A stretch of 64,000 bases of DNA from Candidatus Omnitrophota bacterium (GTDB lineage: Bacteria > Omnitrophota > Gorgyraeia > Zapsychrales > Fredricksoniimonadaceae). The DNA is taken from positions 76,563 to 140,562 of the forward strand of contig JADFXH010000001.1 of assembly GCA_015233675.1 (NCBI GenBank), given 5' to 3'. Below the pieces are notes generated by a model. The model did no database searches, had not been told where the DNA came from, and worked only from the letters and a program-made list of their open reading frames with translations. Made by a program: the position numbers and the translations under genes. This document shows positions 1 through 64,000 of the stretch, piece by piece (the first letter of the stretch is position 1; each line of letters starts with the position of its first letter).

Positions 1-758
1 GTCCAATAAGGCGTTGTCGACTGTAAAGGCCAGGTAAGAAAGGGCTGTCCTGTTTTTAAACAATATATTCGTATAGATGCCGCTGCAATCATAAAGACTG
101 GGCATAACCAAATTAATACTTTGCGCCTCTTAGGCGCCTGCGCAACCATCGTCCTCACCGCCAAAATAACCAATGGACAGAAGAAATAAAATTGTTCTAA
201 GACAACCAGGGTCCACGTATGCGCTAAAAGCGGGTTAAGCGGGAAATAATTCTGTAAAAATAATAAATGATACACCGCAACCAGCATGCCGCCCGCGATG
301 GCCTCATGGCCTTGCATTATATAAATAGACATACTCACCAGAACCATCAGGCAATAGCAGGGATAAATCCTAAAAAAACGCCGCTGATAAAAATGGACAA
401 CATTGCCCGAGTTAATTTCCTTGCGGGAAAGGATCCCTGTGATCAAAAAACCGCTGATCACCAAAAAAATTTCCACGCCCAGAACACCCTTTAACTGGCT
501 TATAAAATACTCTATATTTTTATAAAATCCTGTTAAATTTATTCCAAAAACTTCATAAGACTTAAAGTAAACCCATTTAAGGATCGGCGGATCGCTTGCA
601 AATAAATAATCAAGTGTAAAGCCGCGGCGGATGTGGTGTGCTAAAATCATAATGATGGCTATAGCCCGAAAGCCATCTAAGAAAGGATAAAATACTTTAG
701 TGGAGGATATAGCAGTGTCAGTTTTTTTATTACTCTTATGGGACAATTTGTTGTCCAA
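1..758 (-). CDS. acyltransferase family 3 (OafA-like) membrane protein, N-terminal part only; the ORF runs off the left edge
   Basis: Own minus-strand translation gives ...FLDGFRAIAIIMILAHH...FYQRRFFRIYP...LAHTWTLVVLEQFYF..., typical acyltransferase_3 motifs. It is open to position 1, so it is absent from the ORF track. Only TTG start candidates exist (746 or 758). Confidence 0.6.
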   Translation of the reverse strand, partial: MDNKLSHKSNKKTDTAISSTKVFYPFLDGFRAIAIIMILAHHIRRGFTLDYLFASDPPILKWVYFKSYEVFGINLTGFYKNIEYFISQLKGVLGVEIFLVISGFLITGILSRKEINSGNVVHFYQRRFFRIYPCYCLMVLVSMSIYIMQGHEAIAGGMLVAVYHLLFLQNYFPLNPLLAHTWTLVVLEQFYFFCPLVILAVRTMVAQAPKRRKVLIWLCPVFMIAAASIRIYCLKTGQPFLTWPLQSTTPYW

Positions 759-763
759 GAATT

Positions 764-778
764 TATATATATATATAT
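764..778. repeat. (TA)n microsatellite
   Basis: tatatatatatatat run directly upstream of the acyltransferase start. Confidence 0.8.
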
Positions 779-865
779 GGCTTTAATTAAATCCCCAATA
801 TTTAGACAATTAATATGCATAAAAAGTTCCTAAAATTTTTATCACAAGTGTCCGGTAAAAATACC

Positions 866-958
866 GTCATCCTGAATCCCGAAAGGACGAAGGACCTTAA
901 GGCAGCCTTAAGATCCTTCGCTTCGCTCAGAATGACAAAGTTATAGTATTCAGAATGA
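866..958. repeat. inverted pair of GTCATYCTGA...GAAGGATC REP-like repeats
   Basis: gtcatcctgaatcccgaaaggacgaaggacc faces agatccttcgcttcgctcagaatgac, followed by a partial cagaatgac. The same family occurs at 24071-24099, 43899-43933 and 58235-58360. Confidence 0.7.
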
Positions 959-987
959 CAAATTTCTCTCTGTGCGCCAAACTAATA

Positions 988-2718
988 CTATTTTTTTACA
1001 ACTAAGTTGACTGCCTTATTTTCTTTATGTGGCAGCTGTGGCCTAATTAAATGCTTAGGCGGCATCTTGCGAATAGAATACGGGGTAATAATATGAAATT
1101 TAGCACACAGATTGCCGATTTCATCAATAAGCGACTGATTATTCTCATTGTATTTTAATTGGCTGATTAAATAGTAAACTTTATGGAAGGCCCAGTCGTG
1201 GGCAACCTGTTTATCAGCCGCTAAAGCGTCTTTAAGAAAAGCGCTTACAATAAATTCCTTTTTATCCTTCGCCATGTCTCCCCGGATTTGGATAACAAAT
1301 TTATTTTCATTCGTATATCTGCCATAAATGACAAATTGAGAGCCTTTAAAGAAATCCGGCATGGTTTGAGGGAAAATTTCTTTATCATTTAAGCCGCTGA
1401 CATAATAGCGCACATTTAAAAGAAGAGGGTCTTTGATCTCATCGTAAAATCTGGAAAATTCCCTTCCCATAAAAGGTTCCCGGTCAACAACTGTTGACCA
1501 GCCGCGATTTTTAAAAGCTATAAAATCCAGCATATACGGGTCAACAGAGACTCCCCCGCCAAATGTAAAAATGCTCACCTTATTGTCATTGATCTTTGAG
1601 ATTTCATTAATCACACGCCTGGCATCGATAATTCCGGTCGTTGGGAATCCATCGCTCATAAACACCCTATAGGAAGGGACAAAAGGGTCCTTTAAATTAA
1701 TGCAAGTGCGCAACGCATTATAAATGTCAGTAGTTGACCAAGACTTCAGGCCTTGAAGAAATTCAACAGCATTCTTTATATTATTTCCATCAGGCTTAAG
1801 AGATGTCGGGCTAAAAGCAATGCTTTTGTCTTTAAAAACAAAAATATTAAAACGGTCGCCCGGATTAAGATGTTTTAAGCTATAGATCAACCCTTCTTCA
1901 AACTGGGCCAATCTCTTCATCCCGATACTTCCTGAAGCATCTACCAGAAAAATGATCTCTTTAGGGATAACCGGAAAATTAATTGTCGCATCTCTCACCT
2001 TTACGGCAAGCTTAAAATATTTATGGCCTGAAACGGGATCCTTGTATTTGAAAAGCTGATAGGTCAACGCTGTGCCCATATCCATGCCTTGGGATTCATG
2101 CTCTATCCCTGAAGAACTTTTCTTCATCATCTGAAACTCACGCTGGGTATTGGCGGTTTTCAAGGGAGCGGCCGAATAAGCATTGGCTGGTATGGCGCTT
2201 TTATCGAGAAAATTCCTGGAAATATCCTCTCCGGAATTAAGAACCGGGGCCCCGGAAGAAAAATTCTCATCAGGTACTTCTCCTAATTCCACCAGATTCT
2301 CACGCACCGAATGGCGGACTTTCTTTGTCATGACCAGATCATTAAGCTGGGACTTCCTGAGGATTTGATCTTCATGAATCGATGATGGGACAAGGGCTTG
2401 TTTGCTTTTTTGAACAGATGACTCAATGTTATTTTTAATCAATTCTTCAGATTCTATCAAAGGCTTGCTTTCCATTGTATTGGTAAAATTACTGTCCGGC
2501 TTAAGGGCTTTATGGGAAGACTGCGTGTCAAATTTCAATTTATCCAGCCCCATGCTCTCTTGCCTGTCAATCTTGACGTGGAAAACAGTTTCAGGCCTCT
2601 CGGGAAAAGGAATAGCCGGCAGGATTTTGACAAAATAACTCCATACCAAAAATCCGATATGCATCAAAATAGAGGCCCAAAGGGCAATCCATATTCTTTT
2701 TCTGACTTTTATTCTCAC
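988..2718 (-). CDS. membrane-anchored von Willebrand factor type A (vWA) domain protein
   Basis: N-terminal TM helix and a low-complexity linker. vWA MIDAS motif FLVDASGSIG, followed by the downstream SDG and TFGGG segments. 4-nt overlap with the upstream TPR gene. Confidence 0.75.
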   Translation of the reverse strand: MRIKVRKRIWIALWASILMHIGFLVWSYFVKILPAIPFPERPETVFHVKIDRQESMGLDKLKFDTQSSHKALKPDSNFTNTMESKPLIESEELIKNNIESSVQKSKQALVPSSIHEDQILRKSQLNDLVMTKKVRHSVRENLVELGEVPDENFSSGAPVLNSGEDISRNFLDKSAIPANAYSAAPLKTANTQREFQMMKKSSSGIEHESQGMDMGTALTYQLFKYKDPVSGHKYFKLAVKVRDATINFPVIPKEIIFLVDASGSIGMKRLAQFEEGLIYSLKHLNPGDRFNIFVFKDKSIAFSPTSLKPDGNNIKNAVEFLQGLKSWSTTDIYNALRTCINLKDPFVPSYRVFMSDGFPTTGIIDARRVINEISKINDNKVSIFTFGGGVSVDPYMLDFIAFKNRGWSTVVDREPFMGREFSRFYDEIKDPLLLNVRYYVSGLNDKEIFPQTMPDFFKGSQFVIYGRYTNENKFVIQIRGDMAKDKKEFIVSAFLKDALAADKQVAHDWAFHKVYYLISQLKYNENNQSLIDEIGNLCAKFHIITPYSIRKMPPKHLIRPQLPHKENKAVNLVVKK

Positions 2719-5144
2719 TTTAAAAGACCAACCCTTTCCCCGGCATATTGAGCCGCTGTGCTATTTTTATATTTAGCCAGGACCTCCAAATACATTTTTA
2801 AGGCATCGCCTTTGCGCTCAAGGCGTTCAGAAATTTTGGCGGCACGCAATAAACTCTCGGAGCAAAAATAGTCATTATCATAGATGGTTGCCACTAAAAT
2901 ATATAATTTAAGCGCTTCACCAAAATTGCCCTGGGAACCTTCGAGGTTGGCCATCTCAAATCTGGCGTGCGCCGTGACCGTATAGTCATCAGGATTTTCA
3001 TCTAAAGCTTTTTTAAATTCTTGCTTGGCCTCATCAAATTTATTGGCCTTCATTAAACATAAACCATAGCCGATATGCGCGCTGCCGGTATACACATTCT
3101 TTTCCTTTGACGAGGTAACCTGGCTATAAATTTTATCTGCCTCATCGCAGCTGCCCTGTCCCCGCAAGGCTTCGGCCTTAAAATATTCTATTTCCAATAG
3201 GCTTGACTGGGAGAATTTTTTTTCGGCCAAGGCGGCAATGCGCAAAACATCATCATATTTTTGTAACTTTAGATATTCATTACAAACCCAAACATAGGTC
3301 TTTATTTGTAAATCATTTTGGTCCGCCTTGCTGATCAATTGGTCAAAATAAGTCCTGGCTTGGTCTTCTTTTTTCTGTTCCAAATAAATGATCGCCAAAT
3401 TCTTAAGAGCAGCAAGATAAAATTTGCCTTCTTCTTTCTGTCCATCGACTTGGGCATAAGCAGCCAGGGCTTGATCGCTATTGCCTAAAAGCTGTTGATC
3501 AAACCCTAATAAAAAATAAGCGGAATTAGGCCTTTGAACAGATTCAGGCTTTGCCAGATATCCCTGCAATAATTTGACCGCTTCCTGAAGATGATTATTT
3601 TTGCCGTAAGTATCTGCCAGAATAAGCAGGACTTCGCTGTATTTTTCCCCGTTTGGAAATGCCTTTATATATTCTTGGGCATTACTGATGATCTCATTCA
3701 CATCTGAGGATTGGACAGAGGTCATGACCGCGTCGAACAAAGCTTCGCTTTTCAAATTAGGATCATCCTGAGTGTTGTAATATTTCAAGAAAAGAACTTC
3801 CGACTCTTTATTCCTGCCCATTTGGCGGCGGGCATGAGCCTCACCCAAAAGGGCAGATTTTACAAAACGGGACTCCGGAAAATTTGAACTAACATTCTCA
3901 AAAAAATTAAACGCATGATCATAATCTCCAAGGCCGTAATAGCCCTGAGCTTTTAAAAAGAAATTTTCATCCGCACTGCCGGTATTCTCAGAGGAATAGG
4001 CATCCAATAATGCCACGCCGTCTTTATACTTCTTCTCTCTAATCAGAATGTCTGCTTTCTTAATAAAAATTTTGGCCCTCTCATTAGATTTTAATGCCGG
4101 GAGAGCAAGCATACGGTCCAAAAGTTCATTGGCCTGTTCATATTTCTTCAACTCTATGTAAGCCAGCACTGCCGCAAAATGAATTGAATAAAAGGTGTCA
4201 TCATTTTTGATCTTTTGAGCGTCTTTTTGATACTCATTTAATAATTCGTCGTACTGCCCCAAATTAAAATAAGATAGAAGTAAATTAGCCAAGGCTTCAT
4301 TAGTATATTCCAGATTGGGATATTGGCTTATTACCTGTCCAAAACCTTTGACCGCATCTGCATATTTGCCGGATAAAAACTGAAGTTCGGCGGCCCTGTA
4401 ATTTAACTCGCCTTTTAAAGAATCATCCCCTGCTAGCGACATTGATTTTGCATAGGCGTCCATAGCTTCACTGTAATGCCCGTTTTGTGCCTGTATTTGC
4501 CCGATTTCTTTTAAGGCATAAGCTGTGTATGCAGACGCCCCCTCAACCTGGGCTGCCTTTTGAAAATAATCCAGGGCAGAAGCAATATCTATTTTGCCTT
4601 GATAAGCTTGGGCCGTATAAAAATAAAAAGATTGAAGCATCTCCCCTTTTAACTGCTTTTGAGCTTCGATGGATGTTAAATCTTTGAGGGCCTCATCATA
4701 TTTTTTCTGTTGAATGTCTATCTGGCCCAGACGCAATAAACTCATCGGCAATTGCTCTGAATTAGGATAAAGCTGGTTAAACCGGTTAAAAGCATCAACT
4801 GCTTTATTGAAATCCTGAGATAAAAAATACCCTTCACCTAAAGACAAATATGCTTCCGGCAAAGAGGGGCTGTGCGGATAATCACTGATAAACTTCTGGT
4901 ATTGGGAAATGGCCATATCATACATGCCGCGAGAAAGCAAACCTTGAGCAAAATCCAGTTGATCTGTTTCTTGTTGTATAGAAAAATTTACCTGTCCATT
5001 TCCCGAAGCCAAAGGACCTTCGGTTTTCTTAGAAGGTATCGCAGTCACAAAGCCCGGCTTTACAGATTCCTGCGCATAAACAGGCATTGAACCTGCCCAA
5101 AAAAACAAAGAAATGCCAATAATAAAAATGGGCTTGTGACTCAT
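2715..5144 (-). CDS. secreted tetratricopeptide (TPR) repeat protein
   Basis: Signal peptide (MSHKPIFIIGISLFFWAGSMPVYA) and many A/Y/L-periodic TPR-like repeats. Abuts exbD with no gap. Confidence 0.75.
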   Translation of the reverse strand: MSHKPIFIIGISLFFWAGSMPVYAQESVKPGFVTAIPSKKTEGPLASGNGQVNFSIQQETDQLDFAQGLLSRGMYDMAISQYQKFISDYPHSPSLPEAYLSLGEGYFLSQDFNKAVDAFNRFNQLYPNSEQLPMSLLRLGQIDIQQKKYDEALKDLTSIEAQKQLKGEMLQSFYFYTAQAYQGKIDIASALDYFQKAAQVEGASAYTAYALKEIGQIQAQNGHYSEAMDAYAKSMSLAGDDSLKGELNYRAAELQFLSGKYADAVKGFGQVISQYPNLEYTNEALANLLLSYFNLGQYDELLNEYQKDAQKIKNDDTFYSIHFAAVLAYIELKKYEQANELLDRMLALPALKSNERAKIFIKKADILIREKKYKDGVALLDAYSSENTGSADENFFLKAQGYYGLGDYDHAFNFFENVSSNFPESRFVKSALLGEAHARRQMGRNKESEVLFLKYYNTQDDPNLKSEALFDAVMTSVQSSDVNEIISNAQEYIKAFPNGEKYSEVLLILADTYGKNNHLQEAVKLLQGYLAKPESVQRPNSAYFLLGFDQQLLGNSDQALAAYAQVDGQKEEGKFYLAALKNLAIIYLEQKKEDQARTYFDQLISKADQNDLQIKTYVWVCNEYLKLQKYDDVLRIAALAEKKFSQSSLLEIEYFKAEALRGQGSCDEADKIYSQVTSSKEKNVYTGSAHIGYGLCLMKANKFDEAKQEFKKALDENPDDYTVTAHARFEMANLEGSQGNFGEALKLYILVATIYDNDYFCSESLLRAAKISERLERKGDALKMYLEVLAKYKNSTAAQYAGERVGLLK

Positions 5145-5585
5145 TTACTGGCTCTCATCCCTGGTCGTTGAAAAAGAAACATCCGAAAGATTTGAACGCC
5201 CGCAGGCATCCAGGACTTGTATCACATATTTATGGTAGCTTAGCTCATCAGCACGGATAATGACTCTTTGATTTGGGAATAGTTTTGAAACTTCTCTAAG
5301 CATGATTTCCAGGCCGTTGCCGGTATATTCCTTCTGGTTAACAATAAAACGCCCGTCTTTGGTAATATTAATAACAATCTTGCCGGAACTTTGAGAGGGC
5401 TGGATAGCTGTTTTGGATTTTGGCAGTGTCAGGTTCACCTGGACTTCCATCTGGTTAAAGACAGCAATGATCATAAAAAACATCAAAGCCCAAAAAGCTA
5501 TATCTACCAAAGGAGCTAATTGGATCATCGGCCGTTGCTTATGATATTCGGAAAAATCAAATTTAGGCATAAACAGCTCCCGCAT
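5145..5585 (-). CDS. exbD: biopolymer transport protein ExbD/TolR
   Basis: 146 aa with a single N-terminal TM (LAPLVDIAFWALMFFMI) and an ExbD-like periplasmic domain. Follows exbB. Confidence 0.8.
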   Translation of the reverse strand: MRELFMPKFDFSEYHKQRPMIQLAPLVDIAFWALMFFMIIAVFNQMEVQVNLTLPKSKTAIQPSQSSGKIVINITKDGRFIVNQKEYTGNGLEIMLREVSKLFPNQRVIIRADELSYHKYVIQVLDACGRSNLSDVSFSTTRDESQ

Positions 5586-5630
5586 TTGCCACTCCTTAAT
5601 TCCTGAAGCAGAGTGACAGTATTTATTATT

Positions 5631-6383
5631 TTATCGTTTTTGAACTGCCTTGATAATATCAGTGCTGTATATCTCAATCATATTAGTGATTTGTTGGACC
5701 TGCCCTCTAAAATAGGAATACGCAATTAAAGCAGGAATAGCCACAATAAGCCCCGAGGCTGTGGTCACCATGGCCTTGGAAATACCCGCGGCTAAAAGGG
5801 TGGTTTTAAGACTGGCTGATTGCAGGGGGACTGCATGAAAAGCCTGGATCATCCCCAGAACTGTTCCCAATAACCCCAAGAGGGGTGCAACCGCGACGAT
5901 GTCTGAGAGATAACTAATATTCTGCCAAAGATTGGTCAGCTCAACGCGGGCGGTATTTTCCATCGCTTCCCGGGCGGAGTCATCCATCGGATTTTTGCGC
6001 TCAAGACCGGCAAGAACAATTTTGGAAATGATGGTATTATTTTGATTGAGACACATGGTTTTAGCGGCAGGCAAATCCCTGCTTTCAATCTTGCGCATCA
6101 CTTCATCAAAAAGCCTGCGAGGGGCCAGCTTATTAACATTAAGCATCATCAAGTCATAAATAATAATGGCAACTCCCACCACTGAGAGGAATCCGATAAC
6201 GATCATGACCCCCCCTCCGGCTTTTAACGTTTGCCAAAGGGTCATTTCTGCAGGCATTTGGCCTGCCCCTGAAACGGACAAATCAGACGCTTGCGCATAA
6301 GCAAGATGCGGATGACAATTTAGCAGTAATAAAAAAATAAACGCCCATCCTGCGACCGGTAAAATATTCCTTGGTTTCGCCAT
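5631..6383 (-). CDS. exbB: MotA/TolQ/ExbB proton channel family protein
   Basis: 250 aa. The C-terminal half matches the MotA_ExbB pattern (APLLGLLGTVLGMIQAF...GISKAMVTTASGLIVAIPALIAY). Confidence 0.8.
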   Translation of the reverse strand: MAKPRNILPVAGWAFIFLLLLNCHPHLAYAQASDLSVSGAGQMPAEMTLWQTLKAGGGVMIVIGFLSVVGVAIIIYDLMMLNVNKLAPRRLFDEVMRKIESRDLPAAKTMCLNQNNTIISKIVLAGLERKNPMDDSAREAMENTARVELTNLWQNISYLSDIVAVAPLLGLLGTVLGMIQAFHAVPLQSASLKTTLLAAGISKAMVTTASGLIVAIPALIAYSYFRGQVQQITNMIEIYSTDIIKAVQKR

Positions 6384-6533
6384 GTGTTGACTCCTTGTTG
6401 TCGTTTTGTATATTTTTTAATTGGGAAACGATCGATATTTATGTTTGTGTTAATTTTATCCTATATTTTAAAACAATACAAGAATAAGAAAATGTAATAT
6501 TGAAAGATAAATTTTAGAATATAATAGAAAAAT

Positions 6534-7223
6534 ATGAGCCTTATCCGTTTGATCATTTGCTGTTTATTCTTTTTAATGCCTTTCCTGAAAGCCGAGGCCC
6601 AAGATGAGACTGCGCTGCAGCTTATGCAAAGAGTGCAGGCATCGCTGGTGGAAGTGCGAAGTGTCGATAGCAAAACTTTTAATGAAGCCAATGGCCATGC
6701 AAAAGTCGCCTCTTACCATTCCCAGGGATCCGGCGTTATCATCGATTCACATGGGATCATTGTCACCAATACCCACATTGTCGCCAATGCCCCTAAAATT
6801 TTTGTCGGTTTATCCGACGGCACAATCCTGGAAGCCAAGCTCGTTTATTCCAGTGACGCTGATTTTAGTTTTATAAAAATTGATCCGGCCTCTGTGCTTC
6901 GGGCAATCTCGTGGGCTGACTCTTCGCAGGCCAAGGTCGGGACCCCTATTATCGCCTTGAGCAATGCCGATGATGAGCATCAACACATCATGGGCGGGGA
7001 AATCACCAGCCTGATCAACGGCATGTCTTCCAACAGCGTGGAAGCCTTCGAATTAAACCTTACTCTTTATCATGGAGACAGCGGCGGCCCCCTTTTAGAC
7101 AGCCAGGGTCATTTATTAGGGCTGGTCATGGGCAAGAAATTGGATGCCAGCGACAAAAGTTATGCCATCGCTTCCAATAAAATCCAGCAGGAATATTTAC
7201 GGTACAGCCAAAGCTTACCCTAG
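6534..7223 (+). CDS. secreted trypsin-like serine protease (S1C-like, no PDZ domain)
   Basis: Signal peptide, TNTHIV (His), and the GDSGGPLLD catalytic Ser motif. Confidence 0.7.
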   Translation: MSLIRLIICCLFFLMPFLKAEAQDETALQLMQRVQASLVEVRSVDSKTFNEANGHAKVASYHSQGSGVIIDSHGIIVTNTHIVANAPKIFVGLSDGTILEAKLVYSSDADFSFIKIDPASVLRAISWADSSQAKVGTPIIALSNADDEHQHIMGGEITSLINGMSSNSVEAFELNLTLYHGDSGGPLLDSQGHLLGLVMGKKLDASDKSYAIASNKIQQEYLRYSQSLP

Positions 7224-7231
7224 GAGAAAAA

Positions 7232-7561
7232 ATGACAACCATCATACTTTTGACGATTTCCAATATTTTTATGACCATTGCCTGGTACGGGCATTTAAAA
7301 TATAAAAGTTCACCGTTGTGGATGGCTATTTTAATCAGCTGGCTGATTGCTTCTTTCGAATATTGTTTTCAAGTGCCTGCTAATCGTATCGGATACGGCC
7401 AATTTAGTGCGGCACAGCTAAAGACGATTCAGGAAGTTATTACCCTGATCGTCTTTAGCGTTTTTTCAATAGTGTATTTAAAAGAAAATTTGAAATGGAA
7501 TGTTGTTGTTGGTTTTTTATGTATGGTCGCCGCGGTATTTTTTATCTTCAAAAAATGGTGA
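7232..7561 (+). CDS. small DMT-superfamily membrane protein (DUF486-like)
   Basis: 109 aa with about 4 TM helices. N-terminal pattern ISNIFMTIAWYGHLKY is typical of this family. Confidence 0.55.
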   Translation: MTTIILLTISNIFMTIAWYGHLKYKSSPLWMAILISWLIASFEYCFQVPANRIGYGQFSAAQLKTIQEVITLIVFSVFSIVYLKENLKWNVVVGFLCMVAAVFFIFKKW

Positions 7562-7572
7562 AGCCTAACAGC

Positions 7573-8031
7573 CTATTTCCCGTACATGGCTTGTAACTGA
7601 GCCTCTGAAGGGACTTGGTCATAATATTCCCCTTGCGGCCCGACATAACCGTTCCCGGATCTTTTAAGGACGACTGCCGTGTACCCCCCGTTGCTATTGG
7701 AAACATTAACAGTGACAGAGTCTCCAGAATATGTTGCCGATGGCACAACCACAGGAGCTGGTTGAGTTACAATGACCGGCGCTGGCTGAGGAGGCGGCTC
7801 CGGCTTTTGAATTTGAGAACCTACTGCCGCCCCAGCGACGGCACCCACCGCACCTCCAATGAGCATGCCGGCCCCGGTATCATGGCTTTGATGGCCTATG
7901 ACGCCTCCGGCAACTGCGCCAAGAAGCCCTCCGGCAACAGCACCTTCACCCTCATTATTATAAGGATTAGCACAGCCGGAAATACCGGCTAAAAAAACAA
8001 TCACCATGGACAAATAAAAACATTTTTTCAT
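7573..8031 (-). CDS. glycine-zipper lipoprotein (paralog 1)
   Basis: Lipobox LAGISGC, a glycine-zipper stretch GGLLGAVAGGVIG...GGAVGAVAGAAVG, and a Pro-rich linker. Close paralog of 13228..13686. Confidence 0.6.
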   Translation of the reverse strand: MKKCFYLSMVIVFLAGISGCANPYNNEGEGAVAGGLLGAVAGGVIGHQSHDTGAGMLIGGAVGAVAGAAVGSQIQKPEPPPQPAPVIVTQPAPVVVPSATYSGDSVTVNVSNSNGGYTAVVLKRSGNGYVGPQGEYYDQVPSEAQLQAMYGK

Positions 8032-8088
8032 TTTACATCTCCTTTTTAGGAAAGGGGACAGCCCCCTTCAACTGCTTCAAAAGTTCTA

Positions 8089-9879
8089 TTAACAGGGGCT
8101 TCCGAATAAAAAACCTTGTCCAAGTTCAACGCCCAGAGAACGAATGACCCTAAGGTCGTCTTCAGTCTCAATACCCTCTACAATAGTTTGAGCATTGAGT
8201 GAACGCGCCACTTTCAGTAATCGTTCAAGCGAACGCTGCCTTCCATTATCCCTTGCTATCCCAATATTGATTTTTTTATCAATTTTTATAACATCAGGCT
8301 CCAGAATTATCAAACTTTCAAGGCTGCTCCGGCCAAATCCGACGTCGTCAATAGCGATGCGTATCCCCCCCTCTTTTAAAGCCATAATCGGTTTAAGAAC
8401 CCTGGAAAGATCAGAAATGATCAGTTCTTCACTTAGTTCCAGGCAAAATTCTTTCCGACGGTCCAGAGGGAATTCCTTAAGAATGTTTTCCGGAGGTATT
8501 TCAACAGCTGTCGTCGGATAGAGATTCAGGTGCTTGTGAATTCCATGCTGTATATTCTTCGCCGACTGAACACAATTCTGCAAACACAGCCTGTCAACTA
8601 TGGTCAACATCTGGTTTTCTTGACACAAATGGAAAAAATCCTGGGGCATCTCAAACATATGAACATTAAGACGACTTAAAAATTCATAACCAAATAAACT
8701 CATATCTGCCAAACGATAAATTGGCTGTTTGACCACATGATACGACTGAGCTTGATTCATGGCCACAAGCACTTGCTTAAGAGCTCCCTCCTGGGAGCCT
8801 TCCGAAATTATGCGGTTTTTGCCGGAAACCTTGCTGCACTTTAAAACAAACTGACCTTTCCTTAAAATCCCATCAATGGAAAAATTTTCATCCTTGACCT
8901 GCACAAGCCCTAAACTCCCTGTCACCTGAATAACAGATTCATTGATGATGCACTCAGTATTAGAGATTGCATAACGGATTTTTTCTGCAACACCAAAACC
9001 GTCTCCTAAACGAAGTTGTGGCAATAAAATAATGAACTCATCACCGCCAATCCTCGCGATATAGTCCACCGAGCGCAGGGTATTGCGAAGGTTCTTTGTA
9101 ACTTCCCGTAAAACGGCGTCTCCTGCGACGTGACCGTATGTGTCGTTGATCCTTTTAAAATTATCAAGATCCAACAATACGGCCAGAAGGCTTGTACCGT
9201 AGCGCTCAGCCCAAGAGCCCTCCCTTGCCAGGACCCGCTGCAAGCCCCGGCGGTTAAGCACCCCCGTCAGGGGGTCTGTCAGCGTCAATTCTTCCAATTG
9301 CACGAGCATTTGCTCATTTTCCTTGTTCTTTTGCTCCAGCTCCCGATTTGAACGCTCCAGCTCTTCTTTAAGGCGTGCCAGCTTTTCTTCCTGTTCTTTG
9401 CGCTCAGTAATTTCTTCTTTAATCGCTATAAAGGCCGTAATGACCCCATCGGAATTCTTAAGCGGCGAAATTAAAGCTGACTCCCAATATAATTGCCCAT
9501 CTTTTCTTTTATTACGAAACTCACCTTTCCACACCCGGCCGGCCTTAACGGTCTTCCAAAGTTCTTCATAAAATTCCTTTGGGTGGAACCCTGATTTTAA
9601 GATCCTGGGGTTCTGGCCTTTGAGTTCCCGCCATGTATACCCGCTTGTCTGCTCATACTTAGGATTGACATATTCCAAGTTCCCCTCGGTATCTGTCATT
9701 TCGACCGATACAGGGCTTTGCTCCACGGTCTGGGTCATCCTTAAAACATTGTTTTCTACAAGTTTACATTTGGCGATTTCTTTTTCTAAAACCTCACCGG
9801 AAACGCCCGTGCTTTTAAACTTGTTAACAATTTCATTTAAACACTCGAAAAACTGTTCATTTAATTCTTGATTGTCCAT
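8089..9879 (-). CDS. PAS - GGDEF - EAL signalling protein (c-di-GMP turnover)
   Basis: PAS region and a coiled coil. Intact GGDEF (RIGGDEFIILL). EAL domain with the variant EFLSR plus DDVGFGRSSL, EGIETE and QGFLFG. Confidence 0.85.
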   Translation of the reverse strand: MDNQELNEQFFECLNEIVNKFKSTGVSGEVLEKEIAKCKLVENNVLRMTQTVEQSPVSVEMTDTEGNLEYVNPKYEQTSGYTWRELKGQNPRILKSGFHPKEFYEELWKTVKAGRVWKGEFRNKRKDGQLYWESALISPLKNSDGVITAFIAIKEEITERKEQEEKLARLKEELERSNRELEQKNKENEQMLVQLEELTLTDPLTGVLNRRGLQRVLAREGSWAERYGTSLLAVLLDLDNFKRINDTYGHVAGDAVLREVTKNLRNTLRSVDYIARIGGDEFIILLPQLRLGDGFGVAEKIRYAISNTECIINESVIQVTGSLGLVQVKDENFSIDGILRKGQFVLKCSKVSGKNRIISEGSQEGALKQVLVAMNQAQSYHVVKQPIYRLADMSLFGYEFLSRLNVHMFEMPQDFFHLCQENQMLTIVDRLCLQNCVQSAKNIQHGIHKHLNLYPTTAVEIPPENILKEFPLDRRKEFCLELSEELIISDLSRVLKPIMALKEGGIRIAIDDVGFGRSSLESLIILEPDVIKIDKKINIGIARDNGRQRSLERLLKVARSLNAQTIVEGIETEDDLRVIRSLGVELGQGFLFGSPC

Positions 9880-9917
9880 ACTCTTTTTGTATTTCTCAGG
9901 TATATTTTATATCTGCA

Positions 9918-10259
9918 TTACCCTATGGCCGGGGCCCCTTCTTCACTGGTACGGATTCGAATACAGCGCGGTAAATCCAGAACAAAAATTTTACCATCCC
10001 CTATTTTTCCCGTCCGGGCGCCTTTGATAATAGCCTTGATCGTTGGTTCCACAAAATTTTCGTTTACCGCAATTTCAAGACGAACTTTACGCAAAAGATT
10101 GCCTGTTTCCCTGACTCCGCGGTAAAATTCATCCACTCCTATTTGACGCCCATGGCCTAAAACTTCTGTAACGGTGATCAAATTAACTTCTGCCGCATAA
10201 AGCTCTTTTTTAACTTCTTCCAACCTATGCGGCTGTATAATAGCAATCACTAATTTCAT
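9918..10259 (-). CDS. glnB: nitrogen regulatory protein P-II
   Basis: 113 aa, [10 protein letters not shown]...GHGRQ...GDGKIFV...IRIRT. Downstream of amt. T-loop residue 51 is Glu, not Tyr. Confidence 0.9.
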
Positions 10260-10281
10260 ACGCCCTCCTGTTTATTCTATC

Positions 10282-10526
10282 GGTTCTGTCAAAATTCTTG
10301 CAGGTTATGCATGAGAAGAGATATTATTTGCTCAACGGGATATTTTCGCCGTTGGCGTCGGTTTACAGCAAAAATGTTCAAAAGCTTCTCTTCATTTGGA
10401 ACATTTTTGCTGTAAATCCTAGCCAACTTTTGGCGAAAAATCCCTGAATGTTTCGCAAACAATATCTCTTCTCATGCATAACTCCCAATCCTTGCGCAGG
10501 CCGTCCATTGCATTTTTCACTAGCAT
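10282..10526 (-). repeat. intercistronic framework element with family-A hairpin cargo (amt|glnB spacer)
   Basis: Left end ggttctgtcaaaattcttgcagg and a degenerate right end catttttcactagc. It fills the amt stop to glnB RBS spacer. Confidence 0.7.
10305..10482. mobile_element. family-A long inverted repeat (MITE-like hairpin, 178 bp)
   Basis: Arms ttatgcatgagaagagatatt.../...aatatctcttctcatgcataac. Nearly identical to 48175..48352. A short derivative lies at 21734..21812. Confidence 0.75.
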
Positions 10527-10532
10527 CAGCCC

Positions 10533-11771
10533 TTAGTCCAAAATAGTATAGGCTCTTTCGTGATGTTGGCTTAAGTCCAGCCCTATAATTTCTTCCCCTG
10601 CAGTAACCCTCATCGGGATAATACGATTGACAACATTACAAATGATCCATGTGACGCCTGCGCAGTAAGCAATGGTAATAAGAGCACACTTAATTTGAAT
10701 TAATAATTGTACACCATTACCTAATAAAAGTCCGTTAGAACCCGCTGCATTCACGGCTTTAGTGGCTAATATACCGGTCGCGAACATGCCCCAAAACCCG
10801 CCTACGGCATGCACACCAAAAGCATCGAGAGAATCATCATATTTGAATTTTTGTTTTAAAATACCTACCGCAAAAAAACTAAGGACGCTAACAACACACC
10901 CTATGATCAATGCCCCTGTAAAATCCACAAAACCCGCAGCCGGAGTTATTGCAACTAATCCCGCTATCGCTCCTGTGACAGAGCCAAAAATAGTAGGCTT
11001 GCCTGTCAAAATCCATTCCAAGGCCGCCCAACTAACAACTGCCGCTCCCGCAGCCATATTAGTCGTCACAAACGCATTGACCGCCACCGCATTACAAGCT
11101 AATGCGGATCCCGCGTTAAAACCATTCCATCCAAACCATAACAAACTTGCCCCTAAAACAACAAAAGGGATATTGTGTAAACTTGGATGGGAAATCCCAA
11201 TGCGCCGGCCCAGATACAAAGCCGTGACCAATCCGGCAATTCCACAGTTAATTTCAACAACCGTGCCTCCGGCAAAATCTAAAATTCCCCAACTGCGAAA
11301 TAATCCGCCCACTCCCCAGGCCATATGAGCAATAGGGCAATAAACAAACGTCAACCAAAGAACAGTAAATAATAAAAATGCCGAGAATTTTACCCTCTCT
11401 GCATACGCCCCCACAATAACCGCAGGGGTGATAACAGCAAACATGCATTGAAAGATCATAAAGGCCGCCTGAGGGATTGTCGCTGCATAATCCCCGTTGG
11501 GTGCCGCTCCTACACCTTTTAACATTACCGCATCGAACCCGCCAAAAAGCCAATTGCCTTTACTGAAAGCCAAACTATACCCGTAAATTCCCCATAACAC
11601 ACTAACCAGTGACAGGCACGCCATGCATTGCATCAAAACGCCTAACACATTTTTACGGCGAACCATGCCTCCATAAAAAAAACCTAATGCCGGTGTCATT
11701 AAAAGAACAAGCACCGCTGAGACCAGGACCCATGCTGTGTCCCCTGAATTGATTTGATTCATTGATTGCAT
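10533..11771 (-). CDS. amt: ammonium transporter Amt
   Basis: 412 aa, about 11 TM helices. Motifs include FAGGTVVEINCG and DDSLDAFGVHAVGG. Confidence 0.9.
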   Translation of the reverse strand: MQSMNQINSGDTAWVLVSAVLVLLMTPALGFFYGGMVRRKNVLGVLMQCMACLSLVSVLWGIYGYSLAFSKGNWLFGGFDAVMLKGVGAAPNGDYAATIPQAAFMIFQCMFAVITPAVIVGAYAERVKFSAFLLFTVLWLTFVYCPIAHMAWGVGGLFRSWGILDFAGGTVVEINCGIAGLVTALYLGRRIGISHPSLHNIPFVVLGASLLWFGWNGFNAGSALACNAVAVNAFVTTNMAAGAAVVSWAALEWILTGKPTIFGSVTGAIAGLVAITPAAGFVDFTGALIIGCVVSVLSFFAVGILKQKFKYDDSLDAFGVHAVGGFWGMFATGILATKAVNAAGSNGLLLGNGVQLLIQIKCALITIAYCAGVTWIICNVVNRIIPMRVTAGEEIIGLDLSQHHERAYTILD

Positions 11772-11944
11772 AAATAAACCTCATTATCCATCCTTCTTTC
11801 CCGTTTTATATCCGTCGCTGGATCCGATAGCCTCAATGCTTATAAAAACAAAAAGCCATTCTAAACAGAGTTTCCCCTTTTATAGAAATATTTAGCTACT
11901 TTGCTTTTATAGTCAAGGACCTCAATGCCCTTGCAAAGAAATTA

Positions 11945-11973
11945 ATAATATCCTTTCAATTTTAAAAAGTCAA
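11945..11973 (-). promoter_or_regulatory. sigma70-like promoter candidate upstream of amt
   Basis: Minus strand reads TTGACT-17 nt-TATTAT, about 175 nt upstream of the amt start. Confidence 0.45.
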
Positions 11974-12013
11974 CCGGCAAATTCAACTCGGGCTTACTTG
12001 CTTATTTCAATCC

Positions 12014-12053
12014 TAAACAAAAACTCCCAACAATTTATTAAATCGCAGGGAGC
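12014..12053 (-). terminator. weak intrinsic terminator candidate
   Basis: Minus strand reads CTCCC...GGGAG followed by TTTTTGTTT, just after the stop of 12077..12616. The stem is short. Confidence 0.4.
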
Positions 12054-12076
12054 TAAATAAACAACTGACTTTGAAA

Positions 12077-12616
12077 CTACTGGGATTGTATGCTTATCCA
12101 CACCTTCATTTGATCCGGAGTCAGAATTGTGCTTAGTTTCCTAAATTCATCAATGGTTAACTGTTCTCTTTGATTGTACATGGTTTTACCATTAATGGCC
12201 CCATCCTCCAATTTTTGCTGAAGATTTCTAACATTAGCTATATTATCTGCCACAATCGGCCGAACGGCATTAATTTGGTCCTGAGTCAATTTCAAATTCG
12301 CAGTCATTTGGAAAATTACAGCATTTGTTCCTTTGACAACTATATCATCTTTTGGAATATTACCGCTGTCGCCATCAGGTTGCAGGGGACTGTGCGGCCC
12401 GGGATTATCTGAATTCCCTTGGTCAGATAAATCTGACGCACCGCTTCCCGCGTTATTAACCGTACTGCCCTGAACTGATACTTGCGCTTGAGCTGGAGGA
12501 GAAACAAGGACTCCGGAATCAGAGGAAAACTGCTTAGAATCCTGGGCAAAAACCAAAGGAATCGAGAGAAAAAATACACTAAATAATAAACACCATGCCA
12601 ATTCCTTCAAGACCAT
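12077..12616 (-). CDS. secreted protein with LTXXQ motifs (Spy/CpxP-like C-terminal half)
   Basis: Signal peptide, a Ser/Gly/Asp-rich region, then LTQDQINAV... and LTPDQMKVW. Confidence 0.5.
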   Translation of the reverse strand: MVLKELAWCLLFSVFFLSIPLVFAQDSKQFSSDSGVLVSPPAQAQVSVQGSTVNNAGSGASDLSDQGNSDNPGPHSPLQPDGDSGNIPKDDIVVKGTNAVIFQMTANLKLTQDQINAVRPIVADNIANVRNLQQKLEDGAINGKTMYNQREQLTIDEFRKLSTILTPDQMKVWISIQSQ

Positions 12617-12664
12617 CCCCGGTGATGCCCTCTATGAATTCTGAAGGCGCATTTGCCACATAAA

Positions 12665-13000
12665 TCACCAATTATTTGGTTTATTATCCACTAGGTTAAT
12701 TATAGTGTTTTTACCATAAGCGATAACGTATTGGATAATCACAGGATCATCTAGCTTAATTTCTACTGATGTCATATGTTGAGAAGTAGACCAATATAAG
12801 ACTGCTTCAGGTCCGATATAAAATGTCATTACTGAATCTTTTGTTTGTATACTAATAAGGCCAGCCTCCACGCCCACTTTAACTACCTTCCCAGAAATAG
12901 TTTTTATATTCCGATCATTCATCACTTGCTGACAATATGCCGCACTAGATATAAAAACTGCTGTTAACACAACAAAAGCAATCACCTTAAATTTAAACAT
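12665..13000 (-). CDS. small secreted protein, unknown function
   Basis: The track ORF starts in repeat-derived sequence. The real start is probably ATG at 13000 (MFKFKVIAFVVLTAVFISSAAYC signal peptide), preceded by GGAAGGAGAG. Confidence 0.5.
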   Translation of the reverse strand: MFKFKVIAFVVLTAVFISSAAYCQQVMNDRNIKTISGKVVKVGVEAGLISIQTKDSVMTFYIGPEAVLYWSTSQHMTSVEIKLDDPVIIQYVIAYGKNTIINLVDNKPNNW

Positions 13001-13008
13001 TCTCTCTC

Positions 13009-13215
13009 CTTCCACATAATTCCACTAGTTTTCCTATTGATTAGGTCGGGCCAACGCCCTTCCGCATAATTCCACTATATTTTCCCACTGATTAGGTCGG
13101 GCCAACGCCCTTCCACATAATTCCACTAGTTTTCCCACTGATTAGGTCGGGCCAACGCCCTTCCACATAATTCCACTAGTTTTCCCACTGATTAGGTCGG
13201 GCCAACGCCCTTCCG
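13009..13215 (-). repeat. 50-nt RBS-bearing leader repeat, 4 tandem copies
   Basis: Unit cttccacataattccactagttttcccactgattaggtcgggccaacgcc, with copy starts at 13009, 13059, 13110 and 13160. The gene-proximal end provides the SD of 12665..13000. Confidence 0.85.
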
Positions 13216-13227
13216 CCAAAGTTGGTT

Positions 13228-13686
13228 TCACTTACCATACATAGCTTGCAACTGAGCCTCTGAAGGAATTTGATCATAATACTCCCCTTGCGGCCCGACA
13301 TAACCGTTCCCGGATCTTTTAAGCACGACTGCGGTATATCCTCCGTTGCTATTGGAAACATTAATAGTAATAGTGTCTCCGGAATATGTTGCCGATGGGA
13401 CAAACACAGGAGCTGGTTGGGTTACAATGACCGGCGCTGGCTGAGAGGGCGGCTCTGGCTTTTGAACCTGAGACCCTACTGCCGCCCCAGTGACGGCACC
13501 CACCGCGCCGCCAATAAGCATTCCAACTCCAGTGTTATGACTTTGATGCCCTATGACACCTCCAGCGACTGCACCAAGAAGGCCTCCGGCAACTGCCCCT
13601 TCACCGGCATTATTATAAGGATTAGCGCAACCGGAAATGACCGCTAAAAAAACGACAATAGTTAATTGATAGAAATATTTTTTCAT
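13228..13686 (-). CDS. glycine-zipper lipoprotein (paralog 2)
   Basis: Lipobox AVISGC. Aligns along its full length with 7573..8031, with only scattered substitutions. Confidence 0.6.
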   Translation of the reverse strand: MKKYFYQLTIVVFLAVISGCANPYNNAGEGAVAGGLLGAVAGGVIGHQSHNTGVGMLIGGAVGAVTGAAVGSQVQKPEPPSQPAPVIVTQPAPVFVPSATYSGDTITINVSNSNGGYTAVVLKRSGNGYVGPQGEYYDQIPSEAQLQAMYGK

Positions 13687-13744
13687 ATTTATGACCTATG
13701 TCAAGGTTTTTATGTTTATAAAATTATTAACGGGATTTTTATCG

Positions 13745-13762
13745 GGCCGACACAAGGTCGGC
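13745..13762. repeat. REP-like hairpin (GGCCGAC-acaag-GTCGGC)
   Basis: Same family as gggcggacacaaggtccgccc at 37957..37977, with a degenerate copy at 56494..56520. Confidence 0.6.
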
Positions 13763-13774
13763 GCCTACAAACTT

Positions 13775-14341
13775 TTATCCCCCCTCCCTGACCGAGCTTA
13801 TACTATTGCAAATTCGATGCCTGCAGTGCCGGCAGGACTTTTTATTTTGTAATTCAAGATACTTGCTGAATTGTTCGGGAGTCAGGATTTTTTTGACCTC
13901 AAGAGTCGAACTTAGACGGTTATCCGCCATCTGAGCATGAAGGGTTTTCAATTGCGCCTCAAAAGTATTGACTTTATTCATATCCGGTGATGGCAGGATA
14001 AGCTCTTTATTAAGAGCCTCTTTATTTATTTTTATTTGTTCAACCGTTGACTTCATTGCTTCCCTTTGTTTGTGCCAGACATCCTTTAATTGTTTCTTTT
14101 GATCATCAGTCAAATTTAATTTATGAAAAAACCTGCCTTTCATATGTTTCCCATGCTTTGAACAATGACCACGCCTCCATTCGTGATTTCCTTGATCCAA
14201 GGAAGCTTGGTTATCAGTAACCGTGGTCTGCCCTCCTGTAAAATTACCGCCATTGCCGTTGTCAGCGTAAACAACCGGTACTGATAAAGTCAGTATCAAA
14301 GGCAATAGTAGTCCCATCATTTTTGTCTTTATTTTTATCAT
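13775..14341 (-). CDS. periplasmic Spy/CpxP-family (LTXXQ) protein
   Basis: Signal peptide. LTDDQKKQLKDVW and LTPEQFSKYLEL motifs in helical, basic sequence. Confidence 0.55.
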   Translation of the reverse strand: MIKIKTKMMGLLLPLILTLSVPVVYADNGNGGNFTGGQTTVTDNQASLDQGNHEWRRGHCSKHGKHMKGRFFHKLNLTDDQKKQLKDVWHKQREAMKSTVEQIKINKEALNKELILPSPDMNKVNTFEAQLKTLHAQMADNRLSSTLEVKKILTPEQFSKYLELQNKKSCRHCRHRICNSISSVREGG

Positions 14342-14355
14342 TTGACCCTCCTGTT

Positions 14356-14853
14356 TTACAAAAAATATTTCTCAATAGGAGTCCCTAAATCATTCCCATT
14401 ATTAGCGCCAATATCTACCGGTTCATTTAATAGAGAGATAAGATACTCCGCTTGACCTTGTCCATTGACCTTAACACTCTGAGTATTAATCGCTAATTGA
14501 TTCGGTAGGCCAACCATAAATATCAACATTACAACTGTAGCCAAAGCAAAAACCGGCCTGGGGATATGAACAGCCCATCTTAACTTCTCCCAAAAATCAG
14601 GAATAGCACTCTCTTGTACCTTCTGAAGTTGTTCCTCATGAATTGTCTGTTTAATCTGTGCCCAAAGGATTTTATCAGGAACAATTTCCTGGACATTTTT
14701 AAGAGGATTAACAGCTTTTTTAATACTTATCAAAAAAACCTCACAACCATGACAGTGGACCAGATGTTGGTCAATAACACTCTTTTGTTTATCCCCCATC
14801 CGACCATCGATATAGTCGGTTTTGATAAATTCCTGTACTCTTTTACAATTCAT
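14356..14853 (-). CDS. putative zinc-finger (zf-HC2) anti-sigma factor, single TM
   Basis: N-terminal C...H-x3-C-x2-C pattern (MNCKRVQEFI...HLVHCHGCEVF) and a central TM helix (VFALATVVMLIFMVGL). Confidence 0.6.
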   Translation of the reverse strand: MNCKRVQEFIKTDYIDGRMGDKQKSVIDQHLVHCHGCEVFLISIKKAVNPLKNVQEIVPDKILWAQIKQTIHEEQLQKVQESAIPDFWEKLRWAVHIPRPVFALATVVMLIFMVGLPNQLAINTQSVKVNGQGQAEYLISLLNEPVDIGANNGNDLGTPIEKYFL

Positions 14854-14910
14854 TGCCCGCCACCTGGATTTTTAAACATAATAAATCTGCTTTACATCCC
14901 CTTCATCCAG

Positions 14911-14939
14911 TTAGACAATAAATAAGGGCAAAAAGTTCC
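14911..14939 (-). promoter_or_regulatory. ECF sigma-type promoter candidate
   Basis: Minus strand reads GGAACTT-16 nt-GTCTAA, about 58 nt upstream of the anti-sigma start. Confidence 0.55.
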
Positions 14940-14989
14940 TACTTACGAAGCTTGACATAAGAACCGCTTAATACACCTGATGAGAATTA

Positions 14990-16564
14990 ATGACTTCATT
15001 AAATATCATATTCATTGTATGTTTATTTTTGGGTGTTCTTTGTTGCGGCACTATCGCGATCTTTCGTATTTTAGGGCCATCAGGGAATATCACCCGGCAT
15101 AAAGGATTCTGGCCCGCGTTAATCCTTTGTCTTGCCGCACTCTTATCGCGCATAGAAGCTCCTCCTCAAATGCATGTTGATTTTTACGGATATGATACTG
15201 TAGCACAGAACATCTTGTACCATGGACTGCCAGCAGCTACGATTAAAGGCAGTGTTTTGTGCCCCGAAGTTTTCTCCTTACCTTGGAGGCCTCTGGGTTA
15301 TAGTCTCCTTTTGGCGATGGGCTATTGTGTTACAGGATCCACCAAAGTGGCGCCGTTTCTCATCAACATCCTACTTGGCTTCCTTTCAGTCGGTTTGCTT
15401 TATCGAATTGCTTGGCTGTTCTTCCGAGATAATGTAGTTGCGGCTTGTGCGGCAGCAATACTCGCTTTTTTACCCTTACATATAAAATATTCCGCGGTCC
15501 TTACCGCTGATGTCGCGGGCCTTTTCTTTTTTTTAATGTCGGTCATGTTTTTTGGTGAATGGATTTACCGCCGATGGGAGATTTTAGCCTATGCCGCCAT
15601 ATTTTCAGGTTGTTTTAGCGTTTATGTCAAGCCGGAATACGGGATCATTTTTTTAATCGGATTTTGTTTGTTTTTGAAATTCAACGAAAAACAAGGCAGT
15701 TTAAAAACAAAGCAGTGCCATGACGTTATATACATCTGTTCTTGTCTGCTATTGCCCTTGATTATAATGGTACCGCGTTTGATCGCCGGAGAATGTTTGA
15801 ATGCTAGGGGAGCATTTTTTTCATTGGGGCACATGAAAGATCACTTATGGCCCAACATTATCTACATCTTCGGCGGAGATTTCGGGTATATATCAAGCGG
15901 TTTATTTATTTTTGGCATAACACATATTTTATTAAAAAAACGGGATAATATTGGGCATTGGCTTTTGATATGGTATTTGTTCGGGCTTTTGTTAATTTCC
16001 GGCTATTTCGCCGGGAGCATGAATGAGCTCAGTCTTGGCCGTCACTTTTTTCTTATTATACTGCCATTTATTTTAGTTGCCGGCTGGGGATGGGGCTGTA
16101 TTTTACGTCAATTTAGGAATAAAACACTCTTTATTGCCGTATGCCTGGCAGTGCTTGTTATGAACGGCATTAAAATAGCAGAACGATGGAACGGCTTTCG
16201 GGATAGACAGGCAGTTCTTATGGGGACTGATCTGATGCGCCAACAATGGGAATTCTTTCATAGAGTTGCTTTGAAAGCCCCGGAAGATGCGTATACTATT
16301 TGTCCTTCATTCCCTTGGCAACTTTTAGTATCTAAAACTAATAAAGTTATTTTTTCCGGTCTTTTTTCCAAAGGAGACATGCCTGACAAGATTGTTTATT
16401 TGAAGGGAATCGAATACTTCGGCGATCAAGAAGAAACTCATAAACGAATCCTGGAGTTTTACCGATGTAAGCCGCTTTTAAAAATGCCTCTCACCAATTC
16501 GACTTCTATTTTAGAAGCAGACTTTTGTGAACGGAAAAAGAAAGGCCCGGGGCCCTCATTTTAA
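14990..16564 (+). CDS. polytopic membrane glycosyltransferase (GT39/GT83, ArnT/PMT-like)
   Basis: 524 aa with about 11-12 TM helices and a soluble C-terminal domain. The architecture is typical of this family. The call rests on topology and weak motif recognition only. Confidence 0.5.
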   Translation: MTSLNIIFIVCLFLGVLCCGTIAIFRILGPSGNITRHKGFWPALILCLAALLSRIEAPPQMHVDFYGYDTVAQNILYHGLPAATIKGSVLCPEVFSLPWRPLGYSLLLAMGYCVTGSTKVAPFLINILLGFLSVGLLYRIAWLFFRDNVVAACAAAILAFLPLHIKYSAVLTADVAGLFFFLMSVMFFGEWIYRRWEILAYAAIFSGCFSVYVKPEYGIIFLIGFCLFLKFNEKQGSLKTKQCHDVIYICSCLLLPLIIMVPRLIAGECLNARGAFFSLGHMKDHLWPNIIYIFGGDFGYISSGLFIFGITHILLKKRDNIGHWLLIWYLFGLLLISGYFAGSMNELSLGRHFFLIILPFILVAGWGWGCILRQFRNKTLFIAVCLAVLVMNGIKIAERWNGFRDRQAVLMGTDLMRQQWEFFHRVALKAPEDAYTICPSFPWQLLVSKTNKVIFSGLFSKGDMPDKIVYLKGIEYFGDQEETHKRILEFYRCKPLLKMPLTNSTSILEADFCERKKKGPGPSF

Positions 16565-17137
16565 CTTAATAAGAATCTCCGCAAGTCTACGGCCAAGAGC
16601 TTCAATGGCAGACTGCTGCTTGAGGTCCTTAAGTGTCCCATCCGCATTAAAAGCCTCATCAGCCTTAGGAATCGCTATTTGATCAGGAAGAACCAGCACC
16701 TGTATATTTGAAAGTATGGAACGGACTTGAACTAGCCCCCGTAAACCCCCTAGCGATCCTGGAGAGGCACTCATGATCGCTGCTAATTTCCCGGTAAAAC
16801 AGGCTAACGATCCCTCACCCGGTAATGGACGCGAGGCCCAATCAATTGCGTTTTTCAAAACTCCGCTGATTCCACTATTGTATTCAGGAGCAGAGATCAA
16901 AAAGCCATCATGTTCCATCAATATTGCCTTAAATTTTCTTACATTTTCCGAAAGCCCTTGTTGAATTTCCAAGTCGCCATCATAAAGCGGCATTGGAAAA
17001 TCACGCAGATCAAGGAAGGTCACTTTTGCCCCAACTGTTTGCGCACCAGACATTGCTATCTTAACAAGCTTCTTATTAAATGACCCTGCGCGTGTGCTTC
17101 CAGCAAATGCTAATATTTTCGATGAAGTTGTTAGCAT
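16556..17137 (-). CDS. NADPH-dependent FMN reductase family protein
   Basis: KILAFAGSTRAGSFNKKL...APEYNSGISGVLKNAIDWASRP pattern. Confidence 0.75.
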   Translation of the reverse strand: MLTTSSKILAFAGSTRAGSFNKKLVKIAMSGAQTVGAKVTFLDLRDFPMPLYDGDLEIQQGLSENVRKFKAILMEHDGFLISAPEYNSGISGVLKNAIDWASRPLPGEGSLACFTGKLAAIMSASPGSLGGLRGLVQVRSILSNIQVLVLPDQIAIPKADEAFNADGTLKDLKQQSAIEALGRRLAEILIKLK

Positions 17138-17217
17138 ATTATTCTTCTCCTATTCTGACGATTAAACAATATCGACAACTTGAAAAAGGCTGTAAAAATT
17201 TATTGTATGTGCGAAGT

Positions 17218-19353
17218 TCACTTGCTGGCCAAAAGAATGACGCTGGACCGGGGGTTTAAACGATAACTTCGCGGATTTCCCAAAAAAAGCTCATTCCCTG
17301 CCGTAAAAAGATCTTGTGGCGCTTCGCGAGAGGTATCAACAGCCAGATACCAACAAGTTCCCAAAGCTACAGCCGGCAAAATAAAATCGACCGCTTCGGT
17401 GGACGCGTTGAACATCAATAAAATAGCGTGCTTATCATTTTCGCGAATCAAACAGGCAAATTGCTTTTCTTTCGGATTAGACCAGTTGGGAGCTTGCCCC
17501 TGCAGAGCAAACCATTGGATCTCGGCTTGCGTGTAAAATTGTTCCTTACTCAAAATCGGATGGGCAAGGCGAAAAGCGATGATACCGCGGGTGAAGTTAA
17601 AAATTTCTTTGTGCTGTTTTAAACAGTTCCAGTCATACCAGCTCGTCTCATTATCCTGGCAGTAGGCATTGTTGTTGCCAGCCTGTGTACGGCGAAATTC
17701 GTCTCCGCCCAGCAGCATAGGCACTCCGCGTGAAACTAACAGGGTCAACAGAAAATTTTTGATCTGGCATTTTCTGACAAACTCAATTGAGAGATCCGCT
17801 GTCATTCCTTCAATACCGTAATTCTCACTGATATTCTCATTTGCCCCATCGTTATTATTCTGCCTGTTGAGTTCATTGTGTTTGTATCGATAGCTCACCA
17901 GATCATTCAATGTAAAGCCATCATGACAGGTAATAAAATTTATACTATTCTGGGGCCCTTTGCCTGACTTGGCGAAGATATCCTCGCTGCCGCAGATACG
18001 GCTGGCAAAAGAACCAAGAGACCAGTCATCGCCGCGCCAAAAACGGCGGACATCGTCCCGATAGCGGTCATTCCACTCCGCCCAACGCCGGTCTGAGAAA
18101 CTGCCCACCTGATATGCTCCGGCCGCGTCCCATGGCTCAGCGATGATCTTCATATCTTTCAAAATAAGATCCTTGGCAATCCTATCTAGAACCGGGGCGT
18201 TATGCAGCAAATTACCGTTTGTGTCCCGGGCAAGGACCGAAGCCAAGTCAAAACGGAACCCATCAACATGCATCTCTTGGGTCCAATAGCGCAACGCGGT
18301 CAATATATGGTCCTGTACTACGGGATGATTGGCATTAATGGTGTTACCGGTTCCCGTGTAATTTTTATAAATAGATTTATTGTCCTCCAATATATAGAAA
18401 ATCGAATTATCGATCCCGCGAAAAGAAAGTGTTGCCCCAAATAAATCTGTCTCTGCCGTATGGTTGAACACCACGTCAAGAATCACTTCAATGCCGGCTT
18501 TGTGAAAGGCACGGACCATTTCCCTGAATTCTTGTTTCTGTTGTCCCAACCCTCCCAAACTGCTATAAGAAGCTTTGGGCGCAAAAAACACCACGGGATC
18601 ATACCCCCAATAATTTCTAAGTGATTTACCAAGAATGCTCGTTACCTGACTTTCATTGAACTCCTGTATGGGCATCAACTCGACGGCCGTCACTCCCAAT
18701 TCCTTGAAATAGGGAATTTTTTCTATTAACCCCCGGTATGTGCCGGGATTCTTTACGCCAGAGGAAGGATGGATCGTAGCGCCACGAACGTGCGTTTCAT
18801 AAATGATTGTTTTCGACCAGGGGTGCCTGGGCAGGACATCCTGTTGCCAGTCAAAAGAATCCTGCGTGATCACACATTTTGGCATAGTTCCGGCATCGTT
18901 CACCGTCGATGGGACAGAGTCCCCATCAGGCACAGACGGATTATACCCTAAAGCCGGATCAAAATCCCAAACGGGCAATCTCGTGATTGCCGTGGCATAC
19001 GGATCTAATAGAAGCTTATTGAAATTGAAACGATGGCCGGCTTTGGGCTCATAGGGGCCCTGCACGCGATAGGCATATAGCTGGCCAGGCCGGATCCCCT
19101 TGACCCAAACATGCCACACATCATTGGTGCGATTGCAATCGGGATCAAGATCAATCACACGGGACGGATTGAAATCTTCCGGGCGACCAAACAGCTCCAG
19201 CTGAACACGGCTGGCATGCTGGCTGAAGAAAGCAAAGTTCACTCCTGCGCCGCGCACACAAGTCCCCAAAGGCAATGGCACACCAACTTGGATATCAGTT
19301 GCCTTTGACACCTCTGGATTAGAACCAGGTTTCAGTATTTTAAACTTTTTCAT
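17218..19353 (-). CDS. glgX: glycogen debranching enzyme GlgX (GH13)
   Basis: GH13 catalytic motifs DVVFNHT, GFRFDLAS, EPWD and FITCHDGFTL. The ATG at 19353 is preferred over the TTG at 19374. Confidence 0.85.
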   Translation of the reverse strand: MKKFKILKPGSNPEVSKATDIQVGVPLPLGTCVRGAGVNFAFFSQHASRVQLELFGRPEDFNPSRVIDLDPDCNRTNDVWHVWVKGIRPGQLYAYRVQGPYEPKAGHRFNFNKLLLDPYATAITRLPVWDFDPALGYNPSVPDGDSVPSTVNDAGTMPKCVITQDSFDWQQDVLPRHPWSKTIIYETHVRGATIHPSSGVKNPGTYRGLIEKIPYFKELGVTAVELMPIQEFNESQVTSILGKSLRNYWGYDPVVFFAPKASYSSLGGLGQQKQEFREMVRAFHKAGIEVILDVVFNHTAETDLFGATLSFRGIDNSIFYILEDNKSIYKNYTGTGNTINANHPVVQDHILTALRYWTQEMHVDGFRFDLASVLARDTNGNLLHNAPVLDRIAKDLILKDMKIIAEPWDAAGAYQVGSFSDRRWAEWNDRYRDDVRRFWRGDDWSLGSFASRICGSEDIFAKSGKGPQNSINFITCHDGFTLNDLVSYRYKHNELNRQNNNDGANENISENYGIEGMTADLSIEFVRKCQIKNFLLTLLVSRGVPMLLGGDEFRRTQAGNNNAYCQDNETSWYDWNCLKQHKEIFNFTRGIIAFRLAHPILSKEQFYTQAEIQWFALQGQAPNWSNPKEKQFACLIRENDKHAILLMFNASTEAVDFILPAVALGTCWYLAVDTSREAPQDLFTAGNELFLGNPRSYRLNPRSSVILLASK

Positions 19354-19440
19354 AAATGAAGATAAAGGGGCCAATACCGCTATCTTTTATATAACTAACT
19401 CTTTATTATATACGATTAAAATAATAGGGACAGTATTTTA

Positions 19441-19827
19441 CTATTCTTCTTTTTTCTTTAAATATGCCATGGCTTGAAACTGTGCGAGAATATCGCCATT
19501 TTGATTTGACACAAAACCCTGATACATCCCCAACCGGCGGCTGCGGGAGATTTCTTTGACATCGGCAAAGATCTCATCGCCCAGCGCGGCGGATTTAATA
19601 AAATTTATGCTGGAATTGATAGCAAAGCCTGTTTCCTCTTGATTGTTAGCCGCCAAGGCAAAAGTATAATCAACCAAAGAAAAAATTACACCGCCATGGG
19701 CCGTATCGAGCCCATTAAGGTAATCTTCCCGGATTTTTAACTTAGCCTTGGCCCGTCCATTAACAACCTCGACAATTTCGGCGTGAAGATGTTTGGCGAA
19801 CCTGTCTTTTAACGCAAAATTCTCCAT
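19441..19827 (-). CDS. PaaI-family hotdog-fold thioesterase
   Basis: 128 aa with HGGVIFSLVDYTFALAAN. Located after paaK and the ACT gene. Confidence 0.7.
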   Translation of the reverse strand: MENFALKDRFAKHLHAEIVEVVNGRAKAKLKIREDYLNGLDTAHGGVIFSLVDYTFALAANNQEETGFAINSSINFIKSAALGDEIFADVKEISRSRRLGMYQGFVSNQNGDILAQFQAMAYLKKKEE

Positions 19828-19852
19828 CGTATTCCCTCCGGTTATTCTGGCC

Positions 19853-20284
19853 TTAAAGGTTCCCTATGTCTTTTCCGCCGATCACACGGATGCTGTTTTT
19901 AGCCAAAACCGCTATGGCTTTGTCCAGATCATCAAAGCGAAAGACCAAAATAGCTTTATTTGCCCGCTTCTCGACGAAGGCATACATGTATTCGATGTTG
20001 ACCTTATTTTCATCAAGGACTTTTAAAACTTTCGCCAATCCCCCCGGGTGGTCATCTACCTCAATAGCCACAATGTCCGTAATCGAAGCGATAAATTCAT
20101 GGACTTTAAGAATCTCCATGGCCTCTTGAGGCTTGTCCACAATCATGCGTAAAACGCCAAAATCTTCATTCTCGGCAATGGTCAGTGTTTTGATATCAAT
20201 CCCCTTCTCCCCCAAGACCCTTATGGCATCGTAAAGCCGACCTTTTTTATTCTCCAGGAATACTGAAATTTGGGTAATTTTCAT
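19853..20284 (-). CDS. ACT domain-containing protein (two ACT domains)
   Basis: 143 aa with a tandem ACT pattern. ACT genes are a common partner of paaK/ior genes. Confidence 0.7.
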   Translation of the reverse strand: MKITQISVFLENKKGRLYDAIRVLGEKGIDIKTLTIAENEDFGVLRMIVDKPQEAMEILKVHEFIASITDIVAIEVDDHPGGLAKVLKVLDENKVNIEYMYAFVEKRANKAILVFRFDDLDKAIAVLAKNSIRVIGGKDIGNL

Positions 20285-20297
20285 AAGCTGAATACTC

Positions 20298-20398
20298 CTT
20301 CCTTAAAATTCCATAAACCTTTCCATTGATTAGGTCGGGCCAACGCCCTTCCTTAAAATTCCATAAGCCTTTCCATTGATTAGGTCGGGCCAACGCCC
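20298..20398 (-). repeat. 50-nt RBS-bearing leader repeat, 2 tandem copies
   Basis: Copies start at 20298 and 20348. They fill the entire paaK stop to ACT start spacer. The 3' end reads AAGGAAGGAGT upstream of the ATG at 20284. Confidence 0.85.
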
Positions 20399-21697
20399 TT
20401 ATAATGACCTTTTATCAATGATACGTTTGGACTTGCCTTCGCTTCTTTCAATGGTCTTGGGCTCAACTAAACGGACCTTGACGCCGATGCCAAGCACCGA
20501 CTCAATTTCTTTGGCCACATGATGTTCAAAATTCTGCAGCTTTTTGACCTCATCCGAAAAAAATGATTCTTTAAGCTCAACTAAAACCTCCAGCTGATCT
20601 AAGCCCTTTTCTCGCTCGACCACAATTTGATAATGCGGCTGAGTGCCCTCAATGTTTAAAAGGACTTCTTCTATCTGCGAAGGGAAAACATTAATGCCCC
20701 GAACAACAATCATGTCATCAGTCCTCCCTAAAACTTTACTGATACGCGCAGACGTGCGGCCGCAAACACATTTTTCACAATCAATGGTCACAATGTCCCG
20801 GGTCCGGTAACGGATAAGAGGCATACCGACTTTAGTTAATGACGTGATCACCAATTCACCGCGACCAGAAGGGCCCACTGGCTTTAATGTCACGGGGTCA
20901 ATGACCTCAGGATAGAAAACATCCGAAAAAATATGCAGCCCTTTTTTACAATGACATTCACAGGCAACTCCCGGACCGATAATTTCCGAGAGGCCATAAA
21001 TATCAATTGCCTGGATGTCCCATCGTTCTTCAATATTCTGGCGCATAGCCTCGCTCCAGGGCTCGGCCCCCAAAATCCCGATTTGCCAATGACTTTTCTT
21101 AGGATCTAACCCGAGTTCCCTAGCTGTTTCTGCCATGTATAACGCATAAGAAGGTGTGCAGGCTAAAATCCTTGGCTTAAAATCCTGCATGATCTTAAGC
21201 TGACGCTTGGTCTGGCCGGAAGAACAAGGTATGACCGTCAGCCCTAAAAGCAAACTTCCGTAATGAAGCCCCAAACCGCCGGTAAAAAGTCCGTATCCGT
21301 AGGCGATCTGGATGATGTCACCCGGCAATGCACCCGCACAACACAGCGACCTGGCAATGACATCGGCCCACAGGTCAAGGTCTTCTTTACTATACCCCAC
21401 AACCGTGGGATTGCCGGTGGTGCCGCTGGATATATGAATTTCACGAATGTCCTTCATGGACGAAGAAAAAATCCCAAAAGGATAATTCTCCCTTAAATCA
21501 TCTTTAACGGTAAAAGGAAGCCTTACGATATCCTCAATGGATTTGACACTGCCGGGTGCAATTTTTGCCTCATCAAATTTCTTTTTAAAAACAGGAGATT
21601 TTTGATACACATAATCAACAATATGGCAGAGCCTTTGCGATTGAATTTTTTTTAGATCTTGCGGGTCCAAACACTCGATTTTTTCATTAAAAATCAT
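20399..21697 (-). CDS. paaK: phenylacetate-CoA ligase family (PaaK/F390 synthetase-like)
   Basis: 432 aa, SSGTTGNPT AMP-binding motif, YRTRD. Confidence 0.85.
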   Translation of the reverse strand: MIFNEKIECLDPQDLKKIQSQRLCHIVDYVYQKSPVFKKKFDEAKIAPGSVKSIEDIVRLPFTVKDDLRENYPFGIFSSSMKDIREIHISSGTTGNPTVVGYSKEDLDLWADVIARSLCCAGALPGDIIQIAYGYGLFTGGLGLHYGSLLLGLTVIPCSSGQTKRQLKIMQDFKPRILACTPSYALYMAETARELGLDPKKSHWQIGILGAEPWSEAMRQNIEERWDIQAIDIYGLSEIIGPGVACECHCKKGLHIFSDVFYPEVIDPVTLKPVGPSGRGELVITSLTKVGMPLIRYRTRDIVTIDCEKCVCGRTSARISKVLGRTDDMIVVRGINVFPSQIEEVLLNIEGTQPHYQIVVEREKGLDQLEVLVELKESFFSDEVKKLQNFEHHVAKEIESVLGIGVKVRLVEPKTIERSEGKSKRIIDKRSL

Positions 21698-21721
21698 GTC
21701 TTATCTCCTGCGTTGCAGCCT

Positions 21722-21854
21722 GGTTCTTGCAAGTTATGCATGAGAAGAGATATTGTTTGCTCAACGGGATATTTTCGCCGTTGAGCAAACAATATCTCTT
21801 CTCATGCATAACACCCATTCCTTGCACACGCGTTTTCATATAACTTTTGACACT
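21722..21854 (-). repeat. intercistronic framework element with short family-A hairpin (iorB|paaK spacer)
   Basis: Truncated left end ggttcttgcaag and right end cttttgacactacc. The right end overlaps the last codons and stop of iorB. Confidence 0.7.
21734..21812. mobile_element. family-A inverted repeat, 79-bp deletion derivative (perfect ~34-bp stem)
   Basis: ttatgcatgagaagagatattgtttgctcaacgg / ccgttgagcaaacaatatctcttctcatgcataa. Confidence 0.75.
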
Positions 21855-22345
21855 ACCTGCCTGCGGCCTTGATAAAAATATTCTTTATTCTTATCTTGCT
21901 TTCGGCTAAAGGTGTCATTAATGGCTTTTAGCCAAGAGTCCTCTTTAATTGGTAAAAATGAAGAAACAACCCCTAACATGAAAGCATTTAAAAAAATTTT
22001 TTGTTCACCAACCACCTTATGGGCTTTAGTCAAGTAAGAATATAAATCTATTCCGCCTTTTCTCAATTCCGAAATCAGCCTCGGGTATTCACTCTCATAT
22101 AAACACACCAAAATATCCACCTTCCCTTGTTCAGGCAGTGGTGACAAGACACAAGCTCCAAAGCGCACATAGGATTCCACAGACCCGCCGCGCTGGGCCA
22201 TGCCCTTGACTTCAGACTTTTTGACATGATAGCCGTCGTTAAGTGCCGCCAACGCACAGATCTCAGAGGCAGACAAAACGCCCTGGCCCCCTATCCCAAA
22301 AAACAATATATTGGTTGTCTTGATTTTATCGCTCACTGATCGCAT
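21836..22345 (-). CDS. iorB: indolepyruvate:ferredoxin oxidoreductase subunit beta
   Basis: 169 aa with GIGGQGVLSASE... Follows iorA with a short overlap. Confidence 0.8.
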   Translation of the reverse strand: MRSVSDKIKTTNILFFGIGGQGVLSASEICALAALNDGYHVKKSEVKGMAQRGGSVESYVRFGACVLSPLPEQGKVDILVCLYESEYPRLISELRKGGIDLYSYLTKAHKVVGEQKIFLNAFMLGVVSSFLPIKEDSWLKAINDTFSRKQDKNKEYFYQGRRQVVSKVI

Positions 22346-24053
22346 TTAAATTACAAACCTGCAGGCATACCCCGCAGCCGGTACATAAAAGTTTATCAAT
22401 ATAAAGAGAGTCTTTTTGGTCCCTGATAATGGCAGGGCAATCCAGTTTTAAACACAGGCCGCAGTCTTTACAAAGCTTTTGGTCTATTTTTAACGAAGGT
22501 TTTCTTGAGGGATCAATGATCTTGCAGGGGTGCCGTGCAATAATAACGGACAACTTATCCTCCTCAACCCTTATTTTTAAAAGTTTTTCGAATGCCTTTA
22601 AGTCGTAGGGGTCAACCACATCAACCCAGTCTACACCTGCCGCTTTACAAATATCTTCCAAGACAAGCTGCTTGGTCTTTTTGCCCTGCAAAGTCACTCC
22701 GGTAGATGGATTTTCCTGGGCGCCTGTCATCGCGGTGGTAGCGTTATCCATAATGACAACGACGCCTTTGGTATTATTATAAACGGCACTGATAAGTCCG
22801 CTTATACCGGTATGAATAAAGGTGGAATCGCCGATAACAGCGACGACTTTTTGCCCGGGGTTGCTCTTGCCTATTCCTTCAAAAAAAGGGATACTGGCCC
22901 CCATGCATATCTGGGTATGCAAGGCGGCAAGCGGCTCCAAAGCACCCAAGGTGTAACAGCCGATATCTCCGGCGACGTAATACCTCAATTTTTTCAAAGC
23001 ATAAAAGGCCGGGCGGTGCGGACATCCCGGACACAACAGCGGGCGCCGGGATTTCATGGGCTGTTCGTCGCGTTCTTTTTGGTCCACGATTTGCCTAACC
23101 GCATGAGGGCTTAGCTCCCCGCAACGCCAAGAAGATTTTTTGCCGATGAACTTAATTCCCTCCTGTTTGAGCTGTTCTTCCAAGAAGGGCTCAAGCTCTT
23201 CAATGACATAAAGCTTATTGATCTTCTTGGCAAATGCTTTTATTTTATTAATCGGAAAAGGAAATGACATGCCTAAAGTTAATAAAGAAGCATCCGGGTA
23301 AACTTCTTTTGTATAAAGGGCACAAATACCGCTGGTAATAAATCCTATCTTTCTATCTTTGATTTCTGCCCGGTTAAGAGGGGTATTCTCTGAATATTCC
23401 TGTAAACGCATCAGGCGCTTTTCTAAATCCACATGACGTGCCCGGGCATGACCGGGAACCATCACATATTTTGAAATATTCCGATCCAAAGGACGGATTG
23501 GCACTTGACGTGAGGCGTCCATTTCAAAAGATTCTTTTGTATGGGAGATCCTGGTTGTTATCCGAAATAGGACAGGGATATCAAACTTTTCGCTGATTTG
23601 ATAGGCTTCTCCAATAAAACGATACGCCTCACTGGGGCTGGACGGTTCTATTAACGGAATTTTAGCAAACGGCGCAATCCGACGGCTGTCCTGCTCGTTT
23701 TGCGAAGAGAACATCCCCGGGTCATCAGCAACTACGACCAAGAACCCTGCATTTACCCCGCTATAAGCGGTTGTCATCAAAGGGTCCATGGCCACATTTA
23801 ATCCTACATGTTTACAGGCTGTCAGCGCTCTTTTGCCGCCGATACAAGCACCAAAGGCGGCTTCATAGGCAACTTTTTCATTGACCGCCCACTGAGCCTC
23901 AAGGCAATCAAAAGACGACAAGGCCTCTAAGATTTCTGTGGAAGGTGTTCCCGGATATCCGGAGGCAAAACAAACGCCGGCGGCCCAAGCTCCCCAGGCA
24001 ACCGCCTCATTACCGGACAATAAAACAATATTTTTCTGCGCTGATGTTGGCAT
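22326..24053 (-). CDS. iorA: indolepyruvate:ferredoxin oxidoreductase subunit alpha
   Basis: 575 aa. TPP-binding region GDSTFIHTG and two C-terminal 4Fe-4S motifs (CKDCGLCLKLDCP, CTGCGVCLQVC). Confidence 0.85.
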   Translation of the reverse strand: MPTSAQKNIVLLSGNEAVAWGAWAAGVCFASGYPGTPSTEILEALSSFDCLEAQWAVNEKVAYEAAFGACIGGKRALTACKHVGLNVAMDPLMTTAYSGVNAGFLVVVADDPGMFSSQNEQDSRRIAPFAKIPLIEPSSPSEAYRFIGEAYQISEKFDIPVLFRITTRISHTKESFEMDASRQVPIRPLDRNISKYVMVPGHARARHVDLEKRLMRLQEYSENTPLNRAEIKDRKIGFITSGICALYTKEVYPDASLLTLGMSFPFPINKIKAFAKKINKLYVIEELEPFLEEQLKQEGIKFIGKKSSWRCGELSPHAVRQIVDQKERDEQPMKSRRPLLCPGCPHRPAFYALKKLRYYVAGDIGCYTLGALEPLAALHTQICMGASIPFFEGIGKSNPGQKVVAVIGDSTFIHTGISGLISAVYNNTKGVVVIMDNATTAMTGAQENPSTGVTLQGKKTKQLVLEDICKAAGVDWVDVVDPYDLKAFEKLLKIRVEEDKLSVIIARHPCKIIDPSRKPSLKIDQKLCKDCGLCLKLDCPAIIRDQKDSLYIDKLLCTGCGVCLQVCNLNAISER

Positions 24054-24070
24054 TAAAATAAATTAATGAA

Positions 24071-24099
24071 TTAAGATGCTTCGCTTTGCTCAGCATGAC
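24071..24099. repeat. GAAGGATC/GTCATYCTGA-family REP-like repeat (single arm)
   Basis: ttaagatgcttcgctttgctcagcatgac, between iorA and metX. Confidence 0.55.
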
Positions 24100-24119
24100 G
24101 ATAGATTAGAGCCGTACGG

Positions 24120-25277
24120 TTAGATTGCGTAACCATCTGTTCCCTCATGATCCATAAAGATTTTCTTTAAAAAATGTCCGATCAAATGGGTTTCTTCGTG
24201 AATTTCCAGAAGAAAAGCGTCGTGTCCATAGGTAGAATCAACTTCACAGTAGGTTACGTCTGTCCCGACTAATTTAAGGGCCCTTACAATTTCCCTTGAT
24301 TGATACGCCGGATAAAGCCAATCTGACTTAAACGAAATAACCAGTAGTTTTGCTTTTATTTGTTCAAACACCTCTTGCAAAGGCCTGCCATGGGCGGCAT
24401 CAAAATTATCCATGGCCTTGGTAATGTAAAGGTATGAATTCGCATCAAAACGTTTAACGAAATTATCCCCCCGATAACGCAAATACCCTTCTACCTCGAA
24501 ATCAGCAGTAAATTTGAAAGGCTGAGCATCATTTGTCTTTCGCCTGCCAAATTTTTCCACCATTGATAAATCACTCATATATGTAATATGGCCTATCATC
24601 CGGGCAACTGCCAATCCCTTGTCAGGGAAAGGGCCTCCATAATAGTGACCAGATTTCCAGTGTGAATCCGCCATAACTGCCTGTCTGCCAACCTCGTTAA
24701 AGGCTATCTGTTGGGGAGAATGCTTGGTAGAAGTTGCAATAGGTATGGCACTGCAGATCCTGTCGCTGTATTTAACCAGCCATGCCAAAGTCTGCATCCC
24801 CCCCATTGAGCCCCCAACAACTGACAACAATTTTTCAATCCCCAAATGATCAATAAGGAGCTTTTGAGCATCGACAATATCCCAGATACTTATCAAAGGA
24901 AAATCAAGCGCGTAAGGATTCCCTGTCTCCGGATTGATGCTTGAAGGTCCCGTAGAACCCTTACATCCTCCCAGAACATTGGAACAAATAATAAAGTATT
25001 TGTTTGTATCAAAAGCCCTGCCGGGACCTACCATCGAATCCCACCAACCGGTATTATTCTGCCCTTCATGAATACCGGCGAGGTGAGCATCACCTGTCAA
25101 GGCATGAAGGACTAAAATAGCATTGGACTTTTCCTTATTCAATGTACCGTACGTTTCATAGGCTATGGTAATGGGCCCGAATATGTCGCCATTTTCAAGC
25201 GCTAAACGATCAAAAGTAAAATGATGTGTTTTGACAATTCCAACCCCATTGTCATCCTGTTCAATTTGATCTGTCAT
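24120..25277 (-). CDS. metX: homoserine O-acetyltransferase
   Basis: Alpha/beta hydrolase with GGSMGGMQ. The ATG at 25277 forms an ATGA overlap with the cysK stop, so this start is preferred over the track start at 25301. Confidence 0.85.
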
Positions 25278-26209
25278 ACCGTCCTCTCTTGAAAAAGCCA
25301 TGTAGATAAGTAACGCTCACCAGTATCCGGCAGGATAACCACAATGAGCTTCCCTTTGTTTTCTTTTCGTTTCGCTACTTGCAAAGCCGCCCAAAGAGCG
25401 GCACCGCTTGAAATGCCTCCCAGGATCCCTTCTTGTTTCGCAAGCTGTCTTGCGGTTTCTCCAGCGTCATCATTGCTGACTTTGATGACTTCATCTACAA
25501 CGGCACGATTTAAAACTTTCGGGATAAACCCTGCCCCTATCCCCTGGATTTTATGAGGGCCGGGCGCCCCTCCGGATAAAACAGGAGAAGCCGCAGGCTC
25601 AATAGCGATCGCCTGAAAAGAAGGTTTTCTTTTTTTTATGACTTCGGAAACTCCTGTAATTGTACCACCCGTTCCCACTCCGGAAATAAGAATATCAACT
25701 TGTCCATCAGTATCATTCCAAATTTCTTCAGCAGTTGTTTTACGGTGTATCTCGGGATTTGCGGGATTATTAAATTGCTGGGGCACAAAACTATTTGGAG
25801 TGACTTTGGCCAATTCTTCAGCTTTTTCAATAGCACCTTTCATGCCTTTTGCCCCTTCTGTTAAAACAAGCTCTGCCCCAAAAATCTTAAGCAATTGCCT
25901 GCGTTCGAGGCTCATCGTATCAGGCATGGTCAAGATAAGCTTATATCCTTTTGCCGCAGCGATAAACGCGAGGGCTATTCCTGTATTTCCGCTCGTAGGC
26001 TCTATGATCACCGAACTCTTATTTAAAACACCTCTCTTTTCCGCATCTTCAATAAGCGCTATCCCCAAACGATCTTTTACGCTTGAAAGCGGATTAAACG
26101 ACTCTATTTTTACGACTACTGTCGCTTCTGACCCTTCGGTAATCCGGTTAAGCTTCACTAAAGGGGTATTGCCGATGGTCTTTGTGATATCAGGATATAT
26201 TTTCCCCAT
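25274..26209 (-). CDS. cysK: cysteine synthase A / O-acetylserine sulfhydrylase
   Basis: 311 aa. PLP-lysine region NPLSSVKDR, then [12 protein letters not shown] and [10 protein letters not shown]. Confidence 0.85.
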
Positions 26210-26218
26210 AGCATGCTC

Positions 26219-26270
26219 CTTCCATATAATCCCACTAAGTTTTCCTATTGATTAGGTCGAGCCAACGCCC
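26219..26270 (-). repeat. 50-nt RBS-bearing leader repeat, 1 copy
   Basis: cttccatataatcccactaagttttcctattgattaggtcgagccaacgccc. It supplies the GGAAGGAGC SD of cysK. Confidence 0.8.
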
Positions 26271-26283
26271 TTATGCTTTAGTT

Positions 26284-27739
<1,456 letters not shown>

Positions 27740-27931
27740 TTAATAATTAAAGTTCTTTCGTATTTACTGAACCACTTTAATTTACGCAACTGCGATGGAC
27801 AGCAATTGTATATATAATTTTTATTAACAATCCTATTTATGTGTCCAATGAATAAAAAGAACGATAATTAACTATACAGTGTATTAGTTTAGCACCAATA
27901 TTGTTTTTATCAAATATTGCTCATAGTATAA

Positions 27932-27953
27932 GAGACGCCATTTATGGCGTCTC
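27932..27953 (-). terminator. hairpin after the APC permease gene (weak terminator candidate)
   Basis: gagacgccatttatggcgtctc, a perfect 9-bp stem. The downstream U-tract is poor. Confidence 0.35.
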
Positions 27954-27967
27954 AAAACAACAAATCC

Positions 27968-29932
27968 TCATACCCGGATGGGCAGGATCATGAAAGGGAC
28001 CCCTTTTTGGTACAATCTCCTTTGAATTGAAAAAACAGTGTCATTATGCAAATACCGTGTCATGAAAGTCTCTTCAGCAAAAACTAATTGTCCTCCAAAA
28101 AAAACAGCACCCGGATAACTGGCAATAATCTGATGGACCGCATTTTCAATTTCATTGACAATCTCAGTCCCTAAACGGGAGACTCCTTGCGCGTAATAAC
28201 CTTGATTATTCATAAATTTCACATAACGCGTCAAATCACTCTTTATGGAAATTTCCAAATGATGCAATTCCTCAACGCCCTTGAAATTTCCCGCGTCAAT
28301 AACACCGACTTGAAGAAAAACAAAATTCCGAAATTCTTTGCCAAAATACCGGACCACGCCCATCAGCGTATGCAATCCCAGGCCGTTAAAACCATTGACT
28401 AAAACAACGGCTGTTTTGGCCGTCTTATCAAATTGCGTCGACGGATGCCCGCTTTGCGTGATATCCTTTGAAGCTGTCTCTACCAAAGCATTGAGCCTTT
28501 TTAACATCATCAAAGTCTGCTTATAATGCTTACGAATGGCAAGGGCCACAGCTACCAGTGATGCCGTTATTACAACCGTTGCCCACCCGCCTTCCTGAAA
28601 CTTAAGGATGATCATCGTAAACAAAATAAATGTAGTCATCACCAGTCCTGTACCGTTAATCATTATTTTCTTTTTCCAGGCAGATTCTTCTCTTCTAACA
28701 TTCCACCAATGACGCACCATTCCGGCCTGAGACAAACAGAAAGTAATAAATACATTGATACTATAAAGGATGACTAGCAAATGGACAGATCCTCCTGTCA
28801 GACAGACGGTGAGCAAAGCGGCAACCCCCATAAGGATGACACCATTCTGTGAAACCAGGCGGTCGCTTAAAGATATGAATTTAGTAGGAAACCAGCGGTC
28901 CTTAGCCATATTCGCCAAAACCCGGGGACCTCCCAGAAATCCGGTCTGCGCCGCAACAAAAAGTAATGCCGCTTCAGAAATTAGGGTCACCAAAACAAAG
29001 CTATGTCCCCACGGTTGAGGCCATGAGTAAACAATATTATCTAAAAGCGTTGCGTTTAGCGTTTTGTTAGGCTGATGCTGGACATTAAAAAGAAGATAGG
29101 CAATGGTTAATCCCGCAACTGTGAAGGCCAAAGAAAATGCCATATAGCTCATGGTTTTTTGGCCGGTTTTTACCCTTGGTTCCCGTAATATAGCCATGCC
29201 GTTGCTGACAGCTTCAATACCGGTAAAAGTTCCAGCTCCCATGCTATAAGCACGCAGGACCAAAAATATCAATCCTGCGATTCCTATCTGAGAGCTCACC
29301 GAATTGGCATCATGCCAGCTGGAGGAAAAGACCTGCGGCAGGTGTCCCGCGTGTATAAAAAAAGCAAATACAATAGCAACCGCATGCGTAAAAATAAAAA
29401 TAAGGAAGATGGGGGTCAACGTAATGACGGATTCCTTAACCCCCCTGATATTCATGACTATCATGATTAAAATCACAGCCAGGACACTAACAAATTTATA
29501 CGGATGCCAGATAACCGGCAAAAGACTGAAAAGAGCATCCATGCCGCTGACGATGGACACAGAGATTGTCAGCACATAATCAATAAGGAGCGCGCATCCG
29601 GAAATCATTCCCAGCATGGGATTGAGGAGTTTTCCAGCTACCAGATATCCTCCGCCACCTGAAGGAAATAGTTCGATGATCTGAGAATAGCTGGCGCTGA
29701 TAACAAAAACGGTCAATGCAGATAAAGCAGCAACAAAAAGGCATAAACCAACATGCCCATTTAAAGCTAAAAACGCTTCTTCAGGGCCATAGCATGATGA
29801 AGAAAGCCCATCCGCCCCAAGCCCGACCCATGCCAGAAAGGCAATTAAAGACAGCGCGTGAAAAATATTTTTATCGTTTAAATTCTTCGCTTCACCGACA
29901 ATTATTCTTTTGATCTTGCCAAAAGGAGACAT
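27968..29932 (-). CDS. APC-superfamily permease with a large cytoplasmic C-terminal domain
   Basis: 654 aa, about 12 TM helices, N-terminal GLGADGLSSSCYGPEEAF pattern. Substrate unknown. Confidence 0.6.
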   Translation of the reverse strand: MSPFGKIKRIIVGEAKNLNDKNIFHALSLIAFLAWVGLGADGLSSSCYGPEEAFLALNGHVGLCLFVAALSALTVFVISASYSQIIELFPSGGGGYLVAGKLLNPMLGMISGCALLIDYVLTISVSIVSGMDALFSLLPVIWHPYKFVSVLAVILIMIVMNIRGVKESVITLTPIFLIFIFTHAVAIVFAFFIHAGHLPQVFSSSWHDANSVSSQIGIAGLIFLVLRAYSMGAGTFTGIEAVSNGMAILREPRVKTGQKTMSYMAFSLAFTVAGLTIAYLLFNVQHQPNKTLNATLLDNIVYSWPQPWGHSFVLVTLISEAALLFVAAQTGFLGGPRVLANMAKDRWFPTKFISLSDRLVSQNGVILMGVAALLTVCLTGGSVHLLVILYSINVFITFCLSQAGMVRHWWNVRREESAWKKKIMINGTGLVMTTFILFTMIILKFQEGGWATVVITASLVAVALAIRKHYKQTLMMLKRLNALVETASKDITQSGHPSTQFDKTAKTAVVLVNGFNGLGLHTLMGVVRYFGKEFRNFVFLQVGVIDAGNFKGVEELHHLEISIKSDLTRYVKFMNNQGYYAQGVSRLGTEIVNEIENAVHQIIASYPGAVFFGGQLVFAEETFMTRYLHNDTVFSIQRRLYQKGVPFMILPIRV

Positions 29933-29961
29933 TTCAATCCAAAATTTATTCTACCAGTTAA

Positions 29962-30010
29962 AGCACAAAAATTTAGGGTAGACTACCAGATCAGGTAGTC
30001 TACCCTAAAT
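29962..30010 (-). terminator. intrinsic terminator after glnN
   Basis: 17-bp perfect stem atttagggtagactacc/ggtagtctaccctaaat, followed on the minus strand by TTTTTGTGC. Confidence 0.75.
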
Positions 30011-30046
30011 TTAAACCGGTTTCATCAAGTAAGATAGAAACTTTAA

Positions 30047-32191
30047 CTAAGCATTTAATAGTAGTATTTCAGCGTAACTGGGCAATGGCCATATATTAGC
30101 CGGAACCAACCCCTCAAGCTCATCAATGGCCTCACGCAATTTAGCCATGCCGGCAAATATTTTAGCTGCGTCATGCTTGGACAATGCGGCTTCCAAGGCG
30201 TCAACAGCGTTCAAAGACTGCTCTATTAAATTGGAAACCTGCTTTAACAACTTCTTTTGACCCTTGGTTTTTCCGATACCACCGACGGATTTGACGGTTT
30301 CTGCCAGCTCTTTTTGATACTCAACGGCCGCCGGGATCAACTGTGTCCGGCTCATAGCAACCGCACAATCGCCTTCTAAAACCAAAACCGTATTATAGGC
30401 ATGTTTGTTGATCTCATAACGAGAAGCAATTTCTATTTCGGTCAAAACACCATGTTTGACTAAAACCTGAATATTTTTCCTGGCCTTTATGGCTTGCAGC
30501 GCATCCGACGTATTCCTTAAATTCGGAAGACCACGCTTTTTTGCTTCAATTTGCCACTGAGGAACATAATTGTCCCCATTATAAACTACCTTCTTGTGTT
30601 TCTTTATAATCTCCTGGAGGACCTTCTGCAGACTAGCGTTAAAATCCTTACCTGTCTTCTTGTCTGCTTCCAGCTGATCACAAATATCAGAAATAGCCTC
30701 AGCCACAATGGTATTGAGCACCATGTTAGCAGCTGAAGGATTCATATTTGAACCCACCGCGCGAAATTCAAACTTGGCGCCGGTAAAGGCAAATGTTGAA
30801 GAACGGTTGCGATCTGTCGTGTCTTTGGCCAATTGCGGCAAAGAATCAACTCCCACATGCAAAACACTGCCTTCTTTAGAGGTTTTAGCCCCGCCTTTCT
30901 CAATTTGATTAATAATATCAGTTAGCTGGTCTCCCAAGAAAATGGACACAATCGCCGGAGGAGCTTCATTGGCCCCCAGACGGTGATCATTGCCGGCCGT
31001 GGCAATACTGACGCGTAAAAGATCGGCATAGGTATCAACACCTTTAATAACCGCACAAAGAGTCGCTAAAAACTTGGCATTATCATGCGGCGTTTTTCCC
31101 GGATACAGCCAATTTTTACCATCGGGACCAACCACCGACCAATTATTGTGCTTGCCGGAACCGTTTATGCCGGCGAATGGTTTCTCATGCAACAGACAAA
31201 CCAACCCATGTTTGTCAGCTATCTGACGCATAACTTCCATGGCCATCATATTATGATCAACAGCTATATTAAGTTCTTCATAAATAGGAGCCATTTCATA
31301 CTGAGCCGGAGCCACTTCATTGTGACGGGTCTTAGACGGCATGCCCAAACCCCACAACGTGCGGTCCAAATCCTCCATAAAACCCATAATACGCGGTTTA
31401 ATGGCACCGAAATAATGATCTTCCTGCTGTTGATGCTTGGCTGGCTTTCTACCGAAAAGCGTACGTCCGGTTTGCACCAAATCCATGCGTGCCTCATAAT
31501 GGGCTTTGTCAATAAGAAAATATTCCTGCTCAGGCCCTAAGGTACAATAGGCCCGTTTGCCGTTAGCATCAATACCAAAAAGATCAGCCAAACGACACAC
31601 CTGCTTGCTTAAGGCCACCATAGAACGCAGCAAAGGCGTCTTTTTATCCAATGCTTCACCGTGATAACCAACATAGAATGTTGGTATGCACAAAGTAGTA
31701 GCTTCAGGGCCTTTTTTAATGAAGGCTGGAGATGACGGATCCCAACCAGTATAACCGCGGGCCTGGAAAGTCGCGCGCAGTCCGCCGGAAGGAAAAGATG
31801 AAGCATCCGGCTCTCCTTGTATAAGCTCTTTGCCGGAAAAATTTAAGACGACCCCGCCTGCATCATCCCAGGCAATAAACGAATCATGCTTTTCAGCGGT
31901 GACACCGGTCATCGGCTGAAACCAATGCGTAAAATGCGTGGCCCCCTTGGCAATGGCCCATTTTTTCATTGCCTCTGCTACTTCATCGGCAATGGAAACA
32001 TCCAGCTTACCGCCTTCCTTAATAGTTTTTTCGATGGAAACATAGGCTTTGGGAGAAAGGGACTCTTTCATCGCCTTAAGATTAAATACATTTTCGCCGA
32101 AATGTTCAGGCAAATGTTCACTGAAATTACCGCTACAAGCGCACCCTTCAACACAAGCCGCCTGAATGACTTCTTCACGGACTTGACTCAT
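30047..32191 (-). CDS. glnN: glutamine synthetase type III
   Basis: About 714 aa, GS-III length and pattern. The ATG at 32191, preceded by CAGGAGGG, is preferred. The track start (TTG at 32224) lies inside the repeat end TTTTGACAGAACC. Confidence 0.85.
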
Positions 32192-32213
32192 AGACCCTCC
32201 TGATTTTAAATAT

Positions 32214-32419
32214 GGTTCTGTCAAAATTTTGCTTGCCTTATGACGCGGGGCCTGTCCTTAGCCTCAACATTAAGGGGCTCCTTAGGCGGGGGCAACCTTA
32301 ACAGCAGCACCGACGGTAGTATTCCCTAAACAGCCCACTTGCGCAGGTGCCGTGCGCGCCTTAATATTGAGACCAAGGACACCCGCTGACGCATCTTTCA
32401 ATAAACCTTTATCGCTACC
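32214..32419 (-). repeat. family-B structured element, copy B1 (leader of glnN)
   Basis: About 206 nt. Framework ends ggttctgtcaaaatttt / aaacctttatcgctacc. 22-bp stem gtccttagcctcaacattaagg / ccttaatattgagaccaaggac. Confidence 0.8.
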
Positions 32420-32441
32420 TTAAATATGGAGCTCACTTACT

Positions 32442-33866
32442 TTAAAATTTCACCGCAAGATTGGCAATGGCCTGGCTGGCTGTACTGCGATTCACGTTTG
32501 ATAGAACAGTTCCAGGAACGTACCAACCTACATTAACACCGAAAGTAACATCTTCAGTGTAATTATAGGTCAAGTTGACATCAGTTTCATTGCCCAAGCT
32601 ATATGCATCATGTTTTGTAGCAGGACCTATTGCAGTAGCCCCGCCATCAGGCTGATATAAGGCCAATAGATTTTGATTGCCGTATGGATCTGCAGCCCAC
32701 AATCCACTCCAAGTAACAGCGGCAGTCACATCTTGCAGAGGACTAATTGAAGCCCCCAAGGCAACGATGTTCTGGTTGGATAAAGGAAAAATAGAACGGT
32801 AAATTGTGCCAGCGCCTTGAATTGTATTAAACTCATCCCATGCACTGTAATACTTGGCAGACTTAACAGCATTATCATGATAATTTTCCGCGCTGTTCTT
32901 GTCACCTGAAACATAAGTATACGAAGCATTCACAGTCGGTTTGTATTTTTCCAAAACCGGCAATGAATAACTGGCCAATACTTGAGCGGCCATGGCATCA
33001 CGGTGCTCTGCTTCTTGAGAAGAGCCAACAGTAACGGGATGATTACCAAGTTGCCAAGCTAATTCACCCTGAATATTCAACCCTTTAACAGGATTGGTGC
33101 TTGCACGTAATCCTGGCACATAAAGGGTATCCCCTTTATCGGCCGGCGTAGTAACGCTACTTACAACAGGCCCCTGAGGAACTATTGTATTGCCATTAAT
33201 TCTAGTAAATAAGTAGGTTTCTAAAACTGTGTTATAAGGATCGCTTAATTGATAATTAGCATTTAACCCATAAACATCAGAATTTGCCCCATTTTGGCTA
33301 TAAACACCCTGGATTGAATTCGTCGTCTGACCATTCTTGAAATAGATTAAGTCAATGGTCAATGGCTTATAATCTAATGTGGCCTTAACACCGTCATAGG
33401 CTGTTCTCAAAGTCAGGTCCTGCGCAATGTTCTGCAAACTCCCTGTTCCCTGGTTGACCGCACCGCCATCACCCAAGATAAGGCCATTACCATAATTGAA
33501 CACTTGGCGACCTACAGTCACTGTGAGCGGTGAATACAAAAGCTCACGCAAAGTGATAGAGGCCAGATACAACTGTACATTGGTATCGCCGCTGCCCTCT
33601 GCGTTCCAGGCGCGTTCATTGATCAAGCCAACGGTTGTGGAAACATGATCGGTTAAATCAGCGTCCACACGTAGACGGGTTTGGGTAAGAAAAACACTCT
33701 GTTTTTTAAGGCCTGTAGGGACACCATCCACGTCCAGTCCCAGGTCAAAATCATTGCGGTCTAAATACGTGGATGTGATATCCCCGCTAACTTTCACGTT
33801 CTGGATAGCCGCAAAAACCGGTGAAGCCATTAATACTACCATTGCTGCAACTAATAATTTTTTCAT
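32442..33866 (-). CDS. outer-membrane beta-barrel porin (unknown specificity)
   Basis: Signal peptide MKKLLVAAMVVLMASPVFA, alternating beta-strand pattern, C-terminal ...LAVKF. Confidence 0.55.
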   Translation of the reverse strand: MKKLLVAAMVVLMASPVFAAIQNVKVSGDITSTYLDRNDFDLGLDVDGVPTGLKKQSVFLTQTRLRVDADLTDHVSTTVGLINERAWNAEGSGDTNVQLYLASITLRELLYSPLTVTVGRQVFNYGNGLILGDGGAVNQGTGSLQNIAQDLTLRTAYDGVKATLDYKPLTIDLIYFKNGQTTNSIQGVYSQNGANSDVYGLNANYQLSDPYNTVLETYLFTRINGNTIVPQGPVVSSVTTPADKGDTLYVPGLRASTNPVKGLNIQGELAWQLGNHPVTVGSSQEAEHRDAMAAQVLASYSLPVLEKYKPTVNASYTYVSGDKNSAENYHDNAVKSAKYYSAWDEFNTIQGAGTIYRSIFPLSNQNIVALGASISPLQDVTAAVTWSGLWAADPYGNQNLLALYQPDGGATAIGPATKHDAYSLGNETDVNLTYNYTEDVTFGVNVGWYVPGTVLSNVNRSTASQAIANLAVKF

Positions 33867-33891
33867 TTGATCCCTCCCACAGATTTAAAAA

Positions 33892-34096
33892 GTTCTGTTA
33901 AAATTCCGCTTCTAGATGACGCGGGGCCTGTCCTTAGTCTCAACGTTAAGGGGCTCCTCAGGCAGGGGCAACCTTAACAGCAGCACCGATGATGGTTTTC
34001 CCTAAACCACCCACTTGAGCAGGTGCCGTGTGCGCCTTAACATTGAGACTAAGGACACCCGCTAATCCATGTTTTCATAAAACTTTTGACACTACC
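33892..34096 (-). repeat. family-B structured element, copy B2 (leader of the porin gene)
   Basis: 205 nt, collinear with B1 and B3. Ends agttctgttaaaattcc / aaaacttttgacactacc. Confidence 0.8.
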
Positions 34097-34120
34097 ATTT
34101 AAAAAACTATTTATTTAGAT

Positions 34121-34267
34121 TTATTTTCTACCCTTCATGGCCTCAGGCTTGAGGATTAAGAAATACTGATGTACTAATTTCTTAAGCTCTTTCAGGTTCT
34201 TTTGATGGATGCTTTCTTTTATTGTTTTCCTTAATTCTGTTAATCTTTTATGTTGTGTCTTTTCCAT
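34121..34267 (-). CDS. candidate small basic helical protein (48 aa), below the ORF-track threshold
   Basis: Own translation: MEKTQHKRLTELRKTIKESIHQKNLKELKKLVHQYFLILKPEAMKGRK. Weak AAGGG upstream. It fills the otherwise empty PII-to-B2 gap. Confidence 0.25.
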   Translation of the reverse strand: MEKTQHKRLTELRKTIKESIHQKNLKELKKLVHQYFLILKPEAMKGRK

Positions 34268-34310
34268 ACAAATACCCTTGCCTGGATCAACCATGATTTT
34301 AATGCCTATG

Positions 34311-34643
34311 CTACAATGCCCCTTTTTCCCCGGTTCGAATCCTTATGGCGTCCTCAACGGACGAAATAAATATTTTTCCATCCCCTACTTCTCCCGTGTA
34401 AGCCGCTTTACGTATGGCTTGGACAAGGCCATCTACCTCCTCGTCTTTCGCCACAATATCAAGCTTTGTTTTTGTCATAAATTCGACTTTGTATTCTTTG
34501 CCACGCAGTGTTTTGGTCATGCCTTTTTGCTTTCCATGCCCCTCGATCTCGGTAAGCATAAGGCCGGGATGCCCGACTTTATGTAAAGCCTTTGCTACGT
34601 CACCGACTTTTGACGGACGAATTATCGCTTCTATTTTCTTCAT
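34311..34643 (-). CDS. P-II family nitrogen signalling protein (Tyr51 present)
   Basis: MKKIEAIIRP...GHGKQKG...RGKEYKVEF...GDGKIFISSVEDAIRIRTGE. The start at 34643 follows GGAAGGAGA. The track start lies in the repeat. Confidence 0.8.
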   Translation of the reverse strand: MKKIEAIIRPSKVGDVAKALHKVGHPGLMLTEIEGHGKQKGMTKTLRGKEYKVEFMTKTKLDIVAKDEEVDGLVQAIRKAAYTGEVGDGKIFISSVEDAIRIRTGEKGAL

Positions 34644-34653
34644 AGTTAATCTC

Positions 34654-34706
34654 CTTCCATATAATTCCATTAAATTTTTCTATTGATTAGGTCGGGCCAA
34701 CCGCCC
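34654..34706 (-). repeat. 50-nt RBS-bearing leader repeat, 1 copy
   Basis: cttccatataattccattaaatttttctattgattaggtcgggccaaccgccc, directly upstream of the PII start. Confidence 0.8.
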
Positions 34707-34725
34707 TTGGTTTAACTCCCCCTAA

Positions 34726-34750
34726 CCCCCTCTTTATACAAAAGAGGGGG
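34726..34750. repeat. CCCCCTCTTT...AAAGAGGGGG hairpin repeat
   Basis: 10-bp perfect stem, preceded by tttaactccccctaa. The same module is at 43748..43770. The shared 5' flank alone recurs at 56421..56445. Confidence 0.7.
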
Positions 34751-34755
34751 AAAAT

Positions 34756-36633
34756 TTATATAGCCCATACGCCATCATCCGCGGTACGGATGCGCCTAGC
34801 TTGGGATGCGTCGATAACAAAGATCTTCCCGTCTCCGACATTTCCAGTTCTAGCCCCTTCACTGATAATGTCCATGACAGCCGGGACATCCCATTCTTTA
34901 ACCACACAGTCCACTTTAACTTTTGGAAGAAAATTAATATCGCCATTTTCTTTATCATCATTAATACTGCCTTTTTGGCGGCCAAAACCTCTCACCTTCG
35001 TGACAGTCATCCCCATGATGAAATCTTCCTGGCGCAGGGCTTCAACCACCAGGTTAAGATACTCCGGTCGAATAATGGCCGAAACCATTTTTAACTTATA
35101 TGATTTGTTCATCGTTGTGACGGCAACATAAAACAAGCTTATGAAAGCCCATGCACCTGCGATACCAAAACATATCCATGCTTCATTCTTGGCATCATTA
35201 TTTCCGATGATATACAGATAAAGAATGGCAGCAACCATGATGATATTGGCGAAAAGCCCCAATATAGGTACAAAACCATGTTTCAACACATTAAAATCCG
35301 CTCTTTTTTTAAAAGCGATAAAAGCGGTTAGACAAGTCATCCCATAAAGAATAAATGTCCCAAGGTTCGATGCTAACGTAATACCGGTTAAACCAACGAC
35401 TGACCACACCCCGATACCACCTATAATAGAGGAAATGATGGCCAATACCCAAATAGCAACGTGGGGCGTGCTGAATTCTCCGTGCATAAACCCTAACAAT
35501 TCCGGGAATTCCCTGTCTTCAGCCATGGCACAGCTGACACGAACAGCGGTATTCATACAGCTTAATGTTGTTCCGATGATCGCGATAGCAACGGTAATCG
35601 CAATTGTGATCATCAAGCCAAACCCGATCCCTCCCAACAGATTATCTCCCAAGAGTTTTGCTAAATCGCCGATAGGAGCACTTGAAGCTGCGGCGGCATC
35701 AAGACCCATAACAGCTTTTCCTGCTGCGGTCCCGGCAAGTTTATCGCTGATCATTAATCCCGTACAAAAATATTCAAACAAATAAGCAAACAATCCTTGT
35801 ATTACTAAAGCCAGAATGATCGCTTTAGGAATATTCTTTTGAGGCTCTTTGGTTTCAGCGGCAAGCGCCGTACAACTTTCAAAACCAACGAGGATCAATA
35901 TAGCAATGGTTGATTGCACCATCACACCCATTAATGAATGTGGTTTTATAACATCCAAAGCTCCGGTAAATGACCAAGCTACCGTATGTTGCGGATTGGC
36001 CACTCGATACCAAATAGCCAAACAGCTAAAGATCACTAAAGAAACAAGCTGGATTCCATTGATCCAAATTGAAGTCAGGGTTGAGCCGGTTATGCCGCGA
36101 TAAGCGATATAAGCACAAACAAACGTAAAAACGACTCCAACACCAACAAGCTCAGGGTTGGTCAAAGTTTTGCCTGTAAACTGGGTATAGATGTAGCCCA
36201 GCAACATCGCCATCATCGCCACCATGACGCCCGGATAAACCCAATAAAATAGATGCGCTGACCATGCAGTAATTAGTTTGGCAAAACGTTTGCCAGTAAA
36301 AGGAGAATCTTTTTCAGGAGTTCCCTCAACTTTCGTTTTAGAAAAAGTCTTTTCCACAAAATAGCAGACACTTTTAAAACCCGCTTCCGGATAAATCCCT
36401 GCAAGCTCTGCATAAGAAATGGCAGACAAGAACGCCACTATTAAAGCTACTATGATACCCGCCCAAATATCACTGGCAACTGAACTACCATCAGGGGCGG
36501 TTGCCCCTGCCTGTAACTGATACGTAATCCACAAAAACGCCCCCGGAGCGATAAGAGCCATAGCGTTTACGGTCGCACCCAACAATCCAAGAGTAGGTTT
36601 AACCACCGGTTTTGTTAAATCAACTGTAGCCAT
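34756..36633 (-). CDS. APC-family permease fused to a C-terminal P-II domain
   Basis: About 500 aa of 12-TM permease. The last ~110 aa read KMVSAIIRPEYLNLVVEAL...VRGFGRQKG...FLPKVKVDCVV...GDGKIFVIDASQARRIRT, a complete PII fold signature. Confidence 0.75.
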   Translation of the reverse strand: MATVDLTKPVVKPTLGLLGATVNAMALIAPGAFLWITYQLQAGATAPDGSSVASDIWAGIIVALIVAFLSAISYAELAGIYPEAGFKSVCYFVEKTFSKTKVEGTPEKDSPFTGKRFAKLITAWSAHLFYWVYPGVMVAMMAMLLGYIYTQFTGKTLTNPELVGVGVVFTFVCAYIAYRGITGSTLTSIWINGIQLVSLVIFSCLAIWYRVANPQHTVAWSFTGALDVIKPHSLMGVMVQSTIAILILVGFESCTALAAETKEPQKNIPKAIILALVIQGLFAYLFEYFCTGLMISDKLAGTAAGKAVMGLDAAAASSAPIGDLAKLLGDNLLGGIGFGLMITIAITVAIAIIGTTLSCMNTAVRVSCAMAEDREFPELLGFMHGEFSTPHVAIWVLAIISSIIGGIGVWSVVGLTGITLASNLGTFILYGMTCLTAFIAFKKRADFNVLKHGFVPILGLFANIIMVAAILYLYIIGNNDAKNEAWICFGIAGAWAFISLFYVAVTTMNKSYKLKMVSAIIRPEYLNLVVEALRQEDFIMGMTVTKVRGFGRQKGSINDDKENGDINFLPKVKVDCVVKEWDVPAVMDIISEGARTGNVGDGKIFVIDASQARRIRTADDGVWAI

Positions 36634-36693
36634 GTAATCCTTCCTTTCTTAATTAAACCATTTTGCCTTACCATAATTGGCATGGACAAAAAT

Positions 36694-36738
36694 CCAAAAA
36701 AAAACGTCTTTCTATTCATCATTGAATACAAAGACGTC
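36694..36738 (-). terminator. intrinsic terminator 60 nt upstream of the APC::PII start (operon terminator or leader attenuator)
   Basis: Minus strand reads GACGTCTTTGTATTCAATGATGAATAGAAAGACGT followed by TTTTTTTTT. Confidence 0.7.
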
Positions 36739-36840
36739 ATTGTCCTTTAGGTCAGGCATCCCTTATCAGGAACGCCTTTATTCATTACGCATCAATGCGT
36801 TTACTACACCTATACAAGTCTAAAAATCCCGCTTTGGTAA

Positions 36841-37365
36841 CTACCTTGCACTAGAATTTTTTAATTTTTTGCACTTTTCCCTGATTTTTCCTTCAAATTT
36901 CACTACGCTAACATGAGAAAGCCCAAGCCGCTGGGCTATTTCACGGGTAGTCCATCCTTGAAGATAAAAAAAAGCAATTTCTTTTTCTTTCCGGCTTAAT
37001 TCATTCTTGAAAACTTCTTCCATTAAAGTATCTATATCAAAATCTTCCTCAACAGGAGTTTCTTGCCGCAATGACAAAACATCTTGCAGTTTGAAACTTC
37101 CTTCATCTATCGGCATATTCAATCTCATCAAAGATGTTTTATCCTGAACCTTGCGGATATGATTCTTTAAATAGAAAAAGCAGCTTTGTAAAACGTAGCT
37201 GTCTGTCTTATCTGACAATTTGCCATCATTGTAATCAACCCAAAGTTGCAAGACAGCCTCTTGATACAAATCTTCCTCAGAAAAAGATTGACAAGATCCG
37301 TGAATCTTATAAACGATGCCCTTTAATTTGGGCGATATTCTCTCGATTAATTCTTCAAAAGTCAT
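36841..37365 (-). CDS. sigma-70 family (ECF-like, regions 2 and 4) RNA polymerase sigma factor
   Basis: Region-2-like DLYQEAVLQLWVDY and a region-4 HTH (GWTTREIAQRLGLSHVSVVKFEGKIREK). It starts 10-12 nt after the glnB stop. The ATG at 37365 is preferred over the GTG at 37377. Confidence 0.65.
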   Translation of the reverse strand: MTFEELIERISPKLKGIVYKIHGSCQSFSEEDLYQEAVLQLWVDYNDGKLSDKTDSYVLQSCFFYLKNHIRKVQDKTSLMRLNMPIDEGSFKLQDVLSLRQETPVEEDFDIDTLMEEVFKNELSRKEKEIAFFYLQGWTTREIAQRLGLSHVSVVKFEGKIREKCKKLKNSSAR

Positions 37366-37377
37366 TTTACCTTTCAC

Positions 37378-37719
37378 TCAACCAATCGCCAAAGCCCCTT
37401 CCTCACCGGTGCGAATACGTATACAACGGGGTAAATCAAGGACGAAAATCTTACCATTGCCGATTTTTCCATTGTACGCGCCTTTGATGATTGCTTGAAT
37501 TGTTGGTTCTACAAAATCATCATTGACGGCAATTTCAATTTGAACCTTCCTTAGCAAATTTCCCGTTTCGCGGACGCCCCGATAAAATTCATCTACGCCA
37601 ACCTGACGACCGTGGCCTAAAACTTCAGAAACCGTAATCAAATTTACTTGAGCCGCATAAAGCTCTTTCTTGACTTCATCGAGTTTATAAGGCTGGATTA
37701 TTGCAATGACTAATTTCAT
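37378..37719 (-). CDS. glnB: nitrogen regulatory protein P-II (paralog of 9918..10259)
   Basis: 113 aa, collinear with the other glnB with few substitutions. Confidence 0.9.
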   Translation of the reverse strand: MKLVIAIIQPYKLDEVKKELYAAQVNLITVSEVLGHGRQVGVDEFYRGVRETGNLLRKVQIEIAVNDDFVEPTIQAIIKGAYNGKIGNGKIFVLDLPRCIRIRTGEEGALAIG

Positions 37720-37741
37720 AAGACCTCCTGTTTAATACTAT

Positions 37742-37943
37742 GGTTCTGTCAAAATTCTGCTTCTAGATGACGCGGGTCCTGTCCTTAGTTTCAACGTTAA
37801 GGTGCTCCTCAGGCAGGGGCAACCTTAACAGCAGCACCGATGGTGGTTTTCCCTAAACCGCCCACTTGAGCAGGTGCCGTGCGCGCCTTAACATTGAAAC
37901 TAAGGACACCCGCTAATCCATGTTTTCATAAAACTTTTGACAC
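37742..37943 (-). repeat. family-B structured element, copy B3 (amt|glnB spacer, leader of glnB)
   Basis: 202 nt. Ends ggttctgtcaaaattctgc / aaaacttttgacac. Stem gtccttagtttcaacgttaagg / ccttaacattgaaactaaggac. Confidence 0.8.
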
Positions 37944-37956
37944 AAACTATTTCAAC

Positions 37957-37977
37957 GGGCGGACACAAGGTCCGCCC
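37957..37977. repeat. REP-like hairpin GGGCGGAC-acaag-GTCCGCCC
   Basis: Perfect 8-bp stem immediately after the amt stop. Confidence 0.7.
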
Positions 37978-37984
37978 CTACTGT

Positions 37985-39235
37985 TTAGTCCAATATTGTA
38001 TACGCACGTTCATGGTGTTGGCTCAAATCCAATCCCATGATCTCTTCATCTTGTTGAGCCCGTATACCCATTACTTTATCTACCACAAAACAAATAATTA
38101 AAGTGCCGATTGCTGTGTACGCGATGGTAGTAGCACAGGCGATAAACTGGACCCAAACCTGACCTGGATTGCCTGCAAATAGACCATCCGCCCCGCCTGA
38201 AGGGTTAATCGCTTTAACGGCAAATAAACCTGTCGCCATCGCTCCCCAAAAACCGCCGATGCCGTGTACACCAAAGGCATCAAGAGTGTCATCATAACCA
38301 AGCCTGGGTTTTACGAATGCCACCATGGAATAGCACAATACGCTGACTAATAACCCGATCCACAAGGCTCCGCTTACGTCCACAAACCCGCAAGCAGGAG
38401 TAACAGCAACAAGCCCTGCTACAGCACCGGAAGCGGCTCCTAAAGTTGTTGGTTTACCCGTAAAAATCCATTCCATCACAGCCCAGCTAATAGCAGCGGC
38501 AGCGGTAGCCGTATTTGTATTGACAAATGCCTGCGCTGCTAATCCATTAGCCGCTAATGCGGAACCGGCATTGAAACCAAACCAACCAAACCACAACAAA
38601 GAAGCGCCTAAAATAATAAACGGGACATTATGCATCCCCTGTTTATCTGTACCGACCCTTTTCCCTAAATATAATGCGGTAACTAACCCTGCAACCCCAG
38701 CGTTAATATGAACAACTGTACCCCCGGCAAAATCTTTGGCCCCTAAACCATTCAGCCATCCTCCAACACCCCAAACCATATGGGCTATCGGGCAATAGAC
38801 AAAGGTCAGCCATAAAGCCGTAAATACTAAAAATGATGAGAATTTCATACGTTCCGCATAAGAACCTATGATGAGCGCAGGAGTAATAACTGCAAACATA
38901 GCCTGGAAAATCATAAAAGCCAAATGCGGAATAGTAGCGGCATAGTCAGGGTTCGCTTCCTGTCCTACTCCTTTAAGCATAAACCAGTCCAATCCTCCTA
39001 TAAAAGGATTCCCTTTGCCAAAGGCAAGGCTGTAACCGTAAACGACCCATAAAACACTAATCAAAGCAAGACACATAAAACATTGCATCAAAACACCTAA
39101 TATATTTTTACGTCTTACCATGCCCCCGTAAAAGAAAGCCAAACCCGGCGCCGTCATTAGCAAAACTAATGCCGACGATGTTAGAACCCATGCTGTATCC
39201 CCTGCACTGATCGGATTAATTGGTGCTGTACCCAT
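37985..39235 (-). CDS. amt: ammonium transporter Amt (paralog)
   Basis: 416 aa, collinear with 10533..11771. Motifs FAGGTVVHINAG and DDTLDAFGVHGIGG. Confidence 0.9.
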   Translation of the reverse strand: MGTAPINPISAGDTAWVLTSSALVLLMTAPGLAFFYGGMVRRKNILGVLMQCFMCLALISVLWVVYGYSLAFGKGNPFIGGLDWFMLKGVGQEANPDYAATIPHLAFMIFQAMFAVITPALIIGSYAERMKFSSFLVFTALWLTFVYCPIAHMVWGVGGWLNGLGAKDFAGGTVVHINAGVAGLVTALYLGKRVGTDKQGMHNVPFIILGASLLWFGWFGFNAGSALAANGLAAQAFVNTNTATAAAAISWAVMEWIFTGKPTTLGAASGAVAGLVAVTPACGFVDVSGALWIGLLVSVLCYSMVAFVKPRLGYDDTLDAFGVHGIGGFWGAMATGLFAVKAINPSGGADGLFAGNPGQVWVQFIACATTIAYTAIGTLIICFVVDKVMGIRAQQDEEIMGLDLSQHHERAYTILD

Positions 39236-39264
39236 TTAGTTCCTCCTTGTTTACGTTATTTTTA

Positions 39265-39311
39265 ATTAAATAAAAAAGTCCAGTCCCCACTTGTCCTAGC
39301 GGAAACTGGAC
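39265..39311 (-). terminator. leader terminator 2 (proximal), about 30 nt upstream of the amt RBS
   Basis: Minus strand reads GTCCAGT...ACTGGAC followed by TTTTTTATTT. Confidence 0.65.
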
Positions 39312-39383
39312 GTCTTTGTCCATTGATGAGCTCTCTTAGCCCAAAACTTCAACTCTTCCCAATATCAATTAGGGCCCCTCTGT

Positions 39384-39427
39384 AAATAAAAAATCCTCTT
39401 AAAAACTTCCGTTACGTTTTAAGAGGA
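39384..39427 (-). terminator. leader terminator 1 (distal) within the amt 5' leader
   Basis: Minus strand reads TCCTCTTAAAAC-gtaacggaa-GTTTTTAAGAGGA followed by TTTTTTATTT. Confidence 0.7.
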
Positions 39428-39489
39428 CTGACATTGCCCTAATTTCTGGCCCAAAACTCCAACGCTTTGAGCATTTGTGAACTGTTTTA

Positions 39490-39518
39490 AGTATATCCGT
39501 TAAAAACCTATTTGTCAA
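39490..39518 (-). promoter_or_regulatory. strong sigma70-type promoter of the amt-glnB-sigma operon
   Basis: Minus strand reads TTGACA-17 nt-TATACT, about 250 nt upstream of the amt start. Confidence 0.7.
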
Positions 39519-39531
39519 GAAACTCTAGGTG

Positions 39532-39939
39532 TTAACTAAAAAAAGCATTGCCCCCTTTTGCCTGTTTGTTGACATACTTTTCTAAAGCTTTCTGATACTC
39601 ATTGTCAACCCAAATAAAAGAACCCGCAATACAATACAAATCATTATCCAGTCTTTGTGCGCGTAAAACCTTAACGGAAACAACAACCGTGTCTTCTTTG
39701 CCGGCTATATCAGGATTATTAATTACCGGATTAAATTCTCTCCAGCCTGATAGATTAATTTCCAAATGAACGGTGTCTTGCAGGCTGTATTCAACCGAAG
39801 ATGTAAACATAAGTCCGCCGCTGCTTAAATCCCTGGTGAAACCACTTAACTTTTCACCGGTCAAACCAGATTTTATATGCGTTAAAAAAAACCTGACTTT
39901 AATGCGTTGGGATTTGCGGCATTCTAACGGACTTGGCAT
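39532..39939 (-). CDS. PilZ domain protein (c-di-GMP receptor family)
   Basis: 135 aa with RKSQRIKV ... DLSSGGLMF, i.e. RxxxR and D/NxSxxG-type motifs. Confidence 0.6.
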   Translation of the reverse strand: MPSPLECRKSQRIKVRFFLTHIKSGLTGEKLSGFTRDLSSGGLMFTSSVEYSLQDTVHLEINLSGWREFNPVINNPDIAGKEDTVVVSVKVLRAQRLDNDLYCIAGSFIWVDNEYQKALEKYVNKQAKGGNAFFS

Positions 39940-39968
39940 ATAAAAACCTCTGATTTATTCACTGCTTG

Positions 39969-41000
39969 TTAAAAATCCCATGAGCCCTTCATTGAACTGG
40001 ACTGAGTATAATTAACGACGGTGGATTCGAAAAAATTGGTCTTTTCGCTGTTGTTGTCCGCCATTGCTTCCAGATGTTTATAAGGATTAACGAGAGCTTC
40101 AGGATACAAAGGGGGCTCTTTGATCATGCGCAAACGATCATTGGCTAACCAATGCGTATATTGCTGGGTCGTCAAACGTGTCATACCCGGGACATCATCA
40201 CCTAAAATATGATGCGACCAAAGGATTTCCTGCCTGACCGCTTCTTCAAAAAGAGACCGGACAATCTTCCCGTCATACATGTCAGGGAACTCCCGGCGGA
40301 TCTCATTGATGATATTGGAAAAAAGCACCACATGGGTCAACTCATCGCGTCGAATGTAATTAATCATCCGTCCTGTCGCGGTCATGCGGGAATTATAAGC
40401 TAAGGTGTCAAAAAATGCAAAACCATTATAAAAATATAAACTTTCCAAAATAAAATTCCCAAGGAGAGCCTTAAAAAAACTGGCATTATCGGGGACATCG
40501 TTAAAGTCCTGATAGATACGCCCGATATATTCGTTACGCTCAAGTAAAACCTTATCGTCGCGCCAAAAATAATAAATCGCATCCCTCTGCTTTGCATCCA
40601 CCACCGTTTCCAGGATCGTTGTATAACTTTGAGAGTGGATCGCCTCCTGAAAGGACTGGATAGACAACAAAAGATTAACCTCGGGAGAGGTAATGTAGTC
40701 CGAAAAATGAGGCAGGTTAACCGTCTGAATGCTGTCTAAAAAAGTCAAAAAAGAAATAATCCCCCGATAAGCCCTGGCTTCAGCGGGTGAAAGCTTATGG
40801 TACATGATGGCATCCTCATTAAGCCCGCTCACCTTTTCAGGGACCCAGAAATTCCCAACCATCAGCTGATACATCGCTTTGGCCCAAGGGTATTTAACGG
40901 CGTTAAGATTAAAAAGTCCGGTCGGATGGCCCTTGATGATCGTACGGTTTTCCAAAGTATCATCGCCGGTTGGATTAAATATCAGATTTTTCTTTAACAT
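39969..41000 (-). CDS. nrdB: class I ribonucleotide reductase beta subunit
   Basis: Di-iron ligand pattern (FQEAIHSQSY, ESLYFYNGF, RDELTH). The ATG at 41000, after AAGGAGAA, is preferred. Confidence 0.85.
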   Translation of the reverse strand: MLKKNLIFNPTGDDTLENRTIIKGHPTGLFNLNAVKYPWAKAMYQLMVGNFWVPEKVSGLNEDAIMYHKLSPAEARAYRGIISFLTFLDSIQTVNLPHFSDYITSPEVNLLLSIQSFQEAIHSQSYTTILETVVDAKQRDAIYYFWRDDKVLLERNEYIGRIYQDFNDVPDNASFFKALLGNFILESLYFYNGFAFFDTLAYNSRMTATGRMINYIRRDELTHVVLFSNIINEIRREFPDMYDGKIVRSLFEEAVRQEILWSHHILGDDVPGMTRLTTQQYTHWLANDRLRMIKEPPLYPEALVNPYKHLEAMADNNSEKTNFFESTVVNYTQSSSMKGSWDF

Positions 41001-41072
41001 AATGTTCTCCTTAAGCCCCGCCATGCACGCGTGCCCCTTGGGATAATTTATAAAGCTTTTGACACTATCATC

Positions 41073-43700
41073 TTAACCGCTGCAGCTGACACAGCCGTCT
41101 TTTACGTCCCCGCTCATTGACCGCACATAGTAAACGGTTTTGATCCCTGATTTCCATGCTTTAATATAATAATCAAAAAGCTGCTTGGGGCTGGTCCTGG
41201 AAGGGTTGATCATCCACTCAAAAGAAATAGACTGGTCGATCCATTTATAAACTACCGCGATCATTTCAATGACATCATCCATCTCCATATTGGCATATTC
41301 CTTATAAAACCAAAAATTCTCTTTGGAAAGATTTGGCGCCACAGTCACAATGGGGGCGATTGCGTTCGTTTCCATAAAAAATTTTTTGTAAACCGGTAAA
41401 AGACCTGCCGTCGTTCCAACTATGCCGGAAGTCGATGTATTGGGCGCGGGAGCCAGATGATAGGCAAAACGAAGCCCGTTTTTACGGATATCCGCGATTA
41501 GCTCTTGCCAGGAATTTGGGTCATGGCTTTCTTTCTCATACCAACCTTCTTGGCGTCCGAAAATAATCCCTTTTTCCCAATCACTTCCTTTAAATAATGG
41601 GTACGCCCCCCGCTCTTTTGCCAGAGCATTAGACGCTTGTAGCGTCACTAAAGCATATTTTTCAAACAAAACATCAACATTATTTCTGGCCTCAGGAGAA
41701 TCGTAAGTTAATTTTTGACAGGCCAGATATTCCGCCAGCCCCATAAATCCTAATCCAACACTACGGTACTTGTGCGCCGTCAGTTCGGCCTCTTTGATCG
41801 GATACAAATTCAAGGTGATCACATTGTCCAAAACCCGCATGGCGACCGGTATGATCCGTTCTATCTCTTCATGAGTATTCACCTTGGCGACATTAATAGA
41901 GGCAAGGTTGCAGACAACCGTATCCCCCGGGGTGTAACGCAATGCCACCTTCCCTTGCTCAACACTTTCACCTTCGAAAACAGAAGAAGAAGTGTTCTGA
42001 CAAATCTCGGTGCATAGCTGGGTAGAATAAATCATCCCTGCGTGCTTGTTTGGATTCAACCGGTTGACCGTATCACGAAAAAAAGCATACGGCATCCCGG
42101 TCTCGACCGCAGTCTTAAGGAACCTTTTCATAAGATCCTTAGCGTTGGTCGTAACACGTAACTTCAATCGTTCATCCTGCTCGCAGGACTCATAAAATTC
42201 CGTAAACTCAACATCAAAAACATCCTCTAAGGCGCGACCCGTAACCTTGTAAACCTCGTGAGGATCAAAAAGCGTCCAATTATCTCCCGCCTCAACCCTG
42301 CGCATAAACACATCGGGTATTGAGACAGCCGGAAAAATATCAAAGGCCTTGCGTCGGATATCCCCCGTTTCAGTCTGAAGATTCAAAAAATCCAGAATAT
42401 CCCGATGCCAGATGTCCAAAGTCGGCGAAATAGCGCCAAAACGCGCACCCAGCTGATTTACCGCCGCAGCGGTATCATTAATAACCCGGACCCAAGGAAC
42501 AACCCCGCCCGATGTGGATTTAACCCCGCGTATATCCCCGCCTTTAGAACGGATGTGCCCCAAATACGCGCCTACTCCTCCTCCAAATTTAGAGATCTGG
42601 GCCATGTTTTCAATAGCGTGATAGATCGCGCGCAGATCATCCGCGACATTTAATTTAAAACAGCTCGATAATTGGGTAAAATTAGTACGCGCATTGATCA
42701 ACGTCGGCGTCGGCAATGACAGCTTCTGGGTGGATGTGGCCTCATAGACCACACGCGCAAAATCCAGACGTTTCTCTTTTGGTTCAGGGATAGCTAAAAA
42801 AAGCGCCACCGTCAGATACATTTCCTGCGGAAGTTCGGCCACAATTTTATTAGGATTACAAAGATACCTCTTATTGAGAGCCAGGACTGTGGAATAGATA
42901 TAAGAGAAATCACGGCCACGGTCAATGAAAGACGCCGCCAAACCAATCTCTTGCGGTGTATAGTACTTTAGAAAATCTTTATAATAAAACCCCTTTTTCA
43001 AATAATTCTCAAAATGGGACTGATAACTGGAGGGCGAATAAAGCTCCTCGATCTTGACTTTTCGGTTACGACTCGCCGACTTATAAAGCTGCATCACCAA
43101 AAGACGCCCCGCAACAATCTGCCAATCAGTATTCTGAATCGTCAGCAAATCAATGCAAGACCGCTTGAGATTTTCGATAACCTGATCTGTCGAAATCCCA
43201 TCAACAAGGCGGTTTTTCAAAACCGCAAAAACATCATCAAACCGGCAGGTTGCCTCAAATCCGCGGGAGGCCCGATCAAAAACTTTTCTTAGCTTCCTTG
43301 GATCAAAGGCTTCTTGACTGCCATCGTGTTTGGAAACTTTTAACAGGTTCTTTTCTAATTTGCGAAGTTCTTCAATCCTGCGTTCCGCACGACGATGCGC
43401 ATGCTCAGCCCGGTAGAGAATGAATTCCCGGGCCACTTCAAAATACCCCGACTCCGCCAACTTGCGCTCTACAATGTCCTGTATATCTTCTACCCCGACG
43501 ATCCTCTCGCTATTGCCAAATCTCTGTTCAATTTCAGAGACCACCTTGTCTGAGACCTCTTGAGGCAATTCAAAAGGACCTGCCATGGAAGTCCCCACCC
43601 TTTCACGGGTCGCTGCCACTGCCTTGGCAATAGCCTCACGAATCCGCACTGCATCAAAATCCGCTAGCTCACCTGTACGTTTTCTAATTTTTTCCAACAT
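41073..43700 (-). CDS. nrdA: class I ribonucleotide reductase alpha subunit with ATP-cone
   Basis: 875 aa. N-terminal ATP-cone, active-site region NLCTEI-like STQLCTEICQ, C-terminal CxxC (CVSCSG). Confidence 0.9.
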   Translation of the reverse strand: MLEKIRKRTGELADFDAVRIREAIAKAVAATRERVGTSMAGPFELPQEVSDKVVSEIEQRFGNSERIVGVEDIQDIVERKLAESGYFEVAREFILYRAEHAHRRAERRIEELRKLEKNLLKVSKHDGSQEAFDPRKLRKVFDRASRGFEATCRFDDVFAVLKNRLVDGISTDQVIENLKRSCIDLLTIQNTDWQIVAGRLLVMQLYKSASRNRKVKIEELYSPSSYQSHFENYLKKGFYYKDFLKYYTPQEIGLAASFIDRGRDFSYIYSTVLALNKRYLCNPNKIVAELPQEMYLTVALFLAIPEPKEKRLDFARVVYEATSTQKLSLPTPTLINARTNFTQLSSCFKLNVADDLRAIYHAIENMAQISKFGGGVGAYLGHIRSKGGDIRGVKSTSGGVVPWVRVINDTAAAVNQLGARFGAISPTLDIWHRDILDFLNLQTETGDIRRKAFDIFPAVSIPDVFMRRVEAGDNWTLFDPHEVYKVTGRALEDVFDVEFTEFYESCEQDERLKLRVTTNAKDLMKRFLKTAVETGMPYAFFRDTVNRLNPNKHAGMIYSTQLCTEICQNTSSSVFEGESVEQGKVALRYTPGDTVVCNLASINVAKVNTHEEIERIIPVAMRVLDNVITLNLYPIKEAELTAHKYRSVGLGFMGLAEYLACQKLTYDSPEARNNVDVLFEKYALVTLQASNALAKERGAYPLFKGSDWEKGIIFGRQEGWYEKESHDPNSWQELIADIRKNGLRFAYHLAPAPNTSTSGIVGTTAGLLPVYKKFFMETNAIAPIVTVAPNLSKENFWFYKEYANMEMDDVIEMIAVVYKWIDQSISFEWMINPSRTSPKQLFDYYIKAWKSGIKTVYYVRSMSGDVKDGCVSCSG

Positions 43701-43747
43701 AAGAAGATCCTTTAAAAAAATTTACTTCTTTTAACTAACTCCCCCCA

Positions 43748-43770
43748 ACCCCCTCTTTACAAAAGAGGGG
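43748..43770. repeat. CCCCCTCTTT...AAAGAGGGGG hairpin repeat
   Basis: ttttaactaactccccccaa + ccccctctttacaaaagaggggg, upstream of nrdA. Confidence 0.7.
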
Positions 43771-43898
43771 GGGGGAACAATATAAGAAGGCCCTTTAAGC
43801 ATCAATTAGTTGTATGTGTAAAAATTATATACACAATATATAGTATTTTGTAAAAAATTTATAAAAAAATAATATTAGTTTAGCGCGTTGAAAAGACG

Positions 43899-43933
43899 CC
43901 TTAAGATTCTTCACCCTTCGGGCTCAGGATGAC
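43899..43933. repeat. GAAGGATC/GTCATYCTGA-family REP-like repeat (degenerate)
   Basis: ccttaagattcttcacccttcgggctcaggatgac, downstream of the RND gene. Confidence 0.5.
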
Positions 43934-43957
43934 TTAGACTTCATTGTCTTTTTCCTT

Positions 43958-46900
43958 CTATTTCTGTTTGGAATGATCTGCAGCTAAAAACATGTACATC
44001 GTCGGGACCACAAAAAGAGTAAATAAGGTTCCGATTGAGATCCCTGTCATGATGACCAAACCCATATTAAAACGGCCCGCGGCCCCCGCACCGGTCGCAG
44101 CCACGAGAGGTAGAACGCCGAAGACCATGGCGGCACTAGTCATCAAAATAGGCCTTAAACGGATCCCCGCGGCTGTTTCAACAGCTTCGCGTTTTGACTT
44201 GCCTTCCCTCTGAAGGTCATTCGCAAATTGGACAATAAGGATCCCATGCTTGCTGATAAGCCCGATCAGGGTCACAAGCCCAACCTCCGTATAAATATTG
44301 AGGCTAGCCCCATTGACCCCCCAATTGATAAATATCATAGCACCGAATATGGACATGGGAACGCTGACTAAAACAATGAGCGGATCCCTAAAACTTTCAA
44401 AAAGCGCGGCAAGGGCTAGAAAAATGATAATAAGGGCAAATACAAAAGTTAACATCAGCGCGTTAGATTCTTTCACGAATTGCCTAAGTTGTCCCGCATA
44501 GTCAATAGAATATCCTTGAGGCAAAATGTCCTTAGCCAGCGATTTCATGGTTTCCAGGGCCTGACCCATAGTCACCCCGCCGCGAGTCACGGCCATAATG
44601 GTGGTAGAATTTAACTGCTGAAAATGATTAATAGACTCGGGCACGACGGTGGTTTTCAAGGTCACCAGGGTCGATAAAGGGATCAACGCGCCGCTCGCGG
44701 TAGTAATATAATAATCCTTAAGCTGATCGGCATTCAAGCGTTCACGCTGAAGGACTTGAGGAATTACTTTGTAGGAACGCCCGGAAAGGCTGAAATAATT
44801 GACATACCCCCCCCCCAGCATCGCTCCCAGTGAACCTCCGACATCCCGCATGGTTAGCCCCATCTGGGCCGCTTTTTGGCGGTCTATACTTACCTCGGTC
44901 TGAGGCTTGTCAATTTTTAAATCAGAATTGATATAAACAAACATCCCGGTAGCCTTTGCCTTCTCCATGAGCGACTCCGAAACTTCATACAGCCTGTTAA
45001 ACGAGTCTGTGCTTCCAACCACGAATTGAAACGGCAGTCCCTGACCTCCGCCAGGCAAGGGGGCCGGAAGAAATGCAACCGCATTCAGTCCGCTAATTCG
45101 AGAAATCTTCTTTTGAATATCATCTTTGAGATCCTTCGATAATCGTGTGCGTTCTTCCCAGGGCTTTAAGACCATCCCCGTAAATCCAGAATTGAGAGCC
45201 CCCAGGCCGTCGGCTTGAAATACATGGTCCATTTCAGGATAACTCTTAAGCATTTTGAACATCTGACGGGCAAACATTGTCGTCTGCTCAAGCGACGCAT
45301 TGGGAGCAGAGGTGTAAGAAGAAATGATAAACCCGTGGTCCTCGGCTGGAGCCAGCTCACTGCGGGAGAGCAGGAAAAGAAAAACGATGCTGATTAAAAC
45401 AATACCGGCAAATATCCCGACAACCGGTAATGAATTCAACGCGCCGTGCAATGCCGTCTGATAAACCCTTCTTAGCTTGTCAAACAATTGATCGACGCGG
45501 TCAACTAAAGTTTTACGTCCTCCTGATTGGTGAGGTTTAAAAAGCCTTGAACACATCATGGGAGACAATGTCAAAGCAATAATAGCAGAAACGGTTACAG
45601 CACCGGCCAGTGAAAAAGCAAATTCCGTAAAAAGAGCTCCGGTCAAACCACCCATGAATCCAATAGGGACATAAACCGCGATCAATACCACCGTCATAGC
45701 GATAATAGGGCCGGCAAGCTCTCGCGCACCCTGTAAGGCTGCCTGAAAAGGCGCTATCCCATCTTCAATATGGCGGTGAATATTTTCGACAACAATGATG
45801 GCATCATCAACTACAAGCCCTATGGCAAGGACCATGGACAAAAGGGTCAATAAATTTAGCGTATAGCCCAGAATAAGCATCACAAAAAACGTGCCAATCA
45901 TAGACAACGGCATGGCCAAGACTGGAATCACTACTGAACGCAATGACCCCAGAAAAAGAAAAATCACGACCGTCACAATCAGGAGAGTCTCTCCTAAAGT
46001 TTTAATGACCTCGTGAATTGAACTGTTAATGTATTTGGTCGAATCATACATAACCACCCCGTTAAGGCCCTGCGGAAGCTCTTTTTGAATCGACGGAAAG
46101 ACTTTCCTGACCCCATCAATCACGGTCAAAAGATTGGCCGTCGGAGCCACCTTGATCCCCACAAAGACCGCTCCCTCGGTGTCAAAACGGACATTCGTAT
46201 CATAATTTTCACTTCCCAAGGTGACTTGGGCAACATCAGAAAGACGAATGATAGTACCATTAACGGATTTGAGAATGAGGCTCTTGAATCCATCAACTGA
46301 ATGCAGGCCCGTGGCAGCCGTAAGATCTACCGTTACCATCTGACCTTTAGTCCTTCCTACGGCTGAAACAATGTCATTCGCCGCAAGAGCATCGCTCACA
46401 TCCGATGCCGTCAAATGGTACGCAGCCATTTTTACCGGGTCAAGCCATGCCCGAAGGGCAAACTGACGGCCGCCTAAAATTTCCGCCGTCTGTACTCCCT
46501 CAACAGCTTGAAGCTTCGGTTGGACAACGCGGATGAGATAATCCGTGATCTTATTGGCCGGCAGGATCTTGCTTGTGAATCCCATATACATGGAATCTAT
46601 GGTTTCCCCGATATCAATCGTAATCGTGGGCTGTTGAGACTCTCGGGGAAGCTGATTCAAGACCGCATTGACCTTCGTATTGATCTCGGTTAAGGCTTTA
46701 TTGGAATCATAATTCAATCTAAGGTTCGCCCGGATGACACTGATACTTTGTGAGCTGGATGAAGTCAGATAATCAATCCCATTGGCCTGGGCAATGGAAT
46801 TTTCAAGCGGTGTGGTAATAAAACCGGCAACCAGAGAGGGGTCAGCACCGGTGTAAACCGTTGTCACGGTCACAACGGCGTTCTGTGTTTCCGGATACTG

Positions 46901-47005
46901 ACGGACCCCAAGACTTCCCAATGCCCTTAGCCCTAAAATCAGAATCAAAAGGCTAACGACGATTGACAGAACCGGACGACGGATAAAAAGATCGGTAAAA
47001 TTCAT
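43958..47005 (-). CDS. RND efflux transporter, inner-membrane permease (AcrB/MdtB family)
   Basis: 1015 aa, 12-TM RND architecture. Begins MNFTDLFIRRPVLS..., with VVDDAIVVVENI. Confidence 0.9.
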   Translation of the reverse strand: MNFTDLFIRRPVLSIVVSLLILILGLRALGSLGVRQYPETQNAVVTVTTVYTGADPSLVAGFITTPLENSIAQANGIDYLTSSSSQSISVIRANLRLNYDSNKALTEINTKVNAVLNQLPRESQQPTITIDIGETIDSMYMGFTSKILPANKITDYLIRVVQPKLQAVEGVQTAEILGGRQFALRAWLDPVKMAAYHLTASDVSDALAANDIVSAVGRTKGQMVTVDLTAATGLHSVDGFKSLILKSVNGTIIRLSDVAQVTLGSENYDTNVRFDTEGAVFVGIKVAPTANLLTVIDGVRKVFPSIQKELPQGLNGVVMYDSTKYINSSIHEVIKTLGETLLIVTVVIFLFLGSLRSVVIPVLAMPLSMIGTFFVMLILGYTLNLLTLLSMVLAIGLVVDDAIIVVENIHRHIEDGIAPFQAALQGARELAGPIIAMTVVLIAVYVPIGFMGGLTGALFTEFAFSLAGAVTVSAIIALTLSPMMCSRLFKPHQSGGRKTLVDRVDQLFDKLRRVYQTALHGALNSLPVVGIFAGIVLISIVFLFLLSRSELAPAEDHGFIISSYTSAPNASLEQTTMFARQMFKMLKSYPEMDHVFQADGLGALNSGFTGMVLKPWEERTRLSKDLKDDIQKKISRISGLNAVAFLPAPLPGGGQGLPFQFVVGSTDSFNRLYEVSESLMEKAKATGMFVYINSDLKIDKPQTEVSIDRQKAAQMGLTMRDVGGSLGAMLGGGYVNYFSLSGRSYKVIPQVLQRERLNADQLKDYYITTASGALIPLSTLVTLKTTVVPESINHFQQLNSTTIMAVTRGGVTMGQALETMKSLAKDILPQGYSIDYAGQLRQFVKESNALMLTFVFALIIIFLALAALFESFRDPLIVLVSVPMSIFGAMIFINWGVNGASLNIYTEVGLVTLIGLISKHGILIVQFANDLQREGKSKREAVETAAGIRLRPILMTSAAMVFGVLPLVAATGAGAAGRFNMGLVIMTGISIGTLFTLFVVPTMYMFLAADHSKQK

Positions 47006-47023
47006 AGGATGATTACTCTAAAA

Positions 47024-48127
47024 TTACTGTTCCTGCGGTTGGGGAGCCATGTCGTTTTTGGGCACAACCGTATTATCTACCTCGACAGGGCTGCCATTAT
47101 GCAGTTTCAGTTGTCCGCTGGTCACGACCCAATCGCCTTCCTTGATTCCTTTAACCACAGCAATCTGGTCACCGCGGGTTTCACCTGTTTCAATAAAAAC
47201 CTGCTTTGCGACATTATTATCGACGACAAAAACGGTCTCTCCATAAGGGTTAAAGGTCACCGCGGTCTGTGGAAGAGTCAAACGTTTTTCCTCCCCCCCC
47301 TCCTTGACTTCAAGGTCCACAAACATACCTGGTATAAGTTCATGGTTTAGATTAGGGACCATGGCCTCGACCTGAAAGTTCCTTGAGTCAGACTCCACCC
47401 TAGGACTTATAGCTGTGATTTTTCCTGTAAATAAACGTCCCGGATACGTATCTGTCGTCAGGACAATTTCCTGATCAAGGGAAACTCTGGCCAATTCCTG
47501 TTGAGGCAAATTAAAATCCACCAATAACACGTCCAGCGACTGCAAGGTCACCAGCATTTCTCCCGGGGTTATGTACTCTCCGACATTGACCCGATTGATC
47601 CCCAACTTTCCGGCGAACGGAGCGCAAATGGTTTTCTTACGGACAAGTGCGGCCTGTTGATCGGCCAAGGCTTGAGACGAATTAACCTGGGCTTCGTCAG
47701 AATCCACAACCGCCCTACTGATGGCCTGGGCCTCAAATTGCTTTTTATCGCGGGCGTAAACAGTCTGGGCCAGTTGGGCTGAAATTGTCAACGATCTTAA
47801 AAGAGCAATATCCGTCTGTGCATTGAGAAGGACCAGAATATCTCCTTTTTTAACCTGATCCCCTGACTTCATACGGACCTCGGCAACGATCCCGGGAATT
47901 TCGCTAGTCACATCCACACCATGCTGGGCCCTCAGGCTCCCCACTGCTTTGATATGCTGCTGCCAGGGCATGGTTTGCGCCTTAATCGCGGACACGACTG
48001 TCGCAGGAAATTTCATGGCCTTCATGGCTTTCCCCATCATCATCCCTCGATAAAGCGGGACACCAAAGACCACCGCCAGAATAAAACACAAAACCACGAG
48101 CATGATCAGCATACGTTTTATCATCAT
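47024..48127 (-). CDS. RND efflux periplasmic adaptor (membrane fusion protein)
   Basis: 367 aa, HlyD/MFP pattern. Lies between the OMF and RND genes. Confidence 0.85.
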   Translation of the reverse strand: MMIKRMLIMLVVLCFILAVVFGVPLYRGMMMGKAMKAMKFPATVVSAIKAQTMPWQQHIKAVGSLRAQHGVDVTSEIPGIVAEVRMKSGDQVKKGDILVLLNAQTDIALLRSLTISAQLAQTVYARDKKQFEAQAISRAVVDSDEAQVNSSQALADQQAALVRKKTICAPFAGKLGINRVNVGEYITPGEMLVTLQSLDVLLVDFNLPQQELARVSLDQEIVLTTDTYPGRLFTGKITAISPRVESDSRNFQVEAMVPNLNHELIPGMFVDLEVKEGGEEKRLTLPQTAVTFNPYGETVFVVDNNVAKQVFIETGETRGDQIAVVKGIKEGDWVVTSGQLKLHNGSPVEVDNTVVPKNDMAPQPQEQ

Positions 48128-48151
48128 ATATTTCCTTTATTATGTTTCCGC

Positions 48152-48448
48152 GGTTCTGTCAAAATTCTTGCAGGTTATGCATGAGAAGAGATATTATTTG
48201 CTCAACGGGATATTTTCGCCGTTGGCGTCGGTTTACAGCAATAATGTTCTAAAGTTTCTCTTCATTTGGAACACTCTTGCTGTAAATCCTAGCCAACTTT
48301 TGGCGAAAAATCCCTGAAAGTTTCGCAAACAATATCTCTTCTCATGCATAACACCCAATTCTTGCGCAGGCTTATACTGATATAAAAATTTTAACCAGAA
48401 CAATATATCAGTGTCGGCCGTCCATTGCTTTTTTGCTTTTGACACTAC
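48152..48448 (-). repeat. intercistronic framework element with family-A cargo and small-hairpin module (OMF|MFP spacer)
   Basis: ggttctgtcaaaattcttgcagg [family A] acccaattcttgcgcagg cttatactgatat...cagtgtcggccgtccattgc...ttttgacactac. The right end contains the OMF stop codon. Confidence 0.75.
48175..48352. mobile_element. family-A long inverted repeat (MITE-like hairpin, 178 bp)
   Basis: Same length and nearly the same sequence as 10305..10482. Confidence 0.75.
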
Positions 48449-49881
48449 TGTTTCCGCTCATCCCACCATCCGCCGCCCAGTGCCTGAAAAAGAGCTGCCG
48501 TATCGGCAAATCGGACCGCATAAGCCTGCACAAGCCCTATTCGAGCTTCACTATCCTGACGTTCGGCTGTTAAGAGCTCTATATAGCTGATTGCCCCGGC
48601 CTGAAATTGTGCTTTGGCAATTTTGAGGGATTCGTCAGCCGCCACTTGCGCGTTTGATCGCGCATTCATCGCGGCAACATCAGCCTCCAGGGCCCGAAGC
48701 ACATTTGCCACATCCTGAAACGCCAACAAAACGGTCTGTCGATATTGCGCCAGGGCCTCGTCATACGCTGCCTGAGCAGAGCGACGCCTGGCCCTCAATT
48801 CTCCGCCATGAAACAAAGGTTGAACGACCCCAGTCCCGAAATTCCAAACTGCATCATTTGTCTTAAACATTTTCTCAAAATGATTTTCCGAAGATCCATA
48901 ACTGCCGCTCAAAACGATCTGCGGCAGAAGATTCGCCGTGGCCACCCCGACATTCGCACTGGCAGCATGCAGCAGCGCCAACGAAGCCTGAACGTCAGGC
49001 CTTTGTTCAATTAAAACAGACGGGAGGCTGACCGGAAGCTCCTTTGGCAAAATAAGGTCCGGCATATGAAACTGCGGCAGCATCCTCTCTTCTCCCGGTG
49101 TTTTACCAACCAGAACAGCCATTTGATGTCGTGTAAAAGCCAACTCCCTTTCCAATGCCGGGATTGAACCCCTGGTTTGTTCAACTAATGTCTGTTGCGA
49201 GAGGACATCGAACCTGGAAATTCCTCCCAATGACAGCTGGTTGTGAAGTATTTTCAACTGTTCTTCCTCATCCGCCAATATCTCTAGAGTCGAGTCTATC
49301 TGCCCCCGCAGAGCTACTTCTTTCCCGGCTGCGGCAACAATATTCGACGTCAAGGTCAAGTAGGCCGCATCTTTTAAGAAATTCGCGTTATCCACTTGGG
49401 CCCTGAGCGATTCCATCTCACGTCTCGCCCCTCCCCACAAATCGAATGCGTAAGAAACATTGACAGATGCTTGATATAACCGGAACAAAGCTCCCTGGGC
49501 CTTGTCCTGCCCCAGAGAGGCTTCATTAATTTTTTGCCGGATGGCGGATAAATTAGCGTCCACAACGGGAAAATAAGTAGCGCCGACATTGGCCCTATAC
49601 TCCTCCTGGGCCTGACGCAAAGATGCCTTAGCTGCGGCCAAAGTCGGAGAGTTAATTAACGCCTCACGGACTAATTCATCCAGGGATTTTGATTTAAATA
49701 GCGCCCACCACTCTTGGGGGATTTTGGCTCCCACAACAAAAATAGGCCCGGCTTTCAACATTCCCGAGGGATAGGCGATGCCTGCGGGGATTGCCGGCTT
49801 CTTAAAGTTCGGTCCCACTGCGCATCCGAAAAGTGTCGGCAAGATCAGTAGCCCTATAAAAAAAATTCTTCGGTCTTTCAT
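48445..49881 (-). CDS. efflux outer-membrane factor lipoprotein (NodT/OprM family)
   Basis: Lipobox TLFGC, two OEP repeats, 478 aa. Confidence 0.85.
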   Translation of the reverse strand: MKDRRIFFIGLLILPTLFGCAVGPNFKKPAIPAGIAYPSGMLKAGPIFVVGAKIPQEWWALFKSKSLDELVREALINSPTLAAAKASLRQAQEEYRANVGATYFPVVDANLSAIRQKINEASLGQDKAQGALFRLYQASVNVSYAFDLWGGARREMESLRAQVDNANFLKDAAYLTLTSNIVAAAGKEVALRGQIDSTLEILADEEEQLKILHNQLSLGGISRFDVLSQQTLVEQTRGSIPALERELAFTRHQMAVLVGKTPGEERMLPQFHMPDLILPKELPVSLPSVLIEQRPDVQASLALLHAASANVGVATANLLPQIVLSGSYGSSENHFEKMFKTNDAVWNFGTGVVQPLFHGGELRARRRSAQAAYDEALAQYRQTVLLAFQDVANVLRALEADVAAMNARSNAQVAADESLKIAKAQFQAGAISYIELLTAERQDSEARIGLVQAYAVRFADTAALFQALGGGWWDERKQ

Positions 49882-50017
49882 GAACGGCCATTTAAATGTT
49901 TATAAACTATCTAAAATTCATATTACCATTCTTTAAATAATACTAAATGTAATTCTTTAATTTTATAATAAGCCGATTTTTTAGAATGAATCAAATTTTA
50001 TTTATGCGGGCTAAGCC

Positions 50018-50050
50018 ATAAAAAAACCTGACAGGATTGCTCCCATCAGG
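50018..50050 (-). terminator. intrinsic terminator of the ElaB-like operon
   Basis: Minus strand reads CCTGATGGG-agcaat-CCTGTCAGG followed by TTTTTTTATGG. Two stem pairs are G:U only on the minus strand. Confidence 0.75.
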
Positions 50051-50130
50051 GGCCTAATTATTTCTTTTGCCAAATTTCAAGAGAAATGCAAGCGCTGATC
50101 GTTGACCTGCTCTGCCTGGAAATGCGATAT

Positions 50131-50331
50131 CTAATAATCAACAAACAATGCTTCATGCGAAAGATTGGAAAAAGAAACTGAAGCCTTTTGGCTTAAATAA
50201 TATTCCTCCTCCTCTTGCACGTATAACCTATTAAAGAGCTGCCTCGTTACTTTCAACTCATCGGCAATTCCCCTTCTTGGCCGGTCAGCCCTGGAGGATT
50301 TTTGGTTCTTTTGATATTTAATTATTTTCAT
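50131..50331 (-). CDS. small hypothetical protein (66 aa)
   Basis: ORF only. It is co-oriented and tightly spaced after the membrane-protein gene and followed by a terminator. Confidence 0.35.
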   Translation of the reverse strand: MKIIKYQKNQKSSRADRPRRGIADELKVTRQLFNRLYVQEEEEYYLSQKASVSFSNLSHEALFVDY

Positions 50332-50355
50332 AGCACTGCCCTCTTATCACCCATT

Positions 50356-50778
50356 TTACTTATTATCAGGACCTGTCTTTCCCAAAGAAGACACCCCCGT
50401 TTCATCTTTAAAAATATCTTGCGCGTTAAACATAAACAGCCATTTCTTTTCTGAAAACACAAAAACAAAAGCCCCTATCGCTATCAAAAAATAAACAGCC
50501 GCCGATAAAAAGCCTACCCACATTTTTATTTCCATGCTGAAAGGAGTGTAAATAAAGAAAGTTGTATTCAAAATAATAATACTGCTTAACATAAAAACAA
50601 GACAGACACCCATGCCCAAATAACTTAAAGACAAAAACCGGCATGTTTTAATGATCCTTAAATACAATAGCTTAATTTTCAACCTGGGAACATTCTTGTA
50701 GCTTTGAGGATTGGACACTATCTTTTTCGTTATGATAGGAATTAAAACAAATAATAATGATAATAAATTTTTTCTCAT
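50356..50778 (-). CDS. small membrane protein (2-3 TM), possibly YqjE/DUF1469-like
   Basis: Hydrophobic helices. The family guess rests on its position after a DUF883/ElaB-like gene. No strong motif. Confidence 0.4.
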   Translation of the reverse strand: MRKNLLSLLFVLIPIITKKIVSNPQSYKNVPRLKIKLLYLRIIKTCRFLSLSYLGMGVCLVFMLSSIIILNTTFFIYTPFSMEIKMWVGFLSAAVYFLIAIGAFVFVFSEKKWLFMFNAQDIFKDETGVSSLGKTGPDNK

Positions 50779-50853
50779 AGAAACTAACTATAGCAAATTA
50801 GTAATCAAAAAACTTCTCCTGAAGCACGGCTTTCTGCTTAACGAAGAAATTTT

Positions 50854-51078
50854 TTAATCTCTTGATTTCCCAATGAGTAAACCCAATAAAAGGCAACCGA
50901 TCCCAACGCCCGCTACAACCGGCCAGGGATTTTCATGTGTTTTTTTGTCAATATCGGAAGCCAATTTTGCCGCCTGCTCACAGCCTTGTTTTAATTTTTT
51001 CTCTGCTTCAAATAGAGCGTTTTTTAACCTAGCTTCTCCTTCTTCAATGCTTGAAATGATCCTTCCGTGTTCGTCCAT
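50854..51078 (-). CDS. ElaB/YqjD/DUF883-family tail-anchored protein
   Basis: 74 aa. MDEHGRIISSIEEGEARL... is helical, with ENPWPVVAGVGIGCLLLGLLIGKSR as a C-terminal anchor. The track ORF's first 89 aa are a translated repeat. Confidence 0.6.
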   Translation of the reverse strand: MDEHGRIISSIEEGEARLKNALFEAEKKLKQGCEQAAKLASDIDKKTHENPWPVVAGVGIGCLLLGLLIGKSRD

Positions 51079-51087
51079 AAACAGCTC

Positions 51088-51191
51088 CTTCCTTAAAATT
51101 CCACAAACTTCTCCATTGATTAGGTCGGGCCAACCACCCTTCCTTAAAATCCCACTAACCTTCTCATTAATTAGGTCAGGCCAACCGGCCC
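51088..51191 (-). repeat. 50-nt RBS-bearing leader repeat, 2 copies (second diverged)
   Basis: Copies start at 51088 and 51139. The 3' end reads AAGGAAGGAGCTGTTTATG. Confidence 0.8.
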
Positions 51192-51425
51192 TCCCGGTTC
51201 TTTTATAGTAAAGATACAAAAGCACTTTACACATGAGCTTCAAAGTCTGCCATTGGCTAAAGTCATATTTTATTGACTTTTTTCCACTTTTGGGCTGGCA
51301 ATCTTTCTTTACCAATGAAAAACCTGGCAAAATGGTACCGCTCATTGGTCAAACTTCTAAATCTATCTCTGAACGGTGAACGGTCTATTAAAGATAAAAA
51401 GGCTCGAGAAGCCTGTCTGTTTATA

Positions 51426-52523
51426 TTAGCTTTTCTTATCGGTCAAAAAACGCGCCTTAAGAAGACCTTCCGCCCACTCCCCCTCTTCTGTCGAGTCCCA
51501 GACAATGCCTCCCCCAACACCCATTTCAGCCAAATGCCCCTTACGGACAAGGATCGTACGTATGGGAATATTGAAAAACCAGTCTCCTTCTGGAGTAATA
51601 TAACCAATGGCGCCTGTATAAATATGCCGTGGCTCACGCTCAAGTGAACGAATGATCTCCATGGCACGGATGCGCGGGGCACCGGTGACCGAACCTGATG
51701 GGAACACTGCCTTAAGAATTCGCGAAAAATTCTCATCCACCGAAAGCTTTCCGGTTACGGTCGAGGTCATCTGAAAAAGGGTCCGATAACCCGCCACCTC
51801 AAAAAGTCTTGGGGTTCGGATACAAGTCGCTACTCGTCCCAAATCGTTTCTTAGAACATCCGCGATCATGACATTCTCTGCCCTATTCTTCTGATCATAC
51901 TGAAAACGCAGGCGCTCCCACAGATCACCCCACAAACCCTCTCCGCGCGGCCAAGTGCCTTTCATGGGTTTGCTTGAAATGTAGCCACGTTCTTTCTTAA
52001 GAAAAAGTTCAGGAGACAAAGACATAACACAAAAATCCTCCGTCTCAAGGTAAACCGGATAAGGAACAGGCTGGTCACAGAGCAAGGCTTCGTAACAAGC
52101 AAAAGCATCTCCCAAAAGATTGAATTTAAACTTGATGCAATAGGTGATCTGGTAGACCTCGCCTTGCGCGATACACTTCTTGATCGTTCGAATATCTCGC
52201 GCATAATCGTCTTTAGTAATGTTCAACGAAAGGTCTCGAATGGCATAATTTCCTGGACGGTATAGACGATCCAGGGCGGCAGGCGTACGATAAACACCGA
52301 AACACAAGAGTGGAAAGACAGGGCTGTCAAACGAAGAAAAACAAGGCTCAAAGGCATAGCCTAACTCGTACGATACAAAACCTGCAACAAAGTATCCTTC
52401 AAGTCGAGCACGATCTACCTCTTCGAGCGCACGGTGAACATCCCCCGTGCGATGGCACACGATAAGTCTCAGAGGATCACGAAAGCATATCCTCTTGGGG
52501 GAAAATTGAAAAATAATATCCAT
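51426..52523 (-). CDS. pabB: chorismate-utilising enzyme, aminodeoxychorismate/anthranilate synthase component I family (short form)
   Basis: 365 aa with the C-terminal chorismate-binding signature (PSGSVTGAPRIRAMEII...RHIYTGAIGY...GGGIVWDS). Confidence 0.7.
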   Translation of the reverse strand: MDIIFQFSPKRICFRDPLRLIVCHRTGDVHRALEEVDRARLEGYFVAGFVSYELGYAFEPCFSSFDSPVFPLLCFGVYRTPAALDRLYRPGNYAIRDLSLNITKDDYARDIRTIKKCIAQGEVYQITYCIKFKFNLLGDAFACYEALLCDQPVPYPVYLETEDFCVMSLSPELFLKKERGYISSKPMKGTWPRGEGLWGDLWERLRFQYDQKNRAENVMIADVLRNDLGRVATCIRTPRLFEVAGYRTLFQMTSTVTGKLSVDENFSRILKAVFPSGSVTGAPRIRAMEIIRSLEREPRHIYTGAIGYITPEGDWFFNIPIRTILVRKGHLAEMGVGGGIVWDSTEEGEWAEGLLKARFLTDKKS

Positions 52524-52573
52524 GATCTAGCCCTATGGTCTGGGTGCCAAGCAGTACGCCGGACTAGATCATG
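52521..52573 (-). promoter_or_regulatory. 10-bp perfect inverted repeat enclosing the pabB start codon
   Basis: catgatctag (52521-52530) and ctagatcatg (52564-52573). In the mRNA the AUG lies in the 3' arm. Confidence 0.45.
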
Positions 52574-52762
52574 ACCACGATAAAAAGTGTTATTTACTAC
52601 TTAAATAAGCTATGAAAATTTTATTAACATGGTGTCGCTTATTGGTCTAGCTTATAAATGCACCTCTGAACGACTAATGGTCTATTATATACGGTTAAGA
52701 CCAAATATCAGCAAACATTGGAAAACTAAAGATCATGGATTCGATAATATTTAATGGCCTTC

Positions 52763-53605
52763 CTATCTGTACGGCCGGCACCAATAGGCCAGCTTCCTTT
52801 TTCTTACCACTGAGCCGTGCCTGCGGAAATTTGCCAGCTGCCTGATGAAATACCAGAATTCTTTTTCCGTCAGGTCGGATTTCATTTCATTCAACAGCGA
52901 TGAGGTGATCACGATCTTTCTTGGATCACGGGGCATCCAATGGTCAAAAACCAGATACCAGGGGCTTTTAGGATCATCCAACTCCAGAGGCATTCCCGTA
53001 TAGTAACAGACAAAACCATACTTGCGCACGTAGTCCCAAATCTCATTGATGCATTCCCGGAATAAACGGTCATGTTTCATCCGAAACGCGATCCTGGCAC
53101 ACCTGGCGCAGAATTTACGCCCTTTCAACGCTGGCGCCCGCCAGCAGCCGGCGCATACCTTATCGCCCGTTGAGCTCCCAACCTGCCAATGCACCAGCGG
53201 TATTTTTTTGACCTTTAAATGTTTTTCCCTGTGATCGTCCAGGGCAAGCACGTAATACCAGAATTCTTTTTCCGAAAGGCTTGATTTCATCTCATTCAAA
53301 AACGCCGCCGCGGGGACTATCTTGGCTTTATCTGCAGGATCCAAACGGCTAAAGACCAAATACCAGGGACTAGTGTCATCATCTATCTCCAGTAATATTC
53401 CTGAGTAGTGACACCTCCGGCCGCGCTTGTGCAAATAAGCCCAAAAATATTTCCTAGCCTTCGCACGAAAATGTTCATTATGAAGCCGCTTTGCCAATTT
53501 GGCACAATAGAAGCAGTATTTCGATGAGTTTAAAAGCATTCTCTTGCCGCAGCCGCGGCATTTGGTGTGTGAGCTTATGTGTTTCTTCTGTTTCACCGAT
53601 AACAT
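52763..53605 (-). CDS. tandem-duplicated zinc-ribbon + HNH-like domain protein
   Basis: Two ~135-aa halves, each CxxC-x11/12-CxxC followed by C.Y.G..LE.DD...PWYLVF(DH/SR)..P......LLNEMKS.L.EKEFWY. The second half keeps a DH...N..K HNH-like pattern. The first half has SR in place of DH. Confidence 0.5.
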   Translation of the reverse strand: MLSVKQKKHISSHTKCRGCGKRMLLNSSKYCFYCAKLAKRLHNEHFRAKARKYFWAYLHKRGRRCHYSGILLEIDDDTSPWYLVFSRLDPADKAKIVPAAAFLNEMKSSLSEKEFWYYVLALDDHREKHLKVKKIPLVHWQVGSSTGDKVCAGCWRAPALKGRKFCARCARIAFRMKHDRLFRECINEIWDYVRKYGFVCYYTGMPLELDDPKSPWYLVFDHWMPRDPRKIVITSSLLNEMKSDLTEKEFWYFIRQLANFRRHGSVVRKRKLAYWCRPYR

Positions 53606-53645
53606 CCTTCCTCAACAAATGCGCGGAAATGAGGACCGTTTCTGC

Positions 53646-54173
53646 CTAACCCTTGATCAATTCACAACTTCCAGCGGAAGTGTCCCCGTACCTCGTTAAT
53701 GCAAGCACTCCATCAACAATATCATTCTTATCATTTAAATATTTGTACGCACTGCTATATACATAATCTTCAAGATGATTGACTATCTTTGCCTTTAAAG
53801 GATTTTCATGCACATATTTTAACTCTTCAATCATCGCCTTATCCGTCGTTATTGCAACCGACTTAAAGCGACCTTGCCAAAAATGCCCCACATAGGAATT
53901 ATTCTTTCGAAAATATCTTCCAAATGACAATAATATTTTTTGCATCACAACTGATAATCCATGCTTACCTTGTACCTGTATCAACCAATGCGCATGATTG
54001 TCCATGATCACGTATCCGTAAATTCTAAAATCTAATCTTTGTTAAAATTTTCCAAGACTTTTCAATAACAACATCTTCGTCGAGTGCTCACGCAATAACA
54101 TTTGACGGTTGTTGCAACGAATCATAACATGATAAATATTCCAATCTTGATAAAATCTTTTATGCCGTGACAT
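53646..54173 (-). pseudogene. REP-associated tyrosine transposase (RAYT / IS200-like Y1 transposase) with an in-frame TAA
   Basis: Own translation from the ATG at 54173: MSRHKRFYQDWNIYHVMIRCNNRQMLL...LGKF, then TAA at 54042-54044. The same frame continues QRLDFRIYGYVIMDNHAHWLI (HUH motif) ...YVHENPLKA (catalytic Tyr region). Confidence 0.7.
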
Positions 54174-54325
54174 ATCTCCCCCCTCATTTTTAGGTTTTCT
54201 TGGGGGAATTTATGTCATCAAGCCAGGGGAGACTTGTTTTTTGTCAGTAATTCCAATTATGGGGACACTTCTGTCTGAACTTGTTGTGTCACATTAAGTT
54301 AATCAGAAACGGTCTGTATTAAATT

Positions 54326-54404
<79 letters not shown>

Positions 54405-54409
54405 AAAAT

Positions 54410-55891
54410 TTATTTACGATACGGCTCCAATGTTTTCAAATACTCAGCTGGAGGATTATACCCTAAAGATTGAGCATCTGCCAGATAATGAATAGCTCCT
54501 TTAAAATCCCTGGACTTAAATGACAAAATGGATAAATTCACAAAAGCATCCTGATGACGCGGATTGATCCCCACAGTCTTTAAATACGACGCAATAGCCT
54601 CACCATTCTGCCCCAAACTGGCATAAACATTACCTAAATTATAATACGCTTCGGCATTCTTGGGCGCCACATCAACTGCTTTCTCATAATAATTGACGGC
54701 TTCACTTAACTCACCCTGTGATTCGCTCAAATATCCTAAATTAAAATACGCGTCGCCATTGTCCGGATCTAACTTGATGACCCTTAAATACATTTGACGG
54801 GCCCTTGGCTGATCCCCTAAAGTATTAAAAATAATGCCCATGTTAAGATAGCCCGGAGCATATTTAGGGTGAAAATGAATCAGGCGACCATATAACTCCA
54901 TGGCTGCCTTATAATTTCCGGCATCCCGATAAAGATTAGCCAAATTAAACAACGCCTGCATGTAATCCGGTCGCATTTGTACGGCCTTGGTATAAAAACG
55001 CATAGCTTCTTCTTTCCCTCCAACCTGCTCATATAAAATCCCCAGATCGTAATAATCAGCGGCATTGTATTTTTTACGTTTGGATAATTGTTCGAAATCA
55101 GCTAACACTTCTTCACGCTTTTCCTTGTAAATATCATCCTGCGGATTATCCTCAATAGCTCGTCCGTAAGCTTCAATTACTTTAACATAAATTTTTTCAT
55201 CATCTGGAAAAAGGTTCAAAAGACGACTGTAGGTTTCTACAGCCTCCTTGCTTTTACCCAAAACCCGATAGGCCTCACCAAGCCCCAAATAAACTTCAGG
55301 CATCTGAGAATTTAAAGTGATGATCTTTTGAGAGTATTGGATCACCTGATCCCAAGAGCTCTTCTGCCTTACTATCCTTGCCATAGCCACATACGCTTTA
55401 ATATATTTAGGATCGATATCTAAGGCTTTTTGATAATATTTTTGGGACAGGGGAAAATTCTTTGACTTGTCATACGCATCTGCCAAATTATTCATAACCT
55501 CGGCCGTAGGGTGAATCTTTGATTCATATGTCCAGAATGTCAACGCATCACGGCGAAGATTCAACTCAAAAATACTCGTCAAGACAACCGCGCAACAAAA
55601 AACAACGACCGCGGCCCAAAAAAGGAATTGCGCCACCGCTTCCTGGGTCTTAAGAAAAAAATAAAACCGCTCTGCCCCCTTGGACAGCAACAAAAAAAAT
55701 AAGAATGCCGCCGCGTATAGTCCAAAGAAACGATAAGGCCCCCAGATCAAAAATACGGCAGGTTCTGAAATAAAAAAAAGAAATGCAAATAAACATACCC
55801 ATCGTTTATTTATTTTCCAAAGCAGCGCGGACATAGCAAGGGCGATCGAACATAAACAATGTCCTGCAAGAAAGACGAACGAAATTTTCAT
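54410..55891 (-). CDS. membrane-anchored TPR repeat protein
   Basis: About 4 N-terminal TM helices, then many canonical 34-aa TPR repeats (AxxYYNLGxxY... pattern). Confidence 0.7.
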   Translation of the reverse strand: MKISFVFLAGHCLCSIALAMSALLWKINKRWVCLFAFLFFISEPAVFLIWGPYRFFGLYAAAFLFFLLLSKGAERFYFFLKTQEAVAQFLFWAAVVVFCCAVVLTSIFELNLRRDALTFWTYESKIHPTAEVMNNLADAYDKSKNFPLSQKYYQKALDIDPKYIKAYVAMARIVRQKSSWDQVIQYSQKIITLNSQMPEVYLGLGEAYRVLGKSKEAVETYSRLLNLFPDDEKIYVKVIEAYGRAIEDNPQDDIYKEKREEVLADFEQLSKRKKYNAADYYDLGILYEQVGGKEEAMRFYTKAVQMRPDYMQALFNLANLYRDAGNYKAAMELYGRLIHFHPKYAPGYLNMGIIFNTLGDQPRARQMYLRVIKLDPDNGDAYFNLGYLSESQGELSEAVNYYEKAVDVAPKNAEAYYNLGNVYASLGQNGEAIASYLKTVGINPRHQDAFVNLSILSFKSRDFKGAIHYLADAQSLGYNPPAEYLKTLEPYRK

Positions 55892-55899
55892 GGGAAGTG

Positions 55900-56421
55900 T
55901 CAGTAACGGATTACCGAATAAATCGGAAAATCTTTAAGCTTTTCTTTTCCTTTGAGAAATTGCAATTCCACCAAAAAAGCCACACCGACGATTTTAGCCT
56001 TCTGTAATTTTAAAAGGTCAACTACTGCTTTAACAGTTCCACCGGTGGCCAAAAGATCATCCACCACTAAAACCCTGGCATTGGCAGGGATGGCATCTTC
56101 ATGGATCTCTAAAGTATCCATGCCATATTCCAGCTGATATGTCACGCTTTTTGTTTTATAAGGGAGTTTGCCTTTCTTGCGCACCGGTATAAACCCGGCA
56201 CCTAATTTGTAGGCTAAAGCCGCCCCAAAAATAAACCCGCGAGCCTCTACTGCGACAACATATTTGATCCTTGATTTTTTAAAAGTCGAGGCTAAAGTAT
56301 CAATAGACTTTCCAAATGCCTCAGGATTTTTTAAAAGGGTGGAAATATCCTTGAATATGATGCCTTCCTTGGGGAAATTGGGTATATCACGGATATGTTT
56401 TTTAAGATCGCTGACTTTAAT
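55900..56421 (-). CDS. apt: adenine phosphoribosyltransferase, apparently initiating at ATT
   Basis: Own translation upstream of the track ORF: (I)KVSDLKKHIRDIPNFPKEGIIFKDISTLL...VEARGFIFGAALAYKLGAGFIPVRKKGKLP...VLVVDDLLATGGT. There is no ATG, GTG or TTG between the in-frame TAG (56428-56430) and codon 80. The ATT at 56421-56419 follows GGGGGGAG by 5 nt. Confidence 0.7.
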   Translation of the reverse strand: MKVSDLKKHIRDIPNFPKEGIIFKDISTLLKNPEAFGKSIDTLASTFKKSRIKYVVAVEARGFIFGAALAYKLGAGFIPVRKKGKLPYKTKSVTYQLEYGMDTLEIHEDAIPANARVLVVDDLLATGGTVKAVVDLLKLQKAKIVGVAFLVELQFLKGKEKLKDFPIYSVIRY

Positions 56422-56493
56422 TTTAACTCCCCCCTAACCCCATTGCTATCCAAATTGTCCGTAGGAGTGGACTTTATGTCGGCATTTTCCGAC

Positions 56494-56520
56494 GGGCGGA
56501 CACAAGGCTCTCCCCTGCGC
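56494..56520. repeat. degenerate REP-like element (gggcggacacaaggctctcccc)
   Basis: The left arm matches the 37957 hairpin. The right arm has decayed. Confidence 0.45.
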
Positions 56521-56526
56521 AAAATC

Positions 56527-57393
56527 TCAAATTTTTCCCATCGATTCAGCTTGGATTAATTTAGCCAACAGCACTTCTTTAACCGGAAGCTTGGCCAAGC
56601 CATGGCTGATCTGATACAGCATCTCCAGCCCCAAACGTCCCATTTCAACCAATGGCTGTGAAACCGTAGCCAAAGGTATTGAACTATGCGCACGCAGAGG
56701 ATTGTCATCAAACCCGCATATAGCCAGCTCCGAGGGGATAGAAATCTTTTTCGACTTAGCCACATCCATGACTTCCAAGGCCATTACATCGGACGCGGCA
56801 AAAATAGCCGTTGGTCTTGATTTTAATTTGAGGAGCTCCACAGCTGCCTCACGGGCAGGGGTGCGTAAAAAACCGCCTAACTTAACATAGGTTTCATCAG
56901 GTTCTATATTATGTTTCTTAAGCGCGTCATTATAACCTTCCAGACGAGACTGGCCTGCCTGAGTCGTTAAATCACCGGCAATGGTGGCAATATGCTTATG
57001 GCCCAATTTTATGAACCTCTCGACAACCTGCATCGCGGCCTCATAATTGTTGACGGCAATATAATTGATTGGCTCATGAATGATATTATTAAGAACCAGA
57101 CACGGCATACCGCGAGTGATCGCTTTTTTGACGATATCAAGATCATTGTCAATATCCGCGAATAGAATGCCGTCCACGTGTTTACGATCCAATAAAGTAG
57201 GGTCAAGCCACGCGGCATGATCCGATCGATCGGCGATATGCACTAAAAAATCGACATTCAAACGGCTGGCCGCCAAATTCACACCTTTGGTGATCTCACC
57301 GGTATAAAAAGAATGAAAAATATCTTCGAACCTAGGAAGGATTAAAACATAGATCGGTTTACGTTTAACAGCCATAAAAGCCTTTCGTGTCAT
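56527..57393 (-). CDS. LacI/PurR-type periplasmic-binding-fold ligand-binding domain protein lacking the N-terminal HTH
   Basis: 288 aa. It aligns by pattern to the LacI core (...[34 protein letters not shown]...) but begins directly at the core. ATGA overlap with the sigma gene stop. Confidence 0.7.
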
Positions 57394-58199
57394 TTTTCAC
57401 GTTCATTGAGGATTTCTTTCATTTTTCCCATGGTCAACTCTTCGATCTGACGCACCCGCTCACGGGAAATTCCCATTTTCTTAGCGATCTGTGCCAGCGT
57501 GTGGGGTTGATCGCCTTCTTTTAGCCCAAAGCGCATTTCAATGATCATTTTTTCACGTTCATCCAGGCCTTTAAGAATTGCCTGAGCCCGTTCTTTATTC
57601 AAGAATGTTGCCACAGATTCATCAGGAGCGACCATGTTCTCATCTTCCAGTACATCCAGCATCTGCCCTTCACCATCTTCTCCCAAAGGAGCATCGATGC
57701 TTGACATCTTGGTAATAGCGCCGTCTAACTCCCTGACCTTTTCCATAGTGACTTTAAGTTTTTTTGCGACTTCAGCAGTGGTGGGCCTACGGCGCAATGA
57801 CTGGGTCAATTTTTCGACGGCCTTGCGGTATTTAAGGATCTCATCATTCAAATAAACGGGAACACGGATCATCTTGCCCTGGTCAATGATTGCCCTGGAA
57901 ATCCCCTGCTTGATCCACCAGGCCGCGTAGGTTGAAAAACGAAACCCTTTTTGAGGGTCGAATTTATCTACCCCGCGCATAAGGCCGATGTTTCCTTCTT
58001 CGATCAAATCACTTAAAGAAATCCCGAGATTGGTATAACGTTTGGCAATACTGATGACCAAACGCAAATTAGCGCGGATCATGTCCTCGCGGGCCTTTTT
58101 ATCGCCCTTTTGAACACGCTTGGCCAAAACGATTTCCTGCTCAGCGGTCAAAAGAGCGATATTCTTAATGTCTTTTAAATATGACTTAATTGGATCCAT
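57390..58199 (-). CDS. sigma-70 family sigma factor (RpoD/RpoS-like, regions 1.2-4)
   Basis: 269 aa with [45 protein letters not shown] and [11 protein letters not shown]. Confidence 0.85.
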
Positions 58200-58234
58200 G
58201 AGCTCCTGTGTTATTATAAAACATCAGTATTACC

Positions 58235-58360
58235 GTCATTCTGAGACGAAGGCCCTCATACCGGGCACTCATTATTATTCGCTGAAGAATCTCTTAATGA
58301 ATTAATTTTGTTGAGATCCTTCGCTTCGTTCAGGATGACACGGCATCTTTTTAGGATGAC
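58235..58360. repeat. inverted pair of GTCATYCTGA...GAAGGATC REP-like repeats
   Basis: gtcattctgagacgaagg (58235-58252) faces gagatccttcgcttcgttcaggatgac (58313-58339), with an extra aggatgac. Confidence 0.65.
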
Positions 58361-58372
58361 ATGGCAACTTTT

Positions 58373-61162
58373 TTATTTCTTCTTGGCTGTTTTCTTTTTA
58401 GAGCCGCTTTTAATGTCACTTAACGCTGCCTGTGCTGCTGCCAAACGGGCAATAGGCACGCGGTACGGCGAACAAGAAACATAGTTCATGCCGACCTTGT
58501 GACAAAACTTAACGCTCTGGGCTTCCCCGCCGTGTTCTCCGCAGATACCTATTTTTAAATCTTTACGCGTTGAACGGCCGAGTTGGATGCCCATTTTTAC
58601 TAACAGGCCTACACCTTGCTGATCCAAGCTTTGGAATGGATCATCCTTAAAAATACCTTTTCCGCCTTCTTTCTCATTAGCCACATATACCGGCAGGAAA
58701 CGCCCTGCATCGTCGCGGGAAAGGCCTAATGTCATCTGGGTCAAATCATTGGTGCCGAAACTGAAAAATTCTGCCACCTCGGCAATTTGGTCTGCCAAAA
58801 GTGCCGCGCGGGGAATTTCAATCATGGTACCGACCATGTACGGCAGTTTAACACCAGCCTTCTTGATCAAGCTGTCTGCAACTGCACGGGTTTGCTGCTC
58901 TAAAATTTGAAACTCTTTTTTATCGATGGTCAAAGGATGCATGATCTCCGGGAACACCTTGATCCCTTCTTTCCTGCACTTGATGGCCGCTTCGATAATG
59001 GCTGTGATTTGCATATCCAAAATTTCCGGATAAGTGATACACAAACGGCAGCCTCTGTGCCCCAGCATCGGATTGGATTCATGCAGCTGTTCACAGCGAT
59101 GCTTGATTTTATCATGTGAAAGACCGGTAATTTTACTGAGCTTGTCAATCCCGGCATCATCTTTGGGCGTAAACTCGTGCAACGGAGGATCAATCAAACG
59201 GATCGTCACCGGTTTACCGTCCATGGCCTTAAAAATACCGTAAAAATCATCTCTTTGAAATGGTAATAGTTTCGCCAAGGCTGCTTTTCGGCTTTCTAAA
59301 GTCTCTGCTACGATCATTTCCTGAATAGCCAGACGACGTTCTTCAGTATCAAAGAACATATGCTCGGTGCGGCAAAGGCCTATACCTTCAGCTCCCATTT
59401 TAACGGCATTGATCGCGTCATACGGAGTATCCGCGTTGGTACGGACATTAATAGTACGAAATGAGTCCGCCCATTTAAGAATGGTGTAATAGGCTTGAGG
59501 AAGCTCCGGCTCTTTAAGAGGAAGGTCCCCGATATATATTTCGCCTGCAGAACCATCTAAGGTGATGTAATCGCCTTGTTTGATCTCTTTGCCGCCGATC
59601 ACCATGGTTTTGGTGTCATAATTAATATTTAAAGCTTCACAGCCGACGATACAGCATTTCCCCCAGCCGCGGGCAACCACCGCCGCGTGAGAAGTCTTTC
59701 CGCCGGTGGCTGTCAATATGCCTTTGGCCGCGTGCATACCGCCCACATCCTCAGGACTGGTTTCTTTGCGGACCAAAATGACTCTTTGGCCATCATGGGC
59801 CATTTGTTCCGCTTCAGCGGCTGTGAAAACAACTTTTCCTGCCGCGGCGCCCGGAACAGCATTGATACCGCTGCCCAAACGGATATTTTTAAGCTGATCA
59901 ATACCTGTTTTCTTGGCATCGATGACAGGATAAAAAAGACGTTCAATATCATCAGAAGTAAGACGATTAACAGCCTCTTGTTTGGTGATGACAGGTTTTA
60001 CGGCAGCCTGTGCAAACTTTTTAGGCAGAAAACCTTTTTTGACCAAATCATTGGCCTGCGCTTTAGTCAATAAAGGCTGGGTGGCGTGGTCTAATGCGAT
60101 TTGAAAAGCCGCCATCGGCGAACGTTTACCGGTACGGCACTGCAGCATATAAAGCTTCTCGTCCTCAACAGTAAATTCTAAATCCTGCATTTCCTTATAA
60201 TAGGATTCCAAGATCGCGCGAACCGCGCAAAGCTGATCATAAGCTTTGGGCATCTGGTCCTTGAGCGTCGAGAGCTTCAATGGGGTACGAATACCAGCCA
60301 CCACGTCTTCACCTTGGGCGTTAATCAGATAATCACCATAGAAGGTGTTTTCACCGCTGTTAGGGTCACGGGTAAAGCAAACTCCGGTACCGCTTTTGTC
60401 ACCCTTATTACCAAAGACCATTTGCACCACATTAACGGCCGTACCTTTAAGGTCGGTAATTTTCTCAACCCGGCGATAAGTCTGCGCTTTTTCAGCCTCC
60501 CAGCTGTTAAAAACCGCCATAATCGCACCCCACAACTGCTTCCAGGGGTCTTGCGGGAATTCTTCACCTTTATTTTGTTTATAAAAAGCCTTGAATTGTT
60601 CACAAAGCTCTTTGAGTTTCTCCGCGGGGATCTCGGGATCGGTCGCGACGCCTAACTGGCGCTTCATGGCGTGCAACATATCTTCCATCGGCTGTTTGGA
60701 AAGCCCCATGGCGGTACAAGAATACATTTGAATAAATCGACGGTACGCATCATAGGCAAAGCGGGCATTGCCGGTTTTCTCGGCTAACCCTTCCACACTC
60801 TTATCATTCAAACCTAAATTTAAAATAGTTTCCAGCATGCCCGGCATGGAACGCGCCGCGCCTGAACGAACGGAAACAAGCAACGGATCTTTATTATCGC
60901 CTAATTTCTTGCGCGTGACTTTTTCTAATTTAAGCACCGCTTCACGCACTTCTTTTTCTAACCCGGCGGGAAGTTTACGGCCGAGTTTATAGTATTCTTC
61001 GCAAGTTGGGATGCTGAGAGTGAAACCCGCCGGCACTGAAATGCCGATGCTGGTCATTTCCATCAGGCCGATACCCTTGCCGCCTAAAACATTTTTAGTT
61101 AAATCTGAACCCTTTGCTTCCGCCTTACCGGCGCCGTAAAAAAACACATGCTTTTTTGCCAT
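58373..61162 (-). CDS. ppdK: pyruvate, phosphate dikinase
   Basis: 929 aa. Phosphohistidine region GGKTSHAAVVARG and a PEP-utilising C-terminal domain (FSFGTNDLTQ). Confidence 0.9.
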   Translation of the reverse strand: MAKKHVFFYGAGKAEAKGSDLTKNVLGGKGIGLMEMTSIGISVPAGFTLSIPTCEEYYKLGRKLPAGLEKEVREAVLKLEKVTRKKLGDNKDPLLVSVRSGAARSMPGMLETILNLGLNDKSVEGLAEKTGNARFAYDAYRRFIQMYSCTAMGLSKQPMEDMLHAMKRQLGVATDPEIPAEKLKELCEQFKAFYKQNKGEEFPQDPWKQLWGAIMAVFNSWEAEKAQTYRRVEKITDLKGTAVNVVQMVFGNKGDKSGTGVCFTRDPNSGENTFYGDYLINAQGEDVVAGIRTPLKLSTLKDQMPKAYDQLCAVRAILESYYKEMQDLEFTVEDEKLYMLQCRTGKRSPMAAFQIALDHATQPLLTKAQANDLVKKGFLPKKFAQAAVKPVITKQEAVNRLTSDDIERLFYPVIDAKKTGIDQLKNIRLGSGINAVPGAAAGKVVFTAAEAEQMAHDGQRVILVRKETSPEDVGGMHAAKGILTATGGKTSHAAVVARGWGKCCIVGCEALNINYDTKTMVIGGKEIKQGDYITLDGSAGEIYIGDLPLKEPELPQAYYTILKWADSFRTINVRTNADTPYDAINAVKMGAEGIGLCRTEHMFFDTEERRLAIQEMIVAETLESRKAALAKLLPFQRDDFYGIFKAMDGKPVTIRLIDPPLHEFTPKDDAGIDKLSKITGLSHDKIKHRCEQLHESNPMLGHRGCRLCITYPEILDMQITAIIEAAIKCRKEGIKVFPEIMHPLTIDKKEFQILEQQTRAVADSLIKKAGVKLPYMVGTMIEIPRAALLADQIAEVAEFFSFGTNDLTQMTLGLSRDDAGRFLPVYVANEKEGGKGIFKDDPFQSLDQQGVGLLVKMGIQLGRSTRKDLKIGICGEHGGEAQSVKFCHKVGMNYVSCSPYRVPIARLAAAQAALSDIKSGSKKKTAKKK

Positions 61163-61191
61163 TTCTCAACTGCCTTTCTATTAATTATTGC

Positions 61192-62505
61192 TTAATTAAG
61201 TTTTTCCTTCAAATACCCCGACAGGTGTTCCAATGCAATACGCTCCTGCTGCATGGTATCCCGAAAACGGACCGTCACCTGTTTATCCTCAAGAGATTGC
61301 ACATCCACGGTAACACAAAAAACTGTTCCCACCTCATCCTGACGGCGGTAGAGCTTTCCTATGGCAGCTGTATCATCATACACGCAAACCATGTCTTTTT
61401 GAAGCTCGGATTTAATTTTTTTAGCCAAAGCCACAATACCCTCATTCTTCTTAAGTAAAGGCAAAACCGCCACCTTAATCGGGGCTAATTTAGGATGAAA
61501 TTTCATGACCACGCGCAAGGTGTCATTAACGGTTTCTTCATGGTAGGCATCCACCAAGAACGCTAAAGTCGCCCGGTCGCATCCGCCGGAAGGTTCTATC
61601 ACATGAGGGAAAAACTTCTCATTGGTCACCGGGTCCTGATACTGCAGGTCCTTGCCGGAAAATTGCGCGTGCTGTTTTAAATCATAGTCCCCGCGATTGG
61701 CAATGCCTTCGAGTTCCGACCAGCCAAAAGGAAATAGGTATTCTACGTCAGTACAGCCCGCGGCGTAATGGGCCAGTTCTTCTTTGTCATGCTCCCGCAG
61801 TTTTAAATTTTCCTTTTTAATCCCTAAATCAATGTACCACCCAAAACGGTCTTTTATCCATTCCTGATATTTTTGCAAGGCTTGTTCGGGACGGCAGAAA
61901 TACTCAATTTCCATTTGCTCGAATTCACGGGTACGGAAAGTAAAATTCCCCGGGGTAATTTCATTGCGGAATGATTTTCCGATTTGGGCAATACCAAAAG
62001 GTAATTTGCGGTGGGTGGAGTCAACCACATTAGCAAAATTAACAAAGATCCCCTGGGCGGTTTCCGGCCTTAGATAAACGACCGATGAAGAATCTTCCAT
62101 GGCCCCTAGGCTGGTTTTAAGCATCAAATTAAAAGCACGCGCTTCAGTGAAATCAAAGCCTCCACACGCAGGGCATTTGCCGCCATTGAGTTGATCGGCA
62201 CGCAGACGTTTAGAACATTTGGTGTTTTTGCAATCCACCATCATGTCGGCAAAATTAGCCGTATGACCCGAAGCTTCCCAAGTACGCGGGTGCATGAGTA
62301 TGGCCGCATCCAGCCCCATGACATCATCACGGAAATGTACCACAGCTTGCCACCAGGCATTTTTGACGTTACGCTTAAGCTCAGCACCCAGCGGACCGTA
62401 ATCCCAGGCACCGTTTAAGCCGCCGTAAATTTCGGAAGATTGAAAAATAAAACCCCGGCGCTTGGCCAAGGCAACAATTTTATCCATTAAATCCGGTTGG
62501 TTCAT
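61192..62505 (-). CDS. glyQS: glycine--tRNA ligase (homodimeric GlyQS type)
   Basis: 437 aa with class II motifs (FRNEITPGNFTFRTREFEQMEIEYF). Confidence 0.9.
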   Translation of the reverse strand: MNQPDLMDKIVALAKRRGFIFQSSEIYGGLNGAWDYGPLGAELKRNVKNAWWQAVVHFRDDVMGLDAAILMHPRTWEASGHTANFADMMVDCKNTKCSKRLRADQLNGGKCPACGGFDFTEARAFNLMLKTSLGAMEDSSSVVYLRPETAQGIFVNFANVVDSTHRKLPFGIAQIGKSFRNEITPGNFTFRTREFEQMEIEYFCRPEQALQKYQEWIKDRFGWYIDLGIKKENLKLREHDKEELAHYAAGCTDVEYLFPFGWSELEGIANRGDYDLKQHAQFSGKDLQYQDPVTNEKFFPHVIEPSGGCDRATLAFLVDAYHEETVNDTLRVVMKFHPKLAPIKVAVLPLLKKNEGIVALAKKIKSELQKDMVCVYDDTAAIGKLYRRQDEVGTVFCVTVDVQSLEDKQVTVRFRDTMQQERIALEHLSGYLKEKLN

Positions 62506-62546
62506 AGAAGTCTGTTATTTTAACAAAAGTTCCTCAAAAAGCAACT

Positions 62547-63308
62547 TTAAAACAATTTACCCACTATATAGGGCAAAACACTCTCAGTCCTGAAAATCCT
62601 GGGGCCCAAATCTATTGTCTGACACCCCACAGACTCTAATAATTCGATTTCATAATCTATGATGCCGCCTTCGGGGCCGATGATTAGGGTTATAGGTTGG
62701 TTTAAGATTCCCGCTTTCGCGGGAATGACAGTAGAAGCGCAGGGAATGACAGCGTTGAAGTTGGTAATGGCATGATCTCCACCGCCCGGATGGGCGACCA
62801 ATGCCCTATTCCCTTTAATAAGAGCAGGTAATTCGTCATCGACAAAAGATTTAAAACCTTTTTTAAGAATTACTTCCGGCATTAGCGTATCCTTGGCTTG
62901 CTCTAAGCCTAAGACCAATTGCTCTGTGATTGATTGAGGCTTGAGCGCCGAGGAATTCCATAAGCTTTTTTCTACCCGGTTAAAATTCAAAATAATTATT
63001 TTCTTGATCCCCAGCATCGCGGCAGAAAATAAAATGCGTTTAAGCATTGGCGGCCTTTGCAAAGCTAAAATCAAGGTCAAAGGCAAAGCCCCGGGCGGCT
63101 TTTGATTAAAATTGACTTCAAGTTCAACAGCATCGTTCTCCTTATGCACAAGCGTCCCTTTTCCCAGAAGACCGTTAATTTTACCGACGGTTAAACTTTG
63201 GCCGCATTGGGCTTTAAGGATATCCTGAATATGCAGAAACCTGCGCCCGCTTAAGCGCACGCGATGGGAAGAAATAAAGTCGGATTCTAAAAGTAAAATA
63301 AGGTTCAT
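62547..63308 (-). CDS. rsmE: 16S rRNA (uracil1498-N3)-methyltransferase RsmE, carrying an in-frame REP-derived insert
   Basis: HRVRL N-terminal pattern and IIGPEGG...LGPRIFRTES C-terminal SPOUT motifs. An extra ~17 aa (...VIPCASTVIPAKAGILNQ...) sits before IIGPEGG. Confidence 0.8.
   Translation of the reverse strand: MNLILLLESDFISSHRVRLSGRRFLHIQDILKAQCGQSLTVGKINGLLGKGTLVHKENDAVELEVNFNQKPPGALPLTLILALQRPPMLKRILFSAAMLGIKKIIILNFNRVEKSLWNSSALKPQSITEQLVLGLEQAKDTLMPEVILKKGFKSFVDDELPALIKGNRALVAHPGGGDHAITNFNAVIPCASTVIPAKAGILNQPITLIIGPEGGIIDYEIELLESVGCQTIDLGPRIFRTESVLPYIVGKLF
62707..62726. repeat. REP-like palindrome ATTCCCGC-tttc-GCGGGAAT inside rsmE
   Basis: Perfect 8-bp stem, followed by a partial second arm (gcagggaatgac). 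Confidence 0.7.
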
Positions 63309-63329
63309 TATTTATGCCCCCCTCCCCCA

Positions 63330-64000
63330 TCAAGGAGAGAGGGGAAGAAAACCAGGGGGCATATGAAATGAATGCGCATCATCGGGAAATTGGCCGCTGG
63401 TGACTTCCTTTTTAAATTGTTTGACAGCCTCTGTGATTTGCTTGCCTAAATCTACATACTTTTTGCTGAATTTAGGCTGGTTACAGACAGTAAGTCCCAG
63501 CAAATCATGGATCACCAAGACCTGCCCATCGCAATAAGGACCTGCGCCAATACCAATAGTCGGAATTTTCAATTGCCGGGTGATCATTTGGGCGATTTCC
63601 TGCGGTATACATTCCAAGACTATACTAAAACATCCCGCCTCTTGCATCGCTTGGGCATTATTGATGATCGCTTGGGCTGATGCCCTATCACGGCCTTGTA
63701 CCTTCATGCCTCCCAGTTGTTGAGCGGTCTGCGGAGTTAACCCTACATGACCCATCACAGGAATCCCGGACTGAATAATCTTTGAGGCCAACTGCGCACA
63801 GCCTTCGAACCATTCTAATTTTACTGCCTGGCAGCCGGCCTCGATGAATTGCCGGGCATGCCCAAGCGCCCCGGGGCCGCCATCAACCTGACAAGACCCA
63901 TAAGGCATATCAGCGACAACCATGGCGCTTCTGACTGCCCGCACCACCGCTTTGGTATGATGCAACATTTCTCCCATCCCTATCTCGGTAGTCGATTCCA
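63330..64000 (-). CDS. panB: 3-methyl-2-oxobutanoate hydroxymethyltransferase (C-terminal part; the ORF continues past the right edge)
   Basis: ...ESTTEIGMGEMLHHTKAVVRA...VVADMPYGS...VKLEW...PVMGHVGLTPQ...GGMKVQGR pattern. The frame stays open to position 64000. Confidence 0.8.
   Translation of the reverse strand, partial: ESTTEIGMGEMLHHTKAVVRAVRSAMVVADMPYGSCQVDGGPGALGHARQFIEAGCQAVKLEWFEGCAQLASKIIQSGIPVMGHVGLTPQTAQQLGGMKVQGRDRASAQAIINNAQAMQEAGCFSIVLECIPQEIAQMITRQLKIPTIGIGAGPYCDGQVLVIHDLLGLTVCNQPKFSKKYVDLGKQITEAVKQFKKEVTSGQFPDDAHSFHMPPGFLPLSP

Follow-up and report, generated by a model that had tools for sequence, protein, structure and literature searches.

The intergenic repeats described here stem from a lineage-specific burst in which an IS6-like element gave rise to MITEs, and their position just before ribosome-binding sites reflects the target specificity of the whole element group. 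We found no earlier description of this in the literature, neither of IS6-type elements or any MITE aiming at Shine-Dalgarno sequences or start codons, nor of MITEs in Omnitrophica. We consider it likely that the copies are non-autonomous MITEs of a long-type IS6/IS26-like insertion sequence (IS), which were placed by oriented targeting at a fixed distance from the downstream gene and have since been passively co-transcribed. The pattern is more than an ordinary scatter of repeats. Classical DDE ISs with inverted repeats and duplications are usually held to choose their targets loosely. Here, a widespread DDE group uses one spot before start codons, in one orientation, in Bacillaceae, Omnitrophota and many metagenome contigs.

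Repeat copies and their ends

The window (the whole stretch of 64,000 nt that was analysed) has a G+C content of 43.9%, and its minus strand holds nearly all genes. Seven copies of 111–298 bp and one solo end were found, at a density of ~1 copy per 8–9 kb and all on the minus strand, i.e. in gene sense. The same copies had been listed in the initial annotation, and only some of their coordinates needed slight correction (21857, 33891, 37947, 48449; solo end ~41045-41070). They account for the structured spacers of this Omnitrophica genome (~1 gene in 8 in the window):

10282..10526, minus strand: copy A1, family A, a long imperfect palindrome; upstream amtB1 (stop 10533), downstream glnK1 (ATG 10259)
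21722..21857, minus strand: copy A2, family A with the palindrome centre deleted; upstream an iorB-like gene, downstream an AMP-ligase gene
26284..26394, minus strand: copy S1, small hairpin type, inserted into the final codons of metY; downstream cysK
32214..32419, minus strand: copy B1, family B; upstream a porin gene, downstream glutamine synthetase III
33891..34096, minus strand: copy B2, family B; upstream a P-II gene, downstream the porin gene
37742..37947, minus strand: copy B3, family B; upstream amtB2, downstream glnK2
~41045..41070, minus strand: solo 5' end (GATAGTGTCAAAAGCTTTATAAATTA) in the nrdA-nrdB spacer, the remainder of the element being deleted
48152..48449, minus strand: copy A3, S hairpin plus family A palindrome (48171-48356), in the 3' end of the OMF gene; downstream the MFP of an RND pump

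Read in gene sense, the layout runs from the end of the upstream gene through GGTAGTGTCAAAAG(TTTTATGAAAAC), the interior, (GCAAG)AATTTTGACAGAACC and 22–24 nt to the ATG of the next gene. Within this common framework the interiors are modular, as initially described, and occur as A, B, S, or S plus A: the arms of the imperfect palindrome that makes up family A measure ~100 nt, family B is a 77-nt branched core within a 31-bp stem, and family S a hairpin of 47 nt. The family A palindrome of copy A3 (48171-48356), also found inside 10282-10526 and 21722-21857, is bracketed by direct repeats CAAGAATT (48357-48364, 48163-48170) inside an S-type element. This bracketing suggests that a second palindromic element inserted into the MITE and later spread via the outer ends. 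None of the interiors A, B and S was present in any other locus retrieved (relatives, metagenomes, genomes), and they are probably lineage-specific stuffers.

Both end motifs were strongly enriched in the window. Allowing up to three mismatches, GGTTCTGTCAAAATTCT had six matches (0.21 expected) and AAAACTTTTGACACTACC likewise six (0.11 expected), and the element-associated matches lay on one strand only. The terminal inverted repeats GGTAGTGTCAAAAG / CTTTTGACAGAACC match at 13 of 17 positions in the window, a figure that had been proposed and can be read straight from the sequence, and they are near-perfect in metagenome copies. Besides, perfect 8-bp target-site duplications abut GGTAGTG...CAGAACC in four of the seven window copies, namely S1 (CTTTAGTT at 26276-26283 and 26395-26402), B1 (TTAAATAT at 32206-32213 and 32420-32427), B2 (ATTTAAAA at 33883-33890 and 34097-34104) and A3 (GTTTCCGC at 48144-48151 and 48450-48457), the chance of an 8/8 match at a fixed position being ~1.5e-5; perfect duplications also flank ~10 metagenome MITEs. 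The other three window copies have no duplication: A1 has a degenerate 5' terminal repeat (GCTAGTGAAAAATG) and B3 a mutated 5' tip (GTTTGTG), both without a clean duplication, and A2 has kept a perfect 35-bp hairpin and lost its 3' repeat between AGAA repeats. The window 3' end reads CAGAACC where the family consensus has CACTACC, and judging from this sequence difference the window copies may no longer be mobile.

The elements intrude into the ends of upstream genes. The TAG stops of metY (26390-26392) and of the OMF gene (48445-48447) are the TAG within GGTAGTG of copies S1 and A3, respectively, and iorB reads six codons into the repeat of copy A2 to a TGA stop at 21836-21838; these shared stops had been pointed out before and are all confirmed. 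Once element and one repeat are removed in silico, the original stop of the OMF gene is a TGA overlapping the ATG of the next gene (ATATGATG), and metY ends at a TAA two codons later. Since excision thus restores sensible ancestral junctions, the elements had entered the upstream genes within their last codons. The terminal repeat has stops in three frames (GG-TAG; G-GTA-GTG-TCA-AAA-GTT-TTA-TGA; TAG after 15 codons), and the overlap of the upstream stop with the element is due to these stops together with the minute size of the original spacers. This amounts to a safe-haven strategy, in which the reading frame is never broken and the element itself brings the stops.

Copies A1 and B3 sit in two paralogous amtB-glnK pairs, whose spacers measure 273 and 265 nt in the window versus 13–33 nt, element-free, at five related loci. 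These relatives are loci with 88–91% identical glutamine synthetase III (GSIII), and their sequences are too diverged for an exact empty-site match. Over ~69 kb, the related loci contained zero elements, compared to 7–8 in the 64 kb window. The label 'MITE-like' of the initial annotation was therefore, if anything, too cautious, given the duplications and the transposase-bearing relatives with the same ends. The elements show all MITE features: a length below ~600 bp, multiple copies, no transposase gene, inverted repeats, duplications, ends in common with transposase-bearing elements, and presence or absence at orthologous sites. For annotation purposes, such spacers should be masked as MITEs and not be taken for novel riboswitches or sRNAs.

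Full-length relatives and their distribution

An identical 25-nt end (GGTAGTGTCAAAAGTTYTATGAAAA) bounds elements of 1.7–1.9 kb in metagenomes and Bacillaceae genomes. These full-length elements (1.70–1.89 kb) carry a single gene, on the opposite strand, for an IS6-like DDE transposase of 480–540 aa. A metagenome scan with the 5' end GTAGTGTCAAAANNNNNATGAAAA as query yielded at least 120 loci, which comprise, among the matches listed, MITEs of 150–510 bp with unrelated interiors and near-perfect inverted repeats as well as elements of 1.70–1.89 kb. Two representative transposases were scanned (L177, 490 aa; L142, 481 aa), the longest open frames, of 538 aa, belonging to other clades. Both match the Pfam model DDE_Tnp_IS240 (36–39 bits, cutoff 27), and their match to the NCBIfam model transpos_IS6 spans positions 2–201 of 202 with 81–85 bits, under the cutoff of 125. 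This sub-cutoff score fits the published view of the long clades as at best distant relatives (PMC6807381). The N-terminal ~235 residues of the transposase include CxxC zinc ribbons. More than 3000 homologues were found, many of them in Bacillaceae with ~70% identity and several named IS6 family transposase by NCBI, and the transposase clades are 33–40% identical to one another. Further IS6-type traits are the 8-bp duplication and the short terminal repeats beginning GG.

Searching the window by tblastn with 13 transposases gave no transposase remnant (best E = 0.32), and none was seen at the other Omnitrophota loci; among the loci retrieved, an autonomous copy could not be placed firmly in Omnitrophota. 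Several full-length metagenome copies lack matching flanks, which would fit recombination between copies, yet is not evidence of mechanism. Complete genomic contexts came from three Bacillaceae:

Ureibacillus sp., element of 1830 bp: perfect duplications at 8 of 10 copies with both flanks
Heyndrickxia sporothermodurans, element of 1845 bp: perfect duplications at 4 of 4 copies with both flanks
Amphibacillus xylanus, element of 1833 bp: perfect duplications at the 1 copy with both flanks

Perfect duplications thus surround 13 of the 15 full-length Bacillaceae copies with both flanks. Two Ureibacillus copies break the position rule described below, one (L234) having neither a duplication nor a nearby gene start and the other (L235) a 7/8 duplication at a GGAGG without an ATG; both may be recombination products between copies, or pseudo-sites.

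As a separate observation, full-length elements (L150, L159, L174, L177, L180, L228, L238, L248) share a conserved non-coding block of 150–180 nt between the transposase stop and the element end, ~60–250 nt from the right (gene-sense 5') end. Of its four nested helices, two are built on TIR-like TTGACAAAC / GTTTGTCAA cores, and its purine loop GAAGGGRA is conserved; RNAalifold (7 sequences) gave 44 pairs, 8 of them with compensatory double changes. In the transposase-sense transcript, this loop reads UYCCCUUC and resembles an anti-Shine-Dalgarno sequence.

Within Omnitrophota, four contigs of the MAG UBA10174 break inside the repeat, followed by 22–23 nt and then an ATG, which accounts for these assembly breaks: the contigs end at this repeat just 5' of genes. 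In a second Omnitrophota MAG, tatC and tatA are separated by a 420-nt element with the duplication GCTCAGGA. In the genome collection, the exact 3' 17-mer had 97 matches, which apart from those in these two MAGs were single and scattered. Many chance matches of AGAATTTTGACAGAACC (L001-L097), across phyla, are followed by the same conserved coding sequence (...ILTEPKNAL..., read by eye), which we take to be clpX; as a coding 17-mer, AGAATTTTGACAGAACC is not diagnostic alone. Viral scans with the end and both interiors returned nothing real.

Placement before start codons

We compiled 57 insertion sites from the window, two other Omnitrophota MAGs, metagenomes, Ureibacillus, Heyndrickxia and Amphibacillus. 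A GG lies at +12..+17 in 53 of them and an ATG at 20–26 nt in 54; both are present in 51, compared to a null rate of 2.5% for the combined test at random positions. The opposite element end passes the same test in 3 of 113 flanks, i.e. at the null rate, and the 5' flank shows no motif beyond A/T richness. A typical site consists of the element end, the 8-bp duplication, ~5 nt, a GG-rich Shine-Dalgarno sequence, and an ATG 22–25 nt from the end. In a logo of 37 3' flanks, the duplicated 8 bases are A/T-rich, GG stands at +14/+15 (32 and 35 of 37, respectively) and the ATG follows; the Shine-Dalgarno run is the most informative part. Many metagenome copies lie at contig ends, and only about a quarter of them provided both flanks.

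Element end and ATG are separated by a nearly constant distance (standard deviation 0.90 nt, n = 53). Among the 15 Bacillaceae sites, this distance is 23 nt in 13 and 24 nt in 2, and the 13 duplicated copies there show the duplication, 4–6 nt, the Shine-Dalgarno run, and an ATG at 23–24 nt. The rule is common to MITEs and full-length elements, the latter having their transposase gene divergent from the target gene, and it is kept across transposase clades that are only 33–40% identical as well as by copies that encode one same transposase protein inside single Ureibacillus and Heyndrickxia genomes. A non-random position and orientation, proposed at the outset as the key test, holds in the window, in the other Omnitrophota MAGs, in the metagenomes and in the Bacillaceae genomes examined.

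In the window itself, the claimed distance of 20–25 nt between the left end and the downstream start applies to six copies (22, 24, 22, 24, 22 and 24 nt; for instance, copy A2 ends 24 nt 5' of the ATG of the AMP-ligase gene), but not to the copy at 26284, where it amounts to 74 nt with another repeat unit in between. The 3' flank of this copy has GG at +14/+15 with no start codon after it (a pseudo-site). Likewise, the proposed placement exactly between a stop codon and the next ribosome-binding site stood on its downstream side only. For 91 metagenome copies, among the matches listed, the upstream gene was co-oriented in 65 and opposite in 26, and the position of the upstream stop ranged between 284 nt before the element and 36 nt within it. 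A split of 65:26 is about what would be expected for neighbouring bacterial genes.

Could selection alone produce such a pattern? Purifying selection certainly removes intragenic insertions, and this counts against reading the pattern as targeting. Insertion might then be random, with merely an AT-rich preference, and selection would leave the harmless copies just 5' of ribosome-binding sites; the compact genomes, the A/T-rich duplicated targets and the expected purging of intragenic insertions all agree with this. However, such a process predicts a minimum distance, whereas the elements lie at 22–25 nt in ~90% of sites despite upstream spacers of up to 284 nt being available. It also leaves the strict orientation unexplained, as the last 18 nt adjoining the target are identical in either element orientation. 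No copy was seen between convergent genes. Moreover, the copies with the same transposase inside single Ureibacillus and Heyndrickxia genomes already obey the rule. The persistence of the rule across divergent transposase clades, the tandems described below and the pseudo-site next to the copy at 26284 likewise speak against selection alone. We therefore favour targeting over selection, since the distance is fixed and the orientation strict, instead of a minimum distance with both orientations, and regard random insertion followed by purging as very improbable.

In the preferred reading, that of targeted MITEs of a long-type IS6/IS26-like element, a transposase supplied in trans would recognise the 25-nt right end and the 18-nt left end (...AAAACTTTTGACAnnAC), and insertion would create the 8-bp duplication. 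An asymmetric machinery would pick the target at the DNA level such that the 8 duplicated bases come to lie ~5 nt 5' of a purine-rich Shine-Dalgarno run, which would put the left end 23 ± 1 nt before the start codon and leave the transposase gene of a full-length copy facing away from the target gene. The regularity itself is established statistically, and the recognition step might be a task of the extra protein domains or of some other factor. Where a compact genome has only tiny spacers, insertion would then occur at or in the end of the upstream gene, with the repeat supplying the new stop, and the copies would now be read through as highly paired inserts in operon mRNAs.

Which of the two landmarks is better fixed differs between lineages. 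In Bacillaceae, the start codon is better fixed (standard deviation 0.34 nt) than the Shine-Dalgarno run (1.43 nt), which is odd for simple DNA motif recognition; in Omnitrophota the relation is reversed (0.85 for the start codon vs 0.56 for the run). The machinery could conceivably read both the Shine-Dalgarno run and the start codon and insert 23 nt upstream, possibly via an element-encoded RNA such as the covariation-supported non-coding block of the Bacillaceae elements with its anti-Shine-Dalgarno-like loop. The element would then be a DDE transposon assisted by RNA, and the Omnitrophota MITEs would exploit its system, but we hold this version to be quite improbable. The element end was also considered as a mimic of the target and this was rejected, as the GG and ATG spacings fail to align. 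Either way, the pattern raises the question of how a transposase senses a translation-initiation region in DNA and, if the specificity is portable, it could permit precise placement of cargo upstream of genes.

Two tail-to-head tandems were seen before a single gene start each, one in L180 (an IS, 4 nt, and another element's 5' end) and one in L047 (a complete element preceded at 9 nt by a solo 3' end, 5405-5421). Such arrangements would be expected if one target were used repeatedly.

Element structure and comparison with known repeats

A different view holds that the framework is a selected intercistronic RNA domain which controls processing, stability or translational coupling, and that this function explains the placement. 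All copies lie on the gene strand within operons, and ~70–75% of the element bases are predicted to be paired. The fold of family B is better in sense (-79 to -85 kcal/mol) than in antisense (-60 to -78 kcal/mol), with 7–13 versus 4–5 G-U pairs, and in its long stem 5 of 5 variable pairs stay paired among the three copies, 2 of them via double changes, so that the sense-strand G-U pairing hints at a constraint at the RNA level. There is also precedent among other repeats: when co-transcribed, Correia elements have their terminal repeats cleaved by RNase III, and ERIC can change the decay of an mRNA in which it unmasks an RNase E site (PMC10969869).

On the other hand, the family A fold has no strand asymmetry, and the three family B copies are few, the more so as templated repair can give compensatory changes in palindromes. 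The pairing of the two ends, through which the whole spacer was suggested to close into one domain, appears in the minimum-free-energy fold of the copies at 33891, 37742 and 48152 but not in that of the other four. The interiors are absent outside the lineage among the loci retrieved. Over the whole window, only a tRNA-Arg reached the Rfam gathering score, and at E <= 1 the regions 32150-34150 and 48100-48500 gave nothing real (one chance miRNA match). Above all, the target-site duplications denote insertion, not local evolution, and the same placement and orientation are found for 1.8-kb copies whose transposase gene runs antisense and, in other phyla, for MITEs whose interiors are unrelated. 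As the full-length copies share it, the placement is a property of insertion and not evidence for an evolved RNA domain; the RNA-domain reading is not needed to explain it, and we regard it as unlikely.

For the MITEs as placed by targeting, read-through in operon mRNAs is the most likely fate, judging from predicted signals: the scanned elements showed no excess of promoter-like or terminator-like sequences, and none of these on the gene strand. By analogy with the repeats above, co-transcription and RNase III processing of the copies are possible. When element and ribosome-binding site were folded together, the accessibility of the latter was intermediate (0.39–0.88), with no clear insulation effect. 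A hybrid promoter involving the TTGACA of the 3' end was rejected on geometry, as its -10 box would fall on the Shine-Dalgarno run (+13..+18).

Nitrogen-assimilation genes (amtB, glnK, GSIII) adjoin several copies, and the ends contain TGTCA...TGACA, which might make them operators of a nitrogen-gene regulator or, alternatively, REP/BIME-type palindromes moved by a tyrosine transposase. Yet copies also occur in metY-cysK, iorB, an RND efflux operon and nrdAB, and 8-bp duplications, terminal inverted repeats and relatives with a DDE transposase are not REP features, so that this proposal is hardly credible. The GlnR/TnrA-type box is TGTNA-N7-TNACA. As read from their sequence, the ends do not fit it, and this operator type was rejected, also in view of the copies in unrelated operons.

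Among known elements, the transposase-bearing relatives resemble ISTet2, ISHahy6 and ISHco2, which form clade VIII of the long IS6/IS26 elements (Harmer & Hall 2019, PMC6807381), equivalent to clade i (Varani et al. 2021, PMC7986276). The latter are 1.7–1.76 kb long, encode a DDE transposase of ~450 aa with a zinc finger and a further N-terminal extension, and create 8-bp duplications (PMC6807381, PMC7986276). Set beside ISTet2 by description, the full-length relatives found here have the same domains with 1.70–1.89 kb and 481–538 aa, while the window holds transposase-less derivatives only. For long IS6-type elements, the family reviews give neither experimental data nor a target preference (PMC6807381, PMC7986276). 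Only two IS6-family MITEs are catalogued in ISfinder, MITEBth2 and MITEHarch3 (PMC6807381), of 227 and 336 bp (PMC7986276), which likewise combine both IS ends with the lack of a transposase gene. The present elements differ from them in having at least three interior families on one framework, a density of ~1 per 8–9 kb and a strict position rule.

Several families of small intergenic repeats offer a looser comparison. Correia elements duplicate TA. Correia (Neisseria), ERIC (enterobacteria) and BOX/RUP/SPRITE (pneumococcus) are likewise small, intergenic, co-transcribed and hairpin-forming, Correia and ERIC having terminal inverted repeats and BOX being modular (PMC10969869, PMC3049150). However, none of these repeats is reported to keep a constant spacing to start codons in a single orientation, and their duplications and parents differ.

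For oriented, fixed-distance targeting, the best analogue that we found is the IS1202 family (ISAjo2 group) at dif/pdif sites, a DDE-type IS with terminal repeats that is reported to lie 5 bp from the XerC site, with distance and orientation both fixed (PMC10132070). The analogy has its limits, as the target there is an XerC-binding site present once or a few times per replicon, whereas here it is a translation-initiation signal that stands before most genes. IS900 (IS110 family), an element with a DEDD transposase that lacks both terminal inverted repeats and a regular duplication, inserts between a ribosome-binding site and a start codon, in one orientation. Its insertions fall inside the interval between Shine-Dalgarno sequence and ATG, while the elements described here lie upstream of it. 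Target choice in the IS110 family is reported to be RNA-guided (PMC11187229).

Besides the MITEs, the window contains other repeats. A second intergenic repeat forms a 50/51-nt tandem array at 12958-13262 (core ATTGATTAGGTCGGGCCAACGCCCTTCC) and occurs as single units at 20295-20400, 26237-26301, 34672-34736 and 51085-51185, in one orientation throughout; one unit lies directly between MITE S1 and the cysK start. A G+C-rich hairpin (GGGCGGACACAAGGTCCGCCC) is found three times in spacers (13737-13766, 37950-37979, 56487-56516), one copy being located just upstream of MITE B3, after the amtB2 stop. Furthermore, there are TTAAGATCCTTCGCTTCGCTCAGAATGACA-like 30-mers at 908-937, 24071-24100 and 58311-58340, and a CCCCCTAACCCCCTCTTTAYAAAAGAGGGGG repeat at 34713-34750, 43736-43773 and 56430-56454 that contains the inverted repeat CCCCCTCTT / AAGAGGGGG. 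Finally, a gene at 34756-36633 on the minus strand encodes a 625-aa protein that joins an amino-acid permease to a C-terminal P-II domain, and sits in a nitrogen cluster together with two amtB-glnK pairs, another P-II gene, a porin and glutamine synthetase III.

Follow-up and report, generated by a model that had tools for sequence, protein, structure and literature searches.

A 50-nt interspersed repeat of Candidatus Omnitrophota that appears to insert within Shine-Dalgarno sequences and restore them

A 50-nt repeat supplies the Shine-Dalgarno (SD) sequence of unrelated genes in a 64,000-nt stretch of a Candidatus Omnitrophota genome (the window) and on metagenome contigs. The explanation that we prefer, with a probability of about 0.6, is that the repeat is a non-autonomous, lineage-restricted, MIRU-like interspersed minisatellite of Candidatus Omnitrophota, which persists by rebuilding the ribosome-binding site. 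Because insertion is precise, with a tetranucleotide direct repeat, and is accompanied by patchy occupancy, local amplification, unrelated target genes and probable decayed copies, the pattern, judged from sequence comparison, matches a tolerated repeat, whether mobile or insertional, and not sites that evolved in place. The material comprises 64 kb of the source genome together with short metagenome contigs.

The window has a G+C content of 43%, and its genes are those of a Gram-negative anaerobe, including RND efflux with an outer-membrane factor, Tol-Pal, iorAB-paaK, PPDK and several amtB-PII pairs. The best relative of its cysK product (87% identity) comes from a Candidatus Omnitrophota metagenome-assembled genome. 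Nearly all of the genes are on the minus strand, and the GC skew of the plus strand is steadily negative. A profile search with nhmmer finds 10 units of 50-51 nt, which are spread over five loci and lie without exception on the minus strand (Table 1), and no degenerate extra units in the window at E<=10. Tandem Repeats Finder reports a period of 50 with 4.1 copies and 94% matches at 13008-13214, 2.1 copies at 20297-20400 and 2.0 copies at 51087-51186. The 22-mer GGGCGTTGGCCCGACCTAATCA, used with up to three mismatches, has nine matches, again on the minus strand only, and none in 100 shuffles. Together these results bear out the five loci and 10 copies of a preliminary description of this DNA. 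Each array ends at its 3' side in GGAAGGAG, with an ATG following after 5, 10, 6, 7 and 6 nt at the five loci in turn; the distance to the start codon is therefore 5-10 nt, slightly wider than the 6-10 nt first given. At the paaK/ACT locus the array abuts the preceding gene so closely that the AA of the paaK stop codon (TAA, 20399-20401) doubles as the AA of the array's 5' AAGG. The first unit of the array at 51085..51192 is the most divergent, with a GGCC/GGCC hairpin and TGACCTAATTA. Array copy numbers, here the four of the focal array and especially the eight of contig L094, come from short-read metagenome assemblies and may be wrong.

Table 1. Repeat arrays, their parts and a transposase gene in the 64-kb window
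Feature	Position	Strand	Details
Focal array	13006..13212	-	four tandem units
Units of the focal array	13160-13210, 13110-13160, 13059-13110, 13009-13059	-	tandem
Edges of the focal array	AA 13211-13212; terminal GAG 13006-13008	-	
Focal SD, GGAAGGAG	13006..13013	-	from 3' end of last unit; 5 nt to ATG 12998-13000
paaK/ACT array	20295..20400	-	two units; SD 20295-20302; ATG of ACT-domain gene 20282-20284
cysK leader	26216..26272	-	single unit; SD 26216-26223; cysK ATG 26207-26209
PII leader	34651..34707	-	single unit; SD 34651-34658; PII ATG 34641-34643
Array of the 74-aa gene	51085..51192	-	two units; SD 51085-51092; ATG 51076-51078
5' mini-hairpin GGGC-GTTG-GCCC (example)	13199..13210	-	one per unit
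Near-invariant box GACCTAATCA	13189-13198	-	directly after the example hairpin
REP-associated tyrosine transposase (RAYT) gene	53646-54173		NCBIfam NF047646, 85.3 bits (cut-off 80)

An exact 18-mer has no match in a collection of one genome per GTDB species, in which the family is absent or masked, and the exact core gives no match in viral contigs. A degenerate 17-mer used to scan metagenomes, with a pattern independent of location relative to genes, returns mostly chance matches, from which the true units were sorted with the profile. True units occur on at least 10 contigs (nine or ten independent loci; L002, L027=L087, L036, L054, L057, L091, L094, L111 and L116), in 1 to 8 tandem copies. 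L054 belongs to Omnitrophota, and L087 shows synteny with the window, the DNA of the two being about 72% identical. L116 resembles a palindromic assembly. Matches on L098 and L034 lie within a coding ORF and were rejected as chance.

Placement relative to genes is uniform. Among the matches listed, in 15/15 arrays the last unit ends in GGAAG, followed by GAG, and a co-oriented ORF has its start codon 4-10 nt further on; these 15 comprise 5 arrays in the window and 10 from metagenomes and represent 14 loci, with one likely assembly duplicate. The proposal that downstream genes take their SD from the repeat, which has the orientation of the gene, thus holds at all five window loci and in every metagenome array. 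Inverted copies and copies remote from a start codon were looked for, and none is present among the 15 arrays listed. On the upstream side, arrays begin anywhere from 0 nt past a stop codon to several hundred nucleotides into non-coding DNA. Since this upstream context varies and the distance to the start codon stays within 4-10 nt, it is the 5' end of the gene downstream with which the repeat is associated. In the window, the focal array starts 17 nt past the stop of a glycine-zipper lipoprotein gene (13228-13686), and the PII-leader unit follows a stem-loop located downstream of a permease-PII fusion gene (34756-36633).

The downstream genes are functionally unrelated. Those at the metagenome loci encode a dehydrogenase, an epimerase, an acetolactate synthase-like protein, an aminotransferase, lipoproteins and an antitoxin-like protein. 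In the window, the cysK, PII and ACT identities proposed earlier are correct. The supposed secreted protein, of 111 aa (gene 12665-13000), has a signal-peptide-like N-terminus and no family match, and the label 'ElaB-like' for the 74-aa protein finds no Pfam or NCBIfam match.

Evidence on the origin of the units comes from sites that are occupied in one genome and empty in another. At two orthologous empty sites, and in paralogous leaders in the case of cysK, the comparison is of an AAGGAG SD with the same SD interrupted by the unit, with AAGG on either side. The dinucleotide AA precedes GGGCG in 13/14 arrays (P ~1e-12, given a background AA frequency of 0.098), and therefore the unit is bounded by AAGG at both ends; the layout of an array can be written AAGG-[46 nt-AAGG]n-AG. 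The filled paaK-ACT site in the window reads ttaTAAGG, two units, AAGGAGtattcagcttATG, and the empty site in L205/L206 reads ttaTAAGGGGGttgggtATG. In the relatives of this locus (L201-L211; paaK 80-84% identical), which keep the operon order iorA-iorB-paaK-ACT-thioesterase, the paaK-ACT spacer measures -4 to 24 nt and contains no repeat; such junctions are present in six relatives besides L205/L206. At the lpxI-aspC junction, the filled site of L054 reads gcaTAAatacatAAGG, 46 nt, AAGGAGttatATG, and the empty site of L214/L216, where AspC is about 90% identical, reads gcaTAAtcttAAGGAGatttgtATG. Proteins of the relatives with compact, repeat-free junctions are 80-91% identical overall.

For cysK, the empty sites are paralogous. 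Three leaders in the window share a module AATTTTGACAG-N16-AGGAGG-N4-ATG, and the cysK leader is the module AATTTTGACAG-N16-AGGAG with a unit placed between AAGG and AG. When the unit is excised, the leader returns to the TTGACAG-N16-AGGAG spacing (16 nt) of the three paralogous leaders. The cysK orthologue on L121 is without the repeat, and no unit copies are present in about 110 kb of paaK relatives, about 110 kb of aspC relatives or 80 cysK loci. Occupancy of homologous genes differs even between genomes that bear the family (L002, L087): the L002 homologue of the 74-aa gene has a repeat-free leader with its own GGAGG. Because filled sites can be set beside empty ones at paaK-ACT, at lpxI-aspC and in the cysK leaders, these comparisons show that the units are recent insertions and not sites evolved in place.

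Once in place, units multiply locally. Unit identity is 96.3% within arrays and 83.0% between arrays, and five L094 units have in common a private CTGGTCA change. The higher identity within arrays indicates local tandem amplification, by which the arrays have grown. There are also signs of decay in other lineages, where probable decayed copies still stand in front of genes. A probable relic of two units precedes the MGDG synthase gene of L213, where the spacer in L214 and L212 is 2-3 nt. On L220, a diverged unit-like leader precedes a homologue (53% identical) of the focal 111-aa gene; its profile match is weak (E = 0.42), and it is possibly a decayed copy, though the similarity may be due to chance.

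A tolerated repeat of this kind could arise and persist in the following way. The unit would insert into the purine tract of an SD, between AAGG and AG. Because the unit itself ends ...GGAAGG, AAGG would then stand on both sides, and a strong, unstructured SD (GGAAGGAG) would be restored at a normal distance from the start codon. With its SD rebuilt, the gene would still be translatable, and insertion would therefore be tolerated, in operons as well. Afterwards, slippage or unequal exchange between units could amplify the insertion, giving between 2 and at least 8 copies per array. In the transcript, the unit would be no more than a stretch of 5' UTR or of intercistronic spacer, presumably co-transcribed with the flanking genes and nearly neutral for their expression. 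Only the purine tract of the last unit would serve as an SD. In internal units the tract runs on as GGAAGGGC, and the preceding GGAA is predicted to extend the hairpin stem (GG-AA-GGGC/GCCC-GA-CC) so that the SD-like GGAAGGG is partly buried; these tracts would thus be partly paired, with no usable start codon behind them. As to spread, we infer either a trans-acting enzyme that reads the hairpin and GACCTAATCA or, as an enzyme-free alternative, microhomology-mediated template switching between SDs. Two facts weigh against this account as a whole: the window is without any decayed copy, and no mobilising enzyme is identified in the sequences examined.

A further difficulty lies in how conservation is distributed along the unit. 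Pairwise identity was computed for one unit per array (n=14). The first 23 nt, which contain the GGGC-GTTG-GCCC hairpin and GACCTAATCA, are 94% identical, the middle 25 nt, which include a conserved TGGAATT block, 70%, and the terminal SD 94%. The hairpin with GACCTAATCA, the TGGAATT block and the SD are thus the best-conserved parts, and the first 23 nt stay 94% identical even between genomes whose shared genes are about 72% identical in DNA. Neutral insertions should decay evenly, so the difference between 94% at the 5' end and 70% in the middle implies selection on the 5' segment, for spreading competence or for a per-copy function. The mini-hairpin that was described at the outset is real and recurs across units. 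It has a stem of 4 bp, or 6 with the outer GG/CC pairs, is preceded by AAGG, and is retained in 12/13 distinct variants; of the changes, one is compensatory (GGTC/GACC), three give G-U pairs in the sense strand, one shifts the register of the stem and one is a mismatch. The invariance of hairpin and box argues for their recognition by some factor. Uneven conservation is the main fact that neutrality leaves unexplained, and it keeps open a per-copy function, such as that of a target for an RNA-binding regulator or of an enhancer or insulator.

One such function would be membership in a post-transcriptional regulon, in which the units bind CsrA/RsmA, or another protein or sRNA that reads the hairpin and the GACCUAAUCA box. 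Binding would occlude or expose the SD, tandem units would raise affinity, and the cassette would have spread by wiring genes together. The 5' 23 nt fit this: they are strongly conserved and vary through compensatory changes and, in the sense strand, wobble changes, a pattern that suggests selection for some feature of the RNA or of a single strand. About 8% of the window genes carry this leader. Two GGA-containing blocks, UGGAAUU and AAGGAG, are present in 14/14 arrays about 12 nt apart, and one of them is the SD. There are also precedents in the Neisseria REP2/CREN elements (PMC3184786) and the TAACTGA repeats of Beggiatoaceae (PMC4679880).

The preliminary description likened the focal array to a CsrA/RsmA-type binding array, with three GGA motifs per unit and one site over the SD. 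The last point is accurate, with GGAAGGAG 4-10 nt before the start in 15/15 arrays, but trivially so for a purine-rich SD. Three GGA per unit are present in the focal array, but across arrays the first GGA is kept in only 5/14. In known CsrA sites the A(N)GGA motif is displayed by the loop of a hairpin, and here no GGA falls within the predicted hairpin loop; minimum-free-energy and centroid folds leave the GGAs unpaired, and the recurrent loop is GUUG. The best-conserved segment, the hairpin with GACCTAATCA, is itself free of GGA, so CsrA binding fails to explain its conservation. In addition, the insertions are recent and not common to genomes at homologous genes, the target genes have no common function, and probable decayed copies exist. 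The CsrA/RsmA comparison thus gains no support from conservation or predicted structure, although CsrA might still bind the conserved pair of UGGAAUU and AAGGAG; a regulon in the broader sense also seems unlikely to us. No csrA, hfq or fliW gene is found within the window or the fetched loci, a search too small to bear on the genome as a whole.

Folding calculations do not enlarge the structured part of the unit. No fold beyond the 4-bp hairpin is predicted (z-scores of -1.3 to +0.8 versus shuffles), and an Rfam search gives no match at the gathering score and, relaxed to E up to 10, nothing but noise; the unit thus has neither the curated family nor the significant fold by which a structured cis-regulatory RNA would be recognized. 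These predictions also bear on the idea that the unit is a translation cassette selected because it improves or insulates initiation, with a structure-free, purine-rich standby region ahead of a strong SD. Such a cassette might also uncouple a gene from its upstream cistron, and the 5' hairpin could stabilise a processed mRNA end. Apart from the hairpin, the leader is indeed predicted to be unstructured, GGAAGGAG is at 4-10 nt in every case, and several insertions have taken the place of operon junctions that were very tight or overlapping. When the unit is excised in silico, however, the predicted opening energy of the ribosome-binding site changes inconsistently over the five loci. Opening of the region from -20 to +15 costs less with the unit than without it at two (4.9 versus 8.2 kcal/mol at the focal gene, 7.7 versus 9.6 kcal/mol at the 74-aa gene), and there is no predicted gain at the other three. 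The 4-bp hairpin is weak, close relatives thrive with compact junctions, and the idea leaves unexplained both the invariant GACCTAATCA box and the growth to 4-8 units. A selected translation cassette is, on this balance, distinctly improbable.

Nor do the units look like promoters. A cassette that combines promoter and RBS, as in Neisseria REP2/CREN or Borrelia IR, with each unit driving its downstream gene, would share with REP2 and IR-A/B (PMC3184786) a position directly upstream of genes and a carried RBS. Against it, no sigma-70-like promoter is found on the repeat strand at the five window loci, other promoter types being outside the scan, and no terminator is found on that strand. Units are inserted 0-17 nt past upstream stops within conserved operons, and the start codon is outside the unit, by 4-10 nt, with a spacer and start that differ at every locus. 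This explanation is hardly credible.

The presence of a RAYT gene in the window (Table 1) raises the prospect of a REP-like element mobilised by a Y1 (HUH) transposase of the RAYT/IS200 type, which would read the hairpin and box on single-stranded DNA and whose sites of cutting and of insertion would both follow AAGG, the latter on the lagging-strand template, the sense strand of the co-oriented genes. The identical tetranucleotide at both ends of the unit fits this, as does the way in which hairpin variants keep their pairing on the sense strand only, through G-T/G-U wobble; moreover, all window copies are on the strand in which G exceeds C, and nearly all genes are encoded on this strand. 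The gene itself, however, is a pseudogene with an in-frame stop. It is flanked by 13-nt inverted repeats of its own, GGGGACACTTC (two copies only), which differ from the 50-nt unit, no unit is found within 2.4 kb of it, and a RAYT was not found on any other family-bearing contig. The units are all direct and never occur as inverted pairs, have one 4-bp hairpin each, and lack a GTAG-type head. A direct association of this RAYT with the unit was therefore rejected, leaving the gene as a lead only, and mobilisation by a Y1 enzyme of this kind is very unlikely.

A broader possibility combines mobility with recognition. The unit could be an SD-seeking mobile cassette, with its hairpin and GACCUAAUCA box read by a dedicated factor, either an enzyme that places the unit behind AAGG in single-stranded DNA or an RNA-binding regulator. 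We regard this as unlikely. If it is true, and the density in the window (5 of ~60 genes) extends genome-wide, several per cent of genes would share one transposed leader, and a post-transcriptional regulon would have been made by transposition into ribosome-binding sites.

Recognizing the repeat also corrects gene models. Three mechanically called ORFs (12665-13015, 34311-34670 and 50854-51345) have starts within the repeat, as had been suspected. The downstream proteins begin as their families do: PII starts with MKKIEAIIRP, and cysK and ACT start like their orthologues. Starts within the unit are therefore artefacts. The NCBI record of a protein identical to the 111-aa product (P0241) starts at the same ATG, 12998-13000. 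In public annotation, P0121 at a related locus has the same start error, with an MDFYGRSY extension, and among aspC orthologues a repeat-derived N-terminal extension is present only in the protein of L054 itself. There is no conserved ORF in the unit, whose period of 50-51 nt is not a multiple of 3 and which has TAA/TAG stops in two frames.

These observations matter in several ways. Empty and filled sites together indicate a repeat that lands within the SD and regenerates it, which would explain how a selfish repeat can colonise tight operon junctions with the downstream gene surviving. Of 26 AAGGAG hexamers on the minus strand of the window, about 10 are true SDs and five of those are repeat-derived; a sizeable share of AAGGAG ribosome-binding sites is thus second-hand. 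On the practical side, gene callers start ORFs within the unit, and short-read assemblies may mis-size arrays or break at them. As a 50-nt leader of defined sequence, taken from an uncultured phylum, the unit is also portable. Should the conserved 5' box have a reader, it would represent regulatory wiring by transposition in Omnitrophota.

In the literature, we find no description of this repeat family, and nothing relevant on Omnitrophota repeats or on CsrA in Omnitrophota. Several known systems can nevertheless be compared with it. MIRU (Supply et al. 1997, as reviewed in PMC3184786) are elements of 40-100 bp, often tandem, that are intergenic in operons, gene-oriented and co-transcribed, and they have a tetranucleotide direct repeat at either end, variable copy number, and orthologous sites that may be empty or filled (PMC3184786); their small ORFs overlap the flanking stop and start codons and provide translational coupling (PMC3184786). 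The present family shares a small unit (50-51 nt), tandem copies (1-8), co-orientation (15/15 arrays), empty and filled sites, and AAGG on both sides. Unlike MIRU, it has no conserved ORF, is embedded in the SD and supplies it, and is also found in 5' UTRs far from upstream genes. The two come from different phyla, and the comparison is one of descriptions.

Neisseria REP2 (CREN) and Borrelia IR-A/IR-B are dispersed elements directly upstream of unrelated genes that bear an RBS and have one or more stem-loops near the 5' end (PMC3184786). The unit likewise carries an RBS upstream of unrelated genes and has a 5' hairpin. REP2 and IR-A/IR-B, however, are 120-150 bp long, with a promoter and the ATG inside, two stem-loops and no tandem amplification (PMC3184786), whereas the unit is 50 nt, has no promoter-like site, leaves the ATG outside, has a single 4-bp hairpin and forms arrays. 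The TAACTGA repeats of marine Beggiatoaceae are tandem heptamers a few nucleotides upstream of the starts of unrelated genes (PMC4679880). Binding by S1, Csp or CsrA as a post-transcriptional regulator has been proposed for them, as a proposal only (PMC4679880). Tandem direct repeats close to the start codons of unrelated genes are common to both families, but the 7-nt TAACTGA unit replaces the canonical RBS, has no hairpin and comes with no empty/filled-site evidence, and the 50-nt unit provides the RBS.

Three other classes are more distant. With REP/REPIN sequences the unit has in common that it is a short, abundant extragenic element around a GC-rich hairpin, with a RAYT gene in the window. 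In REP elements the stems are longer and are accompanied by a conserved GTAG head; the copies are arranged as inverted pairs, chiefly on the 3' side of genes, and lie on either side of their RAYT gene. The 50-nt unit shows none of these features: neither a long stem nor a GTAG head, no inverted pairs, no 3' location and no flanking of a RAYT. Miniature inverted-repeat elements (MITEs) are defined by terminal inverted repeats together with a target-site duplication, and the unit has no such inverted repeats, only the AAGG direct repeat. Like CsrA/RsmA leaders and CsrB/RsmZ-type sponge RNAs, the arrays contain repeated modules with several GGA, one over the SD; unlike CsrA targets, they have their GGAs in unstructured sequence, one of the three unconserved, and their most conserved part is GGA-free.

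The closest known systems are thus MIRU, the Neisseria REP2/CREN and Borrelia IR elements and, for position and proposed role, the TAACTGA repeats. The Omnitrophota family differs from all of them in being an SD-embedded 50-nt unit that carries no promoter, start codon, coupling ORF or terminal inverted repeats, and that has a conserved 5' hairpin-box.

In L213, a locus of another lineage, the segment 14420-14514 between the biotinyl/lipoyl-carrier and MGDG synthase genes is probably a decayed two-unit copy of the 50-nt repeat. The GGAAG Shine-Dalgarno sequence (SD) is kept there and the hairpin is gone; the same junction in close relatives has a spacer of 2-3 nt (L214 14298-14301; L212 14368-14372). 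A leader resembling a diverged, shortened single unit (AAGGGATCGTCACCTCGAATCAATATAAACGCATAATTTATGGAAGGAG) is found at 9930-10000 in L220, where it precedes a gene 53% identical to the focal 111-aa gene, the only homologue that could be detected. The leader of the 111-aa gene could date from an ancient insertion, or the repeat family could even have originated from it. Because the profile match of the unit to the L220 leader is weak (E = 0.42), the likeness may also be one of chance.

Some features associated with the repeat are artefacts of annotation or, probably, of assembly. For the Omnitrophota contig Ga0207034_1061 (L054/L218), the public start of aspC (protein P0121) is placed within the repeat, adding the residues MDFYGRSY; in more than 100 aspC orthologues, the start is MLHVNRR. 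The two inverted arrays in the metagenome contig L116 occupy both ends of its 5.3 kb and probably result from a palindromic misassembly around the repeat. These arrays and the features of the window are listed in the table.

Features of the window and of contig L116
Feature	Position	Strand	Details
Three-unit arrays, L116	496-646; 4744-4893	-; +	inverted relative to each other; near-identical flanks
Glycine-zipper lipoprotein genes	7573-8031; 13228-13686		recent paralogues; 88% DNA identity over 300 nt
amtB-PII pairs	9904-11771; 37364-39235		recent paralogues; 70-74%
REP-associated tyrosine transposase (RAYT/Y1) gene	53646-54173	-	frame broken by one in-frame TAA
13-nt inverted repeat GGGGACACTTC	53675-53687; 54261-54273		flanks RAYT/Y1 gene
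Leader module GCA(A/G)GAATTTTGACAG-N16-AGGAGG-N4-ATG	10294; 26296; 32226; 37754; 48164	-	
MITE-like element, long form	10281-10501; 48151-48371		two copies, 96% identical
MITE-like element, short form	21733-21812		
201-nt repeat	32216-32416; 33892-34092; 37743-37943		three copies, 79-96% identity
30-nt repeat TTAAGATCCTTCGCTTCGCTCAGAATGACA	908-937; 24071-24100; 58311-58340		three copies; also TRF 58332-58373

The shared leader module lies immediately 5' of five genes (two PII, GS type III, cysK and an RND subunit), and its cysK copy is interrupted by a 50-nt unit. The TTGACA of the module was ruled out as a -35 box, since its spacing to the SD is too short.

At the RAYT/Y1 gene, the TAA interruption reads GKF*QRLDF...MDNHAHWLI. 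The 50-nt unit is absent from the flanks of this gene, and the 13-nt inverted repeat is confined to them, with no other occurrence. A tRNA gene (54329-54404) adjoins the RAYT/Y1 gene.

Other repeat families are also present. The MITE-like element has 35-nt terminal inverted repeats (GTTATGCATGAGAAGAGATATTGTTTGCTCAACGG) and is found upstream of a PII gene, upstream of an RND membrane-fusion gene and in the iorB-paaK spacer. The 30-nt repeat is a further small family, with all copies in spacers 3' of genes. Each copy of the 201-nt repeat has 26-nt inverted arms separated by 77 nt; downstream are GS type III, an alginate-export-like porin gene and a PII-amtB pair, and the repeat is possibly a nitrogen-regulated leader or element. 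Besides its two amtB-PII pairs, the window carries a stand-alone PII gene and two genes for amino-acid permeases, one of which has a PII domain at its C-terminus; it is therefore a nitrogen-centred region.
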